Shown: positions 1 through 64,000 of the stretch, in pieces | How the letters are laid out: each line of letters opens with the position of its first letter | How positions within the stretch are numbered: the stretch's first letter is position 1 | Source of the DNA: Armatimonadota bacterium | Lineage (GTDB): Bacteria; Armatimonadota; UBA5829 | Assembly: GCA_026392045.1 (NCBI GenBank) | Contig: JAPLCU010000008.1 | Location: forward strand, 3,867 to 67,866 | DNA: 64,000 bases | Direction: 5' to 3' | Made by a program: the position numbers and the translations under genes | The notes under the pieces: model-generated | Seen by the model: the letters and a program-made list of their open reading frames with translations, nothing else | Told to the model about the DNA's origin: nothing | Database searches by the model: none

Positions 1-2
1 GC

Positions 3-1193
3 ACATGGCTGGTGAAGTTGACTGAATATGATAGAATGGCGCTCCTGGGAATCATCAAGCGTCTCAAGGATGCCGGGTTCTATGAAGCGCTCCATTTGGA
101 CCTTGGCTGGGAAGCCCAAGCGCCGTTGAAAGTGAACTCAGCGAGGTTCCCGCATGGCATCAAGGAGATCGTTCGACGCGCAAGCGAGGCCGGGCTGGAT
201 ATGAGCTACTGGGTGAACCCGTTCAGCTGCAATTACTGGCTGCCTGAAACCGCGAAAGAACACCCCGAGTATGTGGTGCCGGGGAAAGTGTCGCCGAGGT
301 CGAATGCGAACGCGCTTTGCGTGTTGAGCGAGTATAGCGATTATGTAAAGAAGCGTTTCGTTGATCTCGTGACCGAAATGAACGCCCGTATGATAGTGTG
401 GGACGGTAATGATTGGAATATTCCGAACTGCACAGCTAGAAATCATGCGCACAAGAGCCAGACCGAGCTGGAAATAAATGCTCGAAAGAAGCTGGCGGAG
501 ATATGCGCCGCCGCGCACGATGCCCGCGAGGATTTGATTATATCGGCTTTCAGCCTGCCGATGGATAATCACAGGTTGTGCGCGCTCGATCAGGAGCAGA
601 TTTCGGACACGCACGAGTTCCCGATCATTCAGGCCGAGCTCATCCAGCGCCAGCAGCTTTTTCAGATGACCTGGGAACACCCTTTCAGGACGATTCGCGG
701 GAGCTGGTATGGCGTGGGTTGGCACGAGTCTGGAGACCTCGCACAGCATTCTATGGATGAATTGAAGCACGCTGTCATGAGCATGATCGCAAACGGCGCC
801 GCGCAATCTGGCGGGAGCGTAGACCTCTCATCAGCCAGCCCTGAGTTTGTAGAGTTTCTGACGAAGTTTTATGCGTTTAGAAAGCGATTTGAGAAGTATT
901 TCAATACATATCAGCACATACTTGGCTTTCCCGATGGCGAAAACATAGACGGCTCCGGGCACATTGTGGACGGGGTCGGCTTTATAGCGCTCATAAACCC
1001 GACGCGATCCGAAAAAACCATGCGCATTCCGCTGGATTCCGCCGAGCTGGAGCTCTCGCGCGAGAAGAAATATAACCTCACCGATTGGAGCGGCCTCGAG
1101 CACGGCAATTCACTAGGCGTAGCAAAATTCGATTCTCCGATTACGATAGAGATTGGGCCGCTTGAGGTGAAGTATATTGGGGTGAATGTGTGA
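3..1193 (+). CDS. Glycoside hydrolase, alpha-galactosidase-like (GH36/clan GH-D TIM barrel); 5' end probably cut by the window edge
   Basis: The frame is open from nt 3. The motif series LDLGWE, FPHGIKEIV, GLDMSYWVNPF, EHPEYVV, MIVWDGNDW parallels the conserved strands of GH36 alpha-galactosidases. Family call by eye only. Confidence 0.45.
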   Translation, partial: TWLVKLTEYDRMALLGIIKRLKDAGFYEALHLDLGWEAQAPLKVNSARFPHGIKEIVRRASEAGLDMSYWVNPFSCNYWLPETAKEHPEYVVPGKVSPRSNANALCVLSEYSDYVKKRFVDLVTEMNARMIVWDGNDWNIPNCTARNHAHKSQTELEINARKKLAEICAAAHDAREDLIISAFSLPMDNHRLCALDQEQISDTHEFPIIQAELIQRQQLFQMTWEHPFRTIRGSWYGVGWHESGDLAQHSMDELKHAVMSMIANGAAQSGGSVDLSSASPEFVEFLTKFYAFRKRFEKYFNTYQHILGFPDGENIDGSGHIVDGVGFIALINPTRSEKTMRIPLDSAELELSREKKYNLTDWSGLEHGNSLGVAKFDSPITIEIGPLEVKYIGVNV

Positions 1194-1197
1194 GGGG

Positions 1198-1228
1198 AGT
1201 GGAAAGTGGAAAGTGGAGAGTGGAGAGT
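1198..1228. repeat. Heptamer tandem array (AGTGGAR) x4
   Basis: Reads agtggaaagtggaaagtggagagtggagagt. An inverted counterpart lies at 57748-57779. Confidence 0.85.
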
Positions 1229-1248
1229 CCGGAAGGGAAGGGAGGACA

Positions 1249-1455
1249 ATGGTTGGATGGTTCGATAGTCCGATGGCGGGGAAGGGATTAGGCTGGGATT
1301 TGGGGGTTGGGTTGGGTCGATGGTTTGATGGTCTGATAGTCCGATGGCGGGGAAGGGATTAGGCTGGGATTCGGAGGTTTGTCTGGGTCGATGGTTGGAT
1401 GGTTCGATAGTCCGATGGCGGGGAGGGGATTAGGCTGGGATTTGGGGGTTTGGTT
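1249..1455. repeat. ~71-bp tandem repeat x3 (GATGGTY heptamers plus a CGATGGCGGGGAAGGGATTAGGCTGGGATT core)
   Basis: Three consecutive near-identical units are visible. A single inverted copy lies at 3036-3104. Confidence 0.9.
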
Positions 1456-1469
1456 GCATATCCAGGGGG

Positions 1470-1493
1470 TTTCGGGAAAAGGGTTTCCCGAAA
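1470..1493. repeat. Hairpin family A: TTTCGGGAAA-AGGG-TTTCCCGAAA (perfect 10-bp stem)
   Basis: Direct reading. Other members lie at 2993-3016, 8944-8968, 12552-12576, 59163-59188 and 63385-63443. Confidence 0.9.
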
Positions 1494-1530
1494 GAACGAA
1501 GGGGTTTGTGTGTATCGAGTCGAAGAGTTA

Positions 1531-1558
1531 GCTTCGGGACGAGAAACAGTCCCGAAGC
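1531..1558. repeat. Hairpin family B: GCTTCGGGAC-GARAAACA-GTCCCGAAGC
   Basis: Nine-bp stem. Near-identical copies lie at 39101-39128 and 63256-63281. Confidence 0.9.
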
Positions 1559-1630
1559 ATATAAAAGGGTTTTTCGAAAGAACTAAAGAACTAACAGTAG
1601 TGATGAGGCGCCGAAAGTATAAGAGGTGAA

Positions 1631-2980
1631 ATGATGGCAGCATCAGCATATGATTCAACGTCAACTGCGTCGTCAGTTCTCTTACGGTATCTGAAGCCGA
1701 AGGTGTTGAGGGGCAATGGTCATTTTATCTGCCAGGATAATGACTTCCGTGCTAAGTTCACGCTTGAATGGTACCCGCACGACATGATCATCACAATTAG
1801 GGGAACCCAGGTTAGCGAAAACCAGGGATTGTTTGGAGAGACGAGAAACCGCTGGAGCTTGGATGGCCAGCTTGTAGATGGCCGCAGTATAAGAGCAAGT
1901 CTGTTCCTGACTCAATCAACATTTTCTTTGCCTGATGTACGAAAGACATTAATGTCTTTTATTCCTTCAGACAGTGTTCTGATAGGTGAGGTTTTGGATT
2001 CACCACCAAGTGAGGTGAGATACCCACTCGTTGGGTACCACGATGACGCTTTCAGGATAGAGGACGATGGCTGGACCATAAAGACGGAGGCAACAGAAAT
2101 CACCCGCAATCAAGCAAAGCGCCTTCAGACAGGATGGAGATTGACTACGGAAGGCTTGGCTCTTCGCTTAAGTCATCAGGACGCGACGCTGGAGCAGTAT
2201 TCCGAAAAAGCACGGCAGCTCATGCATCTGCTCTCTTTAGCCAGTGGAAACGGGATCACATTCCATCGTCAGATCGTCTCCTGGACTGATGAAACCAACT
2301 GCGAGATATACCGACAAGGAATACGATATGAGCCTGGCCCCGGCCCCTGCGTTCCATCGTTTTGCATTCAGCACTTTCTTGACCAGACACTACCTACGTG
2401 GCGATCCTGGAAGCAGGAGAAACGGGATATCTGCCGCTTGATCATCGACTACCTTGCCTTGTCTGGCACTGGTTACCTGGATACTCGTTTGATCAATATC
2501 GGGCAGGCGTGGGAGGTCATAGCAACCGCGTGGGGCCCGGAAACTCAACCGAGCTGTGTGGAGAAAGCACTCAAGGATCGGCTAAAAGAAGTGTGGCGCA
2601 ACTGGCGCAGGGAGCATGCGAACGCTGACAAGGATGCTCATCTTTGGGAAAGAATTACGCGCGCATTCCATTGGACAACGGCCTTAGCGAAGATTGAAAC
2701 ATTCGCTAACAGTCGTGACCTGAATCTGGAAAGAATTGGGCTTGACATTAAAGAGCTCAAAAGATCACGCGACTCAGTTGCTCACGCGGGGAAGATGCCG
2801 CAGGATATGAATGATAATCGGTCACACGCTCTTTCTGTTCTTCGCAATGCACAATTCGGTCTTCAGTTGGCTTTGCTCGTGGACCTTGGGTATTCGGATT
2901 TTGTGGAAAACGATGAGAACGGCTTGTGCACCTATGTTAAGATCAGAAAACTACTGAAGCAGAATGGACAAGACGATTGA
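1631..2980 (+). CDS. Hypothetical protein with a beta-rich N-terminal half and a helical C-terminal half carrying a HEPN-type R-x4-H motif (ApeA-like candidate)
   Basis: 449-aa ORF with an AGAGGTGA RBS-like sequence upstream. The motif LKRSRDSVAHAG fits R[ND]xxxH. I recognise no housekeeping family. It is convergent with the methyltransferase at 3105-4709. The HEPN assignment is inference. Confidence 0.6.
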   Translation: MMAASAYDSTSTASSVLLRYLKPKVLRGNGHFICQDNDFRAKFTLEWYPHDMIITIRGTQVSENQGLFGETRNRWSLDGQLVDGRSIRASLFLTQSTFSLPDVRKTLMSFIPSDSVLIGEVLDSPPSEVRYPLVGYHDDAFRIEDDGWTIKTEATEITRNQAKRLQTGWRLTTEGLALRLSHQDATLEQYSEKARQLMHLLSLASGNGITFHRQIVSWTDETNCEIYRQGIRYEPGPGPCVPSFCIQHFLDQTLPTWRSWKQEKRDICRLIIDYLALSGTGYLDTRLINIGQAWEVIATAWGPETQPSCVEKALKDRLKEVWRNWRREHANADKDAHLWERITRAFHWTTALAKIETFANSRDLNLERIGLDIKELKRSRDSVAHAGKMPQDMNDNRSHALSVLRNAQFGLQLALLVDLGYSDFVENDENGLCTYVKIRKLLKQNGQDD

Positions 2981-2992
2981 CATTGCTTGTTC

Positions 2993-3104
2993 TTTCGGGA
3001 AACCCTTTTCCCGAAACCGCCGGGTTATACGGATAGCCCCGTTCCCTCCCCGCCATCGGACTATCAGACCATCAAACCATCAGACCATCGGCCCAAACTA
3101 ACCC
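2993..3104. repeat. Inverted copy of the left-flank module (hairpin A plus GATGGTY/CGATGGCGGGGAGGGA unit)
   Basis: The reverse complement of 2993-3104 aligns with 1391-1493. The shared core is GGTTTCGGGAAAAGGGTTTCCCGAAAGAAC plus GATAGTCCGATGGCGGGGAGGG. Confidence 0.8.
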
Positions 3105-4709
3105 TTACAGCCCCAACTTCCCCTGATCCCGTTCTTTCACCAGTTTCTTCCCTGAGCCGCTCTTGAGGGAGTAGCCTTGGGGGAAGTCGAACTCTTTGTT
3201 ATCCTCTAAGAGTTCTTTGATGGTGCGAATCTGGAGTTTTGGGATTTTTCTGCCGCTTGGGGCTGTGAAGAAGCCTGTTTCGTCGGCTTCGTTATACATG
3301 CCTTTGGTGGGTGTGTCAAGGCAGATGAAGAAGCCCATTGCGGCTTTTTCGCGCTCTACCACGTGTGAAAAGTCTCGGATTGCGCTGGGTGTGAGGTGGC
3401 CGCCTTTTACCTGGCATACGGCGCTTTGCAGATTGTCTTCCAAGTCACGGAAGAATACTTTGCCGTCTATGCCTTTATCCCCGACTTTATCAGGCTGCGG
3501 CACTCCCGAGGCGAGGCCGACCGCCCAAATCTCGAACTGCTTCGGGCTTTGCTCGAAAAGCTTTCGAGCCGAGTATGCGTCCTTGGGGTCGCCGATGATA
3601 TCATAATCTTGCTTGCGCTTGAGCTCGAAGTCGTTTGCCAGCCTGCTTATCATAAGGTCTATTGCTATAAATGTGATGTCCATTCCAATCCATTTGCGCC
3701 CAAGCTTCTCAGCAGCTACAACAGCAGTGCCGCATCCACAAAACGGGTCAAGTATTATGTCGCCCGGGTTGGATGATGCTTTTATGATACGCTCAATCAA
3801 GGCCAGGGGTTTCTGGGTAGGGTAGCCCATGCGCTCTGCAGATGTGTTTCCAATACGCTGTATATCAATCCACACATTTTGAAGAGGCTGTCCTGGTGAA
3901 TCATCCAAATACACTTTCAATCCATCCATTCGCGGCGTTCCGTCTTTCTTCAGGAGTATACGTCCTTCAGCAAACCATGTTTCTAATTGTTCTATTGTGT
4001 AACCCCAGCCGCGTGACGAAGGCGGCATCGTACCACGCCATTCAAATTTGCCTGAATTACTACCGGTTCTTTCTGCCGTTAAATCATCGCATCTGTACCA
4101 GCGCTCATCTTCATCTTGTTTATATCGAGATAATTGCTCTTCAGAATAATCTGTGTACACAGGATTCCAAATGTAATTATCACTCTTCGTATAGAAGAGG
4201 ATAGTGTCCGAGACGTTGCCATATCGCCGAGCAGTGTTGTGGCTGCTTGTTCGCTTCCAGGTTATCTCGTTTCTGAATCTAGTGGCTCCAAACACCACAT
4301 CCAGTATTATCTTTAGGTAATGACTCGCCACCGGGTCACAATGCAGGTAAAGGCTGCCGGTGGGTTTGAGAACTCGGTGAAGTTCCATCAGGCGCGGGGC
4401 CATCATCACGAGATATGCCATCATATCGCTCTGGCCAAGTATCTTGTATAGAGCTTCCATCAAATCAAAGAGTCGAGCATTTCCGGGGTGATCAAAAAAC
4501 TCTAAATAGTGGCGTCTGCTCCATCGCCAAGTATCCTCAAACGCGGTTATCTGCGCCTGGTTTTCATCCTTCTTCGTCTGCTTGAAAAGGACATTATAAT
4601 TCCGCGCAGAGTTGAAAGGCGGGTCAAGATACACCAGATCGATGGATTCATCCGAGATATTCTCCCGCATTACCACCAGATTATCGCCATAGAAGAGTTT
4701 GTTTCGCAT
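3105..4709 (-). CDS. Beta-class N4-cytosine/N6-adenine DNA methyltransferase fused to a C-terminal Mrr-like restriction-endonuclease domain
   Basis: LVYLDPPFNS (motif IV, DPPF) precedes ILDPFCGCGTAVVAAEKLGRKWIGMDI (motif I). The C-terminus has GDKGIDGKVFF, AVCQVKGG, IRDF and MGFFI, matching the Mrr catalytic-core pattern D..QxK. Confidence 0.85.
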   Translation of the reverse strand: MRNKLFYGDNLVVMRENISDESIDLVYLDPPFNSARNYNVLFKQTKKDENQAQITAFEDTWRWSRRHYLEFFDHPGNARLFDLMEALYKILGQSDMMAYLVMMAPRLMELHRVLKPTGSLYLHCDPVASHYLKIILDVVFGATRFRNEITWKRTSSHNTARRYGNVSDTILFYTKSDNYIWNPVYTDYSEEQLSRYKQDEDERWYRCDDLTAERTGSNSGKFEWRGTMPPSSRGWGYTIEQLETWFAEGRILLKKDGTPRMDGLKVYLDDSPGQPLQNVWIDIQRIGNTSAERMGYPTQKPLALIERIIKASSNPGDIILDPFCGCGTAVVAAEKLGRKWIGMDITFIAIDLMISRLANDFELKRKQDYDIIGDPKDAYSARKLFEQSPKQFEIWAVGLASGVPQPDKVGDKGIDGKVFFRDLEDNLQSAVCQVKGGHLTPSAIRDFSHVVEREKAAMGFFICLDTPTKGMYNEADETGFFTAPSGRKIPKLQIRTIKELLEDNKEFDFPQGYSLKSGSGKKLVKERDQGKLGL

Positions 4710-4791
4710 AATGCCATAACTATACCATGAGGACGGGGGATATGTGAAGAGGGGGACCGATGGATTTTGGGCTATGCCGAAAGAGCAAAGA

Positions 4792-4850
4792 AAATGCTAG
4801 ATTTGAAAGCTTATCATGCTGCTCATCCTTCGAGAGCCTCAGGATGGCGA
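4792..4850 (+). repeat. Conserved 59-nt element E (AAATGCTAGATTTGAAAGCTTATCATGCTGCTCATCCTTCGAGAGCCTCAGGATGGCGA)
   Basis: Identical to 61717-61775 by direct reading. It contains the hairpin CATCCT-TCGAGAGCCTC-AGGATG. A degenerate inverted copy lies at 22257-22299. Confidence 0.85.
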
Positions 4851-4861
4851 TGTATACACAT

Positions 4862-4933
4862 AACCTTTACACCAACCTTTACACTAACCTTTACACTAAC
4901 CTTTACACCAACCTTTACACCAACCTTTACACC
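4862..4933. repeat. 12-mer tandem array (AACCTTTACACY) x6
   Basis: Six head-to-tail units lie directly after element E. They generate the artefactual ORFs 4760-5020 and 4767-4955. Confidence 0.95.
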
Positions 4934-5098
4934 AAACCCTATGGGATGCTACTGATTGTTTCTCATAATAGCAAGTCCATAACAACCGTAATTCCACCTG
5001 AAATGCACAAAATATGGTAAAAATACCTGCATAATAATGAGTTTATGGCACAAATTATGCAGCATGTTTCATTGAGTTTGCAGCTCAAGGTGATTACC

Positions 5099-6025
5099 AT
5101 GTTTAAGCGCATATTCATCACATTCCTCACATTCCTCGTATCGCTGAGCCTGTCTGGCGCGTGCTTCGCCGCCGTTGTAGCATACACTAAGGTAAAAGTG
5201 GCTGGAACAGTCGCGCACGTCGTGACGGCTGATTTGGGCAATAGCGGCGTAAAAGTCACCGTAGCGCTCGCTAAGGGTGGCCCCGGCAAGCAGGAATCAT
5301 TTAAATCCATTGTAAAGCGAGTAAAACCGGCTGCTGCTATCACCGGCACGTTCTTCGATACCAAAACCCTATTTCCCACCGGCGACATTGCCATGTACGG
5401 CAAAGTGGTGCATCACGGCTCTATCGGGGCTGCTTTGTGCATTGATTCAAACAATAAGGCGAGCGTGGTCAGCCTGAAAGAGGGCCGCAAGTATGGCTGG
5501 ATTGACTACGAAACGGTTTTGTGCGCAGGTCCGAGACTGGTCTGCAACGGCAAAGTGGCGATCTCGCTGAAGCGTGAAGGTTTCAGGTCTTCTCTGTCTA
5601 CTCCGGCGCGGCGCACTGCGGTCGGTATCACCAAGACCGGAAAAGTGCTGTTCGTGACAATTAATCGTAAAGCTTCCTTGCACGATATCGCCAGGGTGTT
5701 GGTGAGCATAGGAGCGAAGGACGCTCTGTGCCTGGATGGCGGCTCGTCCGCTGCGTTTTACAGCGGCGGCAATTTCTTAGCCGTTCCAGCTCGTCGGCTG
5801 ACTAATCTCCTGGTTGTCTATTCCGAAAAGGAAGATTATCAGAACGCCAAGAACGAACTTGCTCCGGCAGAATATTTCGCTCAATTGCTTGTCAATCAGA
5901 CGGAACCTGCAATCTTTGCAACTTCGAACTCGCCGATTGCAGCGTCTGATGACTTATCTAAGGCAGTATATCAATCTCCGACTTCGGATGGCATTCCTGC
6001 TGAAATTAGAGAGAGCCGAAACTAA
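5099..6025 (+). CDS. Secreted phosphodiester glycosidase family protein (NAGPA/DUF2233-like)
   Basis: Signal peptide MFKRIFITFLTFLVSLSLSGACFA. Motifs AAITGTFFD, LCAGPRLV, RTAVGITKTGKVLFVTI and DALCLDGGSS are typical of the family. Start moved to the internal ATG at 5099. Confidence 0.65.
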   Translation: MFKRIFITFLTFLVSLSLSGACFAAVVAYTKVKVAGTVAHVVTADLGNSGVKVTVALAKGGPGKQESFKSIVKRVKPAAAITGTFFDTKTLFPTGDIAMYGKVVHHGSIGAALCIDSNNKASVVSLKEGRKYGWIDYETVLCAGPRLVCNGKVAISLKREGFRSSLSTPARRTAVGITKTGKVLFVTINRKASLHDIARVLVSIGAKDALCLDGGSSAAFYSGGNFLAVPARRLTNLLVVYSEKEDYQNAKNELAPAEYFAQLLVNQTEPAIFATSNSPIAASDDLSKAVYQSPTSDGIPAEIRESRN

Positions 6026-6187
6026 GTTGGCCATAATTCAGCCATTCACCCCATGCGAGGGCTCATACTATCTAAATACCGTTCTTTTTGCTGAGCTTTG
6101 CTGCTATGGCACAAATCTTGCAGATATATACATGGATGGCTTTTCCTCAAGCTCACCACAAATTTCTACAAAGCAGGAGGCCATAAC

Positions 6188-7186
6188 ATGGTCACGAAGG
6201 GCAACGTGCTCGTCGTCGACGATGAGATTAATCTCTGTCGCATACTCGGCGCAAAATTAGCTAAGAGCGGTTACACCGTAGTAGCCGTACATGACGGTCT
6301 GCAAGCAGTTGAGAAGATCCGCGAGACGGAATTCGACGTCGTTCTTCTGGACCTTATCCTTCCTACGATGGATGGTCTCACTGCACTCGCAGAGATCCGA
6401 GGCATGCGCAGCGGTTTACCTGTCATCGTTATGACTGCGAGCGAAAATGCTGAGGCTATGGCTCAAGCGAAGAGCCTTGGCGTATCGGCGTATGTGAATA
6501 AGCCATTCGACCTCGATAATCTTGTGGCGCTCATTTCGAATACTTCGATTCCTCATGAATCAACGCTGCGCAGATCGCCGAACGCGACTGTGCTTTTTTG
6601 CAAAGATCAGCCGGTTACGCTGGAAATTGCGTGCGGATTGCAGGCGAAAAACTGCTTGGGTTGGATTCATGACAAAGATGACCGGACGCTTTCGGTGTTG
6701 GTTCCTCGCAGAGATGATGAGGTAGGCGAGATCCTTCCAAAAAACCCGGTTAAGGTGGGTCTGGCTGCAATGGATGCCTATTACAGCTTCACCACGCATG
6801 TTTTGAAGATTATTGAGATCACACAGAGGATACTCATGCTTGATAAGCCGGGTGTCATATACCGCGCGCAGCGCAGGCAGCACCCCAGGCTCCCAATTAA
6901 TATGCCTGTGACTTATGGCGTGTGTGATGATGATGTTCCGAGAAGCTTCAAAGAATGCGAGACGATGGATATCAGTTTGGGCGGCCTGTGCCTGGCGATG
7001 CCCGAGGAAGCGCTGCCGGGGGATATGATTCACCTTGAGCTGCATCCTGATGGCCCGCAGAGCGTGATTCACGCGAATGCGCAAGTTGTGCGATCTATTC
7101 GCAGCTGTGATTCGGACAAGAACTATATCGTGGCGTGCAAATTTACGTCGGTTGATGATTCATTCAACGTATTGTTTAAGAACTAG
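6188..7186 (+). CDS. Response regulator receiver domain fused to a C-terminal PilZ domain
   Basis: VLVVDDE, VLLDLILPTMDG and NKPF mark the REC domain. RRQHPRLP followed by DISLGGLCL gives the PilZ RxxxR / DxSxxG motifs. An AGGAGG RBS lies 7 nt upstream of the ATG at 6188. Confidence 0.8.
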   Translation: MVTKGNVLVVDDEINLCRILGAKLAKSGYTVVAVHDGLQAVEKIRETEFDVVLLDLILPTMDGLTALAEIRGMRSGLPVIVMTASENAEAMAQAKSLGVSAYVNKPFDLDNLVALISNTSIPHESTLRRSPNATVLFCKDQPVTLEIACGLQAKNCLGWIHDKDDRTLSVLVPRRDDEVGEILPKNPVKVGLAAMDAYYSFTTHVLKIIEITQRILMLDKPGVIYRAQRRQHPRLPINMPVTYGVCDDDVPRSFKECETMDISLGGLCLAMPEEALPGDMIHLELHPDGPQSVIHANAQVVRSIRSCDSDKNYIVACKFTSVDDSFNVLFKN

Positions 7187-7197
7187 CACACTTTCTA

Positions 7198-7833
7198 TTA
7201 AATGCCTTGCTTGATCCCTTTTTCGAGCAATTCGAGTGCTGCGCAATCTATGCCTGCGAATGTCTCTCCTGAGTCCAATGCCCGATAGGCAAGCCCGGTC
7301 AGTATCCCCTGAAGCGCATGGGCAGCGAGCCCGGCATCTACCTCTCTGAAATGTGTCTGAAGCATGCCTGTTCGTATTATCCTTTCGTAGACCGCCACGG
7401 TTGCCGCGAGTGACCGAGCGCGAATGCTGGAAGCGGTATCCTCGTCCATATCCGCTGTTCCCTGTTTTCTGCCGGACAAGAGCATCGGCGCCATTCCCTG
7501 ATTCTCCTGCAGAAATGCGAGGTGGGCTTTGACCACGGCTCGCAGGGTGACCCGCGCATCCTCGGGGGCCAGGCTGATAGCTTGCGCGACGCGTGATTCC
7601 ATTTCGGCGAAGAGCGCGTCCACCGCTTCCTTGACCACGTCCGCCTTGACTTTGAAATACAGGTAAAACGTCCCTGTTGCAACGCCTGCTGCGCGCACGA
7701 TGTCGTCTACCGATGTCGAATCTATTCCATTTTCACGGAACAGGCGCATCGCCACGCTAAGAAGCTCCTCGCGAAGATGCTGCTTTCTACGTTCTCTCAA
7801 CGAGCTTTGAGGTTGCTCAACGATATCGTTCAT
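7198..7833 (-). CDS. TetR/AcrR family transcriptional regulator
   Basis: N-terminal HTH region: LLSVAMRLFRENGIDSTSVDDIVRAAGVATGTFYLYFKVKADVV. Start set at MNDIV, which has a GGAGG RBS. Confidence 0.85.
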   Translation of the reverse strand: MNDIVEQPQSSLRERRKQHLREELLSVAMRLFRENGIDSTSVDDIVRAAGVATGTFYLYFKVKADVVKEAVDALFAEMESRVAQAISLAPEDARVTLRAVVKAHLAFLQENQGMAPMLLSGRKQGTADMDEDTASSIRARSLAATVAVYERIIRTGMLQTHFREVDAGLAAHALQGILTGLAYRALDSGETFAGIDCAALELLEKGIKQGI

Positions 7834-7894
7834 AATGCCTCCCCATTTAACACTCAATGGTCAGTTTAGACATCCGAGGCAGGATATCCTTTGT

Positions 7895-8004
7895 GGAATA
7901 ATATTAGAAAGCAATTTTTGACCATTTGATTAGTTGCTTCGGTATCCTGATGCCGAAGCCTACCGCACATTATGAATAATACGGGTTAGAAAGCAATTTT
8001 TGAC
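7895..8004. promoter_or_regulatory. Divergent promoter region with two 19-nt direct repeats TTAGAAAGCAATTTTTGAC (candidate TetR operators)
   Basis: The repeats at 7904-7922 and 7986-8004 are each preceded by GAATAATA. They are separated by hairpin-C copy 7936-7959 and lie between the divergent genes 7198-7833 and 8068-8907. Confidence 0.4.
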
Positions 8005-8067
8005 TTTCCCGATCTAAGGGGTAGAAATAAGGAGCGGAGTCTGCTAAACTACTGGCAGGTATTTACA

Positions 8068-8907
8068 ATGAACCCAAATAATACTCTAATATCGTTTTCA
8101 CAGGCGCTCTACAGCCAATGGTTTTATCACAAGCCAACCCGGTGTTTATTCGACGCGGGGGAGGGCGTCGCCACAACTCTTGGCAAGAAGGTCCATGCCA
8201 TACGCAGCGTGTTTTTGACCCATGGGCACGAAGACCATATCGCCGGCATATCCAATTTGGTCAATGTTCGAAATCTGACCTCCGGGGAGCACGACAAGCC
8301 ACTCAGCATATATTATCCGCGCCACGATCGCTGGATAGACGCGCTTATAGAATATGTTGAGAAAAAGCAGACCGGCTTCATCCAATACCCGTTGTATGTG
8401 CAGCCTTTGGAGCCGGGCGATGAAGTCGAGATTGAGGTTGCAAAACGGCCGACTCGGGTGGTTGCTTTCGAAATGAAACACTCGCGGGGGCAGTTGTGCC
8501 TGGGCTATGAAATACAGGAAGAACGCAGGTTTATAGACGATGCAACCGGCAGCCATGTGACCCGATATCACCCGACATTTTTCTATTCTGGCGACGGATA
8601 CGAGCCGGTTTATACGTCGCTGCCGTGCAGCCGAATAGATATTGCCGTGCACGAAGCGACGTTTCTGGGCCGCGATGCAAATCTTGCCTCGGCGCTGATG
8701 GGCGCTCGCCACGCCACGCTCGATCACGTCATGGACTGGGCCGCGAGCCAGGATATGAAATTGCTGATCTTATGCCATATATCCGATCGCTATCACCTTG
8801 ATGAGGTGATTGCCGGCGCTCTGGAAGCAAAGGCGAAATACGGCTTCAGGGGTGAGCTTTACATTGCTCATCGTCATGAAATATTGCGGGTATCGGGTGG
8901 GGATTGA
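8068..8907 (+). CDS. MBL-fold metallo-hydrolase, RNase Z/ElaC-like
   Basis: THGHEDHIAG (HxHxDH), HEATF and LILCHISDRY are characteristic of RNase Z-type beta-lactamase-fold enzymes. Confidence 0.7.
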   Translation: MNPNNTLISFSQALYSQWFYHKPTRCLFDAGEGVATTLGKKVHAIRSVFLTHGHEDHIAGISNLVNVRNLTSGEHDKPLSIYYPRHDRWIDALIEYVEKKQTGFIQYPLYVQPLEPGDEVEIEVAKRPTRVVAFEMKHSRGQLCLGYEIQEERRFIDDATGSHVTRYHPTFFYSGDGYEPVYTSLPCSRIDIAVHEATFLGRDANLASALMGARHATLDHVMDWAASQDMKLLILCHISDRYHLDEVIAGALEAKAKYGFRGELYIAHRHEILRVSGGD

Positions 8908-9121
8908 CAGGTTGAATCACAGGACAAAACTTGGGCGTCGGGTGTTTCGGGAAACTTGTTCCCGAAACCATATCCGCTTAGTTGTTGGGTTAGCTGTTTC
9001 GGGATTTCCGGGTTGGGTTAAACGCCTGGATTATGGTTTGATAGGCTTGTGGTCCAACCCTCAAATCCCGAAAGACCAAGCTTATTCTCTAGGTTGTGCG
9101 AGGGTCTCCCGACCCCGCATT

Positions 9122-9316
9122 TTATTCCAAAATCTTCTCAACTCTCCCCACTTTCCCATCCGTGAGCATAACTTTAATCCCGTGCGGGTGGTTGGGGGAC
9201 TTTGTCAGGAGTTTCGCGACGACTCCCTCGGTGAGCGTTCCCGTGAGCTGGTTTTGCTTTTCCACGACCTGCACACGCTTGCCGGGGGTGATGGCGCTTC
9301 TGTTTTGGATGGGCAT
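9122..9316 (-). CDS. YwbE family small protein (DUF2196)
   Basis: 64 aa. PGKRVQVVEKQNQLTGTLTEGVV, HPHGIKVML and DGKVGRV match the YwbE pattern. The start overlaps the upstream stop by 1 nt. Confidence 0.65.
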   Translation of the reverse strand: MPIQNRSAITPGKRVQVVEKQNQLTGTLTEGVVAKLLTKSPNHPHGIKVMLTDGKVGRVEKILE

Positions 9317-9900
9317 TATTTACCGCCTCCTGATTTCAGCGCGAGCATCGCTGTCTTGATCTGAACTTTCATAAGCCCGATCAGCGCCTTGGAACCGATG
9401 TTGCACTCCTTAGCCGAGAGCTCATCGATAGCTGCATTGCAGAAATAAGCTGTGCATTGAATAGGGCGAAGCTCGTAAGGGATTCGACAGCCCATGGTCG
9501 TCAATTCAGGGCAATAGCCCGAAACCGGCTGAGAGCCCTCTGCTGCCGCGCATCCGCCCTTAATCGTATGAGCTGCCATCTCGCCATCTTTCCTGCGAGC
9601 GGCGCGGTGCTTTGTCTCAGGAAGCTGCAAAACCCTATCGGTAAACGCATCCCGCTCCCGCGCGCCCCCACAGCACTTACCCTTGCAATCAGCGCAGACA
9701 TGATCATGACTGCTCCCGATGCGATTTAGAATTCGCTGGTATTTCCTGCGTTTGTGGTCGAGTTTTTTGAGGTCAAGCCTGCGGCCCTCAAGGCTCCGGC
9801 CCTTCTCAAAGATTCTAGCGGCGTGGTTGAAGATAATCTCATTGGTCCGAAACGCCGGCCGAGACCACCAAAGAAAGCGAATTCGCGATAAACGGCTCAT
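9316..9900 (-). CDS. YkgJ-type cysteine-cluster protein (UPF0153-like)
   Basis: CADCKGKCCGG (CxxCxxxCC), plus downstream Cys residues CPELTTMGC and CTAYFC. Confidence 0.45.
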   Translation of the reverse strand: MSRLSRIRFLWWSRPAFRTNEIIFNHAARIFEKGRSLEGRRLDLKKLDHKRRKYQRILNRIGSSHDHVCADCKGKCCGGARERDAFTDRVLQLPETKHRAARRKDGEMAAHTIKGGCAAAEGSQPVSGYCPELTTMGCRIPYELRPIQCTAYFCNAAIDELSAKECNIGSKALIGLMKVQIKTAMLALKSGGGK

Positions 9901-9974
9901 ACTGTGATTCCTTTCAGCTTTCAGCTATCAGCCGTCAGCTATCAGCTTTTAATTCAACACCGAAGGATAATAGT

Positions 9975-10011
9975 CTTGTAAGAGAAGGGGCGTGACCAAG
10001 AGCCACACCCC
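9975..10011 (-). terminator. Possible intrinsic terminator downstream of lysC
   Basis: On the minus strand: GGGGTGTG-GCTCTTGGT-CACGCCCC followed by TTCTCTT. The stem includes one G-U pair and the T-tract is weak. Confidence 0.4.
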
Positions 10012-10038
10012 TATAACCTGCAACCTATTCCCTGCCAC

Positions 10039-11262
10039 TCACACTTTTTCCAGCTCAAAAACCTTATGCAGAGCTTTTACAGCCTGCTGGGCTTTGTCGC
10101 GTTCGATGAGGCAGGTGATACGAATCTCGCTGGTGGTTATAGACAGGATATTGATTTCCTCCGATGCCAGCGTGCTGAACATCTTATCGGCGTAGCCAGG
10201 ATGGCTACGAATGCCGGTGCCAACTATCGATATCTTCGCCACGTTCTGGTCAACAACGAGCTTCTTCGCATTAAGCTCTTTTGCGACAGGCTCCATCACC
10301 TTCAGAGCCTTCTCATAATCGGCATCTGCAATGGTAAACGACAAATCCGCGCATCCGTCAGCACCCATATTCTGCACGATAACATCTATATTAATCTTAG
10401 CCTCGGCGGGTGCATGGAAAACCTTCGCGGCAACACCGGGCTTATCTGGAACTGCAACCAGGGTAAATCTGGTCACATCGGTATCATGAGCAATCCCACG
10501 AACAGGGTTGCGTATTTCCATATCAGGATCCTCCTTCTTAATCAAGGTGCCGGGAACGTTCCTGGCGCTGTGCGCAACCAGAATTTCAACATCGTAGATC
10601 TGTCCGAGCTCCACCGCGCGGGAGTGCATAACGCGCGCTCCCTGCCCAGCCAATTCAAGCATTTCTTCGTAAGAAATAGTATCCAGCTTAACCGCTTCGG
10701 GCACCACGCGAGGGTCGGCATTGTAAATGCCATCCACATCGGTGTAAATCTCGCAGGCATCGGCCTTAATCGCTGCCGCCAATGCTACAGCCGTAGTATC
10801 CGAGCCGCCGCGCCCAAGGGTGGTAATATCCGCCCAACTGGCATTTTCGGTAATGCCCTGGAAACCCGCCACAACTACAACGTTGCCTTTGTCGAGCTCT
10901 TCTATGAGGCGTGTTCCATCCACTTTCCGTATACGCGCCTTCTGGGCCACCTTTTCGGTAATAATTCCAGCCTGACCGCCGGTCAATGAAACTGCTTGCT
11001 GGCCTATACCATGCAGCGCCATCGCGAGCAGCGCGCTGGATTCCTGCTCGCCGGTTGCCAACAGCTTGTCCATCTCCCGATCATCGGGCATAGGGCAAAG
11101 TTGTTTGGCCATGCTAATCAGCTCGTCGGTGGTGTCCCCCATAGCCGAAACCACTACTACTACCTGCGCCTTTTTAGCGCGTTCGGCTATCCGCCTGGCA
11201 ACTGCAGCAATTTTTTCGGTCGTGGCAACTGAGCTTCCACCATATTTTTGAACCACAATCAC
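10039..11262 (-). CDS. lysC: Aspartate kinase
   Basis: MIVVQKYGGSSV, VVVVSAMGDTTDELI, TLGRGGSDTTAV and C-terminal ACT repeats. GTG start with an AAGGAGG RBS. Confidence 0.95.
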   Translation of the reverse strand: MIVVQKYGGSSVATTEKIAAVARRIAERAKKAQVVVVVSAMGDTTDELISMAKQLCPMPDDREMDKLLATGEQESSALLAMALHGIGQQAVSLTGGQAGIITEKVAQKARIRKVDGTRLIEELDKGNVVVVAGFQGITENASWADITTLGRGGSDTTAVALAAAIKADACEIYTDVDGIYNADPRVVPEAVKLDTISYEEMLELAGQGARVMHSRAVELGQIYDVEILVAHSARNVPGTLIKKEDPDMEIRNPVRGIAHDTDVTRFTLVAVPDKPGVAAKVFHAPAEAKINIDVIVQNMGADGCADLSFTIADADYEKALKVMEPVAKELNAKKLVVDQNVAKISIVGTGIRSHPGYADKMFSTLASEEINILSITTSEIRITCLIERDKAQQAVKALHKVFELEKV

Positions 11263-11385
11263 GACGTTTTACCGCCTCCTTCTCACCGCGCTCCCCAAGA
11301 TCCCGCAGCCGCAGTCTTATTTCTCCAAGTTAAGAATATCATATTTATGGATGAGCTGTAAATGAAGGGAGGAGAAAGTTCAGTC

Positions 11386-11487
11386 TTGCGGGAATTACAT
11401 GTCATCCTGAACTCGATTCAGGATCTGTTACGCTTAAGGCTTAGATTCCGAATCAAGTTCGGAATGACAAATACACTAAGACTGAAC
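11386..11487. repeat. ~100-nt nested-hairpin element flanked by 9-nt direct repeats GAAGGGAGG
   Basis: The outer stem AGTTCAGTCTT / AAGACTGAACT encloses two 8-bp-stem hairpins, ATCCTGAA-CTCGA-TTCAGGAT and ATTCCGAA-TCAAG-TTCGGAAT. Confidence 0.7.
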
Positions 11488-11606
11488 TCTTACGAAGGGA
11501 GGTTCGATGGCGCCCATCAACTATCAATAACCAGCATAACCTGGGATTTACAATATGGGCAGGGCGTGATATAATCCATCGTTGAAGTAGCACAGTTAGA
11601 ATATTT

Positions 11607-12524
11607 ATGAAGTGGGAGGTAATTACAGTGGGTTTCGTGTGGTTGGGGATCGTTCTCATAATTGTTTCGTTCTTTCTCAGACGCTTCCATACCCTTACAA
11701 GCGATCAGATAAATCTGACTCCTTGGGCGTGGGCGACAAGGGTACTGGCAATTATTATGATTGTCTTCGGGCTGCTTTTTTCATCAATTGTGATTGTGCC
11801 GGCAGGTTACCGAGGCGTTTTGCTGCGGTTTGGGGCGGTGCACGGCACGCTGTTGGAAGGTATCAGCCTGATACTGCCTTATATGAATTCTGTTCAGCTT
11901 ATTGAAGTCAGGACGCAGAAGGAATCCAGCGAGGCATCGGCAGCATCAAAGGACTTGCAGATTGTGACCACCTCTCTCGCATTGAATTTTCACATAGATC
12001 CATTCATGGTCGGTGATCTCTATAAGAACATCGGCTCCGACTACAAGGTTCGAATCATTGACCCTGCGGTTCAGGAATCGATAAAGATGGTCACAGCCAG
12101 GTATACCGCCGAAGAGCTGATCAAAAATCGCGCGGCGGTGAAAGCTGAGGTCGAGTTAGACATTACCAGGCGCCTCAGGGTTTATAACATACTTGTCGAG
12201 CCATCCGGGCTTTCGATCACCAACTTCAACTTTTCCAACGAGTTCAATGCTGCCATCGAGGCGAAGCAGGTTGCTCAACAGGATGCCGAAAAGCAGAAAT
12301 ACGTATTGCAGATGGCGGATCTCGAGAGGCAAACCCAGATAACCAGGGCCAAAGGCGCATCCGAAGCTGCCAGACTTAATGCCCAGGCGCTGCAGGCACT
12401 AGGAGGCTCAAAGGTGCTCGCCCGCGAGTGGATTGAGAAGTGGGACGGGCACGTGCCCACTGTATCCGGCAGCGGCAATGGAATCATAATTGATATAAAT
12501 TCCCTGCTAAGGACAGCCCGATAG
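11607..12524 (+). CDS. SPFH/Band 7 (prohibitin-like) membrane protein
   Basis: N-terminal TM segments, then VPAGYRGVLLRFGAV, IDPAVQESIK, and the coiled-coil EAKQVAQQDAEKQKY typical of prohibitin homologues. Confidence 0.85.
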   Translation: MKWEVITVGFVWLGIVLIIVSFFLRRFHTLTSDQINLTPWAWATRVLAIIMIVFGLLFSSIVIVPAGYRGVLLRFGAVHGTLLEGISLILPYMNSVQLIEVRTQKESSEASAASKDLQIVTTSLALNFHIDPFMVGDLYKNIGSDYKVRIIDPAVQESIKMVTARYTAEELIKNRAAVKAEVELDITRRLRVYNILVEPSGLSITNFNFSNEFNAAIEAKQVAQQDAEKQKYVLQMADLERQTQITRAKGASEAARLNAQALQALGGSKVLAREWIEKWDGHVPTVSGSGNGIIIDINSLLRTAR

Positions 12525-12680
12525 GAGCTGTGATGGTTAAGTTGTTAAGTTGTTTCGGGAAACCCTTTTCCCGAACCCCATCGGCTCAGATGTTCAGTTT
12601 GGAATGCTGCGGGAATGACGCTAAAGGACGATGCCTCAATTTTCATCAAACGTCAATTCCCGCAGAATACGCAATAATTC

Positions 12681-13259
12681 TCAATTGCCTGACGCAGCAG
12701 CGGGAGCGCTGTGTTGCTCAATTGCAATTTTTGAGGCGATAGATATGAGCTTCAAAAAGTCTATTTTTCCCTTGATTTTAGCAATTTGCGCGCGTTTGAC
12801 AGGCTTGCCATCGACATTCTTGGTCTCAACCTTATAGCCATAGATAGCCTCAAGGCCGCTCTGTACATAAATTGCCAACACACCGCCCTTCGGCTTCGAT
12901 TGCCAAAATACGCGGCTCCATTTGCCTTCGGGAATGTTCTTGCCATAAAAACTGGCAATTTCTGATTCGCTGACACTCGATTTGGCAACTTCCACCTGGA
13001 TCATTTCGATCTGGGTAACATCTTTGAGCACAGCAGCAAGGTCATCCGGGTTCACGCCCTGCATAATCTTACTGATATTATCTGACATCAAGGGCAGTAT
13101 GGCGTTTAGCGTAGGAATGATGTCGGCATTGCCCAGGTTTATTTCCATAGTGACTTCGCCGCCCTTAAATACAGGCAGGTCGGCGGGTTTGTCCTGCGCC
13201 CAGCCAGCGCAAGCAACAAGCATAAGCACCAAGCCCAATAGGACTGATCGTGTTTTCAT
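12681..13259 (-). CDS. Hypothetical lipoprotein/secreted protein
   Basis: MKTRSVLLGLVLMLVACAG (lipobox LVAC) after a GGAGG RBS. No recognisable family. Confidence 0.5.
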   Translation of the reverse strand: MKTRSVLLGLVLMLVACAGWAQDKPADLPVFKGGEVTMEINLGNADIIPTLNAILPLMSDNISKIMQGVNPDDLAAVLKDVTQIEMIQVEVAKSSVSESEIASFYGKNIPEGKWSRVFWQSKPKGGVLAIYVQSGLEAIYGYKVETKNVDGKPVKRAQIAKIKGKIDFLKLISIASKIAIEQHSAPAAASGN

Positions 13260-13281
13260 ATATTTACCTCCAAACGTATTT

Positions 13282-14178
13282 CTATACTTCCGGGTTCGGA
13301 ACCCAAGCGCCGCCTCGACATTTTTTGAGATAATTGAGCGCATGCACCTGGCCCATCATTTCGAGTTCGCCTCTGTAGACCGGGTCATGCCAGCCTTCGA
13401 TGTCAATACTGCCGGTGTAGCCGCCCTGGCGGAGAATGGTGATAATATCGGTCCAGTTGCTGTCGCCGAAGCCGGGTGTGCGGTGGTAGGCGAACTGGTG
13501 CGGGCCAATTATGCCGTGCTCTTTAACTACGTCCTGAAGCACCGTCGCGTCTTTGCCGTGCACGCTGAAAACCTTTTTGATATACTTGCGCAACTGCGGG
13601 ATTGGGTCGATTAGCTTGACCATCTGGTGGCACGGTTCCCACTGCAAGCCGATATTTTCCATGGGAAGAGCATTAAACATCATATCCCACGCGGCGGGAG
13701 TTTGCGCGATGTTCCAATCTCCGCGCTTCCAGTCGCCGCCCATGTCGCAGTTTTCGAATGCCAGGCGCACCCCCTTGTCAGCAGCCTGCTTGGCGAGAGG
13801 CTCGAAAACTTCAACGTAGCGGCTCATGCTTTCATCAATGGGCTTATCGATGAGGCGGCCGGCGAAACCTGTCACGATGTCGCAGCCGAAAAGATGCGCG
13901 GCGTCGATTGCCTTGCGCCAGCCATCACGGGTGCGTTCGTCTATTTCGCGGTGTTCGAGCGGGTTGCCGAATACGCTCAAAGAGCTGATAACCGCGCCGC
14001 TGTCGCCAAGAGCTTCTTTTACTCTTTTGGCAAGGTCGGCAAGGTCAACATCGCCCAGTTCCTGCCAGAAAGTAACCGAAAATGACTCAAAACCGTGCGG
14101 CAGGATTTGCTTGATATATTCGGGAATCTTGTTACCGCAGCTTACGAGCGTTCCTATGCGGATTTTTTCTTTGTGCAT
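13282..14178 (-). CDS. Sugar phosphate isomerase/epimerase (xylose isomerase-like TIM barrel)
   Basis: Typical AP-endonuclease-2/TIM-barrel pattern: HGKD, FENC and IDIEGWHD-type metal-ligand strands. Confidence 0.75.
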   Translation of the reverse strand: MHKEKIRIGTLVSCGNKIPEYIKQILPHGFESFSVTFWQELGDVDLADLAKRVKEALGDSGAVISSLSVFGNPLEHREIDERTRDGWRKAIDAAHLFGCDIVTGFAGRLIDKPIDESMSRYVEVFEPLAKQAADKGVRLAFENCDMGGDWKRGDWNIAQTPAAWDMMFNALPMENIGLQWEPCHQMVKLIDPIPQLRKYIKKVFSVHGKDATVLQDVVKEHGIIGPHQFAYHRTPGFGDSNWTDIITILRQGGYTGSIDIEGWHDPVYRGELEMMGQVHALNYLKKCRGGAWVPNPEV

Positions 14179-14223
14179 TTGTTGCCTCCATTGTTATAGA
14201 CGTTTTTCTGAACTTGCTATTGC

Positions 14224-15237
14224 TTATATCTGAATGGGTATGCGCGCGCCAAGTTTTGAGCTTTCGACCGCCGCGAAGACCATCGCCAGCGACTTGATAT
14301 TGTCATGGCACTCGGTCTCAGGCACTTTGCCGGCGCGGATGAACTCGAGCATGTCGCAGAGGGCGTGTTTCATTGATCTTGTTGCGATCTCCGGCGACGG
14401 AATATCTATATCCTTGAGAGGCACACAGAATTTCGGTGCACCGTCCACAATCTGCCCGACAGGCTGATTATCGTGCTCGAAAAGGATAGTTCCTTTGGCG
14501 CCGATTATGCGCCAGTCGCCGTTCCAGCTTGTGTGGAACCCCTCGGCGCACCAGCTTCCGCGATAGGTGAATATTGAGCCGTCATTCATTTCAAAAATGC
14601 ATGCGGCGGCGGCATCGCCCTTATACCACGAACCTTTGGGGTTGAATTCTTTTGCGTAGACAGCTATTGGGTCCGCACCGGTGAGGCAGCGGGCGAGGTC
14701 GAAGTGATGAATGGCCATATCCAGAATAAGCGGGCTGGGCATTTCATCTCTAAATCCGCCAAAATGCGCGCCGATGTAGAAATCGCAGTTTATTGTGGTG
14801 ATATTGCCGAAAGCGCCTGCCTGGATTGCGTTTTTAATTGCCTGATGCTTGTTTTCCCAACGCCTGGATTGGCTGATCATATACATTTTGCCGGTCCGCT
14901 CAGAGGTTTCGACCATCTTTCGAGCCTCTTCCATACTCGCAGCCATCGGTTTTTCGCCCACTACATGGCAGCCAGCTTCAAGCGCGGTGCAGGTTACGCT
15001 GCAGTGCGCCTCCGGGATGGTAAGGTCTACCACGAAATCGGGCTTTGTCTTTGCGAGTATAGACGCGAGGTCAGTCGATGCCTGAGCGTTTAGTTTGTAT
15101 TGTTCTATCTTTGCGTTCGCCGAGTCTATATTGATATCCACAACTCCCGCAATTTCGACATTCTCAGAAACAAGGTGCGGAAACCACGAGTCGGATATCC
15201 CGCCTGCTCCCACTACCACAGATTTTATGGACACCAT
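14224..15237 (-). CDS. Gfo/Idh/MocA family NAD(P)-dependent oxidoreductase
   Basis: N-terminal Rossmann VVVGAGGIS, EKPMA motif, C-terminal alpha/beta domain. Confidence 0.85.
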   Translation of the reverse strand: MVSIKSVVVGAGGISDSWFPHLVSENVEIAGVVDINIDSANAKIEQYKLNAQASTDLASILAKTKPDFVVDLTIPEAHCSVTCTALEAGCHVVGEKPMAASMEEARKMVETSERTGKMYMISQSRRWENKHQAIKNAIQAGAFGNITTINCDFYIGAHFGGFRDEMPSPLILDMAIHHFDLARCLTGADPIAVYAKEFNPKGSWYKGDAAAACIFEMNDGSIFTYRGSWCAEGFHTSWNGDWRIIGAKGTILFEHDNQPVGQIVDGAPKFCVPLKDIDIPSPEIATRSMKHALCDMLEFIRAGKVPETECHDNIKSLAMVFAAVESSKLGARIPIQI

Positions 15238-15314
15238 AAGCCTGCCTTTCCCGAATTTGGCGTATTACTAGAATATCTTAGGCTTGTAGGCGCACAGTGT
15301 CAATACGCTTGCGC

Positions 15315-15347
15315 GAATTATGAGTTATGAATTTTGAATTATGAATG
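15315..15347. repeat. Heptamer tandem array (AATTATG-type)
   Basis: Reads gaattatgagttatgaattttgaattatgaatg. Related arrays lie at 25942-25973 and, inverted, at 58197-58224. Confidence 0.8.
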
Positions 15348-15468
15348 GGGAAGGGAGCGTTAGGTCACAACACAATCATGGTAGACGTGATTAAAACCAT
15401 AAGTGTGCAGGGAACCATGATCATGGAATACCTGCGCAGAAAACGTGGGTTTTACAGGAGGCAATAAA

Positions 15469-16107
15469 GTGAAATACGCAGCTTCCACATTGATGCTTAT
15501 GATAATGATGTTGATAGGGAGCGCCGTTTGGGCGGCGTGCCCGGGAACCTGCCCGCAGCCGGTGCAGTGTCCTGGGGAATGTCCGCAACCGGCGCTGTGT
15601 CCGAAGACTTGTTGCGAGGCTTCAATACCTGCAGCGGTAGGTATGGGCCCGCAGGGCGATTTGATGGGGATTGGGTGCCCGGACTTTGATCCGGCCTATA
15701 TTCAGAGAGTTTTTCAGCAAAACGCGACAATCATCGCTGTGACCGAGTTCGGTATGCAGCGAGCGACCAACGGAAACTTGCGAGATATCTCCCGTGAGAT
15801 TAACGGACAGTTGGTCAGCGCCAATCAGAAGATGATGCCGGCTTATGCCGGTTGCGGATGTCTTACCGCGGATCAGACGCAAGCCCAAGCCATCATCGCC
15901 GAACTCTGCGGCAGTAGCGGCGAGTGCTTTGACGTCACATACGCTAAGACGCTGTCTGCACTATTGCAGCAGTCTAAGGCTGCAGACGATCTAGCGATGA
16001 CGACAGCGGCAAACACGCAGTTGCAGCAGCAGGCTCAGTTCATGTCTGCCAGGGAGAATGACTGGTCATTCCGCTTGGATAGATGGGTTACTGATCACGG
16101 TTATTAG
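15469..16107 (+). CDS. Secreted protein with an N-terminal Cys-Pro repeat and two DUF4142/DUF305-like helical halves
   Basis: GTG start after AGGAGG. Contains CPGTCPQPVQCPGECPQPALCPKTCC, then two similar segments starting FDPAYIQRVF and FDVTYAKTLS. The family call is weak. Confidence 0.4.
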   Translation: MKYAASTLMLMIMMLIGSAVWAACPGTCPQPVQCPGECPQPALCPKTCCEASIPAAVGMGPQGDLMGIGCPDFDPAYIQRVFQQNATIIAVTEFGMQRATNGNLRDISREINGQLVSANQKMMPAYAGCGCLTADQTQAQAIIAELCGSSGECFDVTYAKTLSALLQQSKAADDLAMTTAANTQLQQQAQFMSARENDWSFRLDRWVTDHGY

Positions 16108-16150
16108 ACCGTAAGTGTATCTTTAGTCATGCATACCAGGTCTAACGACG

Positions 16151-16200
16151 AAAAATGGGCGGCAGACGTAAAGGCTTCTGCCGCCCATTTATTTTTATTT
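16151..16200. terminator. Bidirectional intrinsic terminator between convergent genes
   Basis: AAATGGGCGGCAG-ACGTAAAGGCTT-CTGCCGCCCATTT, flanked by an A-run on the left and TTATTTTTATTT on the right. Confidence 0.7.
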
Positions 16201-18990
16201 GGAATCCATTCCGGTGATCGGTTTTCGCAGGATTTTGTCCCATTTTTCCGGATAGCGCCTGATTACAACCAGTTCTTTGTCTGTGACGTGAAACACAACA
16301 AACTGCCTGGCAGAATCTCCGGTGAGCGAAGCGCCGACGTTTACCATGTCGATGCCATTCCACTTGTAATTACCGCCGCCGTGGGTGTGACCAAAGAGAA
16401 TGGCGATGACGTTATAGTTCTTGACCACATCATAAAATGCCTGATGCTCATCCTCGGTCCACCAGCCAGCGCCGCCGCCTTCGAGGCCGTAATGCATCTC
16501 GATCACAACGGGTCTGCCGCTCTTGCCAACATTCTTTTCCAGGTCTTCCTTTATAAAATCCATGCTATATATGGGGTCGTTTGGAATGACGATCTTCGAG
16601 ACCTGACCGGGGTAGATGTTTGCGCAGGCGAAATGAACCTTGCCCCAGTCCCATGAGTAATGAAAGCCATTTTTCGAGATTGCGGTGAGGTTCGGCCTGG
16701 ATGGGTTTCGCTTTTTCATCCCCTGTGCCACTATGTCAACGGTTCTGCCGTCGTGGTTGCCCCAGAGCTCATAGATGGGATATGCAAGGCTGGCATCACC
16801 GTTCAATCCATAGTCGGCTACGAACGCCTCCCACTCCTGCGGCTTGCCGTTGTTCGCAATATCGCCGGTCAGCAGAATACCGCGCGGGGTTGCGACATTT
16901 CCGCCGACTTCAGCGGGGTAAGCGGCGCCTGGGAAGGCATTCATTATTCTGATCAGGTCCTGATTTGCCTTGTGGCTATCGGGGCCGGTGTAATGCAGAT
17001 CGGAGATCGCATAGAATGTGACATCGGTGTCGGTGAGCTTGTCCTCGGTTCGGAATGACCACATGTCGCCGGTAGTGGCGTCCTTGGAGCCGTTTTGGCT
17101 GTCAATGCGCCATGTGTAGGTTTTTCCATAATCAAGCTTAATTGGAAGTTTGAACTCATGCGCATCTTTGCTTAGTGTTGCTTTGACGGGCTTGTCCCAG
17201 GTTTCCTTTGTTCCAAAATAGATGGTCTGCTCGGTTGCAAACTTGCCGGGTGACCAAGTCAGCGTGGAGGTGCTCACCTTAACCGCCGATACTTGGTTTC
17301 TGGGCGCGGATGTGGTTGCTTTGCCGCTGTCGGCGCTGAATCGCCAGATGTCGCCTTTATTGAGCACGGTGGTGTCGAAGGCTAGTTGATCTACTCGCCA
17401 GTAATATTTCTGACCGATTTTGAGCTTAATGGGGCCGATTTTTGGGCTGGGGAACGCGGGAACCCTGCAGTTACGTAATTCTGAAGAACTATCTGCTCCA
17501 GCAACTTCATCCGCGTCCGTGCCGAAATAGACATCACAGGAGTTTGTGGCCGCCAGGTTGCCGATTTCCCACGATAGTGTGGTCTGCAAAGTATCAAGAT
17601 CAGATCCAGCGGCGGGGCTCGGATTGAACGCGCCGAGCTGACCATTGTGTGTGCGGATTTCGAGCTGGCTCAGAGCGCAATCGTAAATGCAAAGCCGAGA
17701 GATTGCGCCATCGAATCCTGCGTACGGAATGCCTCTACCCTTTTGCCAGGCCGCGCCCAGGTTGATCGGGGCATTTGCTGGGATCGAAAGACCGCATTTT
17801 TGCTCGGAATCAAGTTCGCCGTCTACATATATACGCAGTGTTCCATCTTTGCTATAGGCGTAAGCAATCTGGTGCCAGAACTTCAGCGCAGGCGGAGTCT
17901 TGAACCCTGCGGTAATGCGCCCGGATGTGAGCGCGCCAGCTTTCATCTCTCTGCTGAGCCCCAGCCGCAGAATTTCTTCTGCCGATATACCTCCCAAGGA
18001 CAAGGCCGAGGTCAATGCGCCTCCCTGCGCGCCATCCTGAACCGTTCTCTCCCAAATCTCAATTGTGAATGAGCCGTTTGGCACACCCGAAGCCGATTGC
18101 AGCCACCCATCATTTGAAAATGAAACTGACTTGCGGCCGTCGACTGTCTCCACAAGCGGCGCATACTTGAGCTGACCGAAACTGCCGCCAAGTGTGCCAT
18201 TGTTTTTCCAGGTAGATAATGCCCCAGCGGGCAATTCCTTCGCGCTGAGGTCAACGAGCGCGGTTTTTGGTTTTGTGCTCCCAGAACCTGCCAGAAATGA
18301 AATCTCATCAACATTAAGGGCGTAGTCATACATCTGAACAGACTCAATCGCGCCGGAAAATAGTTTTTCGGAAGCGGCGGAGCCGAGGTAAATGGGTGCG
18401 CCGGGAGCTATATCGTTGGTTTTCTTTTCGGTCGAGTTAAGTTTGCCGTCAACGTAGACGTTCTCAACGCCATCGCCGTAGGTGACTGCGATCAGGTGCC
18501 ACTCGCCGGGCTTGGGCAGGCCGCCGTCGAATCCCATGTCGTTTTTGCCCCAGTGGGTGACCGCACCAAAATTCTCCGAGGAACCGTAGTTGATCTGGGC
18601 GGACTTGCCATCGCCAATACTCCTCGGAGCCCAGCAAATGAGGGCTTCTTCAGGTTCAATTTTCGGGTTTAGCGCCCAGATGGCTATCGTATACGCGCTG
18701 CTGCCGGTAATGGAGGCCGGTGCGGTGAAAGAGGATACAAACCGGTGCTTAAGTCCATCGAATGTGACTGCGTTTCGTCCGTCGATTTTTTCAACAACAG
18801 CCCCGCCAATAGGTACCACATCGAAGCTTCCGCCCAGCGTGCCCTTACTTTTCCAGGAAGACAATGGGCCATCCGAGAGCGCGGCGGCGTCAAGTTCAAT
18901 CAGCGCCGGAACATCAGTTGCGCAGGCAGGGATAACAAGCCCAGCTAGAATCAACAAGATTGACAGTAAGAGAGTTAAATTGCGTTTCAT
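16195..18990 (-). CDS. Secreted multidomain protein: 3x LamG-like lectin domains, 2x Ig/FN3-like domains, C-terminal calcineurin-like metallophosphoesterase
   Basis: Signal peptide MKRNLTLLLSILLILAGLVIPACA. LamG hallmarks: WHLIAVTYGDGVENVYVDGK and FSGAIESVQMYDYAL. Phosphoesterase motifs: ISDLHYTG, GDIANNG, WGNHD, GHTHGG. Confidence 0.8.
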   Translation of the reverse strand: MKRNLTLLLSILLILAGLVIPACATDVPALIELDAAALSDGPLSSWKSKGTLGGSFDVVPIGGAVVEKIDGRNAVTFDGLKHRFVSSFTAPASITGSSAYTIAIWALNPKIEPEEALICWAPRSIGDGKSAQINYGSSENFGAVTHWGKNDMGFDGGLPKPGEWHLIAVTYGDGVENVYVDGKLNSTEKKTNDIAPGAPIYLGSAASEKLFSGAIESVQMYDYALNVDEISFLAGSGSTKPKTALVDLSAKELPAGALSTWKNNGTLGGSFGQLKYAPLVETVDGRKSVSFSNDGWLQSASGVPNGSFTIEIWERTVQDGAQGGALTSALSLGGISAEEILRLGLSREMKAGALTSGRITAGFKTPPALKFWHQIAYAYSKDGTLRIYVDGELDSEQKCGLSIPANAPINLGAAWQKGRGIPYAGFDGAISRLCIYDCALSQLEIRTHNGQLGAFNPSPAAGSDLDTLQTTLSWEIGNLAATNSCDVYFGTDADEVAGADSSSELRNCRVPAFPSPKIGPIKLKIGQKYYWRVDQLAFDTTVLNKGDIWRFSADSGKATTSAPRNQVSAVKVSTSTLTWSPGKFATEQTIYFGTKETWDKPVKATLSKDAHEFKLPIKLDYGKTYTWRIDSQNGSKDATTGDMWSFRTEDKLTDTDVTFYAISDLHYTGPDSHKANQDLIRIMNAFPGAAYPAEVGGNVATPRGILLTGDIANNGKPQEWEAFVADYGLNGDASLAYPIYELWGNHDGRTVDIVAQGMKKRNPSRPNLTAISKNGFHYSWDWGKVHFACANIYPGQVSKIVIPNDPIYSMDFIKEDLEKNVGKSGRPVVIEMHYGLEGGGAGWWTEDEHQAFYDVVKNYNVIAILFGHTHGGGNYKWNGIDMVNVGASLTGDSARQFVVFHVTDKELVVIRRYPEKWDKILRKPITGMDSK

Positions 18991-19115
18991 GAGACCTCCA
19001 AAATCATAATCAAAATGGTGGTAAGGCCCACCTTAGTTCGTTTCGGGATTTCCGCTTTGCTCAAATCCCGAAACACCGATAGTCTGAGTATATTATTCAT
19101 AGACGACTTTGTCCT

Positions 19116-19301
19116 TTATTCACTCATTTTGAATGCGCACATAGGGCAAACATCCATGCACGCGCCGCAGTCTGTGCACTTTTCGGCATCAACAGTCGGC
19201 GCTTTGTTGCCGTCCTGCGAAAGCGCGCCTGTAGGGCATACTTTCACCGATGGGCAGGGGTGGTTTTGTGGGCATCTTGATTCGATTATTGTGACTGGCA
19301 T
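19116..19301 (-). CDS. 4Fe-4S ferredoxin-type small protein
   Basis: 61 aa containing CPSVKVCP and CTDCGACMDVCP cluster motifs. Confidence 0.8.
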   Translation of the reverse strand: MPVTIIESRCPQNHPCPSVKVCPTGALSQDGNKAPTVDAEKCTDCGACMDVCPMCAFKMSE

Positions 19302-19327
19302 CTTTTTGGTATCTCCTGCCTATTCTT

Positions 19328-19396
19328 TCCTGAACCACTGAGACACTGAATGGGATGAATTACTGAAACTAGGATTGTGAGCCTCGTTGCTATCCC
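19328..19396. repeat. 69-nt repeat, copy 1 (TCCTGAACCACTGAGACRCTGAA...AGCCTCGTTGYTATCCC)
   Basis: About 88% identical to 19615-19683. On the coding (minus) strand it ends ...CTCAGTGGTTCAGGA, followed about 22 nt further on by an AGGAG RBS and then the ferredoxin start. Confidence 0.85.
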
Positions 19397-19605
19397 TTAG
19401 ATTCTATCTGATTTGCAAGTCTTTTCTGAATTTTGTGCTGCTGAAGCGCACTGAGACCGACGAACCCTTCAGCGGACGCTTCAGCATTATCAACATATTG
19501 TGCATCTGTTAGATCTTCTAGCTCGCGAACCATCGCCTCGAAGACTTTTACCGGTAGGACAACGGCTGTCCGCCGTCCTTTGGAGTCAACTATGTATTTT
19601 GGCAT
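19390..19605 (-). CDS. Phd/YefM-like antitoxin-fold protein (orphan)
   Basis: The segment GRRTAVVLPVKVFEAMVRELEDLTDAQYV resembles the N-terminal antitoxin pattern. No adjacent toxin is recognised. Confidence 0.35.
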   Translation of the reverse strand: MPKYIVDSKGRRTAVVLPVKVFEAMVRELEDLTDAQYVDNAEASAEGFVGLSALQQHKIQKRLANQIESKG

Positions 19606-19614
19606 GCTTGAATC

Positions 19615-19683
19615 TCCTGAACCACTGAGACGCTGAACGGGATGAATTAATGAAACTAGGATTAAAAGCCTCGTTGTTATCCC
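19615..19683. repeat. 69-nt repeat, copy 2
   Basis: See 19328-19396. It lies between the GxxExxY stop and the start of 19390-19605. Confidence 0.85.
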
Positions 19684-19694
19684 ATAGGATATAT

Positions 19695-20087
19695 TTAGTT
19701 TGCTAGTCTTTTTATTTGTACTTTTGCGCTGCCGAAGTTGATTAGCAAGCCTACGCCATAACCGGATGCTTTTAGGTAAGATAGCGATTGGATTACATCG
19801 GTTGCGTCAAGAGTTCCCTTGGCTTTGATCTCGACCATGCAGTTTTCTACTACGAAATCAATGCGCTTCTTGCCAAGGGTCAATTCTTTATAGCGGACTT
19901 CAATATCAACTTCGCGCGTCGCTTCCATGCCCGCTGCCAAAAGCTCACGGTGCAGCGCGCGCTGGTAGAAGACCTCTTCAAAACCAGGGCCGAGCGATCT
20001 ATGCACTTCCATTGCGCAACTAATAATTCGTGACGTAAGCTCCGAAAGTGGATACTGTTTATCGATATGTTCAGTTACAGTCTTCAT
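19695..20087 (-). CDS. GxxExxY family protein (PD-(D/E)XK nuclease superfamily)
   Basis: Signature GPGFEEVFYQRAL plus IDFVVENCMVEIKA (D...ExK). Confidence 0.9.
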   Translation of the reverse strand: MKTVTEHIDKQYPLSELTSRIISCAMEVHRSLGPGFEEVFYQRALHRELLAAGMEATREVDIEVRYKELTLGKKRIDFVVENCMVEIKAKGTLDATDVIQSLSYLKASGYGVGLLINFGSAKVQIKRLAN

Positions 20088-20100
20088 CCCTTCATTCCCT

Positions 20101-20122
20101 TCAGTGTCTCAGTGGTTCAGGA
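20101..20122. repeat. 22-nt inverted partner (TCAGTGTCTCAGTGGTTCAGGA) of the 5' end of the 69-nt repeats
   Basis: Exact reverse complement of 19328-19349, with one mismatch against 19615-19636. Together they bracket the GxxExxY gene. Confidence 0.85.
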
Positions 20123-20132
20123 CGCTCCACTC

Positions 20133-21944
20133 CTACTTATCGTCCCCAATCTTAAGCACGCTCATGAATGCCTCTTGCGGCACATCTACGCTGCCGATGG
20201 ATTTCATCCGCTTTTTGCCCTCTTTTTGCTTTTCGAGGAGCTTGCGCTTTCGGGAGATGTCGCCGCCGTAGCATTTTGCTGTGACGTTCTTTCGGAACGC
20301 TTTTACGGTGGCTGCTGCTATTATTTTGGCGCCAAGCGCGGCCTGAACTCGCACTTCGAATTGCTGGCGCGGGATGACGTCTCGCAGCTTTTCAACCAAT
20401 ACCTTCGCGCGGGAATATGCGCGGTCGCGGTGGGTGATGAACGATAGCGCGTCCACGCTCTCGCCGTTGAGCAATACATTGAGCTTGGACACTGTAGATC
20501 TTTCGTAATCGGCAAACTCATAATCGAATGACGCATATCCGCGCGTGCGGCTCTTGAGCGAATCGAAGAAGTCCATCAGAATCTCCGCCAGCGGCAGCCT
20601 GTATTTGATCAATATACGGTTAGGCGCGGGGTGCTCCATGTCCTGATAGATACCCCGTCTCTCACGGCAGAGTTCTATCGAAACGCCCACATATTCGTCC
20701 GGAACCATAATCGTTGCGTCCACATACGGCTCTTCCACATAATCAATAAAGTTCGGCTCCGGCAGATCATTTGGGTTATCCACCTCAATTGTCTCGCCGT
20801 CTGATTTGATCACTCTATAGATTACGCTTGGGGCTGTGGCAATCAGGGTGAGGTCGAACTCGCGCTCGAGCCTTTCCTGCACAACGTCCATGTGCAGCAG
20901 CCCAAGGAATCCGCACCTGAACCCAAACCCAAGCGCCAGCGAGCTTTCAGGCTCATAAACCAGCGCGGCGTCATTTAGCTGCAGCTTCTGAAGCGCATCG
21001 CGCAGGGCGGTGTATTGCTGAGCTTCTATCGGGAAAAGACCGCAGAAAACCATCGGGTGAACGTCGCGATAGCCCGGAAGCGGATGCGCGGCGGGCCTGC
21101 TGGCATCTGTGAGAGTATCGCCAACGCGGGTGTCGCCGACGTTTTTCATACTTGCGGTGAAGTATCCGACCTCGCCCGCGCCGAGGCTGTTTGTGCCTTC
21201 CATTTTCGGCCTGAACACCCCGACGCCGTTGACCTCGAAGTCTTTGTCCGATGACATCATTCTGATCTTCATACCGAGTTTGATCTCGCCGTCCATCACG
21301 CGTACGTATGCAACAACGCCCAGGTATTGGTCGAAATGCGAATCAAAAATCAGCGCTCGCAGGGGAGCCTTGGGATCACCAGACGGAGGCGGAATTCTAT
21401 TGATAACAGCTTCCAGAACCTCGTGAGTGCCGATGCCTTCCTTGGCGCTCGTGAGAATGGCATCGGAGGCGTCAACCGCCACCACATTCTCGATTTCCTC
21501 CCGTACGCGCTCAGGGTCTGCGCGGTCCATATCTATCTTATTGATGACCGGGATGATTTCAAGGTTATGCGCCATCGCCAGATTGGTGTTAGCAAGCGTC
21601 TGCGCTTCCACCCCCTGGCACGCGTCAACAACCAGCAGCGCGCCCTCGCACGCCGCAAGTGACCGTGATACCTCATAACTGAAATCCACATGCCCGGGGG
21701 TGTCGATGAGGTTTAGCTCATAGGTTTCGCCATCATCGGCCTTATAAGCCAGGCGCACGGCGGTCATTTTAATCGTGATGCCGCGCTCACGCTCGATGTC
21801 CATTCCATCCAGCAACTGGGCTTTCATATTCTTAGGGTCAACAGCGCCCGTGTGCTCCAGTATGCGGTCAGCCAGGGTAGACTTGCCATGGTCGATGTGG
21901 GCGATGATGCAAAAATTGCGTATGTTACTCTGTGTCTTATCCAT
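20133..21944 (-). CDS. lepA: Elongation factor 4 (translational GTPase LepA)
   Basis: [30 protein letters not shown] and the LepA-specific C-terminal domain ending [14 protein letters not shown]. Confidence 0.97.
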
Positions 21945-21984
21945 TACCTCTATTTTAGCAGAATTGGAGGGGGGAGGGAAGGGA

Positions 21985-22040
21985 GGTGTTAGGTGTTGGG
22001 GGGATAGGAAGGGAGGTGTTGGGTGTTAGGTGTTGGGTGG
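21985..22040. repeat. Heptamer-type array (GTGTTRG) interspersed with GGAAGGGAGG
   Basis: Reads ggtgttaggtgttgggggg...ggtgttgggtgttaggtgttgggtgg. Confidence 0.75.
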
Positions 22041-22397
22041 AAGGGGTGAGCTTGAGTTGTGAAGCACGGTTAATAGGACGAGACGTGAGAGAGAGTTGAA
22101 AGGTGAGTTTGCGGATCGGATATCCGCAGAACGTGCGTCGGGGAACGGATTTCCCCGACGATCACGCCTAACGTCCGTTCGGGCAGATTTGCAATCCAGC
22201 CCCTAAGTGGCCATTTGGGATCTGCGATCCCCTGTTGCGCCTTATCATGCAGAGGCCCCGCTTCGCCATCCTGAGGTGACTCGAAGGATGAGCAGCATGC
22301 AAAACCCCCAAAATTATCACCAGGCATCCCGAGGGGGCAATGGCGCAGCATTACCTGGTACAATTACCAGGTTTTCAATAATATTTTCAAATACCCA

Positions 22398-22426
22398 TTG
22401 ACAAACCCTCAGAATTAATACATTAT
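22398..22426 (+). promoter_or_regulatory. Candidate sigma-70-type promoter for 22518-23468
   Basis: TTGACA-N17-CATTAT about 90 nt upstream of the ATG. The -10 element is weak. Confidence 0.3.
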
Positions 22427-22517
22427 GATAGTGATTGCTTGATTGCAATATATTTTGGCTAAAAAGTGGGCGATAGAAACCGCGGGAGCCAAACCACAAA
22501 AAAGGAAGGTAGAAAAG

Positions 22518-23468
22518 ATGAATAAAACACTGCTATGCACGGCAGCCATCGCGCTGCTGAGCTTGGGCGGAATCGCTCAGGCGAACATCACCATCGAAAC
22601 TGTTGCTATAGGCAACGCAGGCAACGCGGCGGACCCCTATACTGGTTCCCTCTACGGCTCAGTGGGCTACAACTACAACATAGGCAAGTATGAAGTCACC
22701 GCGGGGCAGTATACGGCGTTTCTTAACGCCAAGGCAAATGTATCCGACGCCTACGGACTCTACAACGCCGACATGTGGAACAGTTCGTACGGCTGCAAAA
22801 TTCAGCAAACCAGCGTTACAGGCGGCTACAGCTACGCTGTGGATAGCGCCTTTGCCAACAGACCAGTAAACTGCGTAAGCTTCTGGGATGCCTGCCGTTT
22901 CACTAACTGGCTTGGTAACGGCCAGGGTAATAATTCTACCGAGACAGGCGCATACACTCTAAACAACTACAACGGGCCTCTTGGCGGCAATATCCAGCGC
23001 AACTCCGGATGGACTTATGCAGTGACAAGTGAAGATGAGTGGTATAAGGCTGCTTATTACAAAAATGGCGGTTATTCCCTGTATGCTAATGGCACAAGCG
23101 TTGCGCCGGGTGTGGAGACCGATTCTAACTACGGTGGAATAGGTGGCATATATTCAACTACCTGGGACGGAACAATCCATGGCGCTTTGGAGCAGAATGG
23201 CACTAAAGACATGATGGGCAACGTTTTTGAGTGGAACGAGGCTATTCCTTACCAGAACGCAAATTACGCTTCTCGCGGCCTGCGGGGCGGTTCGTTCCTC
23301 TACAATAGCTACTACCTCCAGTCGTCCTCCCGCGACATCTACGGCTACCCGTACGACGAGATCAACTATCTCGGGTTCCGAGTGTCTGAAGTTCCCGAGC
23401 CGTCCTCAATTATAGCTTTGCTTGGCGGTTTGGCAGGACTTATCGGGATAAGACGGCGTAAGGCATAG
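22518..23468 (+). CDS. FGE-sulfatase (SUMF1/C-type-lectin fold)-like protein with PEP-CTERM sorting signal
   Basis: Signal peptide. GKYEVTAGQYTAFLN, RPVNCVSFWDACRFTNW, GNVFEWNE, RGGSF and GFRV are present. C-terminus is VPEPSSIIALLGGLAGLIGIRRRKA. Confidence 0.8.
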   Translation: MNKTLLCTAAIALLSLGGIAQANITIETVAIGNAGNAADPYTGSLYGSVGYNYNIGKYEVTAGQYTAFLNAKANVSDAYGLYNADMWNSSYGCKIQQTSVTGGYSYAVDSAFANRPVNCVSFWDACRFTNWLGNGQGNNSTETGAYTLNNYNGPLGGNIQRNSGWTYAVTSEDEWYKAAYYKNGGYSLYANGTSVAPGVETDSNYGGIGGIYSTTWDGTIHGALEQNGTKDMMGNVFEWNEAIPYQNANYASRGLRGGSFLYNSYYLQSSSRDIYGYPYDEINYLGFRVSEVPEPSSIIALLGGLAGLIGIRRRKA

Positions 23469-23515
23469 TCACAACACTTTAAAATGACTCCGAAGAGAGT
23501 CGGAAGGAAAAGGTA

Positions 23516-24538
23516 ATGTTAAAAACAATTATGGCGGCGGTTGCCGCCCTGTTCGCGCTCGTAGTTCCTGCACAAGCTGCCGAATATACCACAAGAGCGA
23601 TTGTGACCCCTGAATACAGCGATGGCGCCACTGCTATAAATTCCATTGGACAAGTAATTTACAATTCCGAAGGAACGAACAGCGGCGCTACTCTCTGGTC
23701 AAATGGAACATCAATTCGAATCCCTTTAACAGGTAGCTGGAAGACTGCGAATGACATCAATAATTCAGGTCAAATTGTTGGGCAGCAGGGATACAAAGCA
23801 TTTTCATACCAAAACGGCACAGTTACTCAGTTGTCTTGCCCGTATTATCAGTCTCTAGCTTGGGGCATAAACGCAACAGGGCTTATAACAGGATATGCAA
23901 ATACCGGTTATGGACAGGAAATTCCATGTATCTGGGAGAGCGGGGTGTTTAAGCCACTTAACTTACTTACGGCAAAAAGCGGTATCGGCTACGATGTGGA
24001 CGATTCAAACAAAGTGGTGGGCAAGCTTATCTACGCTAATGGCAACGAAAGTGCCGTGGTTTGGGAAAATAACGTCGCAACCTTGCTCTCGGTTCCCGTC
24101 GAAGTTACACGTTCACAGGCTGTTGCCATAAATAAAAATGGGACCATCTGTGGCTCTGCGTCATGGAACTCTAAAACTCATGCTGTCATTTGGAGAAACG
24201 GGGTAATGATAGACCTTGGCATCTTTGCGGGAAATCTTTCGAGCTCTTACGATATCAATGATTTCGACCAAGTAGTTGGATGCTCTACTGATGCCTCTGG
24301 ATATCAAATGCCGTTTATCTGGGACAATGGTGTCCTGAAGAAACTCCCTGTTCTTGCCGGACTCCATCATGGAGAGGCACAAGGTATAAACAATAGTGGT
24401 CAGATAGTCGGTTATTGTGCATTACAAAATGGACGTAGCACAGCGGTTCTTTGGGAAGCAGTCCCCGAACCCTCCTCAATTATCGCTTTGCTTGGCGCTT
24501 TGGCAGGACTTATCGAGCTAAGACGGCGTAAGGCATAG
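23516..24538 (+). CDS. HAF-type extracellular repeat protein with PEP-CTERM sorting signal
   Basis: Seven IN(N/K)xGQ(I/V)VG-like repeats. C-terminus is VPEPSSIIALLGALAGLIELRRRKA. Confidence 0.75.
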   Translation: MLKTIMAAVAALFALVVPAQAAEYTTRAIVTPEYSDGATAINSIGQVIYNSEGTNSGATLWSNGTSIRIPLTGSWKTANDINNSGQIVGQQGYKAFSYQNGTVTQLSCPYYQSLAWGINATGLITGYANTGYGQEIPCIWESGVFKPLNLLTAKSGIGYDVDDSNKVVGKLIYANGNESAVVWENNVATLLSVPVEVTRSQAVAINKNGTICGSASWNSKTHAVIWRNGVMIDLGIFAGNLSSSYDINDFDQVVGCSTDASGYQMPFIWDNGVLKKLPVLAGLHHGEAQGINNSGQIVGYCALQNGRSTAVLWEAVPEPSSIIALLGALAGLIELRRRKA

Positions 24539-24561
24539 CCCTTTATACTTTTGCCCTTTCT

Positions 24562-24599
24562 GCCCGCCTCAGCAAAAGCTAAGGCGGGCTTTACTCTTT
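24562..24599 (+). terminator. Intrinsic terminator
   Basis: GCCCGCCT-CAGCAAAAGCTA-AGGCGGGC followed by TTTACTCTTT. Confidence 0.6.
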
Positions 24600-24722
24600 G
24601 ACTGTCGACTGTTGACTTCCCCGACAGACTTCCCCGACCCTCCCTATTGACTATCGCCGCCTCTCGCGCCATAATTACATGGCAATCGGGTTGCTATACT
24701 TTTAGCGCCTCTGGAGGACACA

Positions 24723-25925
24723 ATGGACAAAAAACTTATTTACCTCGACCACGCGGCGACCACGCCGATGGATCCGCTGGTTTTGGAGGCGATTATGCCT
24801 TATCTGACTGATCAGTTTGGCAATGCGTCTTCGCTATATTCGCTGGGTAGAACTAATCGCGAGGCTGTTGAGGAAGCACGGGCGCATGTCGCTCGGCTTT
24901 TGAATGCCAAAACCGAAGAGATATATTTCACCAGCGGCGGCAGTGAATCGGATAACTGGGCGATTTACGGCGTTGCCAAGGCCAGGCAGGCGAAAGGCAA
25001 CCATATTATTACCACCAAAATCGAGCATCATGCTGTGCTTGAGCCGTGCCATGCGCTGGAGAAGATGGGCTATGAGGTCACTTATGTGCCTGTGGATGCG
25101 AATGGCTTGGTGAGCGTTGAAGATGTCGCAAACGCTATCACCGAGAAGACTATTCTAATAAGCGTGATGCATGCAAATAACGAAGTCGGCACCATCGAGC
25201 CTGTTGAGGAAATCGGAAAGATTGCCAAGGAAAAGGGCATTCATTTCCACGTAGATGCCGTGCAGACCGTTGGTCATATTCCGGTGGATGTTAATGCCAT
25301 CAACTGCGATTCGCTGGCGCTTTCCGCTCATAAGTTTTACGGGCCGAAGGGCGTTGGCGCCATATATATAAGGAAGGGCGCGCGAGTTTCGCCGTTCATC
25401 ATAGGCGGAGGTCAGGAGGGCAGCAAGAGAGCGGGGACCTACAACGTGCCGGGGATAGTGGGCATGGGCAAAGCGGCAGAGCTTGCGCTCAAGCGAATGG
25501 CCGACGAAGCCACGGTCACAACTAAGCTCCGCGACCAGCTTATGGCCGGAATTATCGCCAAAATCCCCGATATTAAGCTCAATGGCGACCCCGTGAAGAG
25601 GCTTCCCAATAACGTAAACTTCTCGTTTGCGGGCGTTGAGGGGGAATCTATGATACTGCTCTTGGATATGCAGGGCGTGTGTTCGTCGTCGGGTTCTGCA
25701 TGTACATCGGGTTCGCTGGACCCGTCGCATGTCCTCCTCGCGATGGGTCTCTCACATGAAACTTCCCACGGTTCGCTGAGATTGACCCTCGGCAAGGATA
25801 TCACAGAGGATGACATACAATTTGTGCTGGATACCCTTCCTGGAATCATCACGAGGCTGCGGGATATGTCGCCCATATATTCCGCTGGTGAAGGCTGCGA
25901 CTGCGGGCCAGGCGGGTGCGGGTAG
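24723..25925 (+). CDS. nifS: Cysteine desulfurase (NifS/IscS class I)
   Basis: IYLDHAATTP, SAHKFYGPKGVGAIYIR (PLP lysine) and SSGSACTSG (catalytic Cys loop). Confidence 0.92.
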   Translation: MDKKLIYLDHAATTPMDPLVLEAIMPYLTDQFGNASSLYSLGRTNREAVEEARAHVARLLNAKTEEIYFTSGGSESDNWAIYGVAKARQAKGNHIITTKIEHHAVLEPCHALEKMGYEVTYVPVDANGLVSVEDVANAITEKTILISVMHANNEVGTIEPVEEIGKIAKEKGIHFHVDAVQTVGHIPVDVNAINCDSLALSAHKFYGPKGVGAIYIRKGARVSPFIIGGGQEGSKRAGTYNVPGIVGMGKAAELALKRMADEATVTTKLRDQLMAGIIAKIPDIKLNGDPVKRLPNNVNFSFAGVEGESMILLLDMQGVCSSSGSACTSGSLDPSHVLLAMGLSHETSHGSLRLTLGKDITEDDIQFVLDTLPGIITRLRDMSPIYSAGEGCDCGPGGCG

Positions 25926-26005
25926 TTTTCGCGCTTCGCGCAATTATGAATGCTGAATTATGAATTATGAATGGGGCGTGGCTTGGACCGATGGGGTTTT
26001 TGAAA

Positions 26006-26046
26006 CGCGAATGGCGCGATGTGCGCTGATTTCGCGAAATTCGCGA
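26006..26046 (+). repeat. Leader stem-loop module L (CGCGAATGG-GCGC..GCGC-TGATTTCGCGAAA), copy 1
   Basis: Near-identical 34-nt core at 44417-44450. Both lie 25-35 nt upstream of the start codon of a secreted-protein gene on the same strand. Confidence 0.75.
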
Positions 26047-26071
26047 TTACAATCCAAAAGGAGAAACTAGT

Positions 26072-29000
26072 ATGCGTTCAATGAAACGGAATCTGATGGG
26101 CCCGCTGTGGCTTGCTGCGGGCGTGTGGCTTTTTGTTGTGCCGGCAATTGCGAAAGAACCGGCAGATTTTAAGGACAAGCAATTTTTTGACAACGAAACT
26201 GCCTGGAAAAGTAACGATCCCAAGTTTAATTTTCGGCGGACAGAGCACTTCAGGCTTACCTGGGGTAAAGGCGTCGGCGAGGGTGATGTCAATAACGATT
26301 ATGGCATGATGACTGAAGCGCATGTGCGAGGGATGATGCAGGCGTTGGAGCAGATATGGCATGTGTATCATGATGCTGAGCCAGCAGGACTCGGATATCA
26401 TTTCCCTGGTCTTTCCGGCAACTCAAATAATAAAGACGATAAGCGCTATCGCACAGGTTTTGTTTTCTGTAACACAGGAATATGGGCAGGCGGAGCGTCG
26501 GGTGGTTTGGACGATGCTGGCTATCAGCTTTTTTCCATCAATCCCGGATACACAGAATTTGACCCGGCCACAGGCGCGACCGCGCACGAGTACGGTCATA
26601 CCGCCCAGTCCATAGCAGGCGGCTTAAATAACACCCCTTATGATGGAATGTGGCACGAAGTCGGCGCGAATTGGCTGGACACGCAGTTTTTGGATAATTC
26701 CAGCATCGGCCCGATGGCACATGCGCATTTCCTTTCACTTCCTCACGGCAGAGATTATTACCACTGCTTCCAGATTTGGGAGTATTTCAGAGAACAGCCG
26801 AAATATGGCGCCAAGTTCTTCGACACCATCTGGTCGCAGACCAATGGCAACAAAGACAAGGGTGGCGAGTATATACTTGATGCGATGGTTCGTTTAGACC
26901 CATCGGGCTCACCTGACCCCTATAACCAGGTAAAGGACAACCTCGGCCATGTTGGCGAGCATACTCTGACTTGGGACTTCGAGCGCGGCGTCTTTTGGCG
27001 CGAGCAGGCCCCTCTCACCAGCGATCCCATGGTGGAGAATTACAGGCGCGGCATGTCTGAGCTTATCAGGCGGATGGGCAGCAAAGAATGGTTCAGAGCG
27101 CCGTTCGATCAAGCTCCCAGCCAGGGCGGTTGTGATTGGGTTCCGATCAAGCTGGATGGCAAGACCGAAGGCGGATATGTTGTTAACGTCAACTTCAAGC
27201 CCGCATGGGATGCCACTCGCGGCTCGGATTGGCGCGCCTGTTTTGTGGCCGTCAACGATAGCGGCGAGCCGCGATATTCCAATCAATGGAACTGCGGCGT
27301 GAACTCCATCACCCTTTCGGAGGATGAAAACAAGCTGTATCTGGTTGTGACAGCGGTGCCGGATTTCATAGGTTTCGAGGGTTTCTCTCGGCCATTGATC
27401 TCCGAGGAGATTCTCTTCCCGCAGGCGTATGAGATCGCGTTTGTAGACACTAAAGCGACCGCTTATGAGAGCACATCAGCAGCTAAGCCCGATGGCATTA
27501 CCGGCAAAGCTCATAGCAACGGCGGCGGATTTGTTGCCGATACTGCGAAGGTGGATGCTAGCGCGTATGTCGCCTCGGGCGCGAGGGTTCTCGGCAATGC
27601 TCAGGTTCTGGACAACGCGAGGATCGAAGACTATGCCGTGGTCACGGGAGACGCGATAGTTAAGGATAACGCAGTGATTTCAGGCCATGCGCTGGTTAAA
27701 GACAAGGCGCAGGTTTATGGCAGCGGCAAGGTGCGCGACTGGGCAACTGTGTTGGGTTCTTACAAAGTCTTCGATAACGGCAGAGCGCTTGAGCATGCGT
27801 ATCTTTGCGATAAGGGGCAGCTTCACGAGAATGCCACAATCAAGGGTTCAACTCAAGATTTCGGCAATTGTGATGTCAAAGGCTATGCGATCAAAGATGG
27901 CGACTGCTCCAACGGCGCAAACCTGGATAAATCGGTGCTCATGTGCTGGGTTTGGGGCACCGATCAGGAATACGCAAATGGCAGACCAGACACAGGCGGG
28001 CTATATTGCGGCTACGATTTCGAGAAAACCAGCCCCAACTATGCGCTGGATAAGTTTGGAACTACGCAGGGCTATTTGATGAGCGAGAAACCGATATACT
28101 CTATAACCGAAGACAAATATCTTAACCAAGTCCTGGTTCTCAACGGTAAAGACAAGTATGTTGAGCTAAGAAAAGACATGTTTGACTTCAAAGATATGAC
28201 TATCGCCGCGTGGATTTACCGAGAGGGCGGCGCTGCTAATCAGAAGATTTTTGCGTTTGGCTCGGGCATGGGCAGGCAGATGAGCCTGACAACCAAAGAT
28301 TCATCCGGCAAAGTGAGATTTACCATCAGCGACGGCAAGAATCAACAAGCGTTGGTCAGCGAATCTGATTTTCCGGCCACAACGTGGACGCATGTCGCGG
28401 TAACTCTCAAGGGCGGCAATGGAACACTTTACATAGATGGAAAGCCTGTCGCTACCAGCCCGATCACTATTACTCCTGACGCTCTCCTTGGCCCAAACAC
28501 ACTCGACAGCGGCGACTATGCTTATATTGGACGAGATGCCAAAGGCGGATATTTCCTGGGCTGTTTAGATGACTTTAGAATATATGGTTTCGCGCAGACT
28601 GATGCCGCAATCGCATCGATTGCAGAGCAGGTCAAGATTAGAAAGCCTGCTATCAGCAGCAGCATCCCAACCACCACCATGACGATATCATTCGAAGAGA
28701 AGTCTAAATTCCTCGTGAAGCCAACTGCAATCAGTGATACGGCTGTCACTATGTCTGCCGTCAGAATAAAAGGCGAATCTCATCCTGTGCAGTATTTCTT
28801 TAAGTGCACTTCAGGCAGCGGACACGACAGCGGCTGGATATCAGGAAGCAAATATACGGATTGCGGCCTCAGACCGGGCGCTTCTTATACATACACTGTG
28901 AAGGCAAAACGAGGGGGATATGAGCTTCCAGTATCTGCGGTTATGACCGTCACCACCCCAGACGACAGAGAACCTCCAAAATTTGCCAAAAGCGCATGGG

Positions 29001-29824
29001 AATCTGAGCCGAAAGGCATCAGCGATTCAGCGATCAAGATGGTTGCGGCAAAGGCTGATGATATCAATGCGCTGGTGGAATATAAGTTCACAAGTTCAGA
29101 TAAAAAGACCAGTGGCTGGAAATCCACCCGAACATGGATAGACACCGGCCTCAAGGCGAACCAAAGGTATGAGTATACCGTTCAGGTGAGAGACGGCAGA
29201 GGAAATACCGGCAAGGTTTCAAAGGCTGTTTCTGCGGCAGCAAGAGATAACACTCCGCCCGCAAGGTTCATTAAGGGTGAGTGGCTCACTCGTCCTTATG
29301 CTATGATCGATAACAAAATCGCCCTCAGAGCGAGGCCGGTGCATGCCGATAAGGGCGTCAGCATTGAAGAAAACGAGGTGGAATATTCATTCAAGTGCAT
29401 CAAAGGCGGCGGACCGGACAGCGGCTGGATCGATAAATCTAGTTGGGAGACAACGGTATTGCCGGATGGCGAATACACCTATCAGTTCAGAATGAGGGAC
29501 AAATCACCTCAAAAGAATATGACTGGTCCTTCAAGCGTGATGAGCGTGAAAGTCTCGAACCAGACTGGGTATCACGCTTACAAAGTCAGTGAACTTGCCG
29601 GCTTAGATGAGGGCGCGCTCGCTACTTTCGAGGGTAATGTCAAAGACGCAGCAGCAGACTATTACACCATCGAAGCAGAAGGCGCGAGCATCAACGTTGT
29701 GCCCAAAACCAAAGGCAGCGCGACCGATGCTTCACTAAAAAACACCAATGTGATCATCAGCGGCTGCCTCTGGAAATGCGGCGATGAAATGCGCATTACC
29801 TGGGCTGATGTGAAGCAAAAATAG
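26072..29824 (+). CDS. Secreted 1250-aa multidomain protein: N-terminal HExxH domain, hexapeptide beta-helix, LamG, 3x FN3-like, C-terminal OB-like module
   Basis: Signal peptide. AHEYGHTAQ (HExxH, nt 26584-26598). About 14 hexapeptide repeats (NAQVLD NARIED YAVVTG DAIVKD ...). LamG hallmarks WTHVAVTLKGGNGTLYIDGK and LDDFRIYGF. Three ~85-aa repeats with the YxF.C.SGxGxDSGW pattern. Confidence 0.85.
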   Translation: MRSMKRNLMGPLWLAAGVWLFVVPAIAKEPADFKDKQFFDNETAWKSNDPKFNFRRTEHFRLTWGKGVGEGDVNNDYGMMTEAHVRGMMQALEQIWHVYHDAEPAGLGYHFPGLSGNSNNKDDKRYRTGFVFCNTGIWAGGASGGLDDAGYQLFSINPGYTEFDPATGATAHEYGHTAQSIAGGLNNTPYDGMWHEVGANWLDTQFLDNSSIGPMAHAHFLSLPHGRDYYHCFQIWEYFREQPKYGAKFFDTIWSQTNGNKDKGGEYILDAMVRLDPSGSPDPYNQVKDNLGHVGEHTLTWDFERGVFWREQAPLTSDPMVENYRRGMSELIRRMGSKEWFRAPFDQAPSQGGCDWVPIKLDGKTEGGYVVNVNFKPAWDATRGSDWRACFVAVNDSGEPRYSNQWNCGVNSITLSEDENKLYLVVTAVPDFIGFEGFSRPLISEEILFPQAYEIAFVDTKATAYESTSAAKPDGITGKAHSNGGGFVADTAKVDASAYVASGARVLGNAQVLDNARIEDYAVVTGDAIVKDNAVISGHALVKDKAQVYGSGKVRDWATVLGSYKVFDNGRALEHAYLCDKGQLHENATIKGSTQDFGNCDVKGYAIKDGDCSNGANLDKSVLMCWVWGTDQEYANGRPDTGGLYCGYDFEKTSPNYALDKFGTTQGYLMSEKPIYSITEDKYLNQVLVLNGKDKYVELRKDMFDFKDMTIAAWIYREGGAANQKIFAFGSGMGRQMSLTTKDSSGKVRFTISDGKNQQALVSESDFPATTWTHVAVTLKGGNGTLYIDGKPVATSPITITPDALLGPNTLDSGDYAYIGRDAKGGYFLGCLDDFRIYGFAQTDAAIASIAEQVKIRKPAISSSIPTTTMTISFEEKSKFLVKPTAISDTAVTMSAVRIKGESHPVQYFFKCTSGSGHDSGWISGSKYTDCGLRPGASYTYTVKAKRGGYELPVSAVMTVTTPDDREPPKFAKSAWESEPKGISDSAIKMVAAKADDINALVEYKFTSSDKKTSGWKSTRTWIDTGLKANQRYEYTVQVRDGRGNTGKVSKAVSAAARDNTPPARFIKGEWLTRPYAMIDNKIALRARPVHADKGVSIEENEVEYSFKCIKGGGPDSGWIDKSSWETTVLPDGEYTYQFRMRDKSPQKNMTGPSSVMSVKVSNQTGYHAYKVSELAGLDEGALATFEGNVKDAAADYYTIEAEGASINVVPKTKGSATDASLKNTNVIISGCLWKCGDEMRITWADVKQK

Positions 29825-29836
29825 AGCGTACAGTTC

Positions 29837-29869
29837 GATGCTTCGGCAGAAAAAGCCTGCCGAAGCATC
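29837..29869. repeat. Hairpin (family C-like) GATGCTTCGGCAG-AAAAAGC-CTGCCGAAGCATC between convergent giant genes
   Basis: Perfect 13-bp stem with no flanking T-tract on either strand. It is a possible bidirectional transcription stop. Confidence 0.6.
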
Positions 29870-29924
29870 AAAACCGCTGTTCCCGAAGCATAGCCGGGGT
29901 AAAATTGCGGTGTACCCTTTCGAA

Positions 29925-32900
29925 CTACTGAACAGTTATTGTCTGAGCATAAACCTCATTGTTAGCGCCGTTCTTGATGAGCCAACCGGTTATTACCCCA
30001 TATTTGTTTGCGGCGAACCCGGAAGGAAGCTGCGTGCCATTCGCAAAGACAGTCAATTGGGTTGAGTAGCCATCGCTGATCGTGAATGACAAATTATCTC
30101 CGGCGATAGTTATAACCTTACCCCAAACTTTGACGGCCCTTCCTTGAGCCTTGTTATAAGTTACAGCAGATTTGTTGTTCATACCCGTAAGTTTGGCGAA
30201 CTTGACGGAGATTGTGTGAGGCGCAGTTACATTGGTAAACGTATAACTGCTTGCCGGCATGCAAGAAATGCCATCAACAATAATATCCGATACGGCGTAA
30301 GAGGCGTTTGGCGTGAATGTGAATGTCTGATTTGCCCCATGGTTCACTAACACGGCTCCGCTGGGGCTGATAGCACCTCCGGTTTGCGCCGATGCAGTAA
30401 TCGTATATTTAATCTGATTAAACGCAGCCGAAATCGTATGATTAGCAATCACATTGCTAAATGTATAGGTGCTGACTGCGCCTTTGGATACACCATCGGC
30501 CACCACATTCGCGATGGTATAGCCTGTGTTTGGCGTTATGGTGTATGTTTGATTGGTTTTGTAGCTGACCTGCGTCACCCCGCTCGGGCTGATTGTGCCT
30601 CCCGTTGGGGTAGCAGCAGTTATGAAGTAGCTCATGAACTTGTTGTAAAGGTCGGTTTCCAATTGCAGCCGTTCGGGGTCGGTCAGCGTCACCTTATAGA
30701 CAAAAATGTCACCGATATTGCCGTTGAAAGTTGGCCATGAGTCCGGGTTGTTGCGTCCCACGTTGATATGATTGGCATAAGCGCCGGCAACACTCGGAAC
30801 CAGTCCGGGGCCGGTTGCGGACATGTCACTGGTGGATGTCCTACTCATGACCTCAGTGCCGTTAGCATAGACTTTGTATTTGCCATCTGTCTGCACAACC
30901 AGGCTGAGGATTGTGATCTGACCATCAGGAATAGCCGTCGAGCCCACGTCCAAGCTGCCGTTGCGCCGCACATTGACGTAGCCAGTGTTGTTCTGCAAAC
31001 CCAAAACAAGGCGATCGTAAAAAATGTCTACGACGGATCGCCAGTTGCCCGAGTCTGCGCTGCGAGTAGGTTTTACAGCTACAACAATGGTCGCGCCATT
31101 GATAGGGATTGCTGCCGAATAGGTTCCGAGGTCAAAACCATCGTAATCGGCATAAAGATTCTTCTCCCACTTAATGCCATTGATTATATCAACCGTTGGA
31201 GTGTTCATCTTTGTGAGCGTACCGCCCGCTGGGAGATAGGTTGCCCAGGTTGCAATGGTTCCGCTCGCAGGCAATATATCGGTTACACACGAGAACAGCA
31301 AATCCGCCGTCCTGGGAATATTTCTGGTGTTAGAAGCCAGCGTAAGGTCGATTCCAGTTACGTCCACACCTGTAACGACAGCAGTTTTATCCGCCGACGG
31401 ATAGTAGGCAGCGCCCGATGCGCACACATACCATGTTCCGATTGGAACCGGCTGGTTGTAGTTGCCCAAGGCATCCGTAGTTGCGGTGAATAACGGGCTT
31501 GAAAATGCATTCGGTGAGGTAGAGAAATAGACGGATGCCCCCGAGATGGCTGTACCGTCGCTTCGCTTGGTAACCTTACCGGATATTTTCGCACTGCTTT
31601 CCAGCGTAAAGTTGACATTGGAGATATTGGCTCCGTTGACGGCTCTTATCAGGTCTGCAGAAGTGTTATATGCGCCAGCTCCAGCGCAGATATACCATGT
31701 TGATGGGTTTGGCAACGCCTTGCTATAGTTTCCAGATGCGTCTGTTGTTGCGGTTACAATATAGTTTACCGAGGCATTTGCAGCATCGGAGAAGTAAACT
31801 GTAGCGCCCGAAATACCCACGCCGCTGGAGTTTGTGACTTTGCCAGAGATAGTATATGTGGCCGGGTTGCTTAGGAATGTGAGGGTGGCGGTTGTGACCA
31901 GCCTCGCCCCGCTCAAGGTGAACATATGGCCTTTAATGGTGTAATTCTTAAGCACATAGGTGGGTTCGGTCGCTGCGTGAGGCTTGACCTTAATCCAGTT
32001 GCCGCTGAGGAGGTCTTTGACGATATAGTTGTCGGTATTAACTCGCATTATCGTGCCGCTGAAAGTGACGAGATACTCATCAGGAACGGTTACAAGCGAA
32101 TTTAGAGCGTAGCTGTGGTAGCCGGTAGTTGGGCCTACGACCGCTGTCTGAATGCTGGAATAGGGCGTCTCGTTCCACTGAGCAGATTTGTCTCTGATCT
32201 TGAACTGATAGCTGTAAGCGCCGTCTGCCACAGCAGACGGTGATGTCCATAAGCTCGTGCTGACCCAGCCGCTGTCCGGTCCGCCGCCGCTTGTGCAATG
32301 GAAGTAATACTCCACTGTTTCGTTTGCGATGTTGCATGAAAGAATGTGACCACCGGTTATTGAGCGCGCTCTCATGGCTACTTTATTGTCTATGGTAGCC
32401 CAGGGCATTGAGCACCATTCGCCGTATGTATAACGGACGGGCGGAGTGTCATCCCTGGCTGGCGCGGACGATACAGCGGACACCGTGCCAGTGTTGCTAT
32501 AGGCATCTCTCATTTGAACGGTATAGCTGTAAGTTGTTCCAGAGGTCAGAGAGGTGTCTGTCCATGTGGGGTTAGTCTGCCAGCCGCTGCTGGCAAGTAT
32601 TGTTCCGCCAGGCAGGAGGACTCTGTTGAAATTATACTCTACCAAGGGACTTTCATCGACGCCCATTGTAGCTGTCATTGCGATGGCGGTCGTGCTGATG
32701 CCCTTAGGCGGCAGCAGGAATGTTGCCACGCTGGGTGTGGGAGCGGTTGTATCAGCGGGTAAAGTCACGCTCAAAGCCGATGATGCGGTTGTCGTGTTGC
32801 CTGCCTTATCCCGCATTTTGACCGTATATGCGTAGGTTGTGCCCGGAGTGAGGGCGCTGTCGAAGTATTTGTTGGATGAAGTCCAGCCGCTATCGTGCCC

Positions 32901-35615
32901 GCCGCCAGATGTGCAGGTGAAATAGTATTGAATGTAGTTGCTTGCATCCGCACCCTTGGTTGCAGACATTGTAACTGAGGTTGCGTTATTTACTTTTGGC
33001 GCAACCAGCCAGGTTGCGGCGTTTGGCGTAGGCGCGGTGGTGTCGGTAGTGGTTGTGACAGTCCCACCAGCAAGCGTTTGAAGCGCAGTTATTTCGGTAG
33101 TTGTCAGAGCTTTGCAGTAGATTCTGAAATCATCTATCTGACCGGTGAAATAGTTGCCCGCGTTGCCTTTGCATAAAAAGTTTAGATTGCCTGCGCCTGA
33201 TATGTTCGCGCCATTGCAGTCATCCGGGTTTAGGGTCATGCTTGCATTGGCGGCGACCTGCACGCCGTTTACATACATTGTTCCGGTGTCGCCCGACAGC
33301 GTTACCGTCACATGCTTCCAAGTGTTTGCTGGTAAAGCCGCAGCGGTAAGAGTCTGCTCACCCGCCACGCCTGTAGTTGTAATGGCAAACTTCAGATTGC
33401 CGCCAGCATCGGATGGCGTGAGCGTTACATATTTGTTTGCGCCATCGCCGAATGAGAATACCTTCTCGTCTGCTGCGCCGTTCCATTTGATCCAAAGCGC
33501 GAAAGAGCAATCGTCAAAGTCTGAAACGCCGTTCATCAGTTCAATGTACTGGCTTGTTCCGTTAAGAAACAAAACGCTGCCGCGGTTTGTGGCTCCGCCG
33601 TTCACGATACTTGGGCTGCCTATGAGATACCCGTAGGTGATGCCGTATTCATCCAACGCATAGTTGGGGCTGGTTTTGTCAAAGTCATACCCGCAGTAGA
33701 GATAGGCATTATCCGTGAGTGCGTTCGCACGGTCCTGGTTGGCGCCCCAGACCCAGCCCATGAGAACCCCATGGTCCATATCGGCATAATTTGAGCAGTC
33801 GGCATCTTTGATCGCGCAGCCGCTGACATTCGGATAGTCTCCAGATGCCGGGTTGAACTCCCACGTGCAGCCTTTGATGACCGCATCCCCATGAATCAGC
33901 GTGTCATCGGATATATATCCGTGCTCAATCACGCGGCCATTTTCGTAGACTTTGGATCTGCTGTTAACCATAGCCCAGTCTCGAACCTTTGCATAGCCGT
34001 AGACCTGCGCGCTGTCTCTTACAATGGCGTGTCCGCTGACGATAGCATTGTCTCTAACCTGAGCCGTTGAATAAACAACCGCATAGTCTTCAATCCTAGC
34101 ATTGCCAAGGACCTTTGCTGTGTCGTAGACAGCAGCATTAGGACCCACATAAGCAGTCGCGTCAACGGTCGCTGTGTTGGCTTTGAATCCGCCGCCGTTG
34201 GCATGATGTGTGTGGGCAACATTTGGCAGGTTCGGTATAATCAGGTAAGGTGTTGCGGCTGTATTCACGAAAGCAACTCGATATGCCTGCGGTGCAGTCG
34301 GCGCATCGGTCATAAGAGGGCCGTTGAAGCCGTTAAACGCCTGAAAATCAGGAGTCGCCGAAACAACCAGGTAAAGTATGTTTTCATCAGCAGACAAAGT
34401 GATTGTGTTGATGCCGCTGTTCCACATATTGCTGTAGCGGGCTTCTCCACCAGTGTTGACGGCCACAAAACAAGCGCGCCAGTCGGATTTTCTGACCGAA
34501 TCCCAGAGCGGCTGGAAATCAATACTCACCGAGTAGCCGCCCGTTGTTTTGCCGGTAAGCGCAATCGGACAAATATCGTAACCGCCCTGGCAAGGCGCAT
34601 GCTGGAAAGGCGTTCTGTACCAACCCGGATTTCCAGGCTGCGCTACAAGTTCAGAAGTGCCTCGTCTGAGGCGGTCATTAGACGGGCTACCATCGAGCGT
34701 ATATCCCGTAGTCAGGCGATAGTATTGCTTGCCTTGATAATCCCAGGTGACATTGCGCGCGGCCATCATTCCCAGCAGGTCTTTGATTGAATTGGTCGGG
34801 TCAGGCTCACCGGCAGGATGCAGCCTTACAATCGCGTCAAACATGTATTCCCCCGAGCTGCCGTTTGCTTGAGTCCAGAGTTTGGTGATGAAATCGGTTC
34901 CATAGCGCGGGTCTTCATACAGAATCTCGTCCCACAGCCAGGCATCATAGTAGGCGCGGCCGTTTGGAAGTGTGAAGTTATGTTGTATAGCATAGCCGCC
35001 CATTCCGGCATACCAATAAGATGGCACACCCAGCCAGTCTATAGTGCATTCGTGCCACATGCCGTCCCACGGCGTATTATTGAAACCGGCTGCGTTTATG
35101 ACCACGGTATGCAAATATTCGTGAAAGCTGGCATCTGGTTGGGGATCATAGTGCAGACCGGCAGGGTTTACGGCAAACCATGGGAAACCGTAGTCATCCA
35201 AGGTCCCCCAGCCACCGCCCGCATAGATGCCTGTGTTGTTAAGAGTGAGGTTAGTGCGATAAAATCTACCATCACGATAGGTCGCATTTATAGACTCGTT
35301 CGCCTGGCGGAAACCTACACCTCCCGGAGGAGCATCGAATGTGGCGTGCCACTCGTGCTCAAAGGCTTGCAAGTTACCCTGTATCAGCGCCTCGGTCACC
35401 GAGTTATACTCGGAACTTGTATCCGGGTTTTGCCCATTGCCCCATACAAACCGGAAATGCTCTGATCTGCGCACATTCAGGGTAGGATCGGTGTTGGACC
35501 AGATGTATTCGTTATCATAGAAAACTTGGGCGCTAGCTGATCCGCAAATAACCAATAGAAATAGGGCGAACATCGCCCGCGCCAGATTCGAAATGCCAAG
35601 CCTGTTTGCTACCAT
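29925..35615 (-). CDS. Secreted 1896-aa paralogue: HExxH domain, hexapeptide beta-helix, LamG, 3x FN3-like, 2x CarboxypepD_reg-like, second LamG, 2x InlB-B-repeat-like, OB-like module
   Basis: The N-terminal ~1150 aa are colinear with 26072-29824. Examples: RRSEHFRFVWGNG vs RRTEHFRLTWGKG; FHEYLHT (nt 35109-35123); ARIEDYAVV in both; IDDFRIYCKAL. Extra modules include ISGKVTNSSGVGISGATVYF. Confidence 0.85.
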   Translation of the reverse strand: MVANRLGISNLARAMFALFLLVICGSASAQVFYDNEYIWSNTDPTLNVRRSEHFRFVWGNGQNPDTSSEYNSVTEALIQGNLQAFEHEWHATFDAPPGGVGFRQANESINATYRDGRFYRTNLTLNNTGIYAGGGWGTLDDYGFPWFAVNPAGLHYDPQPDASFHEYLHTVVINAAGFNNTPWDGMWHECTIDWLGVPSYWYAGMGGYAIQHNFTLPNGRAYYDAWLWDEILYEDPRYGTDFITKLWTQANGSSGEYMFDAIVRLHPAGEPDPTNSIKDLLGMMAARNVTWDYQGKQYYRLTTGYTLDGSPSNDRLRRGTSELVAQPGNPGWYRTPFQHAPCQGGYDICPIALTGKTTGGYSVSIDFQPLWDSVRKSDWRACFVAVNTGGEARYSNMWNSGINTITLSADENILYLVVSATPDFQAFNGFNGPLMTDAPTAPQAYRVAFVNTAATPYLIIPNLPNVAHTHHANGGGFKANTATVDATAYVGPNAAVYDTAKVLGNARIEDYAVVYSTAQVRDNAIVSGHAIVRDSAQVYGYAKVRDWAMVNSRSKVYENGRVIEHGYISDDTLIHGDAVIKGCTWEFNPASGDYPNVSGCAIKDADCSNYADMDHGVLMGWVWGANQDRANALTDNAYLYCGYDFDKTSPNYALDEYGITYGYLIGSPSIVNGGATNRGSVLFLNGTSQYIELMNGVSDFDDCSFALWIKWNGAADEKVFSFGDGANKYVTLTPSDAGGNLKFAITTTGVAGEQTLTAAALPANTWKHVTVTLSGDTGTMYVNGVQVAANASMTLNPDDCNGANISGAGNLNFLCKGNAGNYFTGQIDDFRIYCKALTTTEITALQTLAGGTVTTTTDTTAPTPNAATWLVAPKVNNATSVTMSATKGADASNYIQYYFTCTSGGGHDSGWTSSNKYFDSALTPGTTYAYTVKMRDKAGNTTTASSALSVTLPADTTAPTPSVATFLLPPKGISTTAIAMTATMGVDESPLVEYNFNRVLLPGGTILASSGWQTNPTWTDTSLTSGTTYSYTVQMRDAYSNTGTVSAVSSAPARDDTPPVRYTYGEWCSMPWATIDNKVAMRARSITGGHILSCNIANETVEYYFHCTSGGGPDSGWVSTSLWTSPSAVADGAYSYQFKIRDKSAQWNETPYSSIQTAVVGPTTGYHSYALNSLVTVPDEYLVTFSGTIMRVNTDNYIVKDLLSGNWIKVKPHAATEPTYVLKNYTIKGHMFTLSGARLVTTATLTFLSNPATYTISGKVTNSSGVGISGATVYFSDAANASVNYIVTATTDASGNYSKALPNPSTWYICAGAGAYNTSADLIRAVNGANISNVNFTLESSAKISGKVTKRSDGTAISGASVYFSTSPNAFSSPLFTATTDALGNYNQPVPIGTWYVCASGAAYYPSADKTAVVTGVDVTGIDLTLASNTRNIPRTADLLFSCVTDILPASGTIATWATYLPAGGTLTKMNTPTVDIINGIKWEKNLYADYDGFDLGTYSAAIPINGATIVVAVKPTRSADSGNWRSVVDIFYDRLVLGLQNNTGYVNVRRNGSLDVGSTAIPDGQITILSLVVQTDGKYKVYANGTEVMSRTSTSDMSATGPGLVPSVAGAYANHINVGRNNPDSWPTFNGNIGDIFVYKVTLTDPERLQLETDLYNKFMSYFITAATPTGGTISPSGVTQVSYKTNQTYTITPNTGYTIANVVADGVSKGAVSTYTFSNVIANHTISAAFNQIKYTITASAQTGGAISPSGAVLVNHGANQTFTFTPNASYAVSDIIVDGISCMPASSYTFTNVTAPHTISVKFAKLTGMNNKSAVTYNKAQGRAVKVWGKVITIAGDNLSFTISDGYSTQLTVFANGTQLPSGFAANKYGVITGWLIKNGANNEVYAQTITVQ

Positions 35616-35734
35616 TTGTAATCCCTCTTCTCACGCGCATTTTAGCGCTACTTGGAATATACCATGTAAATGAGAGTTTGGCAATTGCACTTTTGCTGTT
35701 GTTATGTGCAGTATTATGTACTTCAGCTCCAGTT

Positions 35735-35814
35735 GCTTCGGTATCCTGATGCCGAAGCCGTCCAGTTGCATCATTATCCTGATTCCAGTTGCTTTGGTGT
35801 CCTGATGCCGAAGC
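35735..35814. repeat. Two copies of hairpin family C (GCTTYGGTRTCCTGATGCCGAAGC) in a ~55-bp direct repeat
   Basis: The copies at 35735-35758 and 35791-35814 are each embedded in CCAGTTGCTT..GCCGAAGCCGTC. A third copy lies at 7936-7959. Located 3' of the Type IIG gene. Confidence 0.85.
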
Positions 35815-35842
35815 CGTCGCCGCAGTCGACGAGACCCCACGT

Positions 35843-38800
35843 CTATACAATCGGAAACCCGCCATGCCCCAATATCGACTCATCAATCAGCCCCATAAGC
35901 CGAATCGTATCGCCAAGCGCGGCTGCTGTGCGTCTGTAGTGCTCAAGGTCATCGTGGCCGAGGGTGCGGCCTTTGCGGTCTTTGAGCCACTTCTGGCACA
36001 CCTGATACCCGCCGATGTGGAACTCCCACACTTCCGGCGGCACCCCATCAAAAAACTGCGCCTTGTTTATCCACACGCGCCCTCCGGCTCCCTCTCCTGG
36101 GGGAGAGGGTTGGGGTGAGGGCGCAACCTCTGGCTCATACCGCACTTCCTCCACAATATCCGAGCCGCTTTCAGGGTACCCGGGCAGGTTTGCGCCTGTT
36201 GCGTCCATCAGATGCAGCGAAACCAGCTCATCGCCCAGCGCGCAAAGCTCGCGGAAGAGGTCTGCGCTGCTTGTCAACGGCAGACGCGGGAAGTCTATTT
36301 TCAAAAACTCGGCGTATCGCTTGCGGTAGGTTGGCGAGTGGAAGACGGCGTACATATACGCGAAAATGTCCTCCGGGCCGAAAGTGGACACGCGGTCGCC
36401 CTTGCCGTCCGAAACAAAGTCCAAACCAAGCTTTTCAGAGAATTCTTTTATAAACTCAGGCGCAAGGTTCGGGCGGCGTCCGCCAGGGGCGTCTGTGGGT
36501 TTCTCCGTGTCGAATTGGATTGATGGGTAGAGGTAGAGGGGTGCTATACTCATAATGCCCTTGTTGCTGTAAAACGCGCGGTTGTCTACCAAAACCGACG
36601 TAGCCAGGAAATGTGTGTAACACTCACTAAGTGCCACTTGCCGCATAAAGACCAGTCCAATGTTGCGACCAAAAAACATATGTCGCATGACATCTTGGCG
36701 ATTCCGCGTTACGACTGACTTATCATATGTGATGCATCTAGTATCAAATGGGCGGTACAGAATATCCTTAATCACCGAACGCGGCAACCTGTGGTTATTA
36801 GCCAGAACGGTAGCTTCTTCAGCGGAGAACGCTATTGTTCTGGCGTCCTGACCGGTGACTACTCCCACATTATTAACTGGCAAAGCATGAGTAAGATTCC
36901 AGTATTCTTCATACTCCACTCTAAGTGTGTCATCTCGCGGCACAAAGAAATAATACGGCTTCGACGGGCTTATCTCTGTCCATTGCGTATCAGCAACAGC
37001 CTTCTCCGAAAGCCACTTATACTTACCAGCTCTATCACCCCAAAGCTCCGCATGCCGCACTTTGCACTGATCTGGCGAGCCTTCATCTCGCTTTACGAAG
37101 ATTCCTATAGCAACGCCCTGCTGAATATCAAAAACATTCTTATCAGGCGAGCCGTCCGGCGCTTTTTCTTTCTTCTTGCTATTGCCGTGCAAATCGAGCA
37201 GCCAGATATCATCAAATGTATCCATCAGACTCTTGCGCATCCCCCTGAATGTGGGGTTGTCCAAATAACCGTGATTGGTGATGAATGCCAACACGCCATG
37301 ACCGGTGCGTTCTATGCGCCACTGGGCGAATCGAATGAACTTCACATAGTCATCCTGCAGCCATTTTGGGTTTTTTTCGCCCAGCGGTTTGCCATCTACA
37401 TAGTAATAATCTTGTATCAGCTTGCCGATGAATGTGGCTGTTTTCTTTTTGTTTTCATTTATGTACCAACTTCGATTCACTGAATGGCCTGAATACGGCG
37501 GATTTCCGAGCACCACCATCACGGGAGCGTCCATCTTTACTCGGCTTGCCTCGTTTGCTTCTTCAACCACCCACTGAGCAAAGAGATTTACCCCCGCGAA
37601 CTTCTCGGCTTCCTCCAGCGTGTTAGTAAGATAAACCCCAAGCCGCTCCTCACCTGCAAAATCATAACCGGATTGCGCAAGCTGCAGGCCGAGCTTCATA
37701 TGCGTAACTGCATAAGGGGCCATCAGCAGCTCAAAACCAAACACTCTCGGCAGCAAATGCTCATGCACATAGCTTGACCACATCCCCTGCTTGCCCATGA
37801 ATGACTCGTGAATCAGATCCACCACGCCATGCAGAAACGTGCCGGTGCCTGTAGCGGGGTCCAATATCTGCACCTTATGGACCTGCTTCTCGCCATCTTT
37901 GGTTTTCACGGTAACTTTGCTGGAATCCGCAAGGCCATCGCTCAAGCCAAAATCTTTTTTGAGAATATGGTCCACACTGCGCACTATATAAGAGACAACA
38001 GGCTCCGGCGTATAGTAAACGCCGCGAGTTTCGCGCAATTTCGGGTCATAAGCAGCCAAAAAGGTCTCATAAAAGTGCACAACCGGGTCTTCCAGCCGCG
38101 TTCGCTTGCCGAAACCCGTGAGAATAGCTTCCATATCTGCATGCGCAAGCAGGTTCGCCACATCATCGACCGCCCATGCGATTCGATCATCCAGGCTATA
38201 ACCCGCTATTTCCTGAAACATCTTGCGCAGAAACGGGTTTGTCTTAGGCAGATCATAGGCAGCGTGTTCGCGAGTGAAGTTTGCTCCATCTTTCGTATTG
38301 CACCGCGCGGCGAAGAGGCCATAGCAGATGGTTTGCGCATACATATCGGCAAATTGTTCTTCTTTGAGGTCATGAAGAAGGGTCTTGCGGAAGCCGTCCA
38401 TTTGGTCATGCAGCGATCCGGTTTTGTCTTCATCAGTAAGGGCCTTGGTAGTGACATCGCGAATCAGGCGCGCAAGATGAGCCATGCGCTGTGCCAGTTC
38501 CTTGGGGCTGCCAACCGTAGGCGTCTGAGTCACCAGAAACTCGCTTAAAAGCTCGCGAACTTTCTCAATGCCCTCTTTGTCTTCTTTAAGCTTGCCATGC
38601 GAATCCACCCTGCCAAGACGAGCCGTCAGCCGATGCTCCCCGCCGACATACCAGCGAAACTCCAGATAATCGGTAAGAATCAAATTGCCGAGGCTTTCAC
38701 GGTAGCGGCGCAGTTGGTCGGTTTTCTCGACCTTGTCCAGAATCTCATCCACATTCTTCGTCTCAATATAACCGATAGGCACGCGCCTGGCGGTAATGAC

Positions 38801-38989
38801 GAAATCCGGCGCGCCGCAAGCATGGCGCTTGGGCTCGTTTGTGGCAGTAATTCCGCTCTTGAGGCCTTCTACAAGAGATTGCAACGCGGCGCGGTAAGTA
38901 TGCTCGGTGGCATTACCCGCTGCCAGCGCTGATCTGATTTTACTTATATACTGGGCTATTAGTGGCATACTGTTAAGATTATACAACAA
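35843..38989 (-). CDS. Single-polypeptide Type IIG/IIL-like restriction-modification enzyme (PD-ExK nuclease + N6-adenine methyltransferase + Type-ISP/YeeA-like C-terminal specificity domain)
   Basis: N-terminal GAPDFVI and GYIETK (PD..ExK). ILDPATGTGTFL (motif I) and VLGNPPYSG (NPPY motif IV). C-terminal FHSPTYRKRYAEFLKIDFPRLP and GGYQVCQKWLKDRKGR. No helicase domain. Confidence 0.8.
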   Translation of the reverse strand: MLYNLNSMPLIAQYISKIRSALAAGNATEHTYRAALQSLVEGLKSGITATNEPKRHACGAPDFVITARRVPIGYIETKNVDEILDKVEKTDQLRRYRESLGNLILTDYLEFRWYVGGEHRLTARLGRVDSHGKLKEDKEGIEKVRELLSEFLVTQTPTVGSPKELAQRMAHLARLIRDVTTKALTDEDKTGSLHDQMDGFRKTLLHDLKEEQFADMYAQTICYGLFAARCNTKDGANFTREHAAYDLPKTNPFLRKMFQEIAGYSLDDRIAWAVDDVANLLAHADMEAILTGFGKRTRLEDPVVHFYETFLAAYDPKLRETRGVYYTPEPVVSYIVRSVDHILKKDFGLSDGLADSSKVTVKTKDGEKQVHKVQILDPATGTGTFLHGVVDLIHESFMGKQGMWSSYVHEHLLPRVFGFELLMAPYAVTHMKLGLQLAQSGYDFAGEERLGVYLTNTLEEAEKFAGVNLFAQWVVEEANEASRVKMDAPVMVVLGNPPYSGHSVNRSWYINENKKKTATFIGKLIQDYYYVDGKPLGEKNPKWLQDDYVKFIRFAQWRIERTGHGVLAFITNHGYLDNPTFRGMRKSLMDTFDDIWLLDLHGNSKKKEKAPDGSPDKNVFDIQQGVAIGIFVKRDEGSPDQCKVRHAELWGDRAGKYKWLSEKAVADTQWTEISPSKPYYFFVPRDDTLRVEYEEYWNLTHALPVNNVGVVTGQDARTIAFSAEEATVLANNHRLPRSVIKDILYRPFDTRCITYDKSVVTRNRQDVMRHMFFGRNIGLVFMRQVALSECYTHFLATSVLVDNRAFYSNKGIMSIAPLYLYPSIQFDTEKPTDAPGGRRPNLAPEFIKEFSEKLGLDFVSDGKGDRVSTFGPEDIFAYMYAVFHSPTYRKRYAEFLKIDFPRLPLTSSADLFRELCALGDELVSLHLMDATGANLPGYPESGSDIVEEVRYEPEVAPSPQPSPPGEGAGGRVWINKAQFFDGVPPEVWEFHIGGYQVCQKWLKDRKGRTLGHDDLEHYRRTAAALGDTIRLMGLIDESILGHGGFPIV
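36070..36125. repeat. Palindromic REP-like element embedded in-frame in the Type IIG CDS
   Basis: Contains CCCTCTCC-TGGG-GGAGAGGG followed by TTGGGGTGAGGGC. It encodes PEVAPSPQPSPPGEGAGG between the conserved VRYE and RVWIN blocks. Confidence 0.75.
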
Positions 38990-39179
38990 TGGTCTGATTT
39001 CCTTCGTTTCAGTATGCTGATGTAATGAAGTTTGATGAATTTTGCTGCGTTATTGGTCATCGACATTCCCAGCATACTACAGTTTACGTAAGAAGGCTGG
39101 GCTTCGGGACGAAAAACAGTCCCGAAGCATATCAATCCCATGACCCAAGTTAGTTTAGGCTCATTTATGCATATTGGTA

Positions 39180-39207
39180 TTGACAATCGCCAAATATAGG
39201 ATATCAT
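39180..39207 (+). promoter_or_regulatory. Candidate sigma-70-type promoter for 39261-43436
   Basis: TTGACA-N16-TATCAT about 55 nt upstream of the ATG. Confidence 0.4.
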
Positions 39208-39260
39208 ACAAGTAGAGGGGCTGCTTGCCTTTTATAATTTCATTCATAGAGGAGAAAAAA

Positions 39261-42200
39261 ATGAGACGATTATTGAAGTGGAACATTGCTGGTTGGAGTT
39301 TTTTTTGCACATTTTTATTTATTATTGCTTTGAGCTGCGGCGCTTGGGGGAATACAATACTGAGCAATGGAATAATAACCGCTGAGTTCGATTCGAAGGC
39401 GCTGATTCGTATAACGGATAGCGCGACCAGCCAGACCATCAACTTCACCGGAGTTAGCAGCTCAATCACAGTTGACAGCACAGCGCTCAATACGGCAACT
39501 CTGACCCCCGCGAGCACAAGCATCGTGCCGAACTACTCGATAACTTACACCTACAATGTCGGAAGCCGGCAGTTGCAGGTTGTCTACACGCTCAATTCGG
39601 GCTGGCGGTTTGTGTGCGCCCAGATGTTTTTGACTATCCCGTCCGGCGTGACATCGCGCGTGAACTCGGTCGTGTCATTCACGGGCAGCGTAACGAACGC
39701 GATCTACAGCGTAATCCAGGGCCAGGGCGCACAGGCTGCGTATACGGGTACGACCTTCTTGCGGTTCTCAAATGGCTCGGCAGAGAACGGCTATGGCATG
39801 TTCGCGCTGGTCCAGAACCCGTATGTTGCGTGGACGAAGAGCGGGCAGGTTATAACGTTGTCCTACACTCCCAACATGGACTGGAAATCGACTTACGGCG
39901 CATTCCCAACCGACCGCTGCTGCATTGGGCCTTACGCTCTCTCAGGCACAAAGTTCCCTGCAATAATGGTGGCTGAATATGTCTATCTGGCTACCGACCC
40001 CGCTAAAAATGGTTTCGATTGGTCCGAGGTCGACTCGGTGCGTCAGTGTATGAAGTCTTTCCTGCTCGTAAACCCACAGAAGAGCACTCGTATTCACGTT
40101 CTGTGGAATGAAGCCGTACATATGTATAACGATGCAGCAACACCGGAAGGGCGAGTTGCCTACAAACGCGCTATCGATCGGGCAAAAGAATTTGGCTGCG
40201 ATTACGTGCTTTACATTACTACAAACAACGCTGTATCCACCAACTCACCAGCTTATAACGCAGACTTATGGCAAGCCGAGTATTGCCTCTGGTTCAGCAT
40301 GGGGCAACAAATACGAAATGGTCTTTGGGACCCGATCACCGGCCCCATTCCATCGTCAATACAGGAAATGCTGGACTATGCGGCTTCCAAGAATGTGAAG
40401 CTGGTTGCTTATGTTTATCCATCAATGCCATGGCAGAACCCCGAGTGGACCAACACTAACGGTTGGGCGGATTCGGGTGTGCGCAGCTTCCAGGACTGGC
40501 TCGTAAACAATCTTGTTGGCTTCTACAACCATACTGGAGCGGGCGGTTACTGCTTCGACCATTGGTGGGTAGACATGGGCGACGCCGGATGCACCAGCGT
40601 GTATGCTCAGTTTTTCGGCACTCGCCGCATTCTCGAAACCACCAAGCAGCAGCTTCCCGAAGCTGTAATCGATGGCCGCCAGACGTATTGCTGGTATGGG
40701 CCGTGGTGGTGGCTCGCCGGTACTTATCCCCATCCACTTAATGATGACGAAGGCTCAGGCAGTTGGAGATCGTTTTCAGATTTGCACGTCGATAGATGCT
40801 ATGCAGCGAGGCACCGATATAAGTGGTTCTGGCATGTGGTGGACCAGTTCGCGCCCATAGAGCTTGCGCCGGGCTTTATAACTCACGCTGGCACTCGCAC
40901 TGAATCAGGTGGTCTCATCATACCCAACCCGCACGACTGGGATTATATGGGCTGGAAATACAACTTGCTCTCGACAGTTGGCACGGCGCCGTTCAACCTG
41001 GGCGTCAACTACATTCCCGTATTGGATCAGACCGAGTATGACGCGATTAGCCAGGCGGACAAAGATTGGTTCAACTATTGGATGGATTGGGCTGAGGATC
41101 ATTTGGAGTATTTCCGCAATGCCAGGCCGATTATCAGCCAGATTATGATAGGTAAAGTTGATGGGTCTGCTGCGTTTATCGGCGATCACGGCTATATTTT
41201 TCTCTATAACCCGAACTATCGCAAGATATCGGGCGATTTCAAGCTGGATAAGTCTATTGGGCTCAATAGTGGCACTAAGTTCTTGATACAGCAACTGGAG
41301 CCGCAATCCGGCAAGTTCATTGGCAAGCCTGGGACTGGCCTTTGGAACTATGGCGATACCGTGAGCATACCTGTTCCCGGCACAAGCGCGATGGTCTTTG
41401 AGGTGCTTCCGGCATCGTCCATCACCGCGCCCACGCTCCTGAACATGCAGGGCAGCGCGGCCATGTGGGGCACTGCGCTTCAAATCACTAATGCGACCGG
41501 CGAAGTCGGCGCATTCGAGGACTTCATCGCGGCGGTGCCGACGGGAACAGTTGTAAACTCAGTCACGGTCAACGGCCGCCAAGTCAATGCTACTCGAAAC
41601 GGCGATACGCTTATTGGCAAGGTTAAGTTTGCGGGAGAGAAGTTTGGCATAGACCAGCAGATCGGCGCTTATGATGCAAAATTCGCCACCACCACTTACC
41701 GGGGCAGTTTCAGGATTCCTCAGAGGATAAAAGACCAACTACAGAACAGGCGCAACGCTTTGCCGGTCACTTTCACTACGGAAGATCTGTATGCCGCCTG
41801 GACTGCGCCGTATAGGCAATTGATATTCATTCATATAGCCGATGCATGGCCGACCATGGCTGTGACCGCTAAGATCAACGGGGTATCGGTGACGGTCAAT
41901 AAGGGTTATAACGGCAGCTATGTGCCTGCGGGCGACTATATGTTCCAAGGGTATTATATTGACGGTTCCAATCTCCTGGCGGACACGCCTTATCAGATTG
42001 AGATCACGCTGCCCACAATGGCTGCGGGGCGGTTCCAGGGGCTCTTTTTTGAGAATATCGAGACCGAATACACGCAGAGCGTGGCAGTGAGCCAGATTCC
42101 CACAGGAGCGCTTGTCGATATGGATGCTTCGAAGCTGCCGCTCGGCGCTATTACTACATGGGCTAATGCGGGTGCGCTCGCAGGCAGTTTCGGCAACGAC

Positions 42201-43436
42201 ACCACCAACCCGCAAGTGACATTCCTTGCAGGCAGAAGGTGCGTGACATTCAGCGGCTCAAATCGTATGAAAAGCACATTCCTAAGCCCGAGCACGATCA
42301 CAACCAACGGCAAATACACGGTATCGATGTGGGCGTATAACCCGAGTATCGCGACCAACGAATGCATGCTTACCTGGTCACACACCGGCGGCGCATCCGG
42401 CACAAACGCACAGGTCAATTACGGCTCTTCGACGACCAGCGGAGCCACAGCTCACGGCAGCACAAGCGACGCAAGCGGCATGCCATACAGCGGCGGCGCG
42501 CCTGCGGCGGCAAAATGGCATCATATAGCGGTCACTTTCGATGGCGCAGTCGAGAGTGTCTACGTGGATGGCTTGCTGAACGCCACTGAGGCCAAGACGC
42601 TTTCGATATTCACGACCGACTACTTCTATATCGCCTGCGCCAACGCGCCAGCTAACTACTTCAGCGGCTCGATTGCCTCTGCGCAGGTCTTTGACTCGGC
42701 GCTTGCTGCTGATGAAATAGCGCTGCTGGCGGCGGGCCAGGCTGGCGCTACCGTGGCCGAAGCCCGGAAACTGGATAACGACAAGATAGTGACTCTAACT
42801 GCCAAGCCCGTAACCTGCGCGCCGCGCAACACATCCAATGTGCGAACCACGACCTACTTCTATGTGGAAGAGCCGAACAGGTCCGCAGGCATTCGTGTGC
42901 AGGATGGCGCGACCGGTCAGGACAGCGTGACCGCTGGCACGTGTGTGACGGTCACCGGCGTTATGAAGACCATACCCAGCACGGGCGAGCGATATATCGA
43001 GCTCAGCGCGTCTGCGTATAACGAGACTGGCGCGGCGGTCAAGCCCGTTTTTGTTACCTCGAAATCCGTTCACACGGATGCGAAATTGGCAGCGGAACTG
43101 GTTAAGGTTTCGGGAATAGTGAAGCAAATCGATCCGAGCGGCAAGTGGTTCACAATTTCTGACGGCTACGCTTCGGGCGGGGTCGAGGTCAGGACGAAGA
43201 TACTGGTTGAAGGCAACTTCGCCACTGGCAGCCTCATCGCGGGCAACCGAGTAGTGGTGACGGGTGTGGTTGGAAGTGAAGTTGGAGCCCGCCTGGTCAT
43301 CGCCCAAAATATTGGGGCGCTAGGTGTAACGGGAAATTGTGCTATAATGCTGCACAGCAAGCCTGCATCCAAATGCTTGTTGCTTCGGATGCATGCAACC
43401 GAAGCCGACACCGCAGGTGTCGAGTCCCTTCCCTGA
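39261..43436 (+). CDS. Secreted ~1390-aa protein: possible TIM-barrel glycosidase-like core, LamG domain, two C-terminal OB-like modules
   Basis: Start at MRRLLKWNIAGWSFF (GAGGAG RBS). The LamG block WHHIAVTFDGAVESVYVDGLLNATE ... FSGSIASAQVFDSAL is homologous to LamG-1 of 16195-18990. The C-terminus contains VKVSGIVKQIDPSGKWFTISDGY...VVVTGVV. The glycosidase guess is weak. Confidence 0.7.
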   Translation: MRRLLKWNIAGWSFFCTFLFIIALSCGAWGNTILSNGIITAEFDSKALIRITDSATSQTINFTGVSSSITVDSTALNTATLTPASTSIVPNYSITYTYNVGSRQLQVVYTLNSGWRFVCAQMFLTIPSGVTSRVNSVVSFTGSVTNAIYSVIQGQGAQAAYTGTTFLRFSNGSAENGYGMFALVQNPYVAWTKSGQVITLSYTPNMDWKSTYGAFPTDRCCIGPYALSGTKFPAIMVAEYVYLATDPAKNGFDWSEVDSVRQCMKSFLLVNPQKSTRIHVLWNEAVHMYNDAATPEGRVAYKRAIDRAKEFGCDYVLYITTNNAVSTNSPAYNADLWQAEYCLWFSMGQQIRNGLWDPITGPIPSSIQEMLDYAASKNVKLVAYVYPSMPWQNPEWTNTNGWADSGVRSFQDWLVNNLVGFYNHTGAGGYCFDHWWVDMGDAGCTSVYAQFFGTRRILETTKQQLPEAVIDGRQTYCWYGPWWWLAGTYPHPLNDDEGSGSWRSFSDLHVDRCYAARHRYKWFWHVVDQFAPIELAPGFITHAGTRTESGGLIIPNPHDWDYMGWKYNLLSTVGTAPFNLGVNYIPVLDQTEYDAISQADKDWFNYWMDWAEDHLEYFRNARPIISQIMIGKVDGSAAFIGDHGYIFLYNPNYRKISGDFKLDKSIGLNSGTKFLIQQLEPQSGKFIGKPGTGLWNYGDTVSIPVPGTSAMVFEVLPASSITAPTLLNMQGSAAMWGTALQITNATGEVGAFEDFIAAVPTGTVVNSVTVNGRQVNATRNGDTLIGKVKFAGEKFGIDQQIGAYDAKFATTTYRGSFRIPQRIKDQLQNRRNALPVTFTTEDLYAAWTAPYRQLIFIHIADAWPTMAVTAKINGVSVTVNKGYNGSYVPAGDYMFQGYYIDGSNLLADTPYQIEITLPTMAAGRFQGLFFENIETEYTQSVAVSQIPTGALVDMDASKLPLGAITTWANAGALAGSFGNDTTNPQVTFLAGRRCVTFSGSNRMKSTFLSPSTITTNGKYTVSMWAYNPSIATNECMLTWSHTGGASGTNAQVNYGSSTTSGATAHGSTSDASGMPYSGGAPAAAKWHHIAVTFDGAVESVYVDGLLNATEAKTLSIFTTDYFYIACANAPANYFSGSIASAQVFDSALAADEIALLAAGQAGATVAEARKLDNDKIVTLTAKPVTCAPRNTSNVRTTTYFYVEEPNRSAGIRVQDGATGQDSVTAGTCVTVTGVMKTIPSTGERYIELSASAYNETGAAVKPVFVTSKSVHTDAKLAAELVKVSGIVKQIDPSGKWFTISDGYASGGVEVRTKILVEGNFATGSLIAGNRVVVTGVVGSEVGARLVIAQNIGALGVTGNCAIMLHSKPASKCLLLRMHATEADTAGVESLP

Positions 43437-43472
43437 CTCTGGATTCCTGCCATATATTGATGAGGTCAAGAA

Positions 43473-44396
43473 TTGAGTAAGCGAATAAGAATTGTAGTTT
43501 GTTCCATTGTTGCATTGTCGGTGGTGGCTTTGTGCCTGGTGGGTTGCGCATCGTCCAAGCCGCCCTCTAAATCAATGCTAAAGATACAGATGATTTCCAT
43601 CCCAGCAGGTTCTTTTCTGATGGGCAACTCAGGTGTTGGCAATGACAAAAAGTATTCAAACCCGACTGAACTACCTAAACACTCGGTAACTCTTTCAGCC
43701 TACTCCATAGGCAAATATGAGGTCACGCGTGGTCAATACAAGCAGTTTATAAAAGCAGGCGGCTACTCCAATAAATCCTACTGGTCAAACGAGGGCTGGA
43801 AATGGAAAATATCGAAGAAACGCACCGAGCCGGAAAGCTGGGCTGCTAAGCAGACTTGGGGAAAACAAACATTTACCCAGACAGATAACCACCCCGTAGT
43901 TAGCGTTTGCTATTATGAAGCGGAAGCTTTCTGTAATTGGGCTGGCGGTCATCTGCCTACTGAGGCTCAGTGGGAACGTGCAGCCAGATGGAATTCTAAA
44001 ACGAAACATGCCAATGTTTACCCTTGGGGTGATGTTTGGGATGCTGAAAAGTGCAATAACTTTGCTGATCATAACTCCGCTGGCGGAGGATATAAGCGTT
44101 ATCAGACTGCTCCAGTGGGCAGTTACCCGAGTGGTGCAAGTCCGTCTGGATGCCAGGATATGGCTGGCAATGTGTGGGAGTGGTGCAAGGACTGGTATGG
44201 AGACAAATATTATTCTAAAAGCCCAAAGAGCAACCCCCAGGGCCCTGCAAGTGGCAGCTTTCGTTTCGTGCGGGGCGGTGGTTGGTGCGGCAGCTACGGC
44301 GGCCTCGACGTCGACAGCGTCCGGTGCGCCTGCCGCAGCATCTACGGCGTCCCGAGCTACGGTAACGGCGGCGTCGGGTTCCGTTTAGTCCGCTAG
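43473..44396 (+). CDS. FGE-sulfatase (SUMF1/C-type-lectin fold) lipoprotein with a DGR-VR-like C-terminus
   Basis: TTG start and lipobox LVGCASS. GKYEVTRGQYKQFI, NHPVVSVCYYEAEAFCNWAGGHLPTEAQWERAARW, GNVWEWCKDWY, RGGGW and GFRLVR are present. In the 3' tail, 27 of 30 codons end in C. Confidence 0.85.
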   Translation: MSKRIRIVVCSIVALSVVALCLVGCASSKPPSKSMLKIQMISIPAGSFLMGNSGVGNDKKYSNPTELPKHSVTLSAYSIGKYEVTRGQYKQFIKAGGYSNKSYWSNEGWKWKISKKRTEPESWAAKQTWGKQTFTQTDNHPVVSVCYYEAEAFCNWAGGHLPTEAQWERAARWNSKTKHANVYPWGDVWDAEKCNNFADHNSAGGGYKRYQTAPVGSYPSGASPSGCQDMAGNVWEWCKDWYGDKYYSKSPKSNPQGPASGSFRFVRGGGWCGSYGGLDVDSVRCACRSIYGVPSYGNGGVGFRLVR

Positions 44397-44416
44397 TCTC
44401 GCCCTTTGCACTGAAT

Positions 44417-44450
44417 CGCGAATGGAGCGAATATGCGCTGATTTCGCGAA
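44417..44450 (+). repeat. Leader stem-loop module L, copy 2
   Basis: CGCGAATGGAGCGAATATGCGCTGATTTCGCGAAA, 27 nt upstream of the ATG at 44477. Confidence 0.75.
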
Positions 44451-44476
44451 AGGGGGAAATCCTCACAGGTGACCAT

Positions 44477-45850
44477 ATGAAAACTAAAACAATAATTCAA
44501 ATTATCATAACAGCGCTGATCATATCCGTGCCCGCGTTCGCCTCCACGGGCAGAGCGATATCCCTGAATGCCCTCGCGGCCTCTATGAAAAGTGGTGGCT
44601 CGGCTGATGCTCAACGCCTCTGCGGGGTGACTAAGGTTTTAGGTTATCTGATCGATGCGAAGTCTCACGACGTAGTTCTGGTGGGTAAAGTTGACCCGGA
44701 ACTCCCGCCGCTCTATCTTGATGATCTCGCAGTTGCCTTGCGAAGCGCGTGGATGACTTATATTAAGGTTGAAAACGGTGTCCGCTGCCACTACGCGCCC
44801 GGGTGCTCGATTGACCCGGACCCCAAAGTGTTGCAACAGCTAAAAGAGCTTGAGGTTCCAAAGTTCGACTCAGCCGATTCTGAAAGCCTCAAGGGATTTT
44901 CGGAAAGTTGGAAAACTATCGGCGCGCAGCCCCAGAGCGTGAGGGTGATGGGAGCGCCGTTCGATAGCCGATTTTCCAAGGTCATGGTGGATGCTGATTA
45001 TTACATGAAGCGCATAGTCAATGGCAGCGTTGCGCTGGGTATAGATGGCCTCGAAAGCCTAACCGATATGCATACAAGCCAGATGAAGCAATCTCTATCC
45101 TCTGGCAAAGATGACCGCGCTCCCGGGATGACCTTGAACCGCTTCTGGTTCAGCCCAGGCGAGACCACCTACGAGGTGAAAGACGGCATCAGCATACTCC
45201 GCAGTTGCCCAATCAGGCTGCTCACCGAAGAAGAGTTCCTAAATGAGCATGGCGCAATCGCAGGCAAAGGCAGACCAGACCCAATGGCTGGCGAGTTCGC
45301 GAGAATGTTCACCGCCAAATACCAGGAAATAGCGCAAGCCCGTCCGATCTACCATAAGCTCCAGGGTCTATTTCGGTTCGTCGCGCTGGCGAAGATGATG
45401 AAAGCCGACCGCGCGGACAGTGTCGCCCCAAGCGGGTTGGGCTATCTTCTCAAGTATCAAAAGGTAAAAAATGTCCCCGTTAGCCGAGGTGTAAACGGCC
45501 TCACGGACGTGCGAATCTCCAAAGACAGCTACGATGCCTCCGACGGCTCCACGCGAACATTTAGTATGATTCAGACTACGTGCGGCGGCGTGAGCATGGA
45601 TGTCCACCCAAAACGCATCCGCTCCACCCCTGCTCGTAAAGCGCCGCTTGCAGTAGCTGCCCCGGCCCCGCCAAAAGACGAGACAGCTTCTGAAACCAAG
45701 GTCACAGCAAAAGCCGCCAAACCGTCATCAAAGGCAAGATTAGCCGCCAGACCAACCCCGCGCCCCAGCCTGAAACACGTTGTGTTAAGCACGCGAAAGT
45801 CCGCAAAGACAGTGGCATGGGATTTTTCATTGAGTGACATAGACGAATAA
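44477..45850 (+). CDS. Secreted hypothetical protein with Ala/Pro/Lys-rich C-terminal tail
   Basis: Signal peptide MKTKTIIQIIITALIISVPAFA. No family recognised with confidence. Confidence 0.6.
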   Translation: MKTKTIIQIIITALIISVPAFASTGRAISLNALAASMKSGGSADAQRLCGVTKVLGYLIDAKSHDVVLVGKVDPELPPLYLDDLAVALRSAWMTYIKVENGVRCHYAPGCSIDPDPKVLQQLKELEVPKFDSADSESLKGFSESWKTIGAQPQSVRVMGAPFDSRFSKVMVDADYYMKRIVNGSVALGIDGLESLTDMHTSQMKQSLSSGKDDRAPGMTLNRFWFSPGETTYEVKDGISILRSCPIRLLTEEEFLNEHGAIAGKGRPDPMAGEFARMFTAKYQEIAQARPIYHKLQGLFRFVALAKMMKADRADSVAPSGLGYLLKYQKVKNVPVSRGVNGLTDVRISKDSYDASDGSTRTFSMIQTTCGGVSMDVHPKRIRSTPARKAPLAVAAPAPPKDETASETKVTAKAAKPSSKARLAARPTPRPSLKHVVLSTRKSAKTVAWDFSLSDIDE

Positions 45851-45904
45851 TTTATAGATCTCAGGGGGTCATAGATCTCAGGGGGTCTCCGGCCCCCTGA
45901 GCGT

Positions 45905-45987
45905 GGAGGGCGAGGCTCCCGCCGAGCCAAAGCCATCAGGCCATCCAACCATCAGACCATCGGCCTCCCTTCCCTGCTCTCCACTTT
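45905..45987 (+). repeat. Composite intergenic element (GGAGGGCGAGGCTCCCGCCGAGCC + CCATC heptamers + CCTCCCTTCCC + CTCTCCACT)
   Basis: Same module order as 57670-57776. The right half is inverted at 1198-1262. The GC-rich head is inverted at 63584-63608. Confidence 0.85.
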
Positions 45988-46284
45988 ATTTCAATAATTC
46001 AATCTGGCCATACCTCCGAGCATATAATTGCATGCTTGCATGATTCTACCTCTACTCGCAGACACCTAACAATGGCTAAAACAAAGCAAATGATGTTGGT
46101 TTTCAACCTCTACGGGGTGGGTAAGAATAAAACAATGCAATTTTAGCCCGATTTTGCGAGACTAAGTAACCCGACGACAGAACGAACGTCTAAATATTTA
46201 GTAGATTTTTGAAAGATAGTGTTCACATTCCTGGTTTTGCGGAGTCTAATAATTGTATAACATCCTTATGGAGGAAAATCGGAC

Positions 46285-47052
46285 ATGAGAAGAACCTGTA
46301 TTTGTTGTATGGCTTTACTATTTGCTGCTGGATTATTTGCTTTGCCCTCGGGGTCGGTTGTATGGGCTGCTGATTCCCCCAACACTTCGCTTGCCGAAGC
46401 TGCCAACAACACCGGCAAATCGGTTGATTTGGTGAATTTGGAATTCAAAGATATTGATGTTCGGTCAGCCATTCAGGCGCTATTCAGAGGCTCCGGCAGG
46501 AGTCACGCTATAGATCAGGATGTTTCTGGGTTTGTCTCATCAGTATCGTTTACGGATGTGCCGTTCGATGCTGCACTGCGCAGCCTGACTAAATCCGCAG
46601 GTCTAACATATAGGCAGAACGGCGATGTCTACCAGATTAGCAAAAGAGTAGACGTTCCAACTCCAACTGTTGTAGAGATTCCGACGCCGATCCCGGAAGT
46701 CGAGCAGCCGAAGACCACTGAGATTATTATAGAGAAGATTCCTCTGAACCATAGCAGCCCCAGCGAGATACTTGCATACCTGGATGGCTCTGCGGACTCC
46801 AACCGGTTATATGGCGGTGGTAACGGCAATCCTGGCTATGGCGGTTACGGCAGTCCTGGAGGCTATGGCGGCTACGGCAATCCTGGCTATGGGGGCTATG
46901 GCAGTCCTGGCTATGGCGGTTACGGCAGCCCCGGCGGCTATGGCAACTATGGCGGCAGTGGAATCAACCCCAGCGGCATCATGGGCGGCTACGGTGTGCC
47001 CTCATCGATCCCATCTGCTGGTTACGGCGGCGTTAACGTTAGGCGCTGGTAA
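46285..47052 (+). CDS. Secreted protein with secretin-N0/STN-like domain and Gly-Tyr-rich low-complexity tail
   Basis: Signal peptide. LEFKDIDVRSAIQALFRGSGRSHAID and FTDVPFDAALRSLTKSAGLTYRQNGDVYQI resemble secretin N-terminal (STN/N0) domains. The tail is (PGYGGYGS)n. Confidence 0.55.
   Translation: MRRTCICCMALLFAAGLFALPSGSVVWAADSPNTSLAEAANNTGKSVDLVNLEFKDIDVRSAIQALFRGSGRSHAIDQDVSGFVSSVSFTDVPFDAALRSLTKSAGLTYRQNGDVYQISKRVDVPTPTVVEIPTPIPEVEQPKTTEIIIEKIPLNHSSPSEILAYLDGSADSNRLYGGGNGNPGYGGYGSPGGYGGYGNPGYGGYGSPGYGGYGSPGGYGNYGGSGINPSGIMGGYGVPSSIPSAGYGGVNVRRW
46809..46960 (+). repeat. Coding tandem repeat (~24-27 nt units, CCTGGCTATGGCGGTTACGGCAGT)
   Basis: Encodes GNPGYGGYGSPGGYGGYGNPGYGGYGSPGYGGYGSPGGYGNYGG. 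Confidence 0.85.
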
Positions 47053-47189
47053 TTGTTGCGATTGACTCCGGTGGGGAGAGTTACCTCTCCGCTCTCTCCA
47101 CCATACCTTCCTCCCCTATAGAACCGCTGATGATAGGCTCACAAAACTATCTGACCATCTAACCATCGAACTATCAGGCTATCGGCCCA

Positions 47190-47741
47190 TCAACCCAAAT
47201 CCATCCCCGCAGCTATCTCCGCGCCCTTCATAAGCGCCGCTACATTAAGCGGGATAAACGAATGGTTGCGCTTGGGGAGCGCTTCTTTCATGGATTTCTC
47301 AATGGAATCGAGCGATACCGGCTTCACCATCTGCACATAAGCGCCAAGCAGAACCATATTTGCGGCTTTGGCGTTGCCAAGCTCGGCGGCGATATCGGTT
47401 GCCGGGATTTCCACTATTCTGCAATCTTTGCGATAATCGGGAGCTTTCGCCAGGGAGGTATTCACTAAAATCAGGCCCTCGCGCCTTACTTCGGGCGCAA
47501 ATTTATCCAGCAAGAGCTGGTTCATCGCGATCAGGGTGTGCGGTGAACTGGAAACCGGCGAGCCGATTTCCTCGGTTGACATAATAACGGTGCAGTCCGC
47601 AGTCCCTCCTCGGGTCTCAGGCCCATAAGCAGGGAACCAGACCACGTTCCGATCCTCAATTACGGTTGCATAAGCAAGGAGCTGACCAGCCAGCATAATA
47701 CCCTGGCCGCCCATTCCCGCAATTCTTACTTCATGGTGCAT
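47190..47741 (-). CDS. 2-oxoacid:ferredoxin oxidoreductase, gamma subunit
   Basis: RIAGMGGQGIMLAGQLLA and FPAYGPETRGG are typical of POR/KOR/VOR gamma subunits. Confidence 0.85.
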   Translation of the reverse strand: MHHEVRIAGMGGQGIMLAGQLLAYATVIEDRNVVWFPAYGPETRGGTADCTVIMSTEEIGSPVSSSPHTLIAMNQLLLDKFAPEVRREGLILVNTSLAKAPDYRKDCRIVEIPATDIAAELGNAKAANMVLLGAYVQMVKPVSLDSIEKSMKEALPKRNHSFIPLNVAALMKGAEIAAGMDLG

Positions 47742-47769
47742 GTTCGTAATCTCCTTCGGAGATAGTTAA

Positions 47770-47832
47770 AAGTCATAAGTCAATAAGTTATAAGTTATAA
47801 GTTATAAGTTATAAGTCATAAGTCATAAGTTA
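47770..47832. repeat. Heptamer tandem array (ATAAGTY) x9 inside the oxidoreductase operon spacer
   Basis: Reads aagtcataagtcaataagttataagttataagttataagttataagtcataagtcataagtt. The same unit forms inverted arrays at 63147-63233. Confidence 0.9.
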
Positions 47833-47921
47833 AAAGGTTGGCCTGTGCTGAGCAGCATGATAACTGCGTTTGGGCAGATTTGCAATCTCGCCTGTCCCTT
47901 CTATTCCCTGTTCCCTGTTTC

Positions 47922-48656
47922 TTACCGATCCACATAAACTCCCGGCGGAAACACCTTGGAAACTTCGTCTTCGATGAACTTGAAAGTGTCTATCGGGTTC
48001 ATATGCCACTGCTGCGGGCAGTTGCTTAAAACCTCTACCATCGAGAATCGCTTGCCATCGATCTGGTTTTGGAACGCCTTCTTGATAGCTTTCTTGGTCT
48101 TCACCAGCCCGGCGGGACTGGTCGGCGCAACCCTTTCGATGTAAGAAGGCCCGTCCAGCGTCGCCAGCATTTCGCAGATCTTAATTGGGTAACCGCTGAT
48201 CTGGGGGTCTCTTCCCATCTTGCACGTGGTCGATTTCTGTCCGATAAGCGTCGTCGGCGCCATTTGTCCGCCGGTCATTCCGTAAGTGGCATTATTTATA
48301 AAGATCACGCTGAGTTGTTCGCCTCGGGCGGCCGCGTGAATAATCTCAGCCGTGCCAATGGAGGCAAGGTCACCGTCGCCCTGGTAGGCAAAAACAACCC
48401 GGTCCGGCAATACGCGCTTAACACCCGTCGCTACCGCAGGAGCCCGCCCATGCGCCGCTTCAATCACGTCGCAAGCCATATATTCATACATAAACACCGA
48501 GCAGCCTACGGGACAAACGCAGACTGTGTTTTGGATGATATCGAGCTCTTCCATCACTTCCGCGATCATTCGATGGACCACGCTATGGAGGCATCCCGGG
48601 CAATAAGCGAACTCATTATCTGTGAGGCCCTTGGGCCGTTCAAAGACTTTTTGCAT
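47922..48656 (-). CDS. 2-oxoacid:ferredoxin oxidoreductase, beta (TPP-binding) subunit
   Basis: CPGCLHS, GDGDLASIG and NNATYGMTGGQ are TPP-binding motifs. Confidence 0.9.
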   Translation of the reverse strand: MQKVFERPKGLTDNEFAYCPGCLHSVVHRMIAEVMEELDIIQNTVCVCPVGCSVFMYEYMACDVIEAAHGRAPAVATGVKRVLPDRVVFAYQGDGDLASIGTAEIIHAAARGEQLSVIFINNATYGMTGGQMAPTTLIGQKSTTCKMGRDPQISGYPIKICEMLATLDGPSYIERVAPTSPAGLVKTKKAIKKAFQNQIDGKRFSMVEVLSNCPQQWHMNPIDTFKFIEDEVSKVFPPGVYVDR

Positions 48657-49756
48657 TATTTTACACTCCTTCGCTCAGAAGGATAACTCGAGAACACCGG
48701 CGGTTTGCTGAAGCTCGCGCGAACCACGTTCAGAATATCGGTCGGGGTGGGAACCACTCCGCCGGTTCTTCCGTAGAACGCCACATCCGCCATTCCGTTG
48801 ACCGCGAGTCTCACATCCTCCACCATCTGGCCGGCGCTCATTTCAAGGGCCATAAATCTGCTGCCGTTCTTCGCATACTCGGCTATTCTTGCCGAGGGGA
48901 AAGGGAAAAGCGTAATAGGTCTAAGCAACCCGACCGCCATGCCCTCATCCCTGGCCATATCCACAACGGTCTTGGCGATTCGCGCGGGGCTTCCGTAGGC
49001 TACAAGAATCAGCTCGGCGTCATCGGTCCGATATTCCGCATACCTGGTCTCATGAAGCTGCGCTGCGGCGTATTTCGCCTGCATACGCAGGTTGAGATTT
49101 TCCATAACCTCAGGGTCGATCCAGAGGGAGTTTATGATGTTATGCGCTCTGCCCCTCGCGCCTATGGTCGCCCAGGATTTCGAATAATCGCATATCTCAA
49201 AATTATTGTGCAAATCCACCGGCTCCAGCATCTGACCCACGATAGCATCCATCAGGATCATTGCGGGGTTCTGGTATCGGTCTGCCAGATCAAATGCCAG
49301 CGGCATAAACTCATAGCACTCCTGCGCGCTCCACGGCGCCAGCGTGAGCATCTTGTAATCGCCATGCCCGCCGCCCTTGACGGTCTGGAAGTAGTCCGCC
49401 TGGCTGGGCAGGGTGTTTCCGAGGCCGGGGCCGCCGCGCTGCACGTTTACGATCACGCACGGCAGCTCGCAGGCAGCAATATAAGAAATCCCCTCCTGCT
49501 TGAGGCTTATGCCCGGGCTGGAGGAAGAAGTCATAGCGCGCTTACCGGCGCACGCGGCTCCGTAAACCATACTTATTGCCGAAATCTCGCTTTCGGCCTG
49601 GAGGAATATCCCTCCATTGGCTGGCATCAGATCAGACATTAGCTCAGGAATTTCATTCTGTGGGGTTATTGGATAGCCGAAGAATGCATCGCACTTCGCA
49701 GCGACGGCTCCATGGCAGATAGCAATATTACCTTTGATCAGCTTTCTAGTCGTCAT
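48656..49756 (-). CDS. 2-oxoacid:ferredoxin oxidoreductase, alpha subunit
   Basis: GNIAICHGAVAAKCDAFFGYPITPQNEI and QRGGPGLGN. The stop overlaps the beta-subunit start by 1 nt. Confidence 0.9.
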   Translation of the reverse strand: MTTRKLIKGNIAICHGAVAAKCDAFFGYPITPQNEIPELMSDLMPANGGIFLQAESEISAISMVYGAACAGKRAMTSSSSPGISLKQEGISYIAACELPCVIVNVQRGGPGLGNTLPSQADYFQTVKGGGHGDYKMLTLAPWSAQECYEFMPLAFDLADRYQNPAMILMDAIVGQMLEPVDLHNNFEICDYSKSWATIGARGRAHNIINSLWIDPEVMENLNLRMQAKYAAAQLHETRYAEYRTDDAELILVAYGSPARIAKTVVDMARDEGMAVGLLRPITLFPFPSARIAEYAKNGSRFMALEMSAGQMVEDVRLAVNGMADVAFYGRTGGVVPTPTDILNVVRASFSKPPVFSSYPSERRSVK

Positions 49757-49759
49757 TGA

Positions 49760-49963
49760 CTATCTCCAGACTTCTATCGCAACATCGGGGCACACGCGGG
49801 CACATACGGCACACCCTGAGCATTTCTCAACATTTATGAATAACGACGGCCTGTAGCCTTTGTGGTTGAAGCCGTCCTCCATTACAATACAGTCGTTGAG
49901 GCAGAAATGAATGCACAGCTCACAACCCTTGCATTTTTCGCGGTCAATCTTTATTTCGCCCAA
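49760..49963 (-). CDS. 2-oxoacid:ferredoxin oxidoreductase, delta subunit (2x[4Fe-4S] ferredoxin)
   Basis: CKGCELCIHFC and CSGCAVCARVCP. Confidence 0.85.
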   Translation of the reverse strand: MGEIKIDREKCKGCELCIHFCLNDCIVMEDGFNHKGYRPSLFINVEKCSGCAVCARVCPDVAIEVWR

Positions 49964-49965
49964 TT

Positions 49966-50787
49966 TTACCGCACCCCCAATCGGCGATCAATACTCTTAA
50001 GCACAGGATTTCGTTCTATTAAAGCCGATACCGAGCGCTTTTCCGAATACAGGTGGATAGCGACTATGATTATGATTGCAGATATCTGAAACACAATCCC
50101 TGTGTTTGTCACCATTGCAAGGCCCATAGCGGCGCCAAGCGCGTTGGAACCCGAATCTCCCATCATCGCCTTAGCGCGGGAGTCCAATACCCCAAACGCC
50201 ATCGCCACTATAGCAATGCTTCCAATGAGCCACGGCGCGGCCAGCTGCGCGCCAGCCCGTATACATGTTACACCTAATCCAAAGAAAAATACAGCCACAG
50301 CCCTACCTGGGCGCAGATCAAATAGATTTAATATATTAGAAGCCAGCGGAATTAGAAGCGCGGCTAACGCCCATTTGACGGGATTTCCACCCGAAACAAA
50401 CCAACCAGCAGCAATTCCAACGCACCCGCCTCCAATTGCCTTAAACGCGCCGGTGGTAAGCTGTCTTTCTAATAACAGCTTCTTGAAATGTCCCTTAAAT
50501 CCTCCAACATCTCGATTACCAAATATATCGTCGGCCGCCCCCAGCGCCCACATCGCGCCCATAACAGCCAAATAAAGCTCAGTTTCCCGCCACCCGCCAT
50601 ACCCCAGCAGCGCCAGCGCAACCAAAATCGCCGCAATATACCCAAACGCAGCAATGCCGTAAGAGGCCATAATGGGAGTTTTCTTATAGTTGAGCTTAAC
50701 CAGCCCCATCTTAGGGGCCAGGCGAAAAATGGCAATGTGGATAATTATTGCTGTTAGGAGAAGGAATATTGGAGTTAAGAATTTCAT
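49966..50787 (-). CDS. MraY/WecA-like (glycosyltransferase family 4) polytopic membrane protein
   Basis: Multiple TM segments. AADDIFG, NILNLFD and MGDSGSNALG resemble the polyprenyl-phosphate sugar-1-P transferase motifs. Confidence 0.5.
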   Translation of the reverse strand: MKFLTPIFLLLTAIIIHIAIFRLAPKMGLVKLNYKKTPIMASYGIAAFGYIAAILVALALLGYGGWRETELYLAVMGAMWALGAADDIFGNRDVGGFKGHFKKLLLERQLTTGAFKAIGGGCVGIAAGWFVSGGNPVKWALAALLIPLASNILNLFDLRPGRAVAVFFFGLGVTCIRAGAQLAAPWLIGSIAIVAMAFGVLDSRAKAMMGDSGSNALGAAMGLAMVTNTGIVFQISAIIIIVAIHLYSEKRSVSALIERNPVLKSIDRRLGVR

Positions 50788-50795
50788 TGTATTGG

Positions 50796-51245
50796 TTATG
50801 AAGTCAAATCGCCTAAGGATATAACGCTGATGTCGGTGACCCTAATTAAGCCTGAATCGTTTGTCAGGAATGCCTCACAGCCGGATTCGATTGCGGCTGC
50901 CAATTGAATCGCATCTGGAGTGCGCAGTCCATATTGGGCGCGGAGTAATGAGGCGCGTTCTGCGATCACTTGGTCTACCGGAATCAATTCAAGGTTTGAA
51001 GAGTTCATCAGTAAATCACGATATTGCATATAAAGCTGGGGCTGATCGAGTTTAATAGGTAAAGTGAGCACTTCAGTGAGTGATATTACCGAGGTAACTC
51101 CCGTGATTTTACCTTGCTCGATCATCTCGAATATTGGCGTCACGCATGAGTCATATAAAGAATTGGACTCAATGAAGTAGATTATTGGCGCGGTGTCGAT
51201 ACCAATTCTCGAGACGCCGCTTAGAGCATCAGCTATCTTTATCAT
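50796..51245 (-). CDS. vapC: PIN-domain toxin (VapC-like)
   Basis: IGIDTAPIIYFIE (first acidic residue), then LTEV, DAIQLAAA and FLTND. The start overlaps the antitoxin stop by 4 nt. Confidence 0.8.
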   Translation of the reverse strand: MIKIADALSGVSRIGIDTAPIIYFIESNSLYDSCVTPIFEMIEQGKITGVTSVISLTEVLTLPIKLDQPQLYMQYRDLLMNSSNLELIPVDQVIAERASLLRAQYGLRTPDAIQLAAAIESGCEAFLTNDSGLIRVTDISVISLGDLTS

Positions 51246-51481
51246 GGTCTTGGATCCCATTCACTGCGCAGCTTGTTCACATATTCCTGCGCATCAATGC
51301 CTTCCCAGACTTCCTTGCCAAGTCCGTGCAATTCCATGATGCTGCGAGTCTTTGTTTTGATGGTCTTATCTGCGTTTTCTGCGAGGTCATGCCCGATCAT
51401 CTCAACAATACGCAGACGCTCTTTGGCCGGTAACGGCTTGATGTGGCGTTTATAAACTTCTTCAGCTTTCATTGCGGACAT
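51242..51481 (-). CDS. VapB-type antitoxin (small, unclassified)
   Basis: 79-aa ORF immediately upstream of, and translationally coupled to, the PIN gene. Start set at MSAMKAEE after an AAAGAGGTGA RBS. Confidence 0.6.
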   Translation of the reverse strand: MSAMKAEEVYKRHIKPLPAKERLRIVEMIGHDLAENADKTIKTKTRSIMELHGLGKEVWEGIDAQEYVNKLRSEWDPRP

Positions 51482-51559
51482 TGTCTTCACCTCTTTGCAG
51501 TTGATGATGTATTGAACCATGTATTAGCTTATTCGTCAACTATATAGACCTTAGTCGCC

Positions 51560-52330
51560 CTAATCCTTAAAATCCGACTTATCAAAAAACTTCTTGAGCT
51601 TGCGTTTGTCGTTCCATTCCTTTATCCATGCGAACGGGTTCAGCATTCGCCAAATGCTGCGCTTTCCGAATACTCGCACAATATCGCCTTGGTTTTTAGA
51701 AGCAGGCGCGGAGATGCGGGTTGGGCGCATAACATACCAGTAAGCATACGTGCACCCAGAAAGTGCGAATAAGCCCAAAATTAAGTTATATTGACCATAT
51801 GAGATGAAAGTGAGCGCAAAATCCAATATCGCCAAATATTTAAGCTTCATTGGTATGATAATCAGTATGATTTCTTGCTCTGGATTAAGCATCGCGAACG
51901 AAATTGTGATACAAGATAATGGAAGCAGAAGACCCGCCAACGGCACCGGCAGACTGATAATGTAGCCTCCGATAAAAATGCCTAAGGCAGATAACACAGT
52001 TACCGAAAATAAGTAGACAGAGTATCGCCCGAAACCCCAGGAGCGTTCCAGGCTCCCACCAGCCACCCATAGCCAATAAAGACTGAATAATAACCCAATC
52101 GGCCCCCATGTCGGGCAACATGTGCCAATGAACGGGTAAGTGAGAACAGTCCAGGGATATTTTAACACCCAGAGCGGAGAGAATGACATATACTCCATGA
52201 CCGCTGATACATGGAAAAGTCTTATCGCCAGAAACGTAATCAAATTCGACAATATCAGTATCTTTGTCAGCGGTATTTTGTCTTGAAACAGCCAGTATTT
52301 AAACTTTTCAGCAGGTGTATAACCTATCAT
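51560..52330 (-). CDS. Rhomboid-like polytopic membrane protein (catalytic Ser/His not evident)
   Basis: Six to seven TM segments. WVAGGSLERSWGFGRYSVYLF resembles the rhomboid L-G-x-lE-x-G-x-rf block. No clear GxSG motif. Confidence 0.35.
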   Translation of the reverse strand: MIGYTPAEKFKYWLFQDKIPLTKILILSNLITFLAIRLFHVSAVMEYMSFSPLWVLKYPWTVLTYPFIGTCCPTWGPIGLLFSLYWLWVAGGSLERSWGFGRYSVYLFSVTVLSALGIFIGGYIISLPVPLAGLLLPLSCITISFAMLNPEQEIILIIIPMKLKYLAILDFALTFISYGQYNLILGLFALSGCTYAYWYVMRPTRISAPASKNQGDIVRVFGKRSIWRMLNPFAWIKEWNDKRKLKKFFDKSDFKD

Positions 52331-52383
52331 ATTTACCCCATGAGAAATAAGTCTGCAATAAACAGTTGTTCCACCAATATCGA

Positions 52384-52421
52384 ATCAAAACTCAGAACTC
52401 ATAACTCAAAACTCAAAACTT
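52384..52421. repeat. Heptamer tandem array (AACTCAR)
   Basis: Reads atcaaaactcagaactcataactcaaaactcaaaactt. A second array lies at 61852-61885. Confidence 0.85.
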
Positions 52422-53087
52422 TTTTCGGTGCAGCCAGATTGCTCTTGCAATGTCTATGAACTGCTCTCCACGGTGAACAAAACCCTTGAGCGTTCTGCCG
52501 GAGAGCCGGTGGGTTAGGGGTAGGGGAACTTCCACTATTTTATAGCCCTTGCGCAGCGCATCGATTGTTAGCGCTGTCTCCACCCCAAATCCCTTTTCAA
52601 ACCCGCCTATATCATCTATAAGCTTCCGCCTGATCGCTCTCTGACCCGAAATCGGCGCGGTAACCACCGTGCCGCCGTATTTCTTGATACCCCATCTGGC
52701 TAATTTCATCACAAACCCAAAGCCGGCTTTGTGCCCGTCAGGGGCTTTCATAACGGCAATGGACATATCCGCCTGCCCAGCGAATATCGGCTCTAATAGC
52801 CTATAGGTCTCGGCAGCAGTCTCGCCAAGGTCTGCATCTATAATCAACAATATCTGGGCGTCTGTTTCCTCGATGCCGCGATTCATAGCTGCGCCTTTGC
52901 CGGAGTTTTTATTCATCTGCACCACGCGCGCGCCGGCGTTGTATGCGATGATCGGAGTCTCGTCATCCGAGCCATCATCGATCACCAACACTTCGTCGAT
53001 CCCAGGCATCCCAAGCACCGCCTTCACGGTTTCGCCTATGATGTTCTCTTCATTGAACGCCGGTATTAGCGCCGTTGCTCTATCCAA
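52413..53087 (-). CDS. Glycosyltransferase family 2
   Basis: ALIPAFNEE, VLVIDDGSDDET and IIDADL (the DxD region). Confidence 0.85.
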   Translation of the reverse strand: MDRATALIPAFNEENIIGETVKAVLGMPGIDEVLVIDDGSDDETPIIAYNAGARVVQMNKNSGKGAAMNRGIEETDAQILLIIDADLGETAAETYRLLEPIFAGQADMSIAVMKAPDGHKAGFGFVMKLARWGIKKYGGTVVTAPISGQRAIRRKLIDDIGGFEKGFGVETALTIDALRKGYKIVEVPLPLTHRLSGRTLKGFVHRGEQFIDIARAIWLHRKKF

Positions 53088-53975
53088 CTACTTTTTCTCC
53101 AATGTCTGCGGAATCAATCTTTCTGCAGTCTCTTTTGTGCCGAACTGGGCTTTTTCTCCGTTCAGCGCACAAATTAAGGCAACTTGCCCCATAGCCGTAT
53201 CCGCGTTATCAACGGTCGCGATTCCCATCTTGCTCCATTTGGGCACGCATGATCCGGCCGCTTGCGACCCCTCGCATCCTACCACAATTGCGCCCTTTTT
53301 CTCAAGCAGGGCAATGAGTTGGGAGTCCAGATTGCCCGAATTGTCTTTCTCTTTTGTTTCTAACCCTCCAACAAGCACCACCATATGGTTATACTTGCTA
53401 TAATCTCCCGTAAACTTGGCAACTCCCGCTTTTTCGATACAAGCAAGGATTTCCGAACCTTGCGATGTGTAAGCTGCTTCAGTGATTAGCGCTAAGAGCT
53501 TGTTCGCTGCCTCTTTCAAATCGCTCGGCGGCGCTATCCCGCAGGAAGTAAGCACTTGGGAGACCTTTTCGTAGTTCTCAAATGCGAACTTGCTGTCGAT
53601 ATCGGTGATGCTGTTCACCCTCGCTCCGGCCATTTCCAGGGCGCGCTTCACATATCCAGAAATATCGTCATAATCGCCGGTCTGAATAATGGCCACATTT
53701 CTCCATTCCAGCCTGCCCTTAGCAACAATCGGCAGCGCCGCGCGGCAGAAGTCCTCACTGTTTTTCGCCTGAGCTTCTTTTGCCCGACGCTCATCAGTGG
53801 CAGTCTCAATGTCCCTTTTAAGACTGGGAATGAGAGATTCGTAACGGGCAATGGTCCTCTTAGCGCCCGCAGTGGAAGGCGCGCGGTTCGCAAAAGACGA
53901 CCCGACAACAATCCCCACCGCCAGCGCGAAAAACACTGCGGCCAAGCTGTATATGTGGTAGCGTATGTCGATCAT
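53088..53975 (-). CDS. MctB-like copper transporter family protein (DUF3186)
   Basis: The N-terminus MIDIRYHIYSLAAVFFALAVGIVVG is the family hallmark. Zero-nt gap to the GT2 gene. Confidence 0.7.
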   Translation of the reverse strand: MIDIRYHIYSLAAVFFALAVGIVVGSSFANRAPSTAGAKRTIARYESLIPSLKRDIETATDERRAKEAQAKNSEDFCRAALPIVAKGRLEWRNVAIIQTGDYDDISGYVKRALEMAGARVNSITDIDSKFAFENYEKVSQVLTSCGIAPPSDLKEAANKLLALITEAAYTSQGSEILACIEKAGVAKFTGDYSKYNHMVVLVGGLETKEKDNSGNLDSQLIALLEKKGAIVVGCEGSQAAGSCVPKWSKMGIATVDNADTAMGQVALICALNGEKAQFGTKETAERLIPQTLEKK

Positions 53976-54238
53976 GTTTGCTCCTGAAAACTAGGGAATA
54001 GGGAACAGGGAACAGGGAATAGTCCGGATTGTACCCAATACATCCTCTTGTCTATTATCTTATTATAGCGGGCATAGCAATTGTTCGCAGGAACAGAGGC
54101 AACCGCCCGCGTAAGCTGGGAAGTCATACCGTAAATCTCTGATTTCGGGAAGGATTTGCTTAATTGGTATACACAAACAGCCAAGTCCATAGCCTTCTGC
54201 CAAACAATCAAATCCCGATGCGAATTAACCAAAGCCAT
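53972..54238 (-). pseudogene. Truncated duplicate of the four-helix-bundle gene (first 52 codons only, then a repeat-derived read-through)
   Basis: 54083-54238 is about 90% identical at DNA level to 54570-54725. Homology ends after ...VASVPAN. The remainder runs into the GTTCCCT heptamer array. Confidence 0.75.
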
Positions 54239-54326
54239 AATCGTAAATCCCTTCTCGTTTTTCCTAACTTAGAAGAATTTCTAATTATCTCAAGAGATAA
54301 GCTTACTCGAAAAAACTCCCTTCCCA

Positions 54327-54365
54327 ACTATTCCCTGTTCCCTGTTCCCTATTCTCTGTCCCCTA
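54327..54365. repeat. Heptamer tandem array (GTTCCCT-type)
   Basis: Reads ctattccctgttccctgttccctattctctgtcccc. Related arrays lie at 54745-54782, 47894-47921 and, inverted, at 53993-54027. Confidence 0.85.
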
Positions 54366-54725
54366 CCTTTCTATCTTATTGCGCATAGAAGTTAGCATCT
54401 TACTAATTTCAGTTATAAGCCCAAAGATTGCGCATGTATCTTCTGACTTAATATAATCTAGCCTGATTGCCAGCATCAAAAATGTCTCTGTTTCCATCAA
54501 GGAACCTTTTGCAATGGCAAGAAAATGTGAGTAGTCCTTGCCCGTACCTCGTGCATTTCCTTCAGCAATGTTTGCAGGAACAGAGGCAACCGCCCGCGTA
54601 AGCTGGGAAGTCATACCGTAAATCTCTGATTTTGGAAAGGATTTGCTTAATTGGTATACACAAACAGCCAAATCCATTGCTTTCTGCCAAACGATAAGAT
54701 CTCTATGCGAGTTAATTTGTGTCAT
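54363..54725 (-). CDS. Four-helix-bundle protein (23S rRNA intervening-sequence protein family; same family as DGR Avd)
   Basis: DLIVWQKAMDLAVCVYQLSKSFPKSEIYGMTSQLTRAVASVPANIAEGNAR and AKGSLMETETFL. Start set at MTQINSH. Confidence 0.9.
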   Translation of the reverse strand: MTQINSHRDLIVWQKAMDLAVCVYQLSKSFPKSEIYGMTSQLTRAVASVPANIAEGNARGTGKDYSHFLAIAKGSLMETETFLMLAIRLDYIKSEDTCAIFGLITEISKMLTSMRNKIER

Positions 54726-54775
54726 AACGCGTCTCCTACCTTCCCTTCTATTCCCTGTTCCCTGTAACCTATTCC

Positions 54776-55933
54776 CTACCTTCTCCATTCCCAAGGCTTC
54801 ATCCTCGTATAAACTTGCCAGAACTGGGCTTTCATGTCTGAGATTATTGCCTGCATTCGTTCTTGCATGCCGGGTGAGGTTGCCATGACGGTGGCTATGA
54901 CAACGAGCGCCGCTATTGCGAGCACGCCAACGTATTTCAGATTCGGCTGAGGCCTGTAGAGCTTGCTTACTCCCTTAGCGTCGACGAGTCGATTGCCTAC
55001 TTTCAGGCGAGTAAGGAACGTGCTGGACATGCCTTTGCGGCCCTTATCCAGAAAATCTATTAAGTGCGAGTGAGTTCCTACGGCCACAATCAGCTCTGCG
55101 CCCTTTTCGTAGGCCAACAGCAGCGCAAGGTCTTCGCTGGTGCCCGGAACCGCGCAGACCTGCGGCGCCAGGCCAAGCTCTTCTAAGCGAGGCAACCCCG
55201 GGGCTTTGCCGTTTGTGTAAGCGTGAACTATCAACTCGGCGCCGCATTTGAGCGTGGCATCGCTCACGCTGTCCATGTCTCCGATGATTATATTCGGCTG
55301 TAATCCCATCTCCATCAGCGCGTCAGCCCCGCCGTCCACGCCTATGAGCACGGGCTTCATATCCCGAATATAGCTGCGGATTGTCGAGAGGTCTTCTTTG
55401 TAAGACTCGCCGCGAACCACCACCAGCGCATGCCGCTCGTTGATGATGGTGTTCACATCCGGAAGAGCGGTCGGGTCTAGAATCAGCGACTTTTCTTTGA
55501 TTACATAATTCAGCGTGTTCTCGGCAAACTGCTGGAGCACATCTCCAAGGTTGGTTTTGGCCTCTTCGAGCAACTGCGTGACTCTGGACTTTGTGAGCGC
55601 TTCGCCTTTAGAAAGCGTGACCTCGCCGCGCCGGATTTCACCGCCGACTCTGTTAATGGTCTCGCCTTCCTTGATGCCTTTGAAAAGCTCCTCGCCTGCG
55701 TTGTCTATGAGCACGATTCCCGCATCCAACAGCACGCGCGGGCCGAGGTTAGGGTAGCGGCCCGAGCAGGACTTGGCAACATTCACCACCGCCGCCACGC
55801 GCGCTTCAACCAGCATCCGCGCGGCGGTGGAATCGATGTCTGCGTGGTCAATGAGGGCGATATCCCCCGGTTTGAGCCGCTTCGCAAGGTCCTTTGTTCG
55901 TTTATCTAGCCTAACTGTTCCGCTGATCTGCAA
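54776..55933 (-). CDS. steA: SteA-like cytokinetic ring-associated protein (thiamin-pyrophosphokinase-like domain)
   Basis: GTVRLDKRTKDLAKRLKPGDIALIDHADID and IIGDMDS, with a C-terminal TM segment. Overlaps the recN 3' end by 23 nt. Confidence 0.8.
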   Translation of the reverse strand: MQISGTVRLDKRTKDLAKRLKPGDIALIDHADIDSTAARMLVEARVAAVVNVAKSCSGRYPNLGPRVLLDAGIVLIDNAGEELFKGIKEGETINRVGGEIRRGEVTLSKGEALTKSRVTQLLEEAKTNLGDVLQQFAENTLNYVIKEKSLILDPTALPDVNTIINERHALVVVRGESYKEDLSTIRSYIRDMKPVLIGVDGGADALMEMGLQPNIIIGDMDSVSDATLKCGAELIVHAYTNGKAPGLPRLEELGLAPQVCAVPGTSEDLALLLAYEKGAELIVAVGTHSHLIDFLDKGRKGMSSTFLTRLKVGNRLVDAKGVSKLYRPQPNLKYVGVLAIAALVVIATVMATSPGMQERMQAIISDMKAQFWQVYTRMKPWEWRR

Positions 55934-57584
55934 GTGAGAGCATCTCCCTGGCGTGTTCGGCAGCGGCGCTGGATGTTTCCTCGCCGCCGAGCATGCGCGC
56001 CAATTCCATCACACGCTCTTCGCCTTCTAATGTTCTAACCCTGACAAAACTTCTTCCGCCTTCGACCACTTTCTCGACCGTAAAGTGCCTCGCGGCCTTG
56101 CTGGCGACCTGCGGCAGATGGGTGACGCACATCACCTGATACTTGCCCGATATCGATGCCAGCTTATCACCCAAAACCTGAGCGGTGCGCCCACCGATGC
56201 CTGTGTCAATTTCATCGAAGACAAGGGTCGGCGTCTCTGCACTGGTGGTGACGGATTTCAGCGCGAGCATGACCCTGGACATTTCGCCGCCCGATGCGAT
56301 CTTCACAAGCGGCTTCACGGGCTCGCCGGGGTTGGGCGAAATCATGAACTCGACCGCATCGGCTCCCTTTGGACCGGGTTGGGTTGGAGTGATTCCGACC
56401 TCAAACTTCGTCTTGCCCATAGCAAGGTCGGCGAGTTCTTGTTCTACTTTCTTCTCGAAATCAGGGGCAGTTCCCTTCCTGCGAGCAGTCAATTTTGCAG
56501 AGACTGATTCCAGGTGGGTTCGAAGATCCTCAATTCGACAAGTAAGCTCCTGCGAGCGTGTATCGGCGTTAATCAGGCCGTAAATCTTGTTGGCGAGGTC
56601 TTCATGGTATTTAATCATATCTTCGATGGTGTCGCCATACTTGCGTTTAAGGAGCCTGATTGTGTCCAACCGCTCCTCAATCTGCTCGAGGCGAGCGGGG
56701 TTGGCTTCGACCTCATCGCGGTAGTCGCGAACTGCCGAAAGGGCCTCCTGAGCATTGATGAGCGCCTCTTTAACGGTCTCGGCGAAACATTCCACGATCG
56801 GGTCGAAGCGCGTCATTCGCTCAGCCGATGTCGATGCCAGGCTCAGGCTGTCTATGCTGCCTCCATCGCCCGCGAGCGCATCATGAATCTCAGATGCCGC
56901 CGTATATAGCTTTTCAGCGTTTGCGAGCCGGTTTCGTTCGTTCGCGAGTTCTTCATCTTCGCCCGCGTGCAGATTTGCGGCGGCAAGCTCTTCGGCCTGG
57001 AACTGATAAAGGTCCAGCATCCGCGCCCGCTCGCGCTCGTCGGTCTGAAGCCTGTCGCGCTCTGCGATTATATCTGAAAGCTCGGTGAAAACGCCTCGGG
57101 CTTCGTCCCGCAGGGCCAAAGTGTCGGGCCCGCACCAGGCATCGAAAATATCGATATGCAGCGGCACCATCAATATTGATTGATGCTCATGCTGGCCGTG
57201 AATATCGATCATTCGGCTGGTGATTTCTTTTTGGACCGCCGTGGTGGTGGTCCTGCCGTTGACCCGAGATTGCGACCTTCCTCCGCGCGCGATTTCTCGG
57301 CTAAGAATGAGAATGCCGTCCTCTGGCTCGAAGCCATACTCAAGGGCAAGCTCGCAAGCCGCCGGGTTGGACGAAACATCAAACACCGCCTCCACAAGCG
57401 CCTTCTCAGCGCCGGTGCGCACCATCTCGCTGCCCGTGCGCTCGCCCAGCGCCGCGCTCATAGCGTCCACAACAATCGATTTCCCCGCCCCGGTTTCACC
57501 CGTAAGCACGTTAAACCCCGGCCCAACCTCCAGCCGCAGGTCATCAATCAAAGCAAAGTTTTGGATATGAAGTTCGAGTAGCAT
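55911..57584 (-). CDS. recN: DNA repair protein RecN
   Basis: MLLELHIQNFALIDDL, LTGETGAGKSI (Walker A), coiled-coil region, ASGGEMSRVMLALK (signature) and LVFDEIDTGIGG (Walker B). Confidence 0.95.
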   Translation of the reverse strand: MLLELHIQNFALIDDLRLEVGPGFNVLTGETGAGKSIVVDAMSAALGERTGSEMVRTGAEKALVEAVFDVSSNPAACELALEYGFEPEDGILILSREIARGGRSQSRVNGRTTTTAVQKEITSRMIDIHGQHEHQSILMVPLHIDIFDAWCGPDTLALRDEARGVFTELSDIIAERDRLQTDERERARMLDLYQFQAEELAAANLHAGEDEELANERNRLANAEKLYTAASEIHDALAGDGGSIDSLSLASTSAERMTRFDPIVECFAETVKEALINAQEALSAVRDYRDEVEANPARLEQIEERLDTIRLLKRKYGDTIEDMIKYHEDLANKIYGLINADTRSQELTCRIEDLRTHLESVSAKLTARRKGTAPDFEKKVEQELADLAMGKTKFEVGITPTQPGPKGADAVEFMISPNPGEPVKPLVKIASGGEMSRVMLALKSVTTSAETPTLVFDEIDTGIGGRTAQVLGDKLASISGKYQVMCVTHLPQVASKAARHFTVEKVVEGGRSFVRVRTLEGEERVMELARMLGGEETSSAAAEHAREMLSLADQRNS

Positions 57585-57669
57585 ATTAGCAATCAGCCGT
57601 CAGCGCTCAGCGCCGGATTTTAATCGCGAAAGCCCGAAAGAAACGAAAACGCGAAAAGTGATCAAAAAA

Positions 57670-57776
57670 GGGAGGGCGAGGCTCCCGCCGAGCCAAAACT
57701 ATCAGCCCATCGAACCATCCAACCATCAGCCTCCCTTCCCTTCCGGGCTCTCCACTCTCCACTTTCCACTCTCCAC
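57670..57776 (+). repeat. Composite intergenic element, long copy
   Basis: GGGAGGGCGAGGCTCCCGCCGAGCCAAA + CCATC-type heptamers + CCTCCCTTCCC + (CTCTCCACT) heptamers. See 45905-45987. Confidence 0.85.
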
Positions 57777-58108
57777 TACCCTTCCCCAGCAAGAACCTCA
57801 AGCGCGCGCTTGGCATCCTCTCTATTAACCATCAAATGAATTCCACCTGTCATAAAAGCAACTGGCCAGTCCACCTGCGATATGATCTCATTTGAGAGAG
57901 CAGCTTTAATGTCGTAAGACTGCAGCCTGATCTTTGCCGACTGAGCTTCCCAATCATACCTGAAATCCGCAACAGTCACCAGGTCAGCCCACTCTGTCTG
58001 CTGCGGTTGCGGCGCAGCCGCAAGCTCATCCACCAAATCCATGTGGCAATCCGGGCATTTTGCAATTCCGGGCAAATATTCATACTTGCAACTCGGGCAG
58101 AAAGGCAT
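57776..58108 (-). CDS. Zinc-ribbon + DUF2007-like small protein
   Basis: MPFCPSCKYEYLPGIAKCPDCH, followed by a C-terminal block resembling DUF2007 (RLQSYDIKAAL and HLMVNREDAKRALEVL). Start set at the ATG after the AGGAG RBS. Confidence 0.5.
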   Translation of the reverse strand: MPFCPSCKYEYLPGIAKCPDCHMDLVDELAAAPQPQQTEWADLVTVADFRYDWEAQSAKIRLQSYDIKAALSNEIISQVDWPVAFMTGGIHLMVNREDAKRALEVLAGEG

Positions 58109-58232
58109 AATAGCGCTCCTAATTGAATGATTAAGATAGGCCTCTATATTATACAGCAAAAAGGCGCCAAAGTTGACTACTTCAGCGCCTTCCCTCTTAA
58201 TTCATAATTCATAATTTAGAATTCGCGAAGCG

Positions 58233-59105
58233 CTATTGTCCGTTGAAACGTTCGCCCCATCGCAGGCGTTTTTGGAGCTTATTGTAGAAGCTTTGCGGCT
58301 CAATTTGGACGAGTTTCGCTTTGAAATCAGCCTTGCCTATGCTAATCTTATCGTTGCATACAAGGTGCTCGCCGAGTTGGCCATCCATGGTCAGCATCAT
58401 GGACACGGGGTCGTCGCCGCATTCACCTATGATCTGCACGGTCTCATTATCTGGAATCACTAGCGCGCGCGCGTTGAGGGTGTGAGGGCAGATTGGGGTT
58501 ATGATTAGCACAGACACATCCGGGTGGACAACCGGCCCACCGGCAGAAAGCGAATACGCAGTGCTTCCGGTAGGGGTGGAGATAATGATTCCGTCGGCTG
58601 TGTAGGTGACTATAAACTTGCCGTTGACATAAGTGTGCAGGCCCAGCATGCGCGCGAACGGCCCCTTGGATACCACGGCATCGTTAAGTGCGTAATACGT
58701 GCCGATCTCCTGACCATCTCGAGCAACTGTCGCCTTCAGCACCGCTCGTTCGCTGATGATAATCTCACCCGCAAGCACCTTTTTCATCGCAAGGATGGCT
58801 TCGGATGGGTGGATTTCGGTGATGAAGCCGTATTGGCCGAAGTTGACGCCCATCATAGGTGTGCCCTGAGGAGCAGCCATGCGCCCCCATCGCAGCATCG
58901 TGCCGTCGCCGCCAAGCACCAGCAGGAAGTCCGCCGAGCTCACGGCGCTTTCAGTTGCGCCGAGTTCAGTCCTGCCCATACTCGCCGCAATATCCTCGGG
59001 CACAATCACCCGAATGCGTTCGGAGATGAGCCAGTCCGCCAGCTTAGCCGCGAGCTGCATAGATTCAATCTTATGAGGGTTGGGTGCAAGGCCAATGACT
59101 TTCAT
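58233..59105 (-). CDS. nadK: NAD kinase
   Basis: LVLGGDGTML, NFGQYGFI and STPTGSTAYSLSAGGP. Confidence 0.93.
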   Translation of the reverse strand: MKVIGLAPNPHKIESMQLAAKLADWLISERIRVIVPEDIAASMGRTELGATESAVSSADFLLVLGGDGTMLRWGRMAAPQGTPMMGVNFGQYGFITEIHPSEAILAMKKVLAGEIIISERAVLKATVARDGQEIGTYYALNDAVVSKGPFARMLGLHTYVNGKFIVTYTADGIIISTPTGSTAYSLSAGGPVVHPDVSVLIITPICPHTLNARALVIPDNETVQIIGECGDDPVSMMLTMDGQLGEHLVCNDKISIGKADFKAKLVQIEPQSFYNKLQKRLRWGERFNGQ

Positions 59106-59126
59106 CTGGTAACCCTTCTTGGGGAA

Positions 59127-59161
59127 TAGTTGACAGTTGACAGTTGACGGTTGACAGTTCG
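59127..59161. repeat. Heptamer tandem array (GTTGACA)
   Basis: Reads agttgacagttgacagttgacggttgacagttcgg. Related arrays lie at 63024-63057 and 24596-24622. Confidence 0.85.
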
Positions 59162-59200
59162 GTGTTTAGGGAAACCCCTTTCCCGAAACCACCGCTTGGT

Positions 59201-60670
59201 TTATTTCGGCTTCACAGGATTCGTTTCCTTAAGCCGCTTGAGGTTTCGAGTGGCTTCGGCGTGCTTAGGGTCGACCTCCAGCGCCTTCTCATAAAGCTGC
59301 CTGGCTCTATCGATCTTGTTCTGCTTTTCCAATTCCACAGCCAGGTTGTTGTAAGCCGATGCCATCTTGGGATTAAGCGCGATTGCTTTATTATAAGCCA
59401 CAATCGCGTCGTCGGTCTTTTTTACCTGTGAAAGACAAGCCGCCATGCCGAAGTAAGCATCTGCCGAGTTCGGAGTCGCTTTTACAGCCGCCTGATACTG
59501 TTCCAACGCTTTGTCATAGCTCTTTGCGGCGAAGTAAAGGTTCGCGAGGTTGGCGATAGCTGAATTGTTCGCCGGAGCGATCTCCTGCACGCTCTGCCAG
59601 GCCGCGATAGCCTTGTCATTATTGCCCTGCAGGGTGTAAGCCGTGGCAAGGTTCACGAAAGCGGTTGCGAAGCGCGGGCCTTTTTCGGTGGCCTCGGTCA
59701 TCTTAGCGATTCCCTCATCAACTTTGCCGGCCTTGAAAAGCGCCCATCCCTGATAGGTCATTGCTTCCAATTCATCAGGCTTTATCTGCAGCGCGTTTCC
59801 AAATGAGGCTGCGGATTCGGTGAACTTGCTCTGCTTGAGGTAAAGCACACCAAGGTTGAACTGCGGCGTGAACTCACTCGGTTTGAGCTTTGCTGCAGCC
59901 TCATAGCGCTCGGTTGCAGCGATTTCATTCTTCAATGAGACGAGAACATCAGCCATTCCCAACTGGGCGGCGTAATTGTCTTTGTTGATCGCGAGCGCCT
60001 TATCGAGCGCATCTTGAGCCCCTGCAAGGTCACCCTTGGTTTTCAGTGTCAGGCCGAGGTTGGTAGCAGCTTCAGCGTTTTTCGGGCTAAGCTCAACGGC
60101 TTTCTTGAATTGAACAATAGCCTCATCCATCTTGCCGGCGCCTTTGAGCGCCAGGCCCAGGTTATTGTGCAAGCCGGAGTTGTCCGGGGCGATCGCGATA
60201 GCCTTCGTGTATGCATCCCTGGCTTTATCGTAGTCCTTGAGCTGCAGATAGGCAAACCCGAGATTATCGAGGCACTCCGGCCAATCTTTGCGCATCCCAA
60301 GAGCTGCATTGAACTCCACAACGGCTTTATCGTAGTCATTTTTGCCCATGTAGGCCATTCCGAGATTGTGCCGGAGGTCGGGGCCGTCTGCATTGAGGGC
60401 GCGCGCCTCCTGCAAAGGAACCAGCGCCTCCTGGGCTTTGCCCTGCTGCAGAAGATAAAATCCCAGCCATCTCCTACTCACCGTGTCTTGGGGATTGGCC
60501 TCAGATGCTTTTCGCATCTCCGCAATAGCTTCGTTCACCTTGCCCTGCTTATAGAAGGCAACGCCCTCTCCTACGCCCGCAAAAGAGCAGGTGGCCGTGA
60601 ACAAACAGGCGCTAACAACAATTAAAGATGTGGTAATAGCATTTCGCAATATTGTTTTAGCATCGTTCAT
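59201..60670 (-). CDS. Tetratricopeptide (TPR) repeat protein, secreted or membrane-anchored
   Basis: About 12 consecutive 34-aa TPR units (A..Y..AL...P....A..NLG pattern) after an N-terminal hydrophobic segment. Start chosen at MNDAK (GGAG RBS). The alternative upstream ATG is at 60685. Confidence 0.85.
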   Translation of the reverse strand: MNDAKTILRNAITTSLIVVSACLFTATCSFAGVGEGVAFYKQGKVNEAIAEMRKASEANPQDTVSRRWLGFYLLQQGKAQEALVPLQEARALNADGPDLRHNLGMAYMGKNDYDKAVVEFNAALGMRKDWPECLDNLGFAYLQLKDYDKARDAYTKAIAIAPDNSGLHNNLGLALKGAGKMDEAIVQFKKAVELSPKNAEAATNLGLTLKTKGDLAGAQDALDKALAINKDNYAAQLGMADVLVSLKNEIAATERYEAAAKLKPSEFTPQFNLGVLYLKQSKFTESAASFGNALQIKPDELEAMTYQGWALFKAGKVDEGIAKMTEATEKGPRFATAFVNLATAYTLQGNNDKAIAAWQSVQEIAPANNSAIANLANLYFAAKSYDKALEQYQAAVKATPNSADAYFGMAACLSQVKKTDDAIVAYNKAIALNPKMASAYNNLAVELEKQNKIDRARQLYEKALEVDPKHAEATRNLKRLKETNPVKPK

Positions 60671-60829
60671 ATTACTTCGCTCCATGAATTTAAGATAGAT
60701 AATTATTGGATCGAACTGATAATGGACACATTATAACAGTGGCACTATTTCAAAAGCAAGTTGCAGTTGCCTTAGCCAGCTCGGCTTATTTGAGTATGGC
60801 CAGGGGAATACTAGAAAAGGGTGATTCAC

Positions 60830-61090
60830 ATGCAAATTACGCTAAGTTCGTCTGCCCGCAACAAACTGGAGCAGATTCTCGATTACCTATATACCCGCTG
60901 TGACCTGGAAGAACTCAAGCCTGATGAGTTGATAGACGCTATGATCAACCATAGCCTGGATTTGATATCAACCGACGACAGGCCGCTAATTGATTGCAGA
61001 GACCGATTAATCGAATGCTGCGGCCTCAAGGTCGGTATCCACGTCGGCGCTGATGTAAAATTTGACGAAAGCGAGGAGTATCGCGGCTAA
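60830..61090 (+). CDS. Hypothetical small acidic protein
   Basis: 86-aa ORF starting MQITLSSSARNKLEQILDYL. No family recognised. Confidence 0.35.
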   Translation: MQITLSSSARNKLEQILDYLYTRCDLEELKPDELIDAMINHSLDLISTDDRPLIDCRDRLIECCGLKVGIHVGADVKFDESEEYRG

Positions 61091-61208
61091 TCCTGATCGT
61101 CCGGGAAATCTGTTCCCGGATGCGTATCACATGATCGTCCCGAAAGCTTTCGGGATGCGCACCTGCAATTCACGGAACGGGTTTCCGTTTTATCTGATCA
61201 ATTCTTGC

Positions 61209-61406
61209 TTAAATGCTTCCGTCGAAATCAGGGTCCATCATACTGGACGCTTTGACATCTGATGCGCAGATTGGGCAAAGGATTTCGTCGCGTTCGTAGT
61301 CATCCTTGCTGATTCTAATTGGCCTCCCGCATCTTTCGCAACGTGGCTTACTATTGACTCGCCCATTCGTTCGCTGGGCAAACTCATCCTCGGACAGCCG
61401 CTTCAT
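61209..61406 (-). CDS. Hypothetical zinc-ribbon small protein
   Basis: CERCGRPI and CPICASD, two CxxC pairs in 65 aa. Confidence 0.4.
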   Translation of the reverse strand: MKRLSEDEFAQRTNGRVNSKPRCERCGRPIRISKDDYERDEILCPICASDVKASSMMDPDFDGSI

Positions 61407-61716
61407 CTGTCACCTCCGACAAGACATGTTACTATCGAAATAGTTTCGATATTCCATTTATACCCCAACTTTGCCCTAAAAGCAAGAGTTTTTTTATGTT
61501 TTCCTAAGACTTCACTAAATATCAAGCACACAAAAAGTAAAACGCATGGTATACTGAATGTATGATCGCTTGAATCGGTCCTCAATATTGTGATAGTGAT
61601 CAGAAATCAGTACCGTCCCATAATTATTGAAACAGGTCATTATTGCTATGGTTTACGCTCATAACCCTGGTTTCCGCTGATCCCATTGTTGGTTTTTGCA
61701 GCCAGGTGTCATAAGG

Positions 61717-61775
61717 AAATGCTAGATTTGAAAGCTTATCATGCTGCTCATCCTTCGAGAGCCTCAGGATGGCGA
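61717..61775 (+). repeat. Conserved 59-nt element E, second copy
   Basis: Identical by reading to 4792-4850. Confidence 0.85.
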
Positions 61776-61829
61776 AGTGGTAACTTGGCGAAGTGGTAAC
61801 TTGGCGAGTTGGTAACTTGGCGAGTTGGA
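61772..61829. repeat. 16-mer tandem array (GCGARTTGGTAACTTG) x3.6
   Basis: Starts inside the 3' end of element E. It generates the artefactual ORF 61624-61872. Confidence 0.9.
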
Positions 61830-61938
61830 CTGAATGACTCATGCGAAGACAAATCAAAAACTCAGAACTCAAAACTCAAAACTATTACATCGAATGCTAT
61901 GGGACGGTAATGAACAGAAATAGCAGAAAAACCAAAAA

Positions 61939-63021
61939 ATGAAATCATTACGATTATGTTTGATTGGGTGCGCCTTAGCGCTGCAATGCGCAGCTTGCTG
62001 GGCAGTGTGTGGAGTGCGAATATCCGACTTGCATCACATCCCAACTCCGCCGAATCCTATTAAGGTATGGGGTAAGGTAAAGAGTGTATCGCCGCTTAAA
62101 ATAAGCGATGGGCGCGCGGAGATTCAAGTAAATGGTTTCACCGCATCACTTAATGATTTTGTGGTTGTTACGGGCGATTGGAATGGAACTGTGTTAACTG
62201 TCGCCGTTACCAGCACGATTACCGGCGAGATGATCTCCATTCCGGCTGGCGCATTCAGCATGGGAACGCCTACTAGCTATACAGGGTTTCATTACCCCAA
62301 TGAACACCCTCAGCACTCGGTAACCCTTGGCGCTTATAGCATAGGCAAGTATGAGGTAACCCGCGCCGAGTATCGCAAATTCATAGAGGCCGATGGATAT
62401 TCTACACAATCCTATTGGTCTGTTGCGGGATGGAATTGGCGCAACAACTGTGATGGGCTGGGTCTTGTGCGTAACGAGCCTGATTATTGGACTGCGATAC
62501 AGACTTGGGGCAGCCCTCCGGGTGCATTCACACAAACGGACAATCACCCCGTAGTGGGCGTTAGCTATTATGAAGCTGAAGCTTATTGCAATTGGGCTGG
62601 AGGTTATTTGCCTACCGAGGCTCAGTGGGAACGGGCTGCCAGATGGACCGGCAGCGTTGCCTATATATATCCGTGGGGTGATACCTGGGATCAGGAGAAA
62701 TGCAACAACGGGTTTGACAGTCTGTATTCTCTTTTTCAGACCGCTCCAGTGGGCAGCTACTCGGCCTATCCGAGCGCTTCCGGCTGTCAGGACATGGCTG
62801 GCAATGTATGGGAATGGTGCAAGGATCGGTATAAAGACACTTATTATTCTTCGCTACCTGATGGCGAATGGATCGACCCACAGGGGCCTGCAAGTGGCAG
62901 CTTGCGTGTCTGTCGGGGCGGTAGTTGGAACTACGGCGAAAACTTCGTCCGATGCGCTTGCCGTAATTATGGCAATCCTGAAAACTACAACTACGAACTC
63001 GGGTTTCGCTTGGCTCGCTAG
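61939..63021 (+). CDS. FGE-sulfatase (SUMF1/C-type-lectin fold) protein with N-terminal OB-like module
   Basis: Signal/lipobox-like N-terminus. PIKVWGKVKSVSPLKISDG...VVVTGDW. GKYEVTRAEYRKFI, NHPVVGVSYYEAEAYCNWAGGYLPTEAQWERAARW, GNVWEWCKDRY, RGGSW and GFRLAR. Confidence 0.85.
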   Translation: MKSLRLCLIGCALALQCAACWAVCGVRISDLHHIPTPPNPIKVWGKVKSVSPLKISDGRAEIQVNGFTASLNDFVVVTGDWNGTVLTVAVTSTITGEMISIPAGAFSMGTPTSYTGFHYPNEHPQHSVTLGAYSIGKYEVTRAEYRKFIEADGYSTQSYWSVAGWNWRNNCDGLGLVRNEPDYWTAIQTWGSPPGAFTQTDNHPVVGVSYYEAEAYCNWAGGYLPTEAQWERAARWTGSVAYIYPWGDTWDQEKCNNGFDSLYSLFQTAPVGSYSAYPSASGCQDMAGNVWEWCKDRYKDTYYSSLPDGEWIDPQGPASGSLRVCRGGSWNYGENFVRCACRNYGNPENYNYELGFRLAR

Positions 63022-63146
63022 TCTAACTGTTGGCAGTTGGCAGTTGACGGTTAGCAGATGTCGCTTTCCCCAACCGTAAACCGACAATCCATAAACCTAT
63101 CTCGCTTCAGGAGGGCGCAATCTATGCACAAGAAACTCCATGGGGT

Positions 63147-63233
63147 ATATAAGTTGTAAGTCATAAGTTATAAGTTCAGAACCAGATTCCCCGTCGTTAG
63201 TTACTTACGACTTATAACCATAACTTATAACTT
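63147..63233. repeat. Inverted pair of ATAAGTY heptamer arrays (long imperfect hairpin)
   Basis: tataagttgtaagtcataagttataagtt ... acttacgacttataaccataacttataactt. Confidence 0.8.
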
Positions 63234-63441
63234 GACTACGCTTGAGAACCTCACCCTTCGGGACGAAAAACAGTCCCGAAGTATATTGTTGTGACTTTAT
63301 CCGCCACCGCTAGCAGGCAGGCGAAGTCCTTCCGATATAGCACTAGATACAAAAATGGACCAAGATCACATTCTTGTTGTAACTGGAAACCCTTTTCCCG
63401 ATACTTCCGAGCACACACATTTCGGGAAAGGGGTTTCCCGA

Positions 63442-63504
63442 AATAACTAATACGGCAACCAGTACTACATTAGCTACGAACTCGGGTTTCGCTTGGCTCG
63501 CTAG
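63442..63504 (+). pseudogene. Orphan 3'-terminal fragment of an FGE-sulfatase paralogue
   Basis: The last 36 nt (CTACGAACTCGGGTTTCGCTTGGCTCGCTAGTCT) are identical to the end of 61939-63021. The preceding 30 nt are codon-aligned but diverged and contain an in-frame TAA. The sequence just downstream, CTCGCCCTTT, matches that downstream of 43473-44396. Confidence 0.6.
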
Positions 63505-63730
63505 TCTCGCCCTTTTCTCTCCTACCCTTTATAACCACGGGAGGGCGAAGGTCCCCCTGAGCCATTTCCCTTCGCAGCTACAAGGCTCGGCGGGAGCCTC
63601 GCCCTCCCATCATTCACCGCAAGTGAGTTCTTGATTTCATGCGCGTAGACGCGCATTTTTTAGCCGTCTGTGTTATAGTATTAATGAATCATTGTACCGA
63701 CCGATTGATAAATGGTATAAAGTTATTGTT

Positions 63731-64000
63731 ATGGCAATTAATGATTTTGGTAACACTCCCCATGTGGAGCAGAATATTGAAGAGACCAAGCAGCCGGTTC
63801 CGGTTGGAATAGCACGAATCAGGGACGAATGGCGCGAGGCAGGGCTGGTAGAGGATACCAGCGCTCCTCCCAAGGAAGAAGAGGAACCTGTTGTCTTCAC
63901 TGAGGTGGACGGCGGCGCGGGTATCGGCGACTACACATTGGATGGCGAGAAAGTGCGAAGCCAGTTGGCGCTCTCAGATGAAGCGTTCGGTCGCCTCATA
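63731..64000 (+). CDS. Hypothetical acidic protein, 3'-truncated by the window end
   Basis: Open frame of 90 codons from the ATG at 63731 to the window edge (MAINDFGNTPHVEQNIEETKQ...). No clear RBS. The antisense ORF 63673-63900 is judged to be its shadow. Confidence 0.35.
   Translation, partial: MAINDFGNTPHVEQNIEETKQPVPVGIARIRDEWREAGLVEDTSAPPKEEEEPVVFTEVDGGAGIGDYTLDGEKVRSQLALSDEAFGRLI

Follow-up and report, generated by a model that had tools for sequence, protein, structure and literature searches.

ORF 1631-2980 of the window (the whole 64-kb stretch of DNA analysed here) encodes what is, by a modest balance of probability, a self-contained single-polypeptide HEPN-type toxin or defence effector. 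The HEPN fold, RNase activity, target, trigger and defence role of its product are what we infer for it. The protein belongs to a small family without annotation, with 33 homologues at the 90% cluster level and 205 representatives at 50% identity. A preliminary description had noted a 449-aa reading frame with a beta-rich N-terminus and a helical C-terminus carrying RDSVAH, and the ORF list and an AlphaFold2 model bear this out. It had also offered three readings, namely an ApeA-like effector beside a restriction–modification (R-M) module, a coupled MTase/HEPN system and a cognate endonuclease of the neighbouring methyltransferase. The first is favoured, in that an ApeA-like design is supported and membership of ApeA is not.

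The AlphaFold2 model (pLDDT 87.8, pTM 0.84) places beta strands at residues 24-230 and helices at residues 243-418, and the C-terminal domain is modelled with a pLDDT of 90.4. A Shine-Dalgarno-like AAGAGGTGA lies ahead of the gene at 1621-1629, and a second ATG at 1634, giving 448 aa, may be the true start; the called product on the Logan contig L058 has 448 aa and is identical to the window protein. The hairpin motif in the leader is a second dispersed motif of the genome, with further copies at 39102 and 63256. The features of the locus are collected below.

Coordinates of features at the locus (window positions)
Feature	Position	Strand	Details and basis
Melibiase-like gene	12-1193		Pfam
Left repeat module	1244-1497	+	Three tandem 71-nt G-rich units (1244-1456), then palindrome (1470-1493)
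Strong hairpin in ORF 1631-2980 leader	1532-1557	+	Folding energy -20.7 kcal/mol, z-score -8.3
HEPN-like single-gene effector ORF	1631-2980	+	449 aa; ORF list
N-terminal beta-rich domain, candidate sensor/regulatory domain	1694-2335	+	Residues ~22-235; AlphaFold2 strands
C-terminal helical domain, probable HEPN-type RNase domain	2336-2977	+	Residues 236-449; sub-threshold Pfam HEPN_Apea
E295 in QAWE motif, conserved upstream acidic residue	2513-2515	+	E in 156/158 homologues (99%)
R380-D-S-V-A-H385, R-x4-H motif, putative catalytic site	2768-2785	+	Homologue conservation, helix end
Right repeat module	2989-3104	-	One unit and palindrome (2993-3016); reverse complement of left module
Solitary beta-class N6/N4 DNA methyltransferase with C-terminal Mrr-like domain	3105-4709	-	534 aa; DPPF and FCGCG motifs
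Mrr-like PD-(D/E)xK-fold domain of methylase	3279-3497	-	Residues 405-477
NAGPA phosphodiester glycosidase	5045-6025		Pfam

An R-x4-H motif in a single protein is nothing unusual by chance, and the weight of the motif comes only from its invariance among homologues. The stretch LKRSRDSVAHAG, residues 376-387, includes both R380 and H385. Conservation of this pair, which the preliminary description had proposed to check, was found: H385 is invariant (164/164 homologues), R380 is kept in 155 of the 164 (95%), and residue 381 is D, N or H in 163 of them. Together with E295, these positions show the highest conservation in the family. In the AlphaFold2 model, E295 lies within helix 283-301, and the C-terminal end of helix 373-386 carries the motif, ahead of a loop and then a long helix. 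An Rx4-6H motif at a helix end, a polar residue after the R and an upstream acidic residue are features of HEPN domains (PMC3710099).

The HEPN and ApeA profiles named in the preliminary description were indeed matched, but below threshold. Pfam HEPN_Apea aligned with residues 290-422 over profile positions 3-133 of 136 (E 0.0099), with a score of 16.8 bits against a cut-off of 24.4. Across 31 family members, only HEPN-clan families and ApeA_NTD1 were matched, all below the Pfam cut-offs: HEPN_Apea in seven (best E 4.4e-4), HEPN_RiboL-PSP in two, HEPN_MAE_28990 in one and, weakly, ApeA_NTD1 in four (best E 0.034). The best-supported families among these matches are PF18862 (ApeA-NTD1) and PF18739 (HEPN Apea). 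No PD-(D/E)xK, HNH or GIY nuclease fold was matched in Pfam by the protein or the 31 members. Ten distant members gave no bridging Pfam match above cut-off; nine had no match at all and one (P0166) a sub-threshold HEPN_Apea match (E 0.017). Nothing matched the protein in PADLOC, in NCBIfam or, by sequence or profile, in PDB. Foldseek likewise recovered no significant match for the HEPN fold anticipated earlier, with nothing at E <= 0.001 for the whole model or the C-terminal domain against PDB or for the whole model against BFVD. The sole HEPN protein listed was Csm6 (E 4.7), and the beta-rich N-terminal part retrieved only LolA-, PilZ- and HtrA-type beta barrels (E >= 0.01). When aligned by hhalign with experimentally studied ApeA relatives, the family places R380/H385 on R502/H507 of Ec2ApeA, with the local consensus LKxaRDSVAHtGKmP in the family and IYRaRNxIVHsGxtP in ApeA; the probability was 2-8% over 64 columns, and the alignment comprises the catalytic helix only.

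The lack of a significant match to any HEPN structure, the sub-threshold standing of every profile match and the low profile-profile probability would all fit a protein whose helical domain has another fold. The conserved R, H and E would then serve to bind a ligand or to catalyse a different reaction, and the weak Pfam matches would stem from a short motif together with helical composition. We consider this quite unlikely. The sub-threshold matches come from independent members, fall in one clan and span the whole HEPN_Apea profile, and the motif is HEPN-typical, with R-[DNH]-x3-H at a helix end and an acidic residue upstream. Moreover, HEPN domains are hard to detect, and even the validated ApeA proteins of E. 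coli gave no match to Pfam HEPN_Apea at E <= 0.1.

The sequence comparisons support the description of the 449-aa protein as probably HEPN-like and ApeA-like in design. Like the ApeA/BMEI1217 HEPN family (Anantharaman et al. 2013), it has an N-terminal domain rich in beta strands (~230-300 aa) ahead of a putative HEPN-type domain; both families show R-[ND]-x3-H, and both occur as single-gene units that sometimes adjoin R-M genes. With the ApeA anti-phage system (Gao et al. 2020; Ec1-Ec4ApeA, bioRxiv 10.64898/2026.01.26.701840), it shares a single-protein organization, a C-terminal HEPN-type R-x4-H, the similar local motif R[ND]x[IV][AV]H[ST]G.xP, an N-terminal region that is potentially a sensor, and the absence of a partner gene. 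However, studied ApeA proteins are ~580-600 aa long and built mainly of alpha helices, their N domain being catenin-like and their Mid domain PafA-like (bioRxiv 10.64898/2026.01.26.701840), whereas the window protein is shorter, has a beta-rich N-terminal half and is not matched by PADLOC. Membership of ApeA is therefore not supported, given the sub-cut-off Pfam matches, the blank PADLOC and Foldseek results and the different, alpha-helical N-terminus of studied ApeA. Since all Pfam matches lie below the cut-offs, the family would be at best a divergent sister group of ApeA/BMEI1217 that current models miss.

The gene is a self-standing unit without a conserved partner: no neighbouring gene is conserved across 32 non-redundant homologue contexts. 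Integron gene cassettes with canonical attC sites account for roughly a third of the homologues, and in at least nine independent groups an attC with R''/L''/L'/R' boxes lies directly downstream of the homologue. The R' box of the upstream attC is the reverse complement of the downstream R'' box in L017 (GTTATGC/GCATAAC) and L029 (GTTGTGC/GCACAAC), and at 6/7 bases in L043 (GTTATGC versus ACATAAC). Further attC sites found by covariance model are all on the gene strand of the homologue, which indicates cassette arrays, and in L048 an IntI1-like fragment adjoins the homologue in divergent orientation. Integron-cassette HEPN proteins (PDB 3jrt family) and phage-resistance integron cassettes (BRiCs) are comparable: in both, a HEPN or defence gene travels as a single-ORF cassette with attC, and homologues are also known from outside integrons, where they lack attC. 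Integron cassettes are known to carry phage-defence genes, with homologues outside integrons that lack attC (bioRxiv 10.1101/2024.07.02.601719). The 3jrt family, a minimal HEPN domain found in Gammaproteobacteria, gave no sequence or structure match to the window protein. Unlike these cassettes, the window copy is not itself one: no attC was found at it at E <= 1 by covariance model, and it sits in a clade without attC. Searches of annotated collections of phages and plasmids found no homologue.

Conflict genes neighbour the homologues in several contexts, including Type ISP/IIG R-M, TIR, HEPN/RES-NTD1-RES, AbiJ_NTD4, AbiGi, Ras-Mrr, NACHT and DrmD-like SNF2 helicase genes as well as transposases, and about half of the contexts have plain housekeeping flanks. 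In a crude control, PADLOC matches at E 1e-5 were about equally frequent in the window (36 families for 33 other proteins) and among homologue neighbours (111 families for 130 proteins), so enrichment in defence islands is without statistical support. The cassette contexts also suit a stress or addiction toxin, that is, an HEPN RNase that induces dormancy or stabilizes integron arrays or islands and has no role in phage defence. This same role has been proposed for HEPN domains in integron cassettes (PMC3710099), and toxin-antitoxin genes share arrays with the homologues, as with Gp49 and an HTH protein in L011. Against this possible, though unlikely, account, the cassettes are single-ORF with no conserved antitoxin-like partner, and the long N-terminal domain suits a sensor-effector better than a type II toxin.

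The immediate flanks are a glycosidase and a phosphodiester-glycosidase gene, as previously described. The inverted modules of ~110 bp said to bracket the gene pair are real, but they enclose only the HEPN-like ORF and leave the methylase outside, because the right arm lies within the 124-nt gap. The left module is moreover the last in a row of three tandem units, of which the preliminary description makes no mention. Complementary arms pair 1458-1497 with 2989-3028 (40 nt, 93%) and 1319-1365 with 3035-3081 (47 nt, 89%), and a 19-mer of the repeat unit occurs four times against 0.01 expected. Long inverted repeats that bracket exactly one gene could delimit a 1.5-kb segment that moves or inverts: a gene captured in MITE-like fashion, or an on/off switch for the putative toxin gene that works by recombination. 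The metagenome contig L058 matches window 1472-3018 exactly, breaking at both palindromes, and the L015 homologue is an insertion, as its flanking 45-nt direct repeats indicate. Such a segment is nevertheless improbable. No recombinase or transposase is nearby (ORF list, Pfam), no other homologue has flanking inverted repeats, and assembly is expected to break contigs at inverted repeats. Copies of the palindromic part, TTTCGGGAAAnnnnTTTCCCGAAA, are scattered between genes of this genome, usually just 3' of one, and with five of them in the window this part is not locus-specific. Each module trails one of the flanking genes and is oriented with it, and this alone accounts for the inverted arrangement: the left lies 3' of the glycosidase gene, and the right, starting 12 nt past the HEPN-like stop codon, lies 3' of the methylase gene.

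The previously noted convergence with an amino-MTase having an Mrr-like C-terminus is confirmed (gap 2981-3104). The methylase matches PF01555 N6_N4_Mtase (E 1.4e-45) and PADLOC MTase_II (E 4.7e-72), and its residues 405-477 score 28.1 bits with NA-iREase1 (cut-off 27) and 20.3 bits with Mrr_cat (cut-off 21). It shares the architecture of solitary beta-class methyltransferases (PF01555 plus NA-iREase1/Mrr_cat) over its full length. In the predicted Mrr-like domain, D415 and K435 are invariant in the methylase and three compared homologues; the sole notable difference is the middle (D/E/Q)xK residue, Q433 in the window and S in the three. On plasmids of Mesorhizobium, Microbacterium and Rhizobium, homologues with 46% identity across 93% of the length occur as solitary genes, annotated 'site-specific DNA-methyltransferase'.

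That the two genes form one functional unit, whether as a coupled MTase/HEPN system or with the ORF as cognate restriction endonuclease, is suggested by their adjacency and convergence, by Type ISP/IIG R-M enzymes adjoining two independent homologue groups, and by ApeA/BMEI1217-family HEPN genes reported from within R-M operons in epsilonproteobacteria (PMC3710099). The proposed check for co-occurrence largely refutes it, and we regard it as highly improbable: a PF01555-type methylase-Mrr fusion lies beside the homologue in 0/32 non-redundant contexts. With no conserved neighbour there and with methylase homologues solitary, neither the coupling nor the endonuclease role is supported, and the plasmids carry no such HEPN-like gene. 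The 449-aa protein also matches no restriction-nuclease fold, and the genes are not an operon because they converge and a repeat module separates them. The methylase is an independent, solitary neighbour of the HEPN-like ORF and not its partner.

For the favoured HEPN-type effector, the active site in the C-terminal helical domain would comprise R380, D381, H385 and E295. By analogy with other HEPN proteins, dimerization of the protein would create an RNase site that needs no metal. ApeA cleaves the anticodon loops of tRNAs and works through abortive infection, with R502A as the catalytic mutant of Ec2ApeA (bioRxiv 10.64898/2026.01.26.701840), and we propose by analogy that a mechanism of this type may extend to the window protein. 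The beta-rich N-terminal half may hold the RNase off until a cue arrives, for example phage infection or another stress; the activated enzyme would then cut cellular tRNA or mRNA, and the host cell would enter growth arrest, as in abortive infection.

The residues of the R-x4-H motif in the 449-aa protein, together with the residue that follows the arginine and an acidic residue upstream, are the best-conserved positions of its family overall. All 31 aligned family members have R380 and H385, and among the homologues covering the region H385 is retained in 164/164, R380 in 155/164, a D, N or H at residue 381 in 163/164 and E295 in 156/158. A lone R-x4-H is common by chance, and the motif therefore draws its weight from this conservation of the putative active site, which the preliminary description had named as a check. 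HEPN domains have been defined by a four-helix up-down bundle, by an Rx4-6H with N, D or H straight after the R and by a second acidic residue upstream, typically in Ex3[KR], and the motif has been described at the end of a helix (Anantharaman et al., PMC3710099). The family combines a conserved Rx4-6H with a polar residue following R. In the AlphaFold2 model (pLDDT 87.8, pTM 0.84), which is a predicted and not a solved structure, R380-H385 takes that position, closing helix 373-386 at its C-terminal end ahead of a loop and the long helix 397-418, and E295 falls in a helix, in a QAWE context with no clear Ex3[KR]. The same model gives the protein a two-domain design, with residues 24-230 beta-rich and the C-terminal half helical.

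The ORF map agrees with the preliminary description in placing the gene convergent with a 534-aa methylase ORF across a gap of 124 nt, and the flanking genes are Melibiase-like and NAGPA-like. An SD-like AAGAGGTGA lies ahead of the ORF, and a second ATG at 1634 may be the true start, since another assembly has an identical product called at 448 aa. Homologues number 33 at the 90% cluster level and 205 as representatives at 50% identity, and neither set contains a named member or one with a precomputed Pfam domain.

Profile searches tie the protein only weakly to any described family. Its sole Pfam match is HEPN_Apea (PF18739), at E 0.0099 and 16.8 bits versus a gathering cut-off of 24.4, and this match spans 131/136 profile positions despite the sub-cut-off score. 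HEPN_Apea is matched by 7/31 members (best E 4.4e-4; none reported above cut-off) and ApeA_NTD1 (PF18862) by 4/31 (best E 0.034), the window protein not being among the latter, and further matches are to HEPN_RiboL-PSP in two members and to HEPN_MAE_28990 in one. The HEPN-clan matches that the preliminary description proposed to look for are present, but all lie below cut-off. When ten divergent representatives, including the 776-aa fusion protein P0150, were scanned against Pfam, no bridging match above a cut-off appeared, and only P0166 matched HEPN_Apea, sub-threshold at E 0.017. PADLOC (no family at E <= 1), NCBIfam, PHROGs and PDB sequence/profile searches with the 449-aa protein returned nothing useful, searching with a profile of the C-terminal domain at E <= 10 recovered the same family only, and tblastn of annotated phage and plasmid collections gave no match to the family. 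The structure search on which the HEPN prediction was to be judged was likewise empty: Foldseek recovered no match at E <= 0.001 with the full model against PDB and BFVD, nor with a separate C-terminal domain model (pLDDT 90.4) against PDB, and the N-terminal half draws generic beta barrels only. A main rival explanation is that the helical domain has a non-HEPN fold; the empty fold searches are compatible with it, and the conserved motif, its modelled helix-end position and the nearly complete span of the HEPN_Apea match argue for HEPN. The 449-aa protein is probably a member of the HEPN superfamily, closest to the Apea clade, and its family is a separate one that is captured by no current model.

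ApeA offers the nearest experimentally studied comparison (Gao 2020; Ec1-4ApeA), with tRNA anticodon-loop cleavage, abortive infection and ligand-activated oligomers as its features, and its activation by deoxydinucleotides has recently been worked out. Ec1ApeA and Ec2ApeA were recovered from E. coli genomes, seeded by the supplement sequences of bioRxiv 10.64898/2026.01.26.701840, and 20 ApeA relatives formed a reference alignment. Against it, hhalign aligned both alignments of the family over 64 columns around the catalytic helix only (E 0.004-0.024, probability 2-8%), and the profile-profile comparison sets R380/H385 onto R502/H507 of Ec2ApeA, of which R502A is the catalytic mutant (bioRxiv 10.64898/2026.01.26.701840). 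On this low probability and the PADLOC result, homology of the window protein to validated ApeA is not supported. The architectures also differ, in that ApeA has three mostly alpha-helical domains (N, Mid and HEPN_ApeA) whereas the N-terminal half of the window protein is predicted to be beta-rich; common to both is a single gene without a conserved partner (32 non-redundant contexts for the family). The validated E. coli ApeA proteins themselves have no Pfam HEPN_Apea match at E <= 0.1, so that the Pfam model misses the defence system bearing its name and a sub-threshold score is compatible with relatedness. Of the preliminary reading as an ApeA-like effector, a probable, divergent single-gene HEPN-type effector is favoured, but membership of ApeA is not supported.

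The ApeA searches yielded some further observations. Ec1ApeA lies at 3001-4806 of its E. coli locus (L010), and an Ec2ApeA-like gene at 3001-4752 of L009, within a P2-like prophage tail region. Of 352 Ec2ApeA relatives found, 120 were listed, and 0 of these 120 have a precomputed Pfam domain. Ec2ApeA has a faint match to MauJ (E 0.048, residues 348-387), and a gene matching MauJ (Pfam, E 1.4e-15; L043 7360-8088) lies 3' of a cassette homologue, hints that MauJ-like proteins may be HEPN-related.

The neighbouring gene encodes, as described, an amino-methyltransferase with an Mrr-like C-terminus. PF01555 matches at E 1.4e-45 (156.4 bits versus a cut-off of 26.7), and the beta-class order is evident from DPPF (motif IV, residues 29-32) preceding FCGCGT (motif I, 323-328), both invariant in the methylase alignment. 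Residues 405-477 match NA-iREase1, an 'inactive REase' family, at 28.1 bits (cut-off 27) and Mrr_cat at 20.3 bits, just under the cut-off of 21; D415 and K435 of this domain are invariant, and residue 433 in (D/E/Q)xK, a Q in the window protein, is S in the three homologues compared. Plasmids of Mesorhizobium, Microbacterium and Rhizobium carry full-length homologues of the methylase (41-46% identical over ~93% of the length) as solitary genes annotated 'site-specific DNA-methyltransferase', and no endonuclease or HEPN-like gene lies next to them. Reciprocally, a PF01555 methylase-Mrr fusion adjoins the HEPN-like homologues in none of the 32 groups of contexts. The convergent arrangement had suggested a coupled MTase/HEPN system or, alternatively, that the 449-aa protein is the cognate endonuclease of a Type II R-M pair. 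Both proposals are largely refuted, the former by the lack of co-occurrence of the two genes and of any conserved neighbour, and the latter by the same lack of co-occurrence and by the lack of a nuclease-fold match to the 449-aa protein in Pfam. The family is independent of the methylase, and annotation should not merge the two genes into a single R-M or defence system.

No partner gene emerged from the wider genomic context. The 52 homologue loci collected collapse to 32 non-redundant groups, across which no neighbour gene is conserved, and candidate partners were rejected because an all-against-all BLAST of neighbour ORFs revealed only local sharing. Only two kinds of neighbour recur, the Type ISP/IIG R-M enzymes of two groups and the HEPN/RES-NTD1-RES protein found directly 3' of the gene in L004 and L049. 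Several contexts have conflict or mobile-element genes (Type ISP R-M, AbiJ_NTD4, Ras-Mrr fusion, NACHT, IS66, DrmD-like SNF2 helicase, TIR, AbiGi, RES, transposases), and others have plain housekeeping flanks. The PADLOC scan returned 36 families from 33 other window proteins versus 111 families from 130 homologue neighbours; with a similar rate in this crude control, family counting is uninformative and was set aside as a measure of defence-island enrichment. The association of the family with defence islands is suggestive, not demonstrated. The other main rival is a role as a stress or addiction toxin instead of in defence, which fits the same data as the defence reading does.

Individual loci add local detail. 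The HEPN/RES-NTD1 plus RES protein (~450 aa) begins 4-6 nt 3' of the gene in these two independent contexts (L004 9255-10619, L049 2220-3557), and the two may form a lineage-specific two-gene arrangement. A Type ISP/IIG R-M enzyme of 1048 aa is also encoded in the window, 33 kb from the HEPN-like gene; REase_MTase_IIG was matched at E 1.7e-285 in the PADLOC scan of window proteins and assigned by BLAST to this ORF, which is 38% identical, full length, to the neighbour of the L002 homologue and 51% to a fragment in L040. One block recurs in a Dehalococcoidaceae MAG (L001) and a Clostridia MAG (L002/L011), bins of different phyla; in it a Type ISP R-M gene and the HEPN-like gene are accompanied by an attC-like site of 104 nt and two further ORFs (176 and 270 aa). 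The HEPN-like proteins of the two are at least 90% identical, which suggests either horizontal transfer or a binning error. The homologue in L015, the closest in clade to the window copy, sits between 45-nt direct repeats (698-742 and 2088-2132, 98% identical), the left one overlapping the upstream ORF at its end. These repeats do not resemble attC, and the arrangement has the look of a footprint left by the insertion of a single gene. L044 also has a Melibiase-like neighbour, but shared synteny with it was dismissed as coincidence because the glycosidases are 27% identical over 99 aa only.

The most informative result of the analysis is that the family is mobile as integron cassettes. In homologue locus L017 the gene lies between two elements of 53-60 nt that follow the attC layout (R'' xxYTAAC, L'', L', R' GTTRRRY and an extrahelical base), and the upstream R' (GTTATGC), when reverse-complemented, reads exactly as the downstream R'' (GCATAAC). 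The same correspondence is exact in L029 (GTTGTGC/GCACAAC) and holds at six of seven bases in L043 (GTTATGC versus ACATAAC); an upstream R' matching the downstream R'' is the signature of a cassette boundary. An attC covariance model (R1) built from 14 sites gave 23 matches at E < 0.01. Every one is on the strand of the gene, and some, from outside the training set, lie farther along the contigs concerned, a sign of cassette arrays. An attC lies directly 3' of the gene in at least 9 independent groups at E <= 2e-5. Directly upstream of the gene in L048 and divergent from it is a fragment of an IntI1-like tyrosine recombinase (16-240, - strand; 47% identical to IntI1 over 75 aa, an approximate figure), and this is the layout expected of an integron's first cassette. 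The window copy was rejected as a cassette: its locus has no covariance-model match at E <= 1 and no heuristic attC, and its palindrome is without R''/R' boxes. In a neighbour-joining tree the attC-bearing copies cluster, and the window protein groups with L016, L015 and L044, all without attC. Phage-defence genes are known to ride in integron cassettes and to have homologues elsewhere without attC (bioRxiv 10.1101/2024.07.02.601719), and HEPN domains in cassettes were noted in 2013 (PMC3710099). The cassette form shows that the ORF is a self-sufficient functional unit, which favours a single-gene system and disfavours coupling to the methylase.

The inverted repeat modules (~110 nt) around the window gene are real, but they do not bracket the gene pair as first described; the 449-aa ORF alone lies inside and the methylase outside, and the left arm, itself real, belongs to a tandem array that had been missed. 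The 64-kb window contains five intergenic copies of their 24-nt palindrome TTTCGGGAAAnnnnTTTCCCGAAA, a dispersed element; every copy adjoins short tandem repeats, and most come shortly after a gene, usually 12-30 nt past the stop codon. It looks like a REP-like or 3'-end element of the source genome; a role as intrinsic terminators was rejected for the palindromes (no U-tract, modest folding z-scores). The left module lies 3' of the glycosidase gene on the + strand and the right module, on the - strand, 3' of the methylase gene and oriented as that gene is. Since each module trails a flanking gene in the gene's own orientation, they can be read as two copies of one 3'-flank module, and the simplest reading is that this module belongs to two convergent genes with the 449-aa gene in between. 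That the repeats let the segment flip, as a mobile or invertible segment, would suit their inverted arrangement, but this has little support given the dispersed palindrome and the gene-wise orientation of both modules.

Features of the window around and beyond the HEPN-like gene
Feature	Position	Strand	Remarks
SD-like AAGAGGTGA	1621-1629		ahead of HEPN-like ORF
HEPN-like ORF, 449 aa	1631-2980	+
Methylase ORF, 534 aa	3105-4709	-
Type ISP/IIG R-M enzyme	35843-38989	-
Left module	1244-1456		three tandem 71-nt G-rich units, then 24-nt palindrome 1470-1493
Right module	2989-3104		one unit and same palindrome; reverse complement of left module
TTTCGGGAAAnnnnTTTCCCGAAA palindrome	1470-1493, 2993-3016, 12553-12576, 59165-59188, 63420-63443		intergenic
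CTTCGGGACGARAAACAGTCCCGAAG hairpin	1532-1557, 39102-39127, 63256-63281	+
Tandem-repeat-rich intergenic sites	1194-1456, 4862-4935, 9911, 15315, 21969, 47764-47836, 52385, 57748, 59128, 61770

A second dispersed motif is a strong hairpin, CTTCGGGACGARAAACAGTCCCGAAG followed by (C/T)ATAT (folding energy -20.7 kcal/mol, z-score -8.3), which at 2/3 sites precedes a + strand gene start by 70-120 nt and has no Rfam match. Short tandem repeats with periods of 7, 12, 16, 30 and 71 nt are unusually frequent in intergenic regions of the source genome, and the first such site in the window is strongly G-rich on the + strand (GC skew +0.45). Rfam and tRNA scans of the window were empty, so no tRNA-linked island is present.

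Mechanistically, the C-terminal domain would adopt a HEPN fold and, as a HEPN-type dimer, would act as a metal-independent RNase that depends on R and H and cuts an RNA target. An infection or stress cue would activate this RNase through the N-terminal domain, and activation would lead to growth arrest. We tentatively suggest, as a possibility that we do not favour strongly, a so far undescribed family of HEPN-type immune effectors, each a single protein with a beta-rich sensor domain of a new kind, that would spread mainly as integron cassettes in environmental anaerobes and would be a chromosomal-integron counterpart of BRiC cassettes with a trigger unlike that of the alpha-helical ApeA. Single-gene HEPN effectors are already known, and the most useful new aspect is an unannotated, integron-borne family of ~200 clusters at 50% identity with no Pfam, NCBIfam or PADLOC model. 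Its cassette is a compact unit of ~1.35 kb, a single ORF plus attC, that is directly clonable and testable. If confirmed, a distinct family would join the single-gene HEPN abortive-infection effectors, a different infection signal could emerge because the N-terminal domain is unlike that of ApeA, and the link between sedentary integrons and defence would reach metagenome bins of Desulfobacterota, Dehalococcoidia and Clostridia.

What the first reader, a model, noticed from the sequence alone, without database searches (positions are those of the whole stretch)
26072..35615. Convergent pair of giant paralogues with a shared ~450-aa HExxH domain, hexapeptide beta-helix, LamG and triple FN3-like architecture
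Seen: the 1250-aa and 1896-aa proteins are colinear over ~1150 aa. The shared parts are as follows: signal peptide; a conserved block RR(T/S)EHFR(L/F)xWG; HExxH (AHEYGHT / FHEYLHT); a WHE motif about 22 residues later (GMWHEVGANWLD / GMWHECTIDWLG); about 14 perfect hexapeptide repeats (ARIEDYAVV...); LamG; and three ~85-aa repeats with (Y/F)xCxxGGGxDSGW. The genes abut tail-to-tail, separated by 100 nt containing a perfect 13-bp-stem hairpin. The longer copy adds CarboxypepD_reg-like modules, a second LamG and InlB-B-repeat-like modules. Established: HExxH is the zinc-metallopeptidase signature, and hexapeptide repeats form left-handed beta-helices that are more usual in acyltransferases. Inference: a secreted putative metalloprotease-adhesin family with an unusual domain combination. 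The N-terminal domain may correspond to an uncharacterised DUF, possibly DUF6055-like, which needs checking.
Basis: partly seen in the sequence, partly recalled or inferred. Interest (0 to 1): 0.65.

Follow-up and report, generated by a model that had tools for sequence, protein, structure and literature searches.

The report
Two giant Svx-like secreted zinc glycopeptidases
The two tail-to-tail giant genes encode secreted zinc proteases related to the plant-pathogen enzyme Svx, which cuts sugar-coated plant cell-wall proteins; here the protease carries extra sugar-binding and spacer domains in an uncultivated freshwater-sediment bacterium.

Summary
Two convergent ORFs (1250 and 1896 aa) are 44% identical over ~1250 aa, 100 nt apart, with a perfect 13-bp hairpin between them.

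The "unusual" HExxH + hexapeptide beta-helix combination is not new. It is the defining two-domain module of the Svx/AvrXca family (Pfam DUF6055 plus a left-handed beta-helix). Svx was shown in 2022-2026 to be a gluzincin that cleaves arabinosylated plant extensins, with the beta-helix acting as a glycan-recognition domain. A and B are distant relatives (24% identity to a true Svx) and fall below the family's curated cut-off. They are extended by LamG, three FN3 domains and a C-terminal beta domain; B also adds 2 CarboxypepD_reg, a second LamG and 2 InlB-B repeats.

HExxH-x19-E is invariant in 61 aligned homologues. The AF2 model is confident (pLDDT 91) and best matches M60 O-glycopeptidases.

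New here: orthologues of A in three other phyla, and a true Svx gene in Novosphingobium, sit beside GH127 beta-L-arabinofuranosidase, DUF5695 and alpha-L-arabinofuranosidase genes. This supports a role in degrading hydroxyproline-rich glycoproteins. The convergent pairing is not conserved, and A and B are old paralogues. Verdict: a new variant of a known kind, of moderate interest.

The parts
26072..29824 (+). Gene A, 1250 aa: signal peptide, DUF6055 gluzincin domain, beta-sandwich, left-handed beta-helix, LamG, 3 FN3, C-terminal beta domain
   Evidence: ORF; Pfam/NCBIfam; AF2 models with pLDDT 91.4 and 91.5
26072..26152 (+). A signal peptide (aa 1-27, MRSMKRNLMGPLWLAAGVWLFVVPAIA|KE)
   Evidence: Read from the sequence: basic n-region, hydrophobic core, AIA motif. 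Not tested with a predictor.
26156..27364 (+). A DUF6055 domain (aa 29-431): alpha/beta gluzincin catalytic subdomain followed by a beta-sandwich
   Evidence: PF19527, 112.7 bits against a cut-off of 27. Foldseek top hits are the M60 O-glycopeptidases ZmpC and ZmpB.
26585..26659 (+). A zinc site: H172-E173-Y-G-H176 ... E196 (HExxH-x19-E), followed by N200
   Evidence: Invariant columns H145/E146/H149/E169 of alignment A1, which are +27 in protein numbering. The motif is present in every homologue with an intact N-terminus. It aligns to HELTH...E...N of a true Svx.
27509..27886 (+). A left-handed beta-helix (aa ~480-605), 14 uninterrupted hexapeptides
   Evidence: strands every 6 residues in the AF2 model; PDB hits YdcK, LpxD and gamma-carbonic anhydrase; covered by the Svx profile up to position 592 of 601
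28142..28615 (+). A LamG / concanavalin-A-like domain (aa 691-848)
   Evidence: Laminin_G_3, E 3.7e-29. The best single-domain fold hit is 5hon, AbnA arabinanase domain 4 (TM 0.83). The family profile hits 5hon at E 4e-9 and 4qvs at E 1e-34.
28673..29563 (+). A three tandem FN3 domains (aa ~868-1164)
   Evidence: AF2; Foldseek hits to FN3 tandems at E 1e-12 to 1e-10; Pfam fn3 26.7 bits
29564..29821 (+). A C-terminal ~85-aa all-beta domain of unknown family
   Evidence: Confident strands in the AF2 model (residues 527-611); no Pfam match; conserved in A-type orthologues
29837..29869 (.). Perfect 13-bp-stem hairpin with a 7-nt loop in the 100-nt gap; probably a shared bidirectional terminator or 3'-end stabiliser
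   Evidence: z = -5.15. There is no U-tract on either strand, and the consensus terminator scan does not call it. The arms are unique in the window.
29925..35615 (-). Gene B, 1896 aa: same architecture as A over aa 1-1245, plus a 650-aa extension
34260..35474 (-). B DUF6055 domain (aa 48-452), with HEYLH at 35109-35123 and E189 at 35049-35051
   Evidence: PF19527, 90 bits; motifs
33846..34208 (-). B left-handed beta-helix (aa ~470-590), 17 uninterrupted hexapeptides
   Evidence: NCBIfam Svx profile to position 564
33090..33563 (-). B LamG domain 1 (aa 685-842)
   Evidence: Laminin_G_3, E 3.7e-28
31881..33038 (-). B three FN3 domains plus a beta domain equivalent to A's C-terminal domain (aa ~860-1245)
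   Evidence: Colinear alignment with A; weak Big_13, Ig and fn3 hits
29928..31853 (-). B-specific extension: 2 CarboxypepD_reg (aa 1255-~1430), a LamG/sialidase-N-like lectin domain (~1470-1660), 2 Flg_new_2 InlB-B repeats (~1663-1809), and a terminal ~80-aa beta domain
   Evidence: The extension is 40-58% identical to that of the long Verrucomicrobial class.
35656..35684 (-). Candidate sigma-70-type promoter for B (TTGCCA-17-TATATT with an extended TG)
   Evidence: Consensus scan only; promoter-like hits are not enriched over shuffles

Best explanation
A and B are Sec-exported, multidomain zinc endopeptidases of the DUF6055 / Svx-like gluzincin superfamily. They most likely act as glycan-guided (O-glyco)peptidases.

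Mechanism. H172, H176 and E196 (A numbering) bind zinc, and E173 is the catalytic base. This assignment is inferred from invariance and from mutagenesis of the equivalent Svx residues. The acidic peptidase domain, the beta-sandwich and the left-handed beta-helix pack into one rigid unit. In Svx the cleft between these domains positions a rod-like, arabinosylated, basic glycoprotein, and the beta-helix binds its oligo-arabinoside side chains. That role was shown for Svx and is inferred here. The added LamG domain is related to an arabinan-binding module and probably gives further glycan affinity. The FN3 domains probably act as spacers holding the enzyme away from the cell.

Substrate. For the A clade the most likely substrates are hydroxyproline-rich glycoproteins (extensin-type, from plant or green-algal detritus in the sediment), processed together with beta-L- and alpha-L-arabinofuranosidases. 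B is an old paralogue with the same catalytic module but a different accessory set, and presumably a related but different glycoprotein target.

Gene arrangement. The tail-to-tail arrangement has no functional meaning beyond a shared terminator hairpin.
For: Homology to Svx:
- The NCBIfam Svx/AvrXca profile covers A 57-620 (profile 44-592 of 601, E 4e-37) and B 119-582 (E 1e-33).
- A true Svx (Novosphingobium, 835 bits against a cut-off of 625) aligns colinearly with A 56-610 at E 3e-21. The alignment includes HExxH-x19-E-xxx-N, the SDWR block, the NGGG motif and ARIED(Y/H)AVV.

Catalytic residues: they are invariant in 61 homologues, and the motif is present in every homologue with an intact N-terminus.

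Structure: the AF2 model has pLDDT 91.4 and pTM 0.91, with HExxH and Glu on consecutive helices. Its top PDB folds are the M60 O-glycopeptidases ZmpC and ZmpB, the same closest fold reported for Svx (PMC9266454).

Svx biochemistry: EDTA-sensitive, zinc-restored activity; E141A and E167A mutants are impaired (PMC9266454). Svx cleaves extensin, and this requires the beta-helix domain (PMC13164431).

Charge: the N-modules of A and B are acidic (pI ~5, net charge about -25), like the electronegative Svx cleft (PMC10815107).

LamG: related to the arabinan-binding domain 4 of AbnA (TM 0.83; profile E 4e-9).

Synteny:
- 6 of 8 A-type orthologue loci with flanks on both sides carry GH127 beta-L-arabinofuranosidase within 8-10 kb, in Armatimonadota, Abditibacteriaceae, Verrucomicrobiota and Planctomycetia. 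Several also carry DUF5695 and alpha-L-arabinofuranosidase. In L011 and L013 the order is A-type, DUF5695, GH127 on one strand with gaps of 13-31 nt.
- The true Svx gene of Novosphingobium is flanked by DUF5695, a DPP-IV-type prolyl peptidase, GH127, GH43, a TonB-dependent receptor and a sugar transporter.
- GH127 enzymes remove Hyp-linked beta-L-arabinofuranose from extensins (PMC6085000, PMC7263609).

Distribution: more distant homologues occur in plant-fibre degraders, with dockerins or beside xylanases and GH43 (Pseudobacteroides, Ruminococcus flavefaciens, Clostridium felsineum).
Against: - No enzyme of this clade has been assayed; everything functional is transferred from proteins that are only ~24% identical.
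- A and B score far below the Svx equivalog cut-off (128 and 117 bits against 625).
- The aromatic and Gly residues of the Svx/M60 sugar subsite (W136, G137) are not conserved: A has G168/A169 and B has D/A. Only the N171 equivalent is kept, so the glycan read at the active site may differ.
- The window itself contains no GH127, alpha-arabinofuranosidase or DUF5695 gene.
- No glycosidase synteny was seen for the B clade or the long class.
- The Foldseek match to M60 is weak (E 2e-4, TM 0.21-0.25), and Pfam M60 is not hit.
- Zinc-site geometry in the model could not be inspected.
- LamG-type folds bind many ligands.
Confidence: 0.62

Rival explanations
1. A and B are active Svx-like glycopeptidases, but their substrates are not extensin-type HRGPs. 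Candidates are arabinogalactan proteins, mucin-like or S-layer glycoproteins of other microbes, or invertebrate or fungal glycoproteins. The accessory domains would tune recognition to that other glycan.
For: - The W/G sugar-subsite residues of Svx are replaced in A and B.
- B and the long class show no arabinofuranosidase synteny.
- The window lacks GH127 and DUF5695.
- Some A-type neighbourhoods also hold GH2, GH20, GH27+NPCBM, GH78 and GH172, which fits AGP-type or other glycans.
- B carries a sialidase-N-like lectin domain.
- The closest solved folds are mucinases.
Against: - GH127 and DUF5695 co-occur with A-type genes in 6 of 8 loci across phyla, and with a true Svx.
- LamG is related to an arabinan-binding module.
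- Svx did not cleave mucin (PMC13164431).
Confidence: 0.25
2. The HExxH domain would be a binding module or a pseudo-peptidase.
For: - Large size, with LamG, FN3, Ig-like CarboxypepD_reg and InlB-B repeats, all typical of surface proteins.
- No activity data exist for this clade.
- One paper states that MEROPS M106, to which it assigned a fungal DUF6055 protein, holds many non-peptidase homologues (PMC11241649).
Against: - H, E, H and E of the zinc site are invariant across 61 diverse homologues down to ~30% identity, which argues for retained catalysis.
- No cell-anchoring signal is seen at either C-terminus, whereas neighbouring genes do carry PEP-CTERM.
- The module is colinear with an enzyme proven active.
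Confidence: 0.07
3. The hexapeptide beta-helix is a working acyl/acetyltransferase or gamma-carbonic-anhydrase-like enzyme, which would make A and B bifunctional.
For: Weak sequence and fold similarity to LpxA, LpxD, DapD, NeuD and gamma-carbonic anhydrase. JGI names some homologues 'carbonic anhydrase/acetyltransferase-like'.
Against: - The Pfam Hexapep score is below threshold (22.3 against 27).
- The best match is YdcK, a beta-solenoid of unknown function.
- From established knowledge, hexapeptide transferases form active sites between the subunits of a trimer and use cytoplasmic acyl-CoA or acyl-ACP, which is unavailable to an exported protein.
- In Svx the domain acts in substrate recognition and is dispensable for general proteolysis (PMC13164431).
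Confidence: 0.04

Closest known systems
Svx/AvrXca family (NCBIfam NF040510): Svx of Pectobacterium atrosepticum and Dickeya solani, AvrXca of Xanthomonas; here also a true member from Novosphingobium sp. RL4
   Same: - Signal peptide, DUF6055 gluzincin domain, beta-sandwich and left-handed beta-helix, colinear over the whole ~600-aa Svx length.
- HExxH...E...N motif. The x19 spacing is identical to the Novosphingobium Svx.
- Acidic N-module.
- M60-like closest fold.
- Genomic association with GH127 and DUF5695, shared between A-type orthologues and the Novosphingobium Svx.
   Different: - Only ~24% identity; 128 and 117 bits against a cut-off of 625.
- Pba Svx has x22 spacing.
- The W136/G137 sugar-site residues are not conserved.
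- A and B carry 630 and 1280 extra residues (LamG, 3 FN3, a beta domain; in B also CarboxypepD_reg, LamG and InlB-B repeats).
- The host is an uncultivated freshwater-sediment bacterium (best relatives are Planctomycetota MAGs), not a plant pathogen.
M60 / enhancin-like O-glycopeptidases (ZmpB and ZmpC of Clostridium perfringens; PDB 5kdn, 6xsz, 7js4)
   Same: Gluzincin HEXXH...E on two helices. They are the best structural matches to the catalytic domain. Both are large secreted enzymes that use appended carbohydrate-binding modules to recognise glycoprotein substrates.
   Different: - No sequence-level membership: no Pfam M60 hit, and the profile match to 7sci has E 0.3.
- Low TM-scores (0.21-0.25).
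- M60 enzymes use CBM32 and CBM51 and have no beta-helix.
- Their substrates are mucin-type GalNAc glycans.
HRGP/extensin arabinoside degradation systems (HypAA GH43, HypBA2 GH121, HypBA1 GH127 of Bifidobacterium longum and Xanthomonas euvesicatoria)
   Same: GH127 and alpha-L-arabinofuranosidase genes lie next to A-type orthologues and next to the Novosphingobium Svx.
   Different: The described systems contain no peptidase. GH121 was not seen in these loci; instead the uncharacterised DUF5695 is the conserved partner. The window itself has none of these genes.
Other DUF6055-LbH-LamG proteins of uncultivated bacteria, annotated only as 'DUF6055 domain-containing protein'
   Same: A has orthologues at 46-61% identity (~1240 aa). 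B has one at 77% identity in the N-module (P0051, 1806 aa). The architecture is the same.
   Different: None of these has been studied. Pairing of the two paralogues was not seen elsewhere: 1 of 85 loci has a second copy, and that one is in tandem.

Membership tests
Pfam DUF6055 (PF19527) | HMM score above the gathering threshold (27 bits) | tested here: met
   A scores 112.7 bits (aa 29-431) and B scores 90 bits (aa 48-452)
Svx/AvrXca family (NCBIfam NF040510, equivalog) | Whole-protein score at or above the curated cut-off of 625 bits | tested here: not met
   A scores 128.2 bits and B 116.8 bits. A true member scored 834.9 bits in the same test.
Svx/AvrXca family | Two-domain module: gluzincin peptidase domain followed by a left-handed beta-helix ('acyltransferase-like') domain, colinear | tested here: met
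   Profile positions 44-592 of 601 are matched. BLASTP to the Novosphingobium Svx covers A 56-610. The AF2 model shows both domains packed together, pTM 0.91.
Svx/AvrXca family | Zinc motif HEXXHX(8,28)E with the catalytic Glu and the third-ligand Glu (E141 and E167 in Pba Svx) | tested here: met
   HEYGH-x19-E in A and HEYLH-x19-E in B; invariant in 61 homologues
Svx/AvrXca family | Sugar-subsite residues W136, G137 and N171, reported as more than 80% conserved among Svx homologues (PMC9266454) | tested here: not met
   The N equivalent is present (N200 in A, the 'ANW' motif). The positions aligned to W/G are G168/A169 in A and D/A in B; the Novosphingobium Svx has F/G.
Svx/AvrXca family | EDTA-sensitive peptidase activity; extensin cleavage dependent on the beta-helix domain | not testable with these tools
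   This needs recombinant protein. It was shown only for Pba and Dso Svx.
Peptidase M60 (PF13402) | Pfam HMM match; M60 catalytic fold | tested here: inconclusive
   There is no Pfam M60 hit at E<=0.01, and the family profile matches the M60 chain 7sci at E 0.3. However, Foldseek's top hits are ZmpC and ZmpB (E 2e-4, probability 0.96, TM 0.21-0.25).
Bacterial transferase hexapeptide / LbH acyltransferases (PF00132) | Hexapeptide repeats forming a left-handed beta-helix; trimeric acyl-CoA or acyl-ACP-dependent active site | tested here: inconclusive
   The repeats and LbH fold are present, but the Pfam score is below the cut-off (22.3 against 27). The oligomeric state and active site were not testable.
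Laminin_G_3 / LamG (PF13385) | HMM score above the gathering threshold; jelly-roll fold | tested here: met
   102.3 and 99 bits against a cut-off of 27.6; TM 0.83 to 5hon
Fibronectin type III | Three tandem ~95-aa beta-sandwich domains of FN3 topology | tested here: met
   Foldseek E 1e-13 to 1e-10 to FN3 tandems; Pfam fn3 26.7 bits against a cut-off of 25 when scanned on the subsequence

The most novel reading that the evidence does not exclude
Svx-type peptidase, DUF5695 and GH127 beta-L-arabinofuranosidase (with alpha-L-arabinofuranosidase and, in Novosphingobium, a DPP-IV-type prolyl peptidase, a TonB-dependent receptor and a sugar transporter) together form an unrecognised, ancient and widely distributed module for using hydroxyproline-rich arabinosylated glycoproteins.

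Under this reading, the giant A-type proteins of freshwater and soil Planctomycetota, Verrucomicrobiota and Armatimonadota are its extracellular 'extensinase'. DUF5695 would be a missing enzyme of the pathway. The plant-pathogen virulence factor Svx would be a stripped-down derivative of a saprophytic toolkit.
Probability: 0.45. Interest if true: 0.6.

Novelty: new variant of a known kind. Interest (0 to 1): 0.42.

Why it matters
Extensins and other hydroxyproline-rich glycoproteins are an abundant and recalcitrant protein fraction of plant and green-algal cell walls. How environmental bacteria break down their peptide backbone is barely known.

The only characterised enzyme with this protease + beta-helix module is Svx, a virulence factor of soft-rot pathogens. 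Distant, much larger relatives turn out to be common in uncultivated PVC and Armatimonadota bacteria. In several phyla they sit beside beta-L-arabinofuranosidases. Both findings give an independent genomic argument for the proposed Svx substrate. They also point to a carbon and nitrogen turnover route in sediments and soils, and nominate DUF5695 and the A/B accessory domains as testable new parts.

For the scan itself, the result explains a DUF and removes the apparent oddity of the domain combination.

Tried and rejected
1. PDB sequence searches with A 1-643 and with the family profile found no solved relative of the peptidase domain; only the beta-helix, LamG and FN3 parts matched.

2. The viral fold library gave only generic beta-helix and beta-sandwich matches and no enhancin.

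3. I tried to reach named Svx proteins through the large protein index.
- Ten ~600-750-aa representatives all scored below the Svx cut-off.
- A bridge search with P0184 returned only unnamed DUF6055-LbH-LamG proteins.
- A true Svx was finally found through a tblastn hit on a Novosphingobium chromid.

4. I tested the idea that the convergent A/B pair is a conserved unit and rejected it.
- The B orthologue P0051 has no A-like neighbour.
- Only 1 of 85 loci has a second copy within the flanks, and that copy is in tandem.
- The NJ tree puts A and B in separate clades, each with its own orthologues.

5. I looked for GH127, alpha-arabinofuranosidase, DUF5695 or GH20 in the window and found none.

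6. I considered whether the hairpin is a canonical intrinsic terminator or a repeated element. It has no U-tract, is not called by the scan, and its arms are unique in the window.

7. RNA evidence is unavailable: only DNA runs of a freshwater-sediment metagenome hold the sequence.

8. The exact contig of B is not on record in the gene-position index.

9. DUF5695 has no PDB relative and no literature.
Full report
OBSERVATION

They are 44% identical (552 of 1268 columns) and colinear from the signal peptide to A's last residues, which align to B 1-1245.

- RR(T/S)EHFR(L/F)xWG, HEYGH/HEYLH and a WHE motif are present.
- There are 14 uninterrupted hexapeptides in A and 17 in B.
- The LamG domain is confirmed in both proteins.
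- B additionally has two CarboxypepD_reg modules, a second LamG-type lectin domain and two Flg_new_2 'divergent InlB B-repeat' units.
- Three tandem FN3 domains are confirmed by a confident AF2 model of A 640-1250 (pLDDT 91.5) and by Foldseek.
- The Cys-containing GGGxDSGW motif is strict only in the first and third FN3.

The intergenic gap is 100 nt and holds a perfect 13-bp hairpin at 29837-29869 (z = -5.15). The hairpin lacks a U-tract and is not a repeated element.

WHAT THE N-TERMINAL 620 RESIDUES ARE

More informative is the NCBIfam equivalog model for the Svx/AvrXca virulence/avirulence family. It matches A over aa 57-620 (profile 44-592 of 601, E 4e-37) and B over aa 119-582. That span covers the HExxH domain and the hexapeptide beta-helix together.

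Svx of Pectobacterium atrosepticum has been characterised in three papers.
- It is a secreted gluzincin (HEXXHX22E) that EDTA inhibits and zinc restores. E141A and E167A mutants are impaired. Its closest fold is the M60 O-glycopeptidase ZmpB (PMC9266454).
- Its two domains form an electronegative cleft (PMC10815107).
- It cleaves extensins, and the 'acyltransferase-like' beta-helix is dispensable for azocasein hydrolysis but essential for extensin hydrolysis, where it recognises arabinan side chains (PMC13164431).

The domain combination that looked unusual is therefore the signature of a known family.

HOW CLOSE A AND B ARE TO SVX

They are not close. Their scores (128 and 117 bits) are far below the curated cut-off of 625.

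To compare residue by residue I located a genuine family member on a Novosphingobium sp. RL4 chromid (835 bits). It aligns with A 56-610 at 24% identity (E 3e-21). The alignment is colinear through the EHF block, HExxH-x19-E-xxx-N, the SDWR block of the beta-sandwich, the NGGG motif and ARIED(Y/H)AVV at the start of the beta-helix.

The Asn of the Svx sugar subsite is conserved. The Trp/Gly pair is not: A has G168/A169 and B has D/A. The glycan read next to the scissile bond may therefore differ.

CATALYTIC COMPETENCE

In an alignment of 61 homologues reaching down to ~30% identity, H172, E173, H176 and E196 (A numbering) are invariant. Every homologue with an intact N-terminus has HExxH followed by (W/H)E.

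The AF2 model of A 28-660 is confident (pLDDT 91.4, pTM 0.91). It puts HExxH and the Glu on two consecutive helices, followed by a beta-sandwich and a regular left-handed beta-helix. Its best PDB matches are the M60 O-glycopeptidases ZmpC and ZmpB, though weakly (E 2e-4, TM 0.21-0.25). The beta-helix matches LpxD, DapD and gamma-carbonic anhydrase.

No solved structure is related to the peptidase domain by sequence. The N-modules are strongly acidic, with pI ~5 and net charge about -25. I could not inspect the coordinates, so zinc-site geometry remains inferred.

THE ACCESSORY DOMAINS

The LamG domain's best single-domain structural match is domain 4 of the Geobacillus GH43 arabinanase AbnA, solved with bound ligand (5hon, TM 0.83). 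The family profile also finds 5hon by sequence (E 4e-9) and an S-layer-protein LamG domain, 4qvs (E 1e-34). This is a lead towards arabinan binding, not proof.

The three FN3 domains and the ~85-aa C-terminal beta domain have no assigned function. B's 650-aa extension is 40-58% identical to the extension carried by a large class of ~1800-aa Verrucomicrobial homologues.

FAMILY AND DISTRIBUTION

Two hundred and twenty-nine proteins match A at E<=1e-10. Nearly all come from metagenome-assembled genomes and are named only 'DUF6055 domain-containing protein'. The DUF6055 domain itself is a small family, with 235 clusters at 50% identity among 1.84 billion representatives.

GTDB genomes with relatives are Planctomycetota, Verrucomicrobiota, Armatimonadota/Abditibacteriaceae and Lentisphaerota. 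More distant relatives occur in the plant-fibre degraders Ruminococcus flavefaciens, Herbivorax and Oscillospiraceae. Homologues bearing dockerin domains (Pfam PF00404) occur too, among them one from Pseudobacteroides cellulosolvens (P0101). Clostridium felsineum has a copy beside a cellulose-binding protein, GH43 and xylanase genes.

The best GTDB match to A is 61% identical, so the window's organism is not represented. The sequence comes from a freshwater-sediment metagenome, and neighbouring genes (DUF1598, PEP-CTERM) fit a PVC-type bacterium.

An NJ tree puts A at the base of the ~1240-aa 'A-type' clade. B falls in a separate clade with P0051 (77% identical in the N-module), and the long Verrucomicrobial class lies further out. 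A and B are therefore old paralogues, not a recent duplication.

Their adjacency is not conserved. The B orthologue stands alone, and only 1 of 85 loci has a second copy nearby, in tandem.

GENOMIC CONTEXT (NEW EVIDENCE)

Among 98 ORFs flanking homologues in 29 loci, the most recurrent families after Metallophos (4 ORFs) were GH127 beta-L-arabinofuranosidase, alpha-L-arabinofuranosidase and PA14, each in 3 ORFs; DUF5695 was in 2.

Resolved by locus, the pattern is as follows.
- In two Verrucomicrobiota MAGs (L011, L013) the order is A-type gene, DUF5695, GH127 on one strand with gaps of 13-31 nt.
- In two Abditibacteriaceae MAGs (L014, L015) an alpha-L-arabinofuranosidase precedes the gene and GH127 follows it.
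- In a Planctomycetia MAG (L012) GH127 and the arabinofuranosidase flank it.
- In an Armatimonadota MAG (L001) DUF5695, GH27+NPCBM, GH2, an alpha-arabinofuranosidase and GH127 surround it.

That makes 6 of the 8 A-type loci with flanks on both sides. None of the long-class loci shows this pattern.

The true Svx gene of Novosphingobium lies in a similar cluster. The order is GH43, Ldh_2/DUF885, GH127, a DPP-IV-type prolyl peptidase, a full-length DUF5695 directly upstream of Svx, Svx itself, an unknown ORF, a TonB-dependent receptor and an MFS sugar transporter.

GH127 enzymes (HypBA1, XeHypBA1) remove Hyp-linked beta-L-arabinofuranose from extensins and related HRGPs (PMC7263609, PMC6085000). 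The Svx papers do not mention this synteny. DUF5695 is unstudied. The window itself has none of these partner genes.

INTERPRETATION

A and B are exported, glycan-guided zinc endopeptidases of the Svx-like superfamily. For the A clade, an extensin/HRGP-type substrate from plant or algal detritus is the best-supported target. For B, the substrate is open.

The hairpin most likely ends both transcripts.

The finding is real and well described, but the architecture is a decorated variant of a known enzyme rather than a new kind.

Noticed in passing
L089 (Novosphingobium sp. RL4, NZ_CP141945.1 712000-740000): A true Svx/AvrXca gene sits in what looks like a complete utilisation locus for Hyp-rich arabinosylated glycoproteins. 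The order is GH43, Ldh_2+DUF885, GH127, DPP-IV/S9 prolyl peptidase, DUF5695, Svx, a 903-aa ORF with no family, a TonB-dependent receptor and an MFS sugar transporter. The record is unannotated in PLSDB, and the Svx papers do not mention this context.
   Followed up: partly
L011:11663-14458, L013:11682-14459, L001:2157-5039, L089:10529-13285: DUF5695 (~920 aa) is the most consistent immediate partner of Svx-like genes across phyla. It has no PDB sequence relative, no NCBIfam model and no literature. It is a candidate missing enzyme of the pathway.
   Followed up: partly
window 35728-35818: Three ~35-nt direct repeats, each with a GCTTCGG...CCGAAGC hairpin, lie between the 3' end of the Type ISP restriction gene and the start of B. 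They may be stacked terminators ahead of B's promoter-like site at 35684-35656.
   Followed up: no
window 35843-38989 (-): A 1048-aa single-chain Type ISP restriction-modification enzyme (N6_Mtase plus the Type_ISP_C specificity domain, E 5e-77) lies directly upstream of B.
   Followed up: no
window 16195-18990 (-): A 931-aa protein with two LamG domains and a calcineurin-like metallophosphoesterase domain. Homologues lie next to DUF6055 giants in other genomes (L030 at 40% identity over most of its length; also L015, L016, L027 and L049). P0022 is a DUF6055 protein fused to a Metallophos domain, and Metallophos was the most frequent neighbour family.
   Followed up: partly
window 39225-43436 (+): A 1403-aa protein in which only a C-terminal LamG is recognisable; the first ~950 aa match no Pfam, NCBIfam or PDB entry. 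Homologues sit immediately downstream of long-class DUF6055 genes in L040 (45% identity) and L036 (38% identity).
   Followed up: partly
window 22443-23468 (+) and 23516-24538 (+): Two small secreted proteins end in PEP-CTERM-type sorting signals; one has an FGE-sulfatase domain. A and B have no such C-terminal signal.
   Followed up: no
A residues H59 and E93 (window 26246-26248 and 26348-26350): Two further invariant residues across 61 homologues lie in the RRxEHFR and LE..W blocks, outside the HExxH...E motif. Their role is unknown; they might form a second metal site or stabilise the structure.
   Followed up: no
L087:10001-15471: P0057 (1188 aa) and the overlapping next gene (635 aa, CarboxypepD_reg) look like one B-type gene split by a frameshift in a long-read assembly.
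   Followed up: no
P0262-P0330: A further large clade of ~900-1100-aa DUF6055-LbH-LamG proteins without FN3 domains exists in metagenomes; some carry a 3-keto-disaccharide-hydrolase-like domain. Several are auto-named 'carbonic anhydrase/acetyltransferase-like'.
   Followed up: no

Follow-up and report, generated by a model that had tools for sequence, protein, structure and literature searches.

The DNA analysed here, a stretch of 64 kb that we call the window, carries at 43473–44396 (+ strand) a gene for a 307-residue protein with an FGE-sulfatase/C-type-lectin fold and a lipoprotein-type N-terminus. The open reading frame starts with TTG, with GAGG 7 nt upstream, and its translation begins MSKRIRIVVCSIVALSVVALCLVGC. 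Reading this sequence directly, we assign a predicted signal peptide to 43473–43547 (+ strand), ending in L-V-G-C, a putative lipobox with its cysteine at Cys25. The FGE-sulfatase domain (PF03781) is matched at full length over residues 39–307 (E=3e-61), and the protein is homologous in sequence to FGE, EgtB, TvpA (PDB 2y3c) and PorK/GldK. It ends in GFRLVR*, which by sequence places the variable tail described below at the C-terminus of a CLec1-type (C-type-lectin/FGE-sulfatase) domain. Formylglycine-generating enzymes from Streptomyces coelicolor (2q17) and human (SUMF1, 1y1e) are homologous to the protein over the whole domain (E ~1e-30 to 1e-25). Their catalytic cysteine pair (LCHDSYC; C-x4-C before the R-x-A-x-R scaffold) aligns with the first variable loop of the window protein, in which both cysteines are replaced: in the alignment to the S. 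coelicolor enzyme they fall opposite a Gly and a Val. The protein is thus predicted to be a binding scaffold that is catalytically dead as an FGE.

The 3' end of the gene has the layout of a variable region (VR) of a diversity-generating retroelement (DGR), a system in which a reverse transcriptase (RT) rewrites the binding site of a protein. This region spans 44257–44399 (+ strand; ~143 nt, boundaries ±10 nt), takes in the final 46 codons of gene 43473–44396 plus 3 nt, and is homologous throughout to the template repeats (TRs) of a bAvd–RT–TR lineage described below; its extent was taken from an alignment that included five TRs and four further VRs. Probes made from TR flanks match the window only at 44269–44285 (17/17 nt) and 44376–44399 (22/24 nt, the latter also being the identity to the L154 TR). 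A 5' scaffold at 44257–44285 (GCTTTCGTTTCGTGCGGGGCGGTGGTTGG, encoding …SFRFVRGGGW) aligns with TR GCTATCGTGTSYTGCGGGGCGGTRGTTGG and is followed by variable loop 1 (44286–44321), which has 12 NNC codons (CGSYGGLDVDSV) where the lineage TRs have 7–8 AAC-type codons. The central scaffold at 44322–44336, CGG TGC GCC TGC CGC (RCACR), is identical at 14 of 15 nt to the TR sequence CGG TGC GCC TAC CGC, and the single mismatch lies at a TR adenine. Variable loop 2 (44337–44351) consists of 5 NNC codons (SIYGV), against 4 AAC codons in the TRs, and is separated by an invariant CCG (Pro) scaffold codon at 44352–44354, found in every TR and in each of the four clade VRs, from variable loop 3 (44355–44375). 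The seven codons of loop 3, AGC TAC GGT AAC GGC GGC GTC, stand against AAC AAC TAT AAC AAC AAC AAC in the TRs; relative to those of L146 and L161 there are 5+5 differences at codon positions 1 and 2 and none at position 3, so that even the odd third-position T (GGT for TAT) is kept. The 3' scaffold, GGG TTC CGT TTA GTC CGC TAG TCT (GFRLVR and stop), occupies 44376–44399 on the + strand, as do all of these elements. Its stop codon TAG lies opposite AAG in every TR and therefore marks the approximate 3' limit of VR/TR homology. A post-stop motif at 44394–44407 (+ strand; TAGTCTCGCCCTTT) is common to the verified VR of L154, to the homologues L137 and L138, and to an orphan fragment at 63502–63515.

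The initial annotation had singled out this gene for a run of C-ending codons and had proposed that it is or was a remote DGR target. Our recount upheld the run, with 27 of the 30 codons in 44286–44375 ending in C compared with 62 of 271 elsewhere in the gene, and put the number of adenines in these 90 nt at 12, not 13. The number of C-ending codons expected from the protein sequence, with codon usage as in 33 genes of the window, is 13.3 (Poisson-binomial P=5e-8). The same 90 nt have a GC content of 72%, against 48.5% in the remainder of the gene, and are the highest-GC stretch of that length in the window (top 0.04% of positions). Because the third bases are 27 C, 2 G and 1 T, and Val is encoded by GTC in 4/4 cases, the bias is specific to C and not to G+C. 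The shift in codon usage is therefore real, but it does not set in at 44286 as had been thought: the anomaly begins at ~44257 with the 5' scaffold. The two GC-rich shadow reading frames attributed to it, 43915–44388 (+ strand) and 44215–44466 (− strand), both exist. When third-position C is scored given the amino acids, the window tail is the most extreme among 75 members of the family (z=5.4; family median z=1.5). Family tails are somewhat enriched for such codons even where no TR lies within 10 kb (median z=1.5). One homologue lineage (L049/P0020) has a moderately C-rich tail (z=2.6) that is nucleotide-identical in 8 samples, so a tail of this kind is by itself no proof of activity.

We compared the window gene with its three closest homologues, L137, L138 and L139, which come from other metagenomes and share 72–77% amino acid identity with it. 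In the gene body, differences at codon positions 1, 2 and 3 number 32, 23 and 98 for L137, 31, 29 and 104 for L138, and 34, 26 and 102 for L139. Over the 25 codons of the tail compared, the corresponding counts are 10, 11 and 2; 13, 11 and 0; and 12, 18 and 7, a change in position bias that is highly significant in each case (Fisher p=4e-7, 5e-10 and 1e-6, respectively). The body shows ~37% third-position divergence from the nearest homologue and the 30 VR codons show no third-position decay; the third positions of the tail are conserved among lineages whose synonymous sites are otherwise ~40% diverged. Fixed synonymous sites combined with scrambled first and second positions are not a product of ordinary diversifying selection. 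Hypervariability confined to the first two codon positions had been put forward as a check on the proposal, and because no divergent strains were at hand we applied it to these homologues from other metagenomes, where tail variation does lie largely at positions 1 and 2 and the third-position C is kept.

A TR reconstructed from the VR tails was then located in five target–bAvd–RT–TR cassettes of Armatimonadota-type MAGs: L146 (CAYSLA010000018), L154 and L150 (MFD01112.bin.2.36), L160 (JANYKG010000154) and L161 (GCA_009885305.1, VFKZ01001037). All five TRs adjoin RVT_1 reverse transcriptases and bAvd genes scoring 54–57 bits (cut-off 40). They read ...GCGGGGCGGTRGTTGG (AAC)7-8 CGG TGC GCC TAC CGC (AAC)4 CCG AAC AAC TAT (AAC)4 GGG TTC CGY YTA GCC CGC AAG, which generalizes to GGGCCATAACGGGGCTATCGTGT..GCGGGGCGGTRGTTGG (AAC)n CGGTGCGCCTACCGC (AAC)n CCG (AAC)n GGGTTCCGTYTAGCCCGCAAGTCTGCCGATGCC or, in short form, GCGGGGCGGTRGTTGG(AAC)n...GGGTTCCGTYTAGCCCGCAAG. 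Between 91 and 100% of the mismatches of the cassettes' own VRs fall at TR adenines. Three of the loci have the VR immediately 5' of bAvd, whereas the sequences of the remaining two end short of any target. These cassettes form a small, highly conserved, cellular (non-phage) DGR lineage. Among 80 more distant loci of the target family, the homologous tail is a verified VR in 3, with a TR 9.3 kb away in one case.

The window VR matches the VR/TR scaffold of this lineage almost base for base, and the target is an FGE-sulfatase protein in both. Across the five TRs, 60–63 of 71 scaffold nucleotides are identical, and the window VR matches the TR family at all 30 third positions, even at the three without a C; the gene body, by comparison, is only 59% identical in amino acids to L048, the family member from the MAG of the L150 and L154 cassettes. 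The position of the stop codon (TAG in the VR, AAG in the TR), the post-stop motif of the L154 VR and the spectrum of substitutions are shared as well. If the window loops derive from AAC codons, 75% of the A sites have been substituted, with G:T:C = 25:10:1, and verified TR–VR pairs show 44–81% of A sites substituted, again in the order G>T>C (69:56:22; 15:7:2 in L146). No known TR is the cognate template, because the window VR has 4–7 non-A scaffold mismatches to each. Its loop lengths of 12/5/7 codons also exceed those of any TR found (7–8/4/7; all 7/4/7 when read from the read-through C-termini of RTs), with 4–5 extra codons in loop 1 and one in loop 2. We considered P0123/L161 as the cognate cassette and rejected it: it belongs to the same family but has 4 non-A mismatches and shorter loops. 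The pairing of the L150 TR with the L154 VR was likewise set aside as a case of targeting in trans, as the bAvds of the two cassettes are 99% identical and may be duplicates or assembly variants.

In contrast to the related loci, the window holds no cassette. The earlier statement that it contains neither TR nor RT was borne out by a self-search with the VR, whose best non-self match in the 64 kb has ~50% identity and no template-A bias; by the four ORFs of at least 150 residues with a YxDD motif, which encode a DNA methylase, a metallo-beta-lactamase-fold protein, a DUF1598 protein and an NAD kinase and include no RT; and by a tblastn search of the window with RTs and bAvds from the matching DGR lineage, which gave no match. 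Nor was the cognate TR found in the GTDB-representative, JGI/ENA metagenome and IMG/VR collections; as none of these includes the source genome, it would have been missed there. Members of the RT clade do occur in the protein database, with no entry traceable to the sample of this strain (SRR20698647). A recoded VR, in which any non-A base was allowed to be A and third-position C was fixed, had no match in GTDB genomes; the pattern was too permissive for the metagenomes and IMG/VR, where (AAC)n microsatellites were its sole matches. On the 3-Mb contig of L049, a homologue 61% identical to the window protein, a search for an A-only TR returned the VR itself as sole match, with a pattern strict enough to miss TRs that bear indels.

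A four-helix-bundle gene in the window, at 54363–54794 (− strand), had been linked, as 54363–54725, to the family of the DGR accessory protein Avd. We reject it as a DGR Avd. It belongs to the 23S_rRNA_IVP family (7e-39, 132.8 bits), reaches only 19.6 bits against bAvd, under the 40-bit cut-off, shows no similarity to the lineage bAvds by tblastn (best E=2.4) and has no neighbour with an RT match.

The Bordetella phage BPP-1 DGR has IMH and hairpin requirements, for which no clear counterpart was seen in the window. Elements of this kind 3' of the VR (an IMH, a GC-rich hairpin or cruciform) do not define DGR targets universally. A conserved GC hairpin (GGGGGTTGTAGGGGGC-loop-GCCCCC) lies 40–60 nt past the VR in L137, L146 and L161; it is absent from the window and likewise from L138. 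A local hairpin at 44413–44450 was discarded as a DGR cruciform or terminator, since it is not significant (z=-0.97), and an Rfam scan of the whole window gave no matches.

We also looked at variation within the strain. Two short Logan contigs of the same strain were found. The VR is 100% identical in the only other assembly, an independent Logan contig (SRR20698647) with 1 SNP in 2,906 bp, and that SNP lies 30 nt downstream of the VR. The hypervariability that had been anticipated between strains is thus not seen here, in a weak test of n=2 consensus sequences possibly from one community, and there is no sign of ongoing diversification.

Two paralogues had been said to carry the same scaffold. 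The first, at 61939–63021 (+ strand; 64% amino acid identity), does so and served as an internal control. Its tail (62905–63024) is colinear with the TRs (7/4/7 loops) but lacks the DGR signature: of its 32 third positions, 13–15 disagree with the TRs, and mismatches to the window and homologue tails are spread over all codon positions. It is either an old, decayed VR or was never templated. The second paralogue, at 22443–23468, is just 29% identical, and for it the claim does not hold. An orphan tail copy at 63451–63520 was tried as a TR or TR remnant and rejected, because its mismatches are not A-specific and its flank is of the VR type (TAG TCTCGCCC) and not of the TR type (AAG TCTGCCGATGCC). 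It combines 34 nt identical to the paralogue with the post-stop motif of the target. The decayed VR-like tail and the orphan fragment indicate that such tails do get abandoned.

Taken together, the divergence of the tail at codon positions 1 and 2 and its scaffold identity to real TRs support the proposal that the gene is or was a remote DGR target. We put at roughly 85% the probability that 44257–44399 is a DGR variable region written by mutagenic retrohoming from a template of the Armatimonadota-type lineage located outside the window. In such an event, the DGR RT, together with bAvd, would reverse-transcribe an RNA copy of an AAC-rich TR, inserting bases at random opposite adenines of the template, and the cDNA would then replace the VR. 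AAC codons would thereby become NNC codons, with the third-position C and the scaffold codons copied faithfully; frequent A-to-G changes would account for the higher GC of the VR. The three diversified loops of 12, 5 and 7 codons would together make up a variable face that binds ligands, on the model of Treponema TvpA. We infer the retrohoming event, and likewise the surface exposure and binding function of the protein.

If the cassette is within the ~5.2 kb of the 69,223-bp contig that extend beyond the window, its distance from the VR would exceed 19.6 kb on the downstream side or 44 kb on the upstream side; otherwise it would be on another contig or have been lost recently. We lean slightly towards its still being present in the genome. 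The longer loops and the missing hairpin leave room for a further, speculative and rather unlikely reading, in which a DGR acting in trans adds length diversity, by repeated slippage on AAC runs, to substitution diversity. This would presuppose a distant cognate TR of the standard 7–8/4/7 layout and relaxed site requirements at the target. If true, it would widen the range of DGR-addressable sites, and many TR-less NNC tails would be live targets.

The best-surviving alternative is that the VR was written by the lineage DGR but has recently been orphaned, the cassette having since been lost or never having been stable in this genome, so that the tail is a frozen allele. That the lineage VRs sit directly upstream of bAvd in three cassettes when no cassette lies within these 64 kb is consistent with this, as are the identity of the VR in two assemblies despite a nearby SNP, the missing downstream hairpin, and the presence in the window of the decayed VR-like tail and the orphan fragment. 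Against it, the VR shows no third-position decay over 30 codons when the body has diverged by ~37% at such sites, and any cassette loss must therefore have been very recent. Targets of cellular DGRs more than 100 kb away are also documented, with 10 DGRs having 29 targets at that distance from the RT (PMC5758913), and ~5 kb of contig and the rest of the genome lie outside the data. We therefore regard orphaning as possible but hold it to be less probable than a cassette that persists. On this evidence the tail belongs to a DGR target that is either remote or recently orphaned, and as a further example of a known mechanism it is well supported.

Import of the 3' end from a diversified homologue by recombination or horizontal transfer, with no retrohoming in this genome, is very unlikely. 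The abrupt change in composition at a conserved block (GCGGGGCGGTGGTTGG) offers a possible crossover point, and the mosaic of paralogue sequence and target-type motif in the orphan fragment indicates that tails are shuffled among paralogues; but no donor with this tail occurs among 5.8 billion proteins (the best match is 77% identical and has a different tail), and the post-stop flank is common to native homologues. Because the donor would itself need a DGR, this explanation alters the place of the event and leaves the mechanism unchanged. An origin without any DGR, through selection for Gly/Ser/Tyr/Asp-rich loops, GC-biased gene conversion or translational selection, finds some encouragement in the C-enriched family tails that lack a nearby TR and in the stable L049/P0020 tail, yet is strongly disfavoured by a bias that survives conditioning on amino acids and favours C over G, by third positions conserved across diverged lineages, and by a scaffold that matches non-coding TRs adjoining RTs.

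Interpreted as a DGR variable region, the tail leaves the known DGR mechanism unchanged and has close counterparts in characterized systems. The largest class of DGR targets comprises FGE-sulfatase proteins that carry a CLec1 VR at the C-terminus, and 3n indels are known beside AAC repeats (PMC5758913). The Treponema denticola DGR diversifies TvpA and seven further, non-adjacent target genes; TvpA, a sequence match to the window target at E=6e-13, is likewise a lipoprotein with a C-terminal VR (CLec1, ...GFR end) and no expected formylglycine-generating chemistry. Treponema targets can lie far from the RT (PMC5758913), as proposed for the window target, although the phylum and the RT/TR lineage differ, and the TR is known there whereas remote status in the window is deduced. 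The BPP-1 DGR (Mtd, Avd, TR, Brt) uses the same adenine-specific mutagenic retrohoming into a C-terminal VR of C-type-lectin fold, with AAC-to-NNC recoding and a four-helix-bundle Avd partner (PMC5758913); it differs in being phage-borne, with an adjacent target and an Mtd-type rather than FGE-type CLec domain.

Large DGR surveys detect RT-adjacent targets only and so miss remote ones (Roux et al. 2021, PMC8144416), and joint mention of DGRs and Armatimonadetes turned up in one paper in a full-text literature search. The present case indicates that a VR can be recognized with no TR in hand from three signals in the DNA itself: a run of NNC codons above the expectation from codon usage, divergence from homologues confined to codon positions 1 and 2, and scaffold identity to TRs of other genomes. 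It defines a small, strongly conserved cellular lineage of target–bAvd–RT–TR cassettes in Armatimonadota-type bacteria and suggests that an uncultured lineage has a variable lipoprotein on its cell surface. With a fresh VR, a decayed VR-like tail and an orphan fragment in one window, the locus should also be of use in studies of how genes become, and cease to be, DGR targets.

The gene at 43473–44396 (+) starts with TTG and encodes a 307-residue protein with a full-length FGE-sulfatase domain (PF03781, E = 3e-61). Read by eye, the N-terminal sequence MSKRIRIVVCSIVALSVVALCLVGC resembles the signal peptide of a lipoprotein, with an LVGC lipobox. The initial annotation had drawn attention to a run of NNC codons and a GC shift at the 3′ end of this gene, and this anomaly is borne out. 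Between 44286 and 44375, 27 of 30 codons end in C (62 of 271 elsewhere in the gene), and the GC content is 72% versus 48.5% in the rest of the gene, the highest of any 90-nt stretch in the window. Conditioned on the encoded amino acids and on the codon usage of 33 window genes, the expectation is 13.3 codons ending in C (P(≥27) = 5e-8). The stretch contains 12 A residues, correcting an earlier count of 13, and the two GC-rich shadow ORFs described there (43915–44388 and 44215–44466) are present. The gene for an STN-domain protein (46285–47052, +), with a C-terminal Gly/Tyr/Pro-rich tandem repeat (GYGGYGSPGGYGGYGNP…, 46816–46953), ranks third among window genes in its local number of C-ending codons, for compositional reasons.

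We compared the DNA of the target gene with that of its closest homologues, L137, L138 and L139, which come from JGI metagenomes and encode proteins with 77, 75 and 72% amino acid identity to the window protein. Differences in the gene body at codon positions 1, 2 and 3 number 32, 23, 98 (L137), 31, 29, 104 (L138) and 34, 26, 102 (L139); this is normal, mostly synonymous divergence. Over the 25 aligned codons of the tail the corresponding counts are 10, 11, 2, then 13, 11, 0 and 12, 18, 7 (tail versus body, Fisher p = 4e-7, 5e-10 and 1e-6). Synonymous sites have diverged by about 40% between these lineages, yet the tail keeps its third-position C and its scaffold codons (CGG TGC GCY ... CGC, CCG and GGG TTC CGY); its positions 1 and 2 are scrambled. 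The variability proposed for the first two codon positions is therefore present between homologues from different metagenomes. Diversifying selection at the protein level fails to explain the tail, because synonymous positions would not stay fixed under it; copying from a conserved AAC-rich template repeat (TR) explains the pattern. The in-window paralogue at 61939–63021 lacks the effect (8, 9 and 11 differences).

The target protein, encoded on a 69,223-bp contig, is a singleton, and its source-named homologues are mostly from Armatimonadota MAGs. Classic pairs of TR and variable region (VR) occur at the homologous tail in 3 of 80 family loci from GTDB genomes (L056, L068 and L080), with 88–100% of mismatches at TR adenines. 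The layout of L068 is target–RT–Avd–TR, and in L056 a distance of 9.3 kb separates one VR from its template. The VRs of these pairs run from about LRGGSW to 15–25 nt beyond GFR, the same span as the window anomaly. In an amino-acid-conditioned test of third-position C across 75 members, the window gene is the most extreme (z = 5.4; family median, 1.5; verified VRs, 1.7–2.65). A C-rich tail alone is no proof of activity, because the L049/P0020 lineage (61–65% identical) reaches z = 2.6 even though eight samples share one nucleotide sequence of the gene; comparison between species shows a tail more conserved than the body. The P0020 gene (L129–L136), an Armatimonadota FGE-sulfatase homologue, shows 100% nucleotide identity across seven Logan runs, which belong to different studies, and one NCBI MAG, and therefore represents one very widespread strain; conservation between species is much higher in its 3′ third than in the 5′ part.

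A template deduced from four VRs (...TGG (AAC)n CGG TGC GCY TAC CGC (AAC)4-5 CCG (AAC)7 GGG TTC CG) underlies the search for TRs in related genomes. Real TRs are among the 20 loci that matched a scaffold-only pattern in GTDB genomes. The L146 TR reads CGG TGC GCC TAC CGC (AAC)4 CCG AAC AAC TAT (AAC)4 GGG TTT CG, and 24 of 25 mismatches with its VR fall at TR adenines; L141 is a further verified pair (17 of 17). The L154 and L150 TRs come from a MAG that also holds L048, a 59%-identical homologue of the window gene. Pfam supports cassettes in the order target (FGE-sulfatase), bAvd (54–57 bits), RT (RVT_1) and TR. Probing with the TRs' own 5′ flank, which VRs lack, gave a fourth TR (L160, Armatimonadetes MAG) and no matches in viral contigs. 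A fifth cassette, L161 (GCA_009885305.1), reached through a protein of the RT clade, is compact, with VR end, bAvd, RT and TR within 2.6 kb.

About 2 kb separates bAvd from RT in L150 (5711–7713), with a 100-residue ORF in the gap (7378–7680; MIRVYVYILASRRNGTLYIGLTNDIERRIAEHRSG…) that by eye is a putative GIY-YIG nuclease. The bAvds of L150 and L154, both from one MAG, share 99% identity, and the L154 RT ORF (193 residues) spans only the C-terminal part of RVT_1. The adjacent VRs within the L146 and L161 cassettes (333–463 and 1–70) carry indels that are not multiples of 3, so that the target frame is broken after RGGSW in L146 and shifted within loop 2 in L161; these frameshifts look DGR-generated and would inactivate the target. 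A double-hairpin element of about 70 nt (TGTCATCCTGAACTCGATTCAGGATCTG…CCGAATCAAGTTCGGAATGACA) at window 11400–11470 is shared at 76–93% identity with three copies on the L161 contig (178–247, 626–653 and 2075–2146), which hints that the window organism is related to that DGR-bearing MAG.

Multiple alignment places the window VR at about 44257–44399 (+), with homology beginning at GCT(A/T)TCGT and ending at the CGC–TAG boundary. The stop TAG of every VR aligns with AAG in the TRs, and the post-stop motif TAG(T/G)CTCGCCCT is common to the window and the verified L154 VR. Scaffold identity to the five TRs is 60–63 of 71 nt. Of the 30 third positions between W and GFR none departs from the TR family, even at the three without C (CGG, CCG and GGT versus CGG, CCG and TAT in the TR). 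If the template loops are taken as AAC, 75% of A sites are substituted (G:T:C = 25:10:1), compared with 44–81% (G>T>C) in verified pairs, a spectrum that makes the GC shift largely the product of A-to-G mutagenesis. We judge, with a probability of about 0.85, that 44257–44399 is a DGR-written VR. The suggestion that the gene is or was a DGR target is upheld by tail divergence at positions 1 and 2 only and by the scaffold match to RT-linked TRs.

None of these TRs is the cognate template, as each has 4–7 non-A scaffold mismatches with the window VR. The variable loops 1, 2 and 3 have 12/5/7 codons in the window and 7–8/4/7 in every TR observed, among them eight deduced from the C-termini of read-through RTs. 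Indels of 3n occur between verified VR–TR pairs of the DGR lineage and have been described beside AAC repeats (PMC5758913), although a difference of 4–5 codons would still be large. A conserved element, GGGGGTTGTAGGGGGC-(GCAA/GCTA/TTT)-GCCCCC, lies 40–60 nt past the VR stop in L137 (~2750–2775), L146 (~510–540) and L161 (~115–140) and is a candidate target-site hairpin of the lineage; this GC hairpin is missing downstream of the window VR, and also in L138.

No TR or RT is present in the window, as reported initially. In a both-strand ungapped scan no sequence exceeded roughly 50% identity with the VR and template A was not favoured, the four window ORFs of at least 150 residues with YxDD encode a DNA methylase, a metallo-beta-lactamase-fold protein, a DUF1598 protein and an NAD kinase, and tblastn of the window with RTs and bAvds of the matching lineage found nothing. 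An Rfam search of the window gave no matches. The four-helix-bundle gene at 54363–54794 (−), earlier thought Avd-like, is rejected as a DGR Avd (23S_rRNA_IVP, 132.8 bits; bAvd, 19.6 bits, below the 40-bit cut-off). It and 53972–54238 (−) are two 23S_rRNA_IVP ORFs, one full-length and one truncated, within a 147-nt repeat (54082–54228/54569–54715, 92% identical), with no RT nearby; CTATTCCCTGTTCCCTGT-type repeats follow each ORF, with further copies at 47889 and 57736. The gene neighbourhood is chromosomal (LepA, a RecN/SMC-type ATPase, NAD kinase, restriction–modification enzymes and large Laminin_G_3 secreted proteins).

The cassette is, by a narrow margin, probably still in the genome. In ten DGRs, a total of 29 targets lie over 100 kb away from the RT, and all but one of them show no evidence of phage association (PMC5758913); such remote targets are invisible to metagenome surveys (PMC8144416). 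The main alternative, which is less likely, is that the VR was recently orphaned. In indel-free parts of the target tail 0 of 20 third positions differ from the TRs, versus 13–15 of 32 in the paralogue tail (62905–63024), which indicates that the target tail was templated recently relative to synonymous divergence and that any cassette loss was therefore also recent. The VR sequence is absent from the GTDB-representative, metagenome and IMG/VR collections. Two short Logan contigs (run SRR20698647) match the window at all but 1 of 2,906 bp and belong to its strain; one covers the entire VR at 100% identity, and the lone SNP, at 44426, is intergenic. The window VR thus shows no variation between the two available assemblies, which counts weakly against ongoing diversification, both assemblies possibly being from one community. 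Import of the tail by recombination is unlikely. Least likely of all is a codon effect independent of any DGR.

The initial grouping of the paralogue with the target gene stands for the shared scaffold, its tail being TR-colinear (7/4/7 loop codons) with an 18-nt exact match, GCGGGGCGGTAGTTGGAAC, to DGR template repeats, but it does not share the DGR signature. Its tail looks like a decayed former VR or an untemplated ancestral state. The adjacent non-coding stretch (63022–63732) holds, at 63451–63520, the orphan 3′ end of an FGE-sulfatase tail (…YGNQYYISYELGFRLAR*), preceded by an in-frame TAA. Its 34 nt at 63474–63507 are identical to the end of the paralogue (62991–63024), its post-stop flank is of the target-gene type (TAGTCTCGCCCTTTTCTCTCC), VR-type and not TR-type, and its mismatches are not A-specific, which suggests that tail ends have been duplicated or have recombined with one another, or that the end of the gene was duplicated by an insertion of some 450 nt.

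Homologues of the target protein include FGE, EgtB, TvpA (2y3c), which is a DGR variable protein, and PorK/GldK lipoproteins. The catalytic motif of FGE, LCHDSYC, aligns with variable loop 1, and the catalytic cysteine pair of active FGE is replaced in the window protein, which is thus more likely to be a scaffold for binding than an enzyme. The protein may be displayed on the surface and bind ligands, by analogy with TvpA (PMC5758913). The largest DGR target class consists of FGE-sulfatase proteins whose CLec1 VR is C-terminal (71 of 372; PMC5758913), and the window VR behaves like this known system and probably belongs to it.

Elsewhere, the window encodes two defence-type proteins. One is a Type ISP restriction–modification enzyme (35843–38989, −) that contains N6_Mtase and Type_ISP_C (5e-77); in the other (3105–4709, −), an Mrr/NA-iREase1-like nuclease domain is joined to an N6_N4 DNA methylase. 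Intergenic tandem repeats with 7-nt (or 16-nt) units (TATAAGT/TCATAAG, AACTCAA, GTTGACA and TGGCGAAGTGGTAACT), some forming long AT-rich hairpins, lie at 47760–47831, 52381–52423, 58189–58217, 59129–59171, 61770–61828, 61844–61900, 63029–63057 and 63148–63238 and are a genome-wide family. A GC-rich palindromic element of about 70 nt (GGAGGGCGAGGCTCCCGCCGAGCC…), REP- or MITE-like and downstream of several genes, occurs at 45905–45975 and 57671–57741 (90% identical), with a related copy at 63540–63610.
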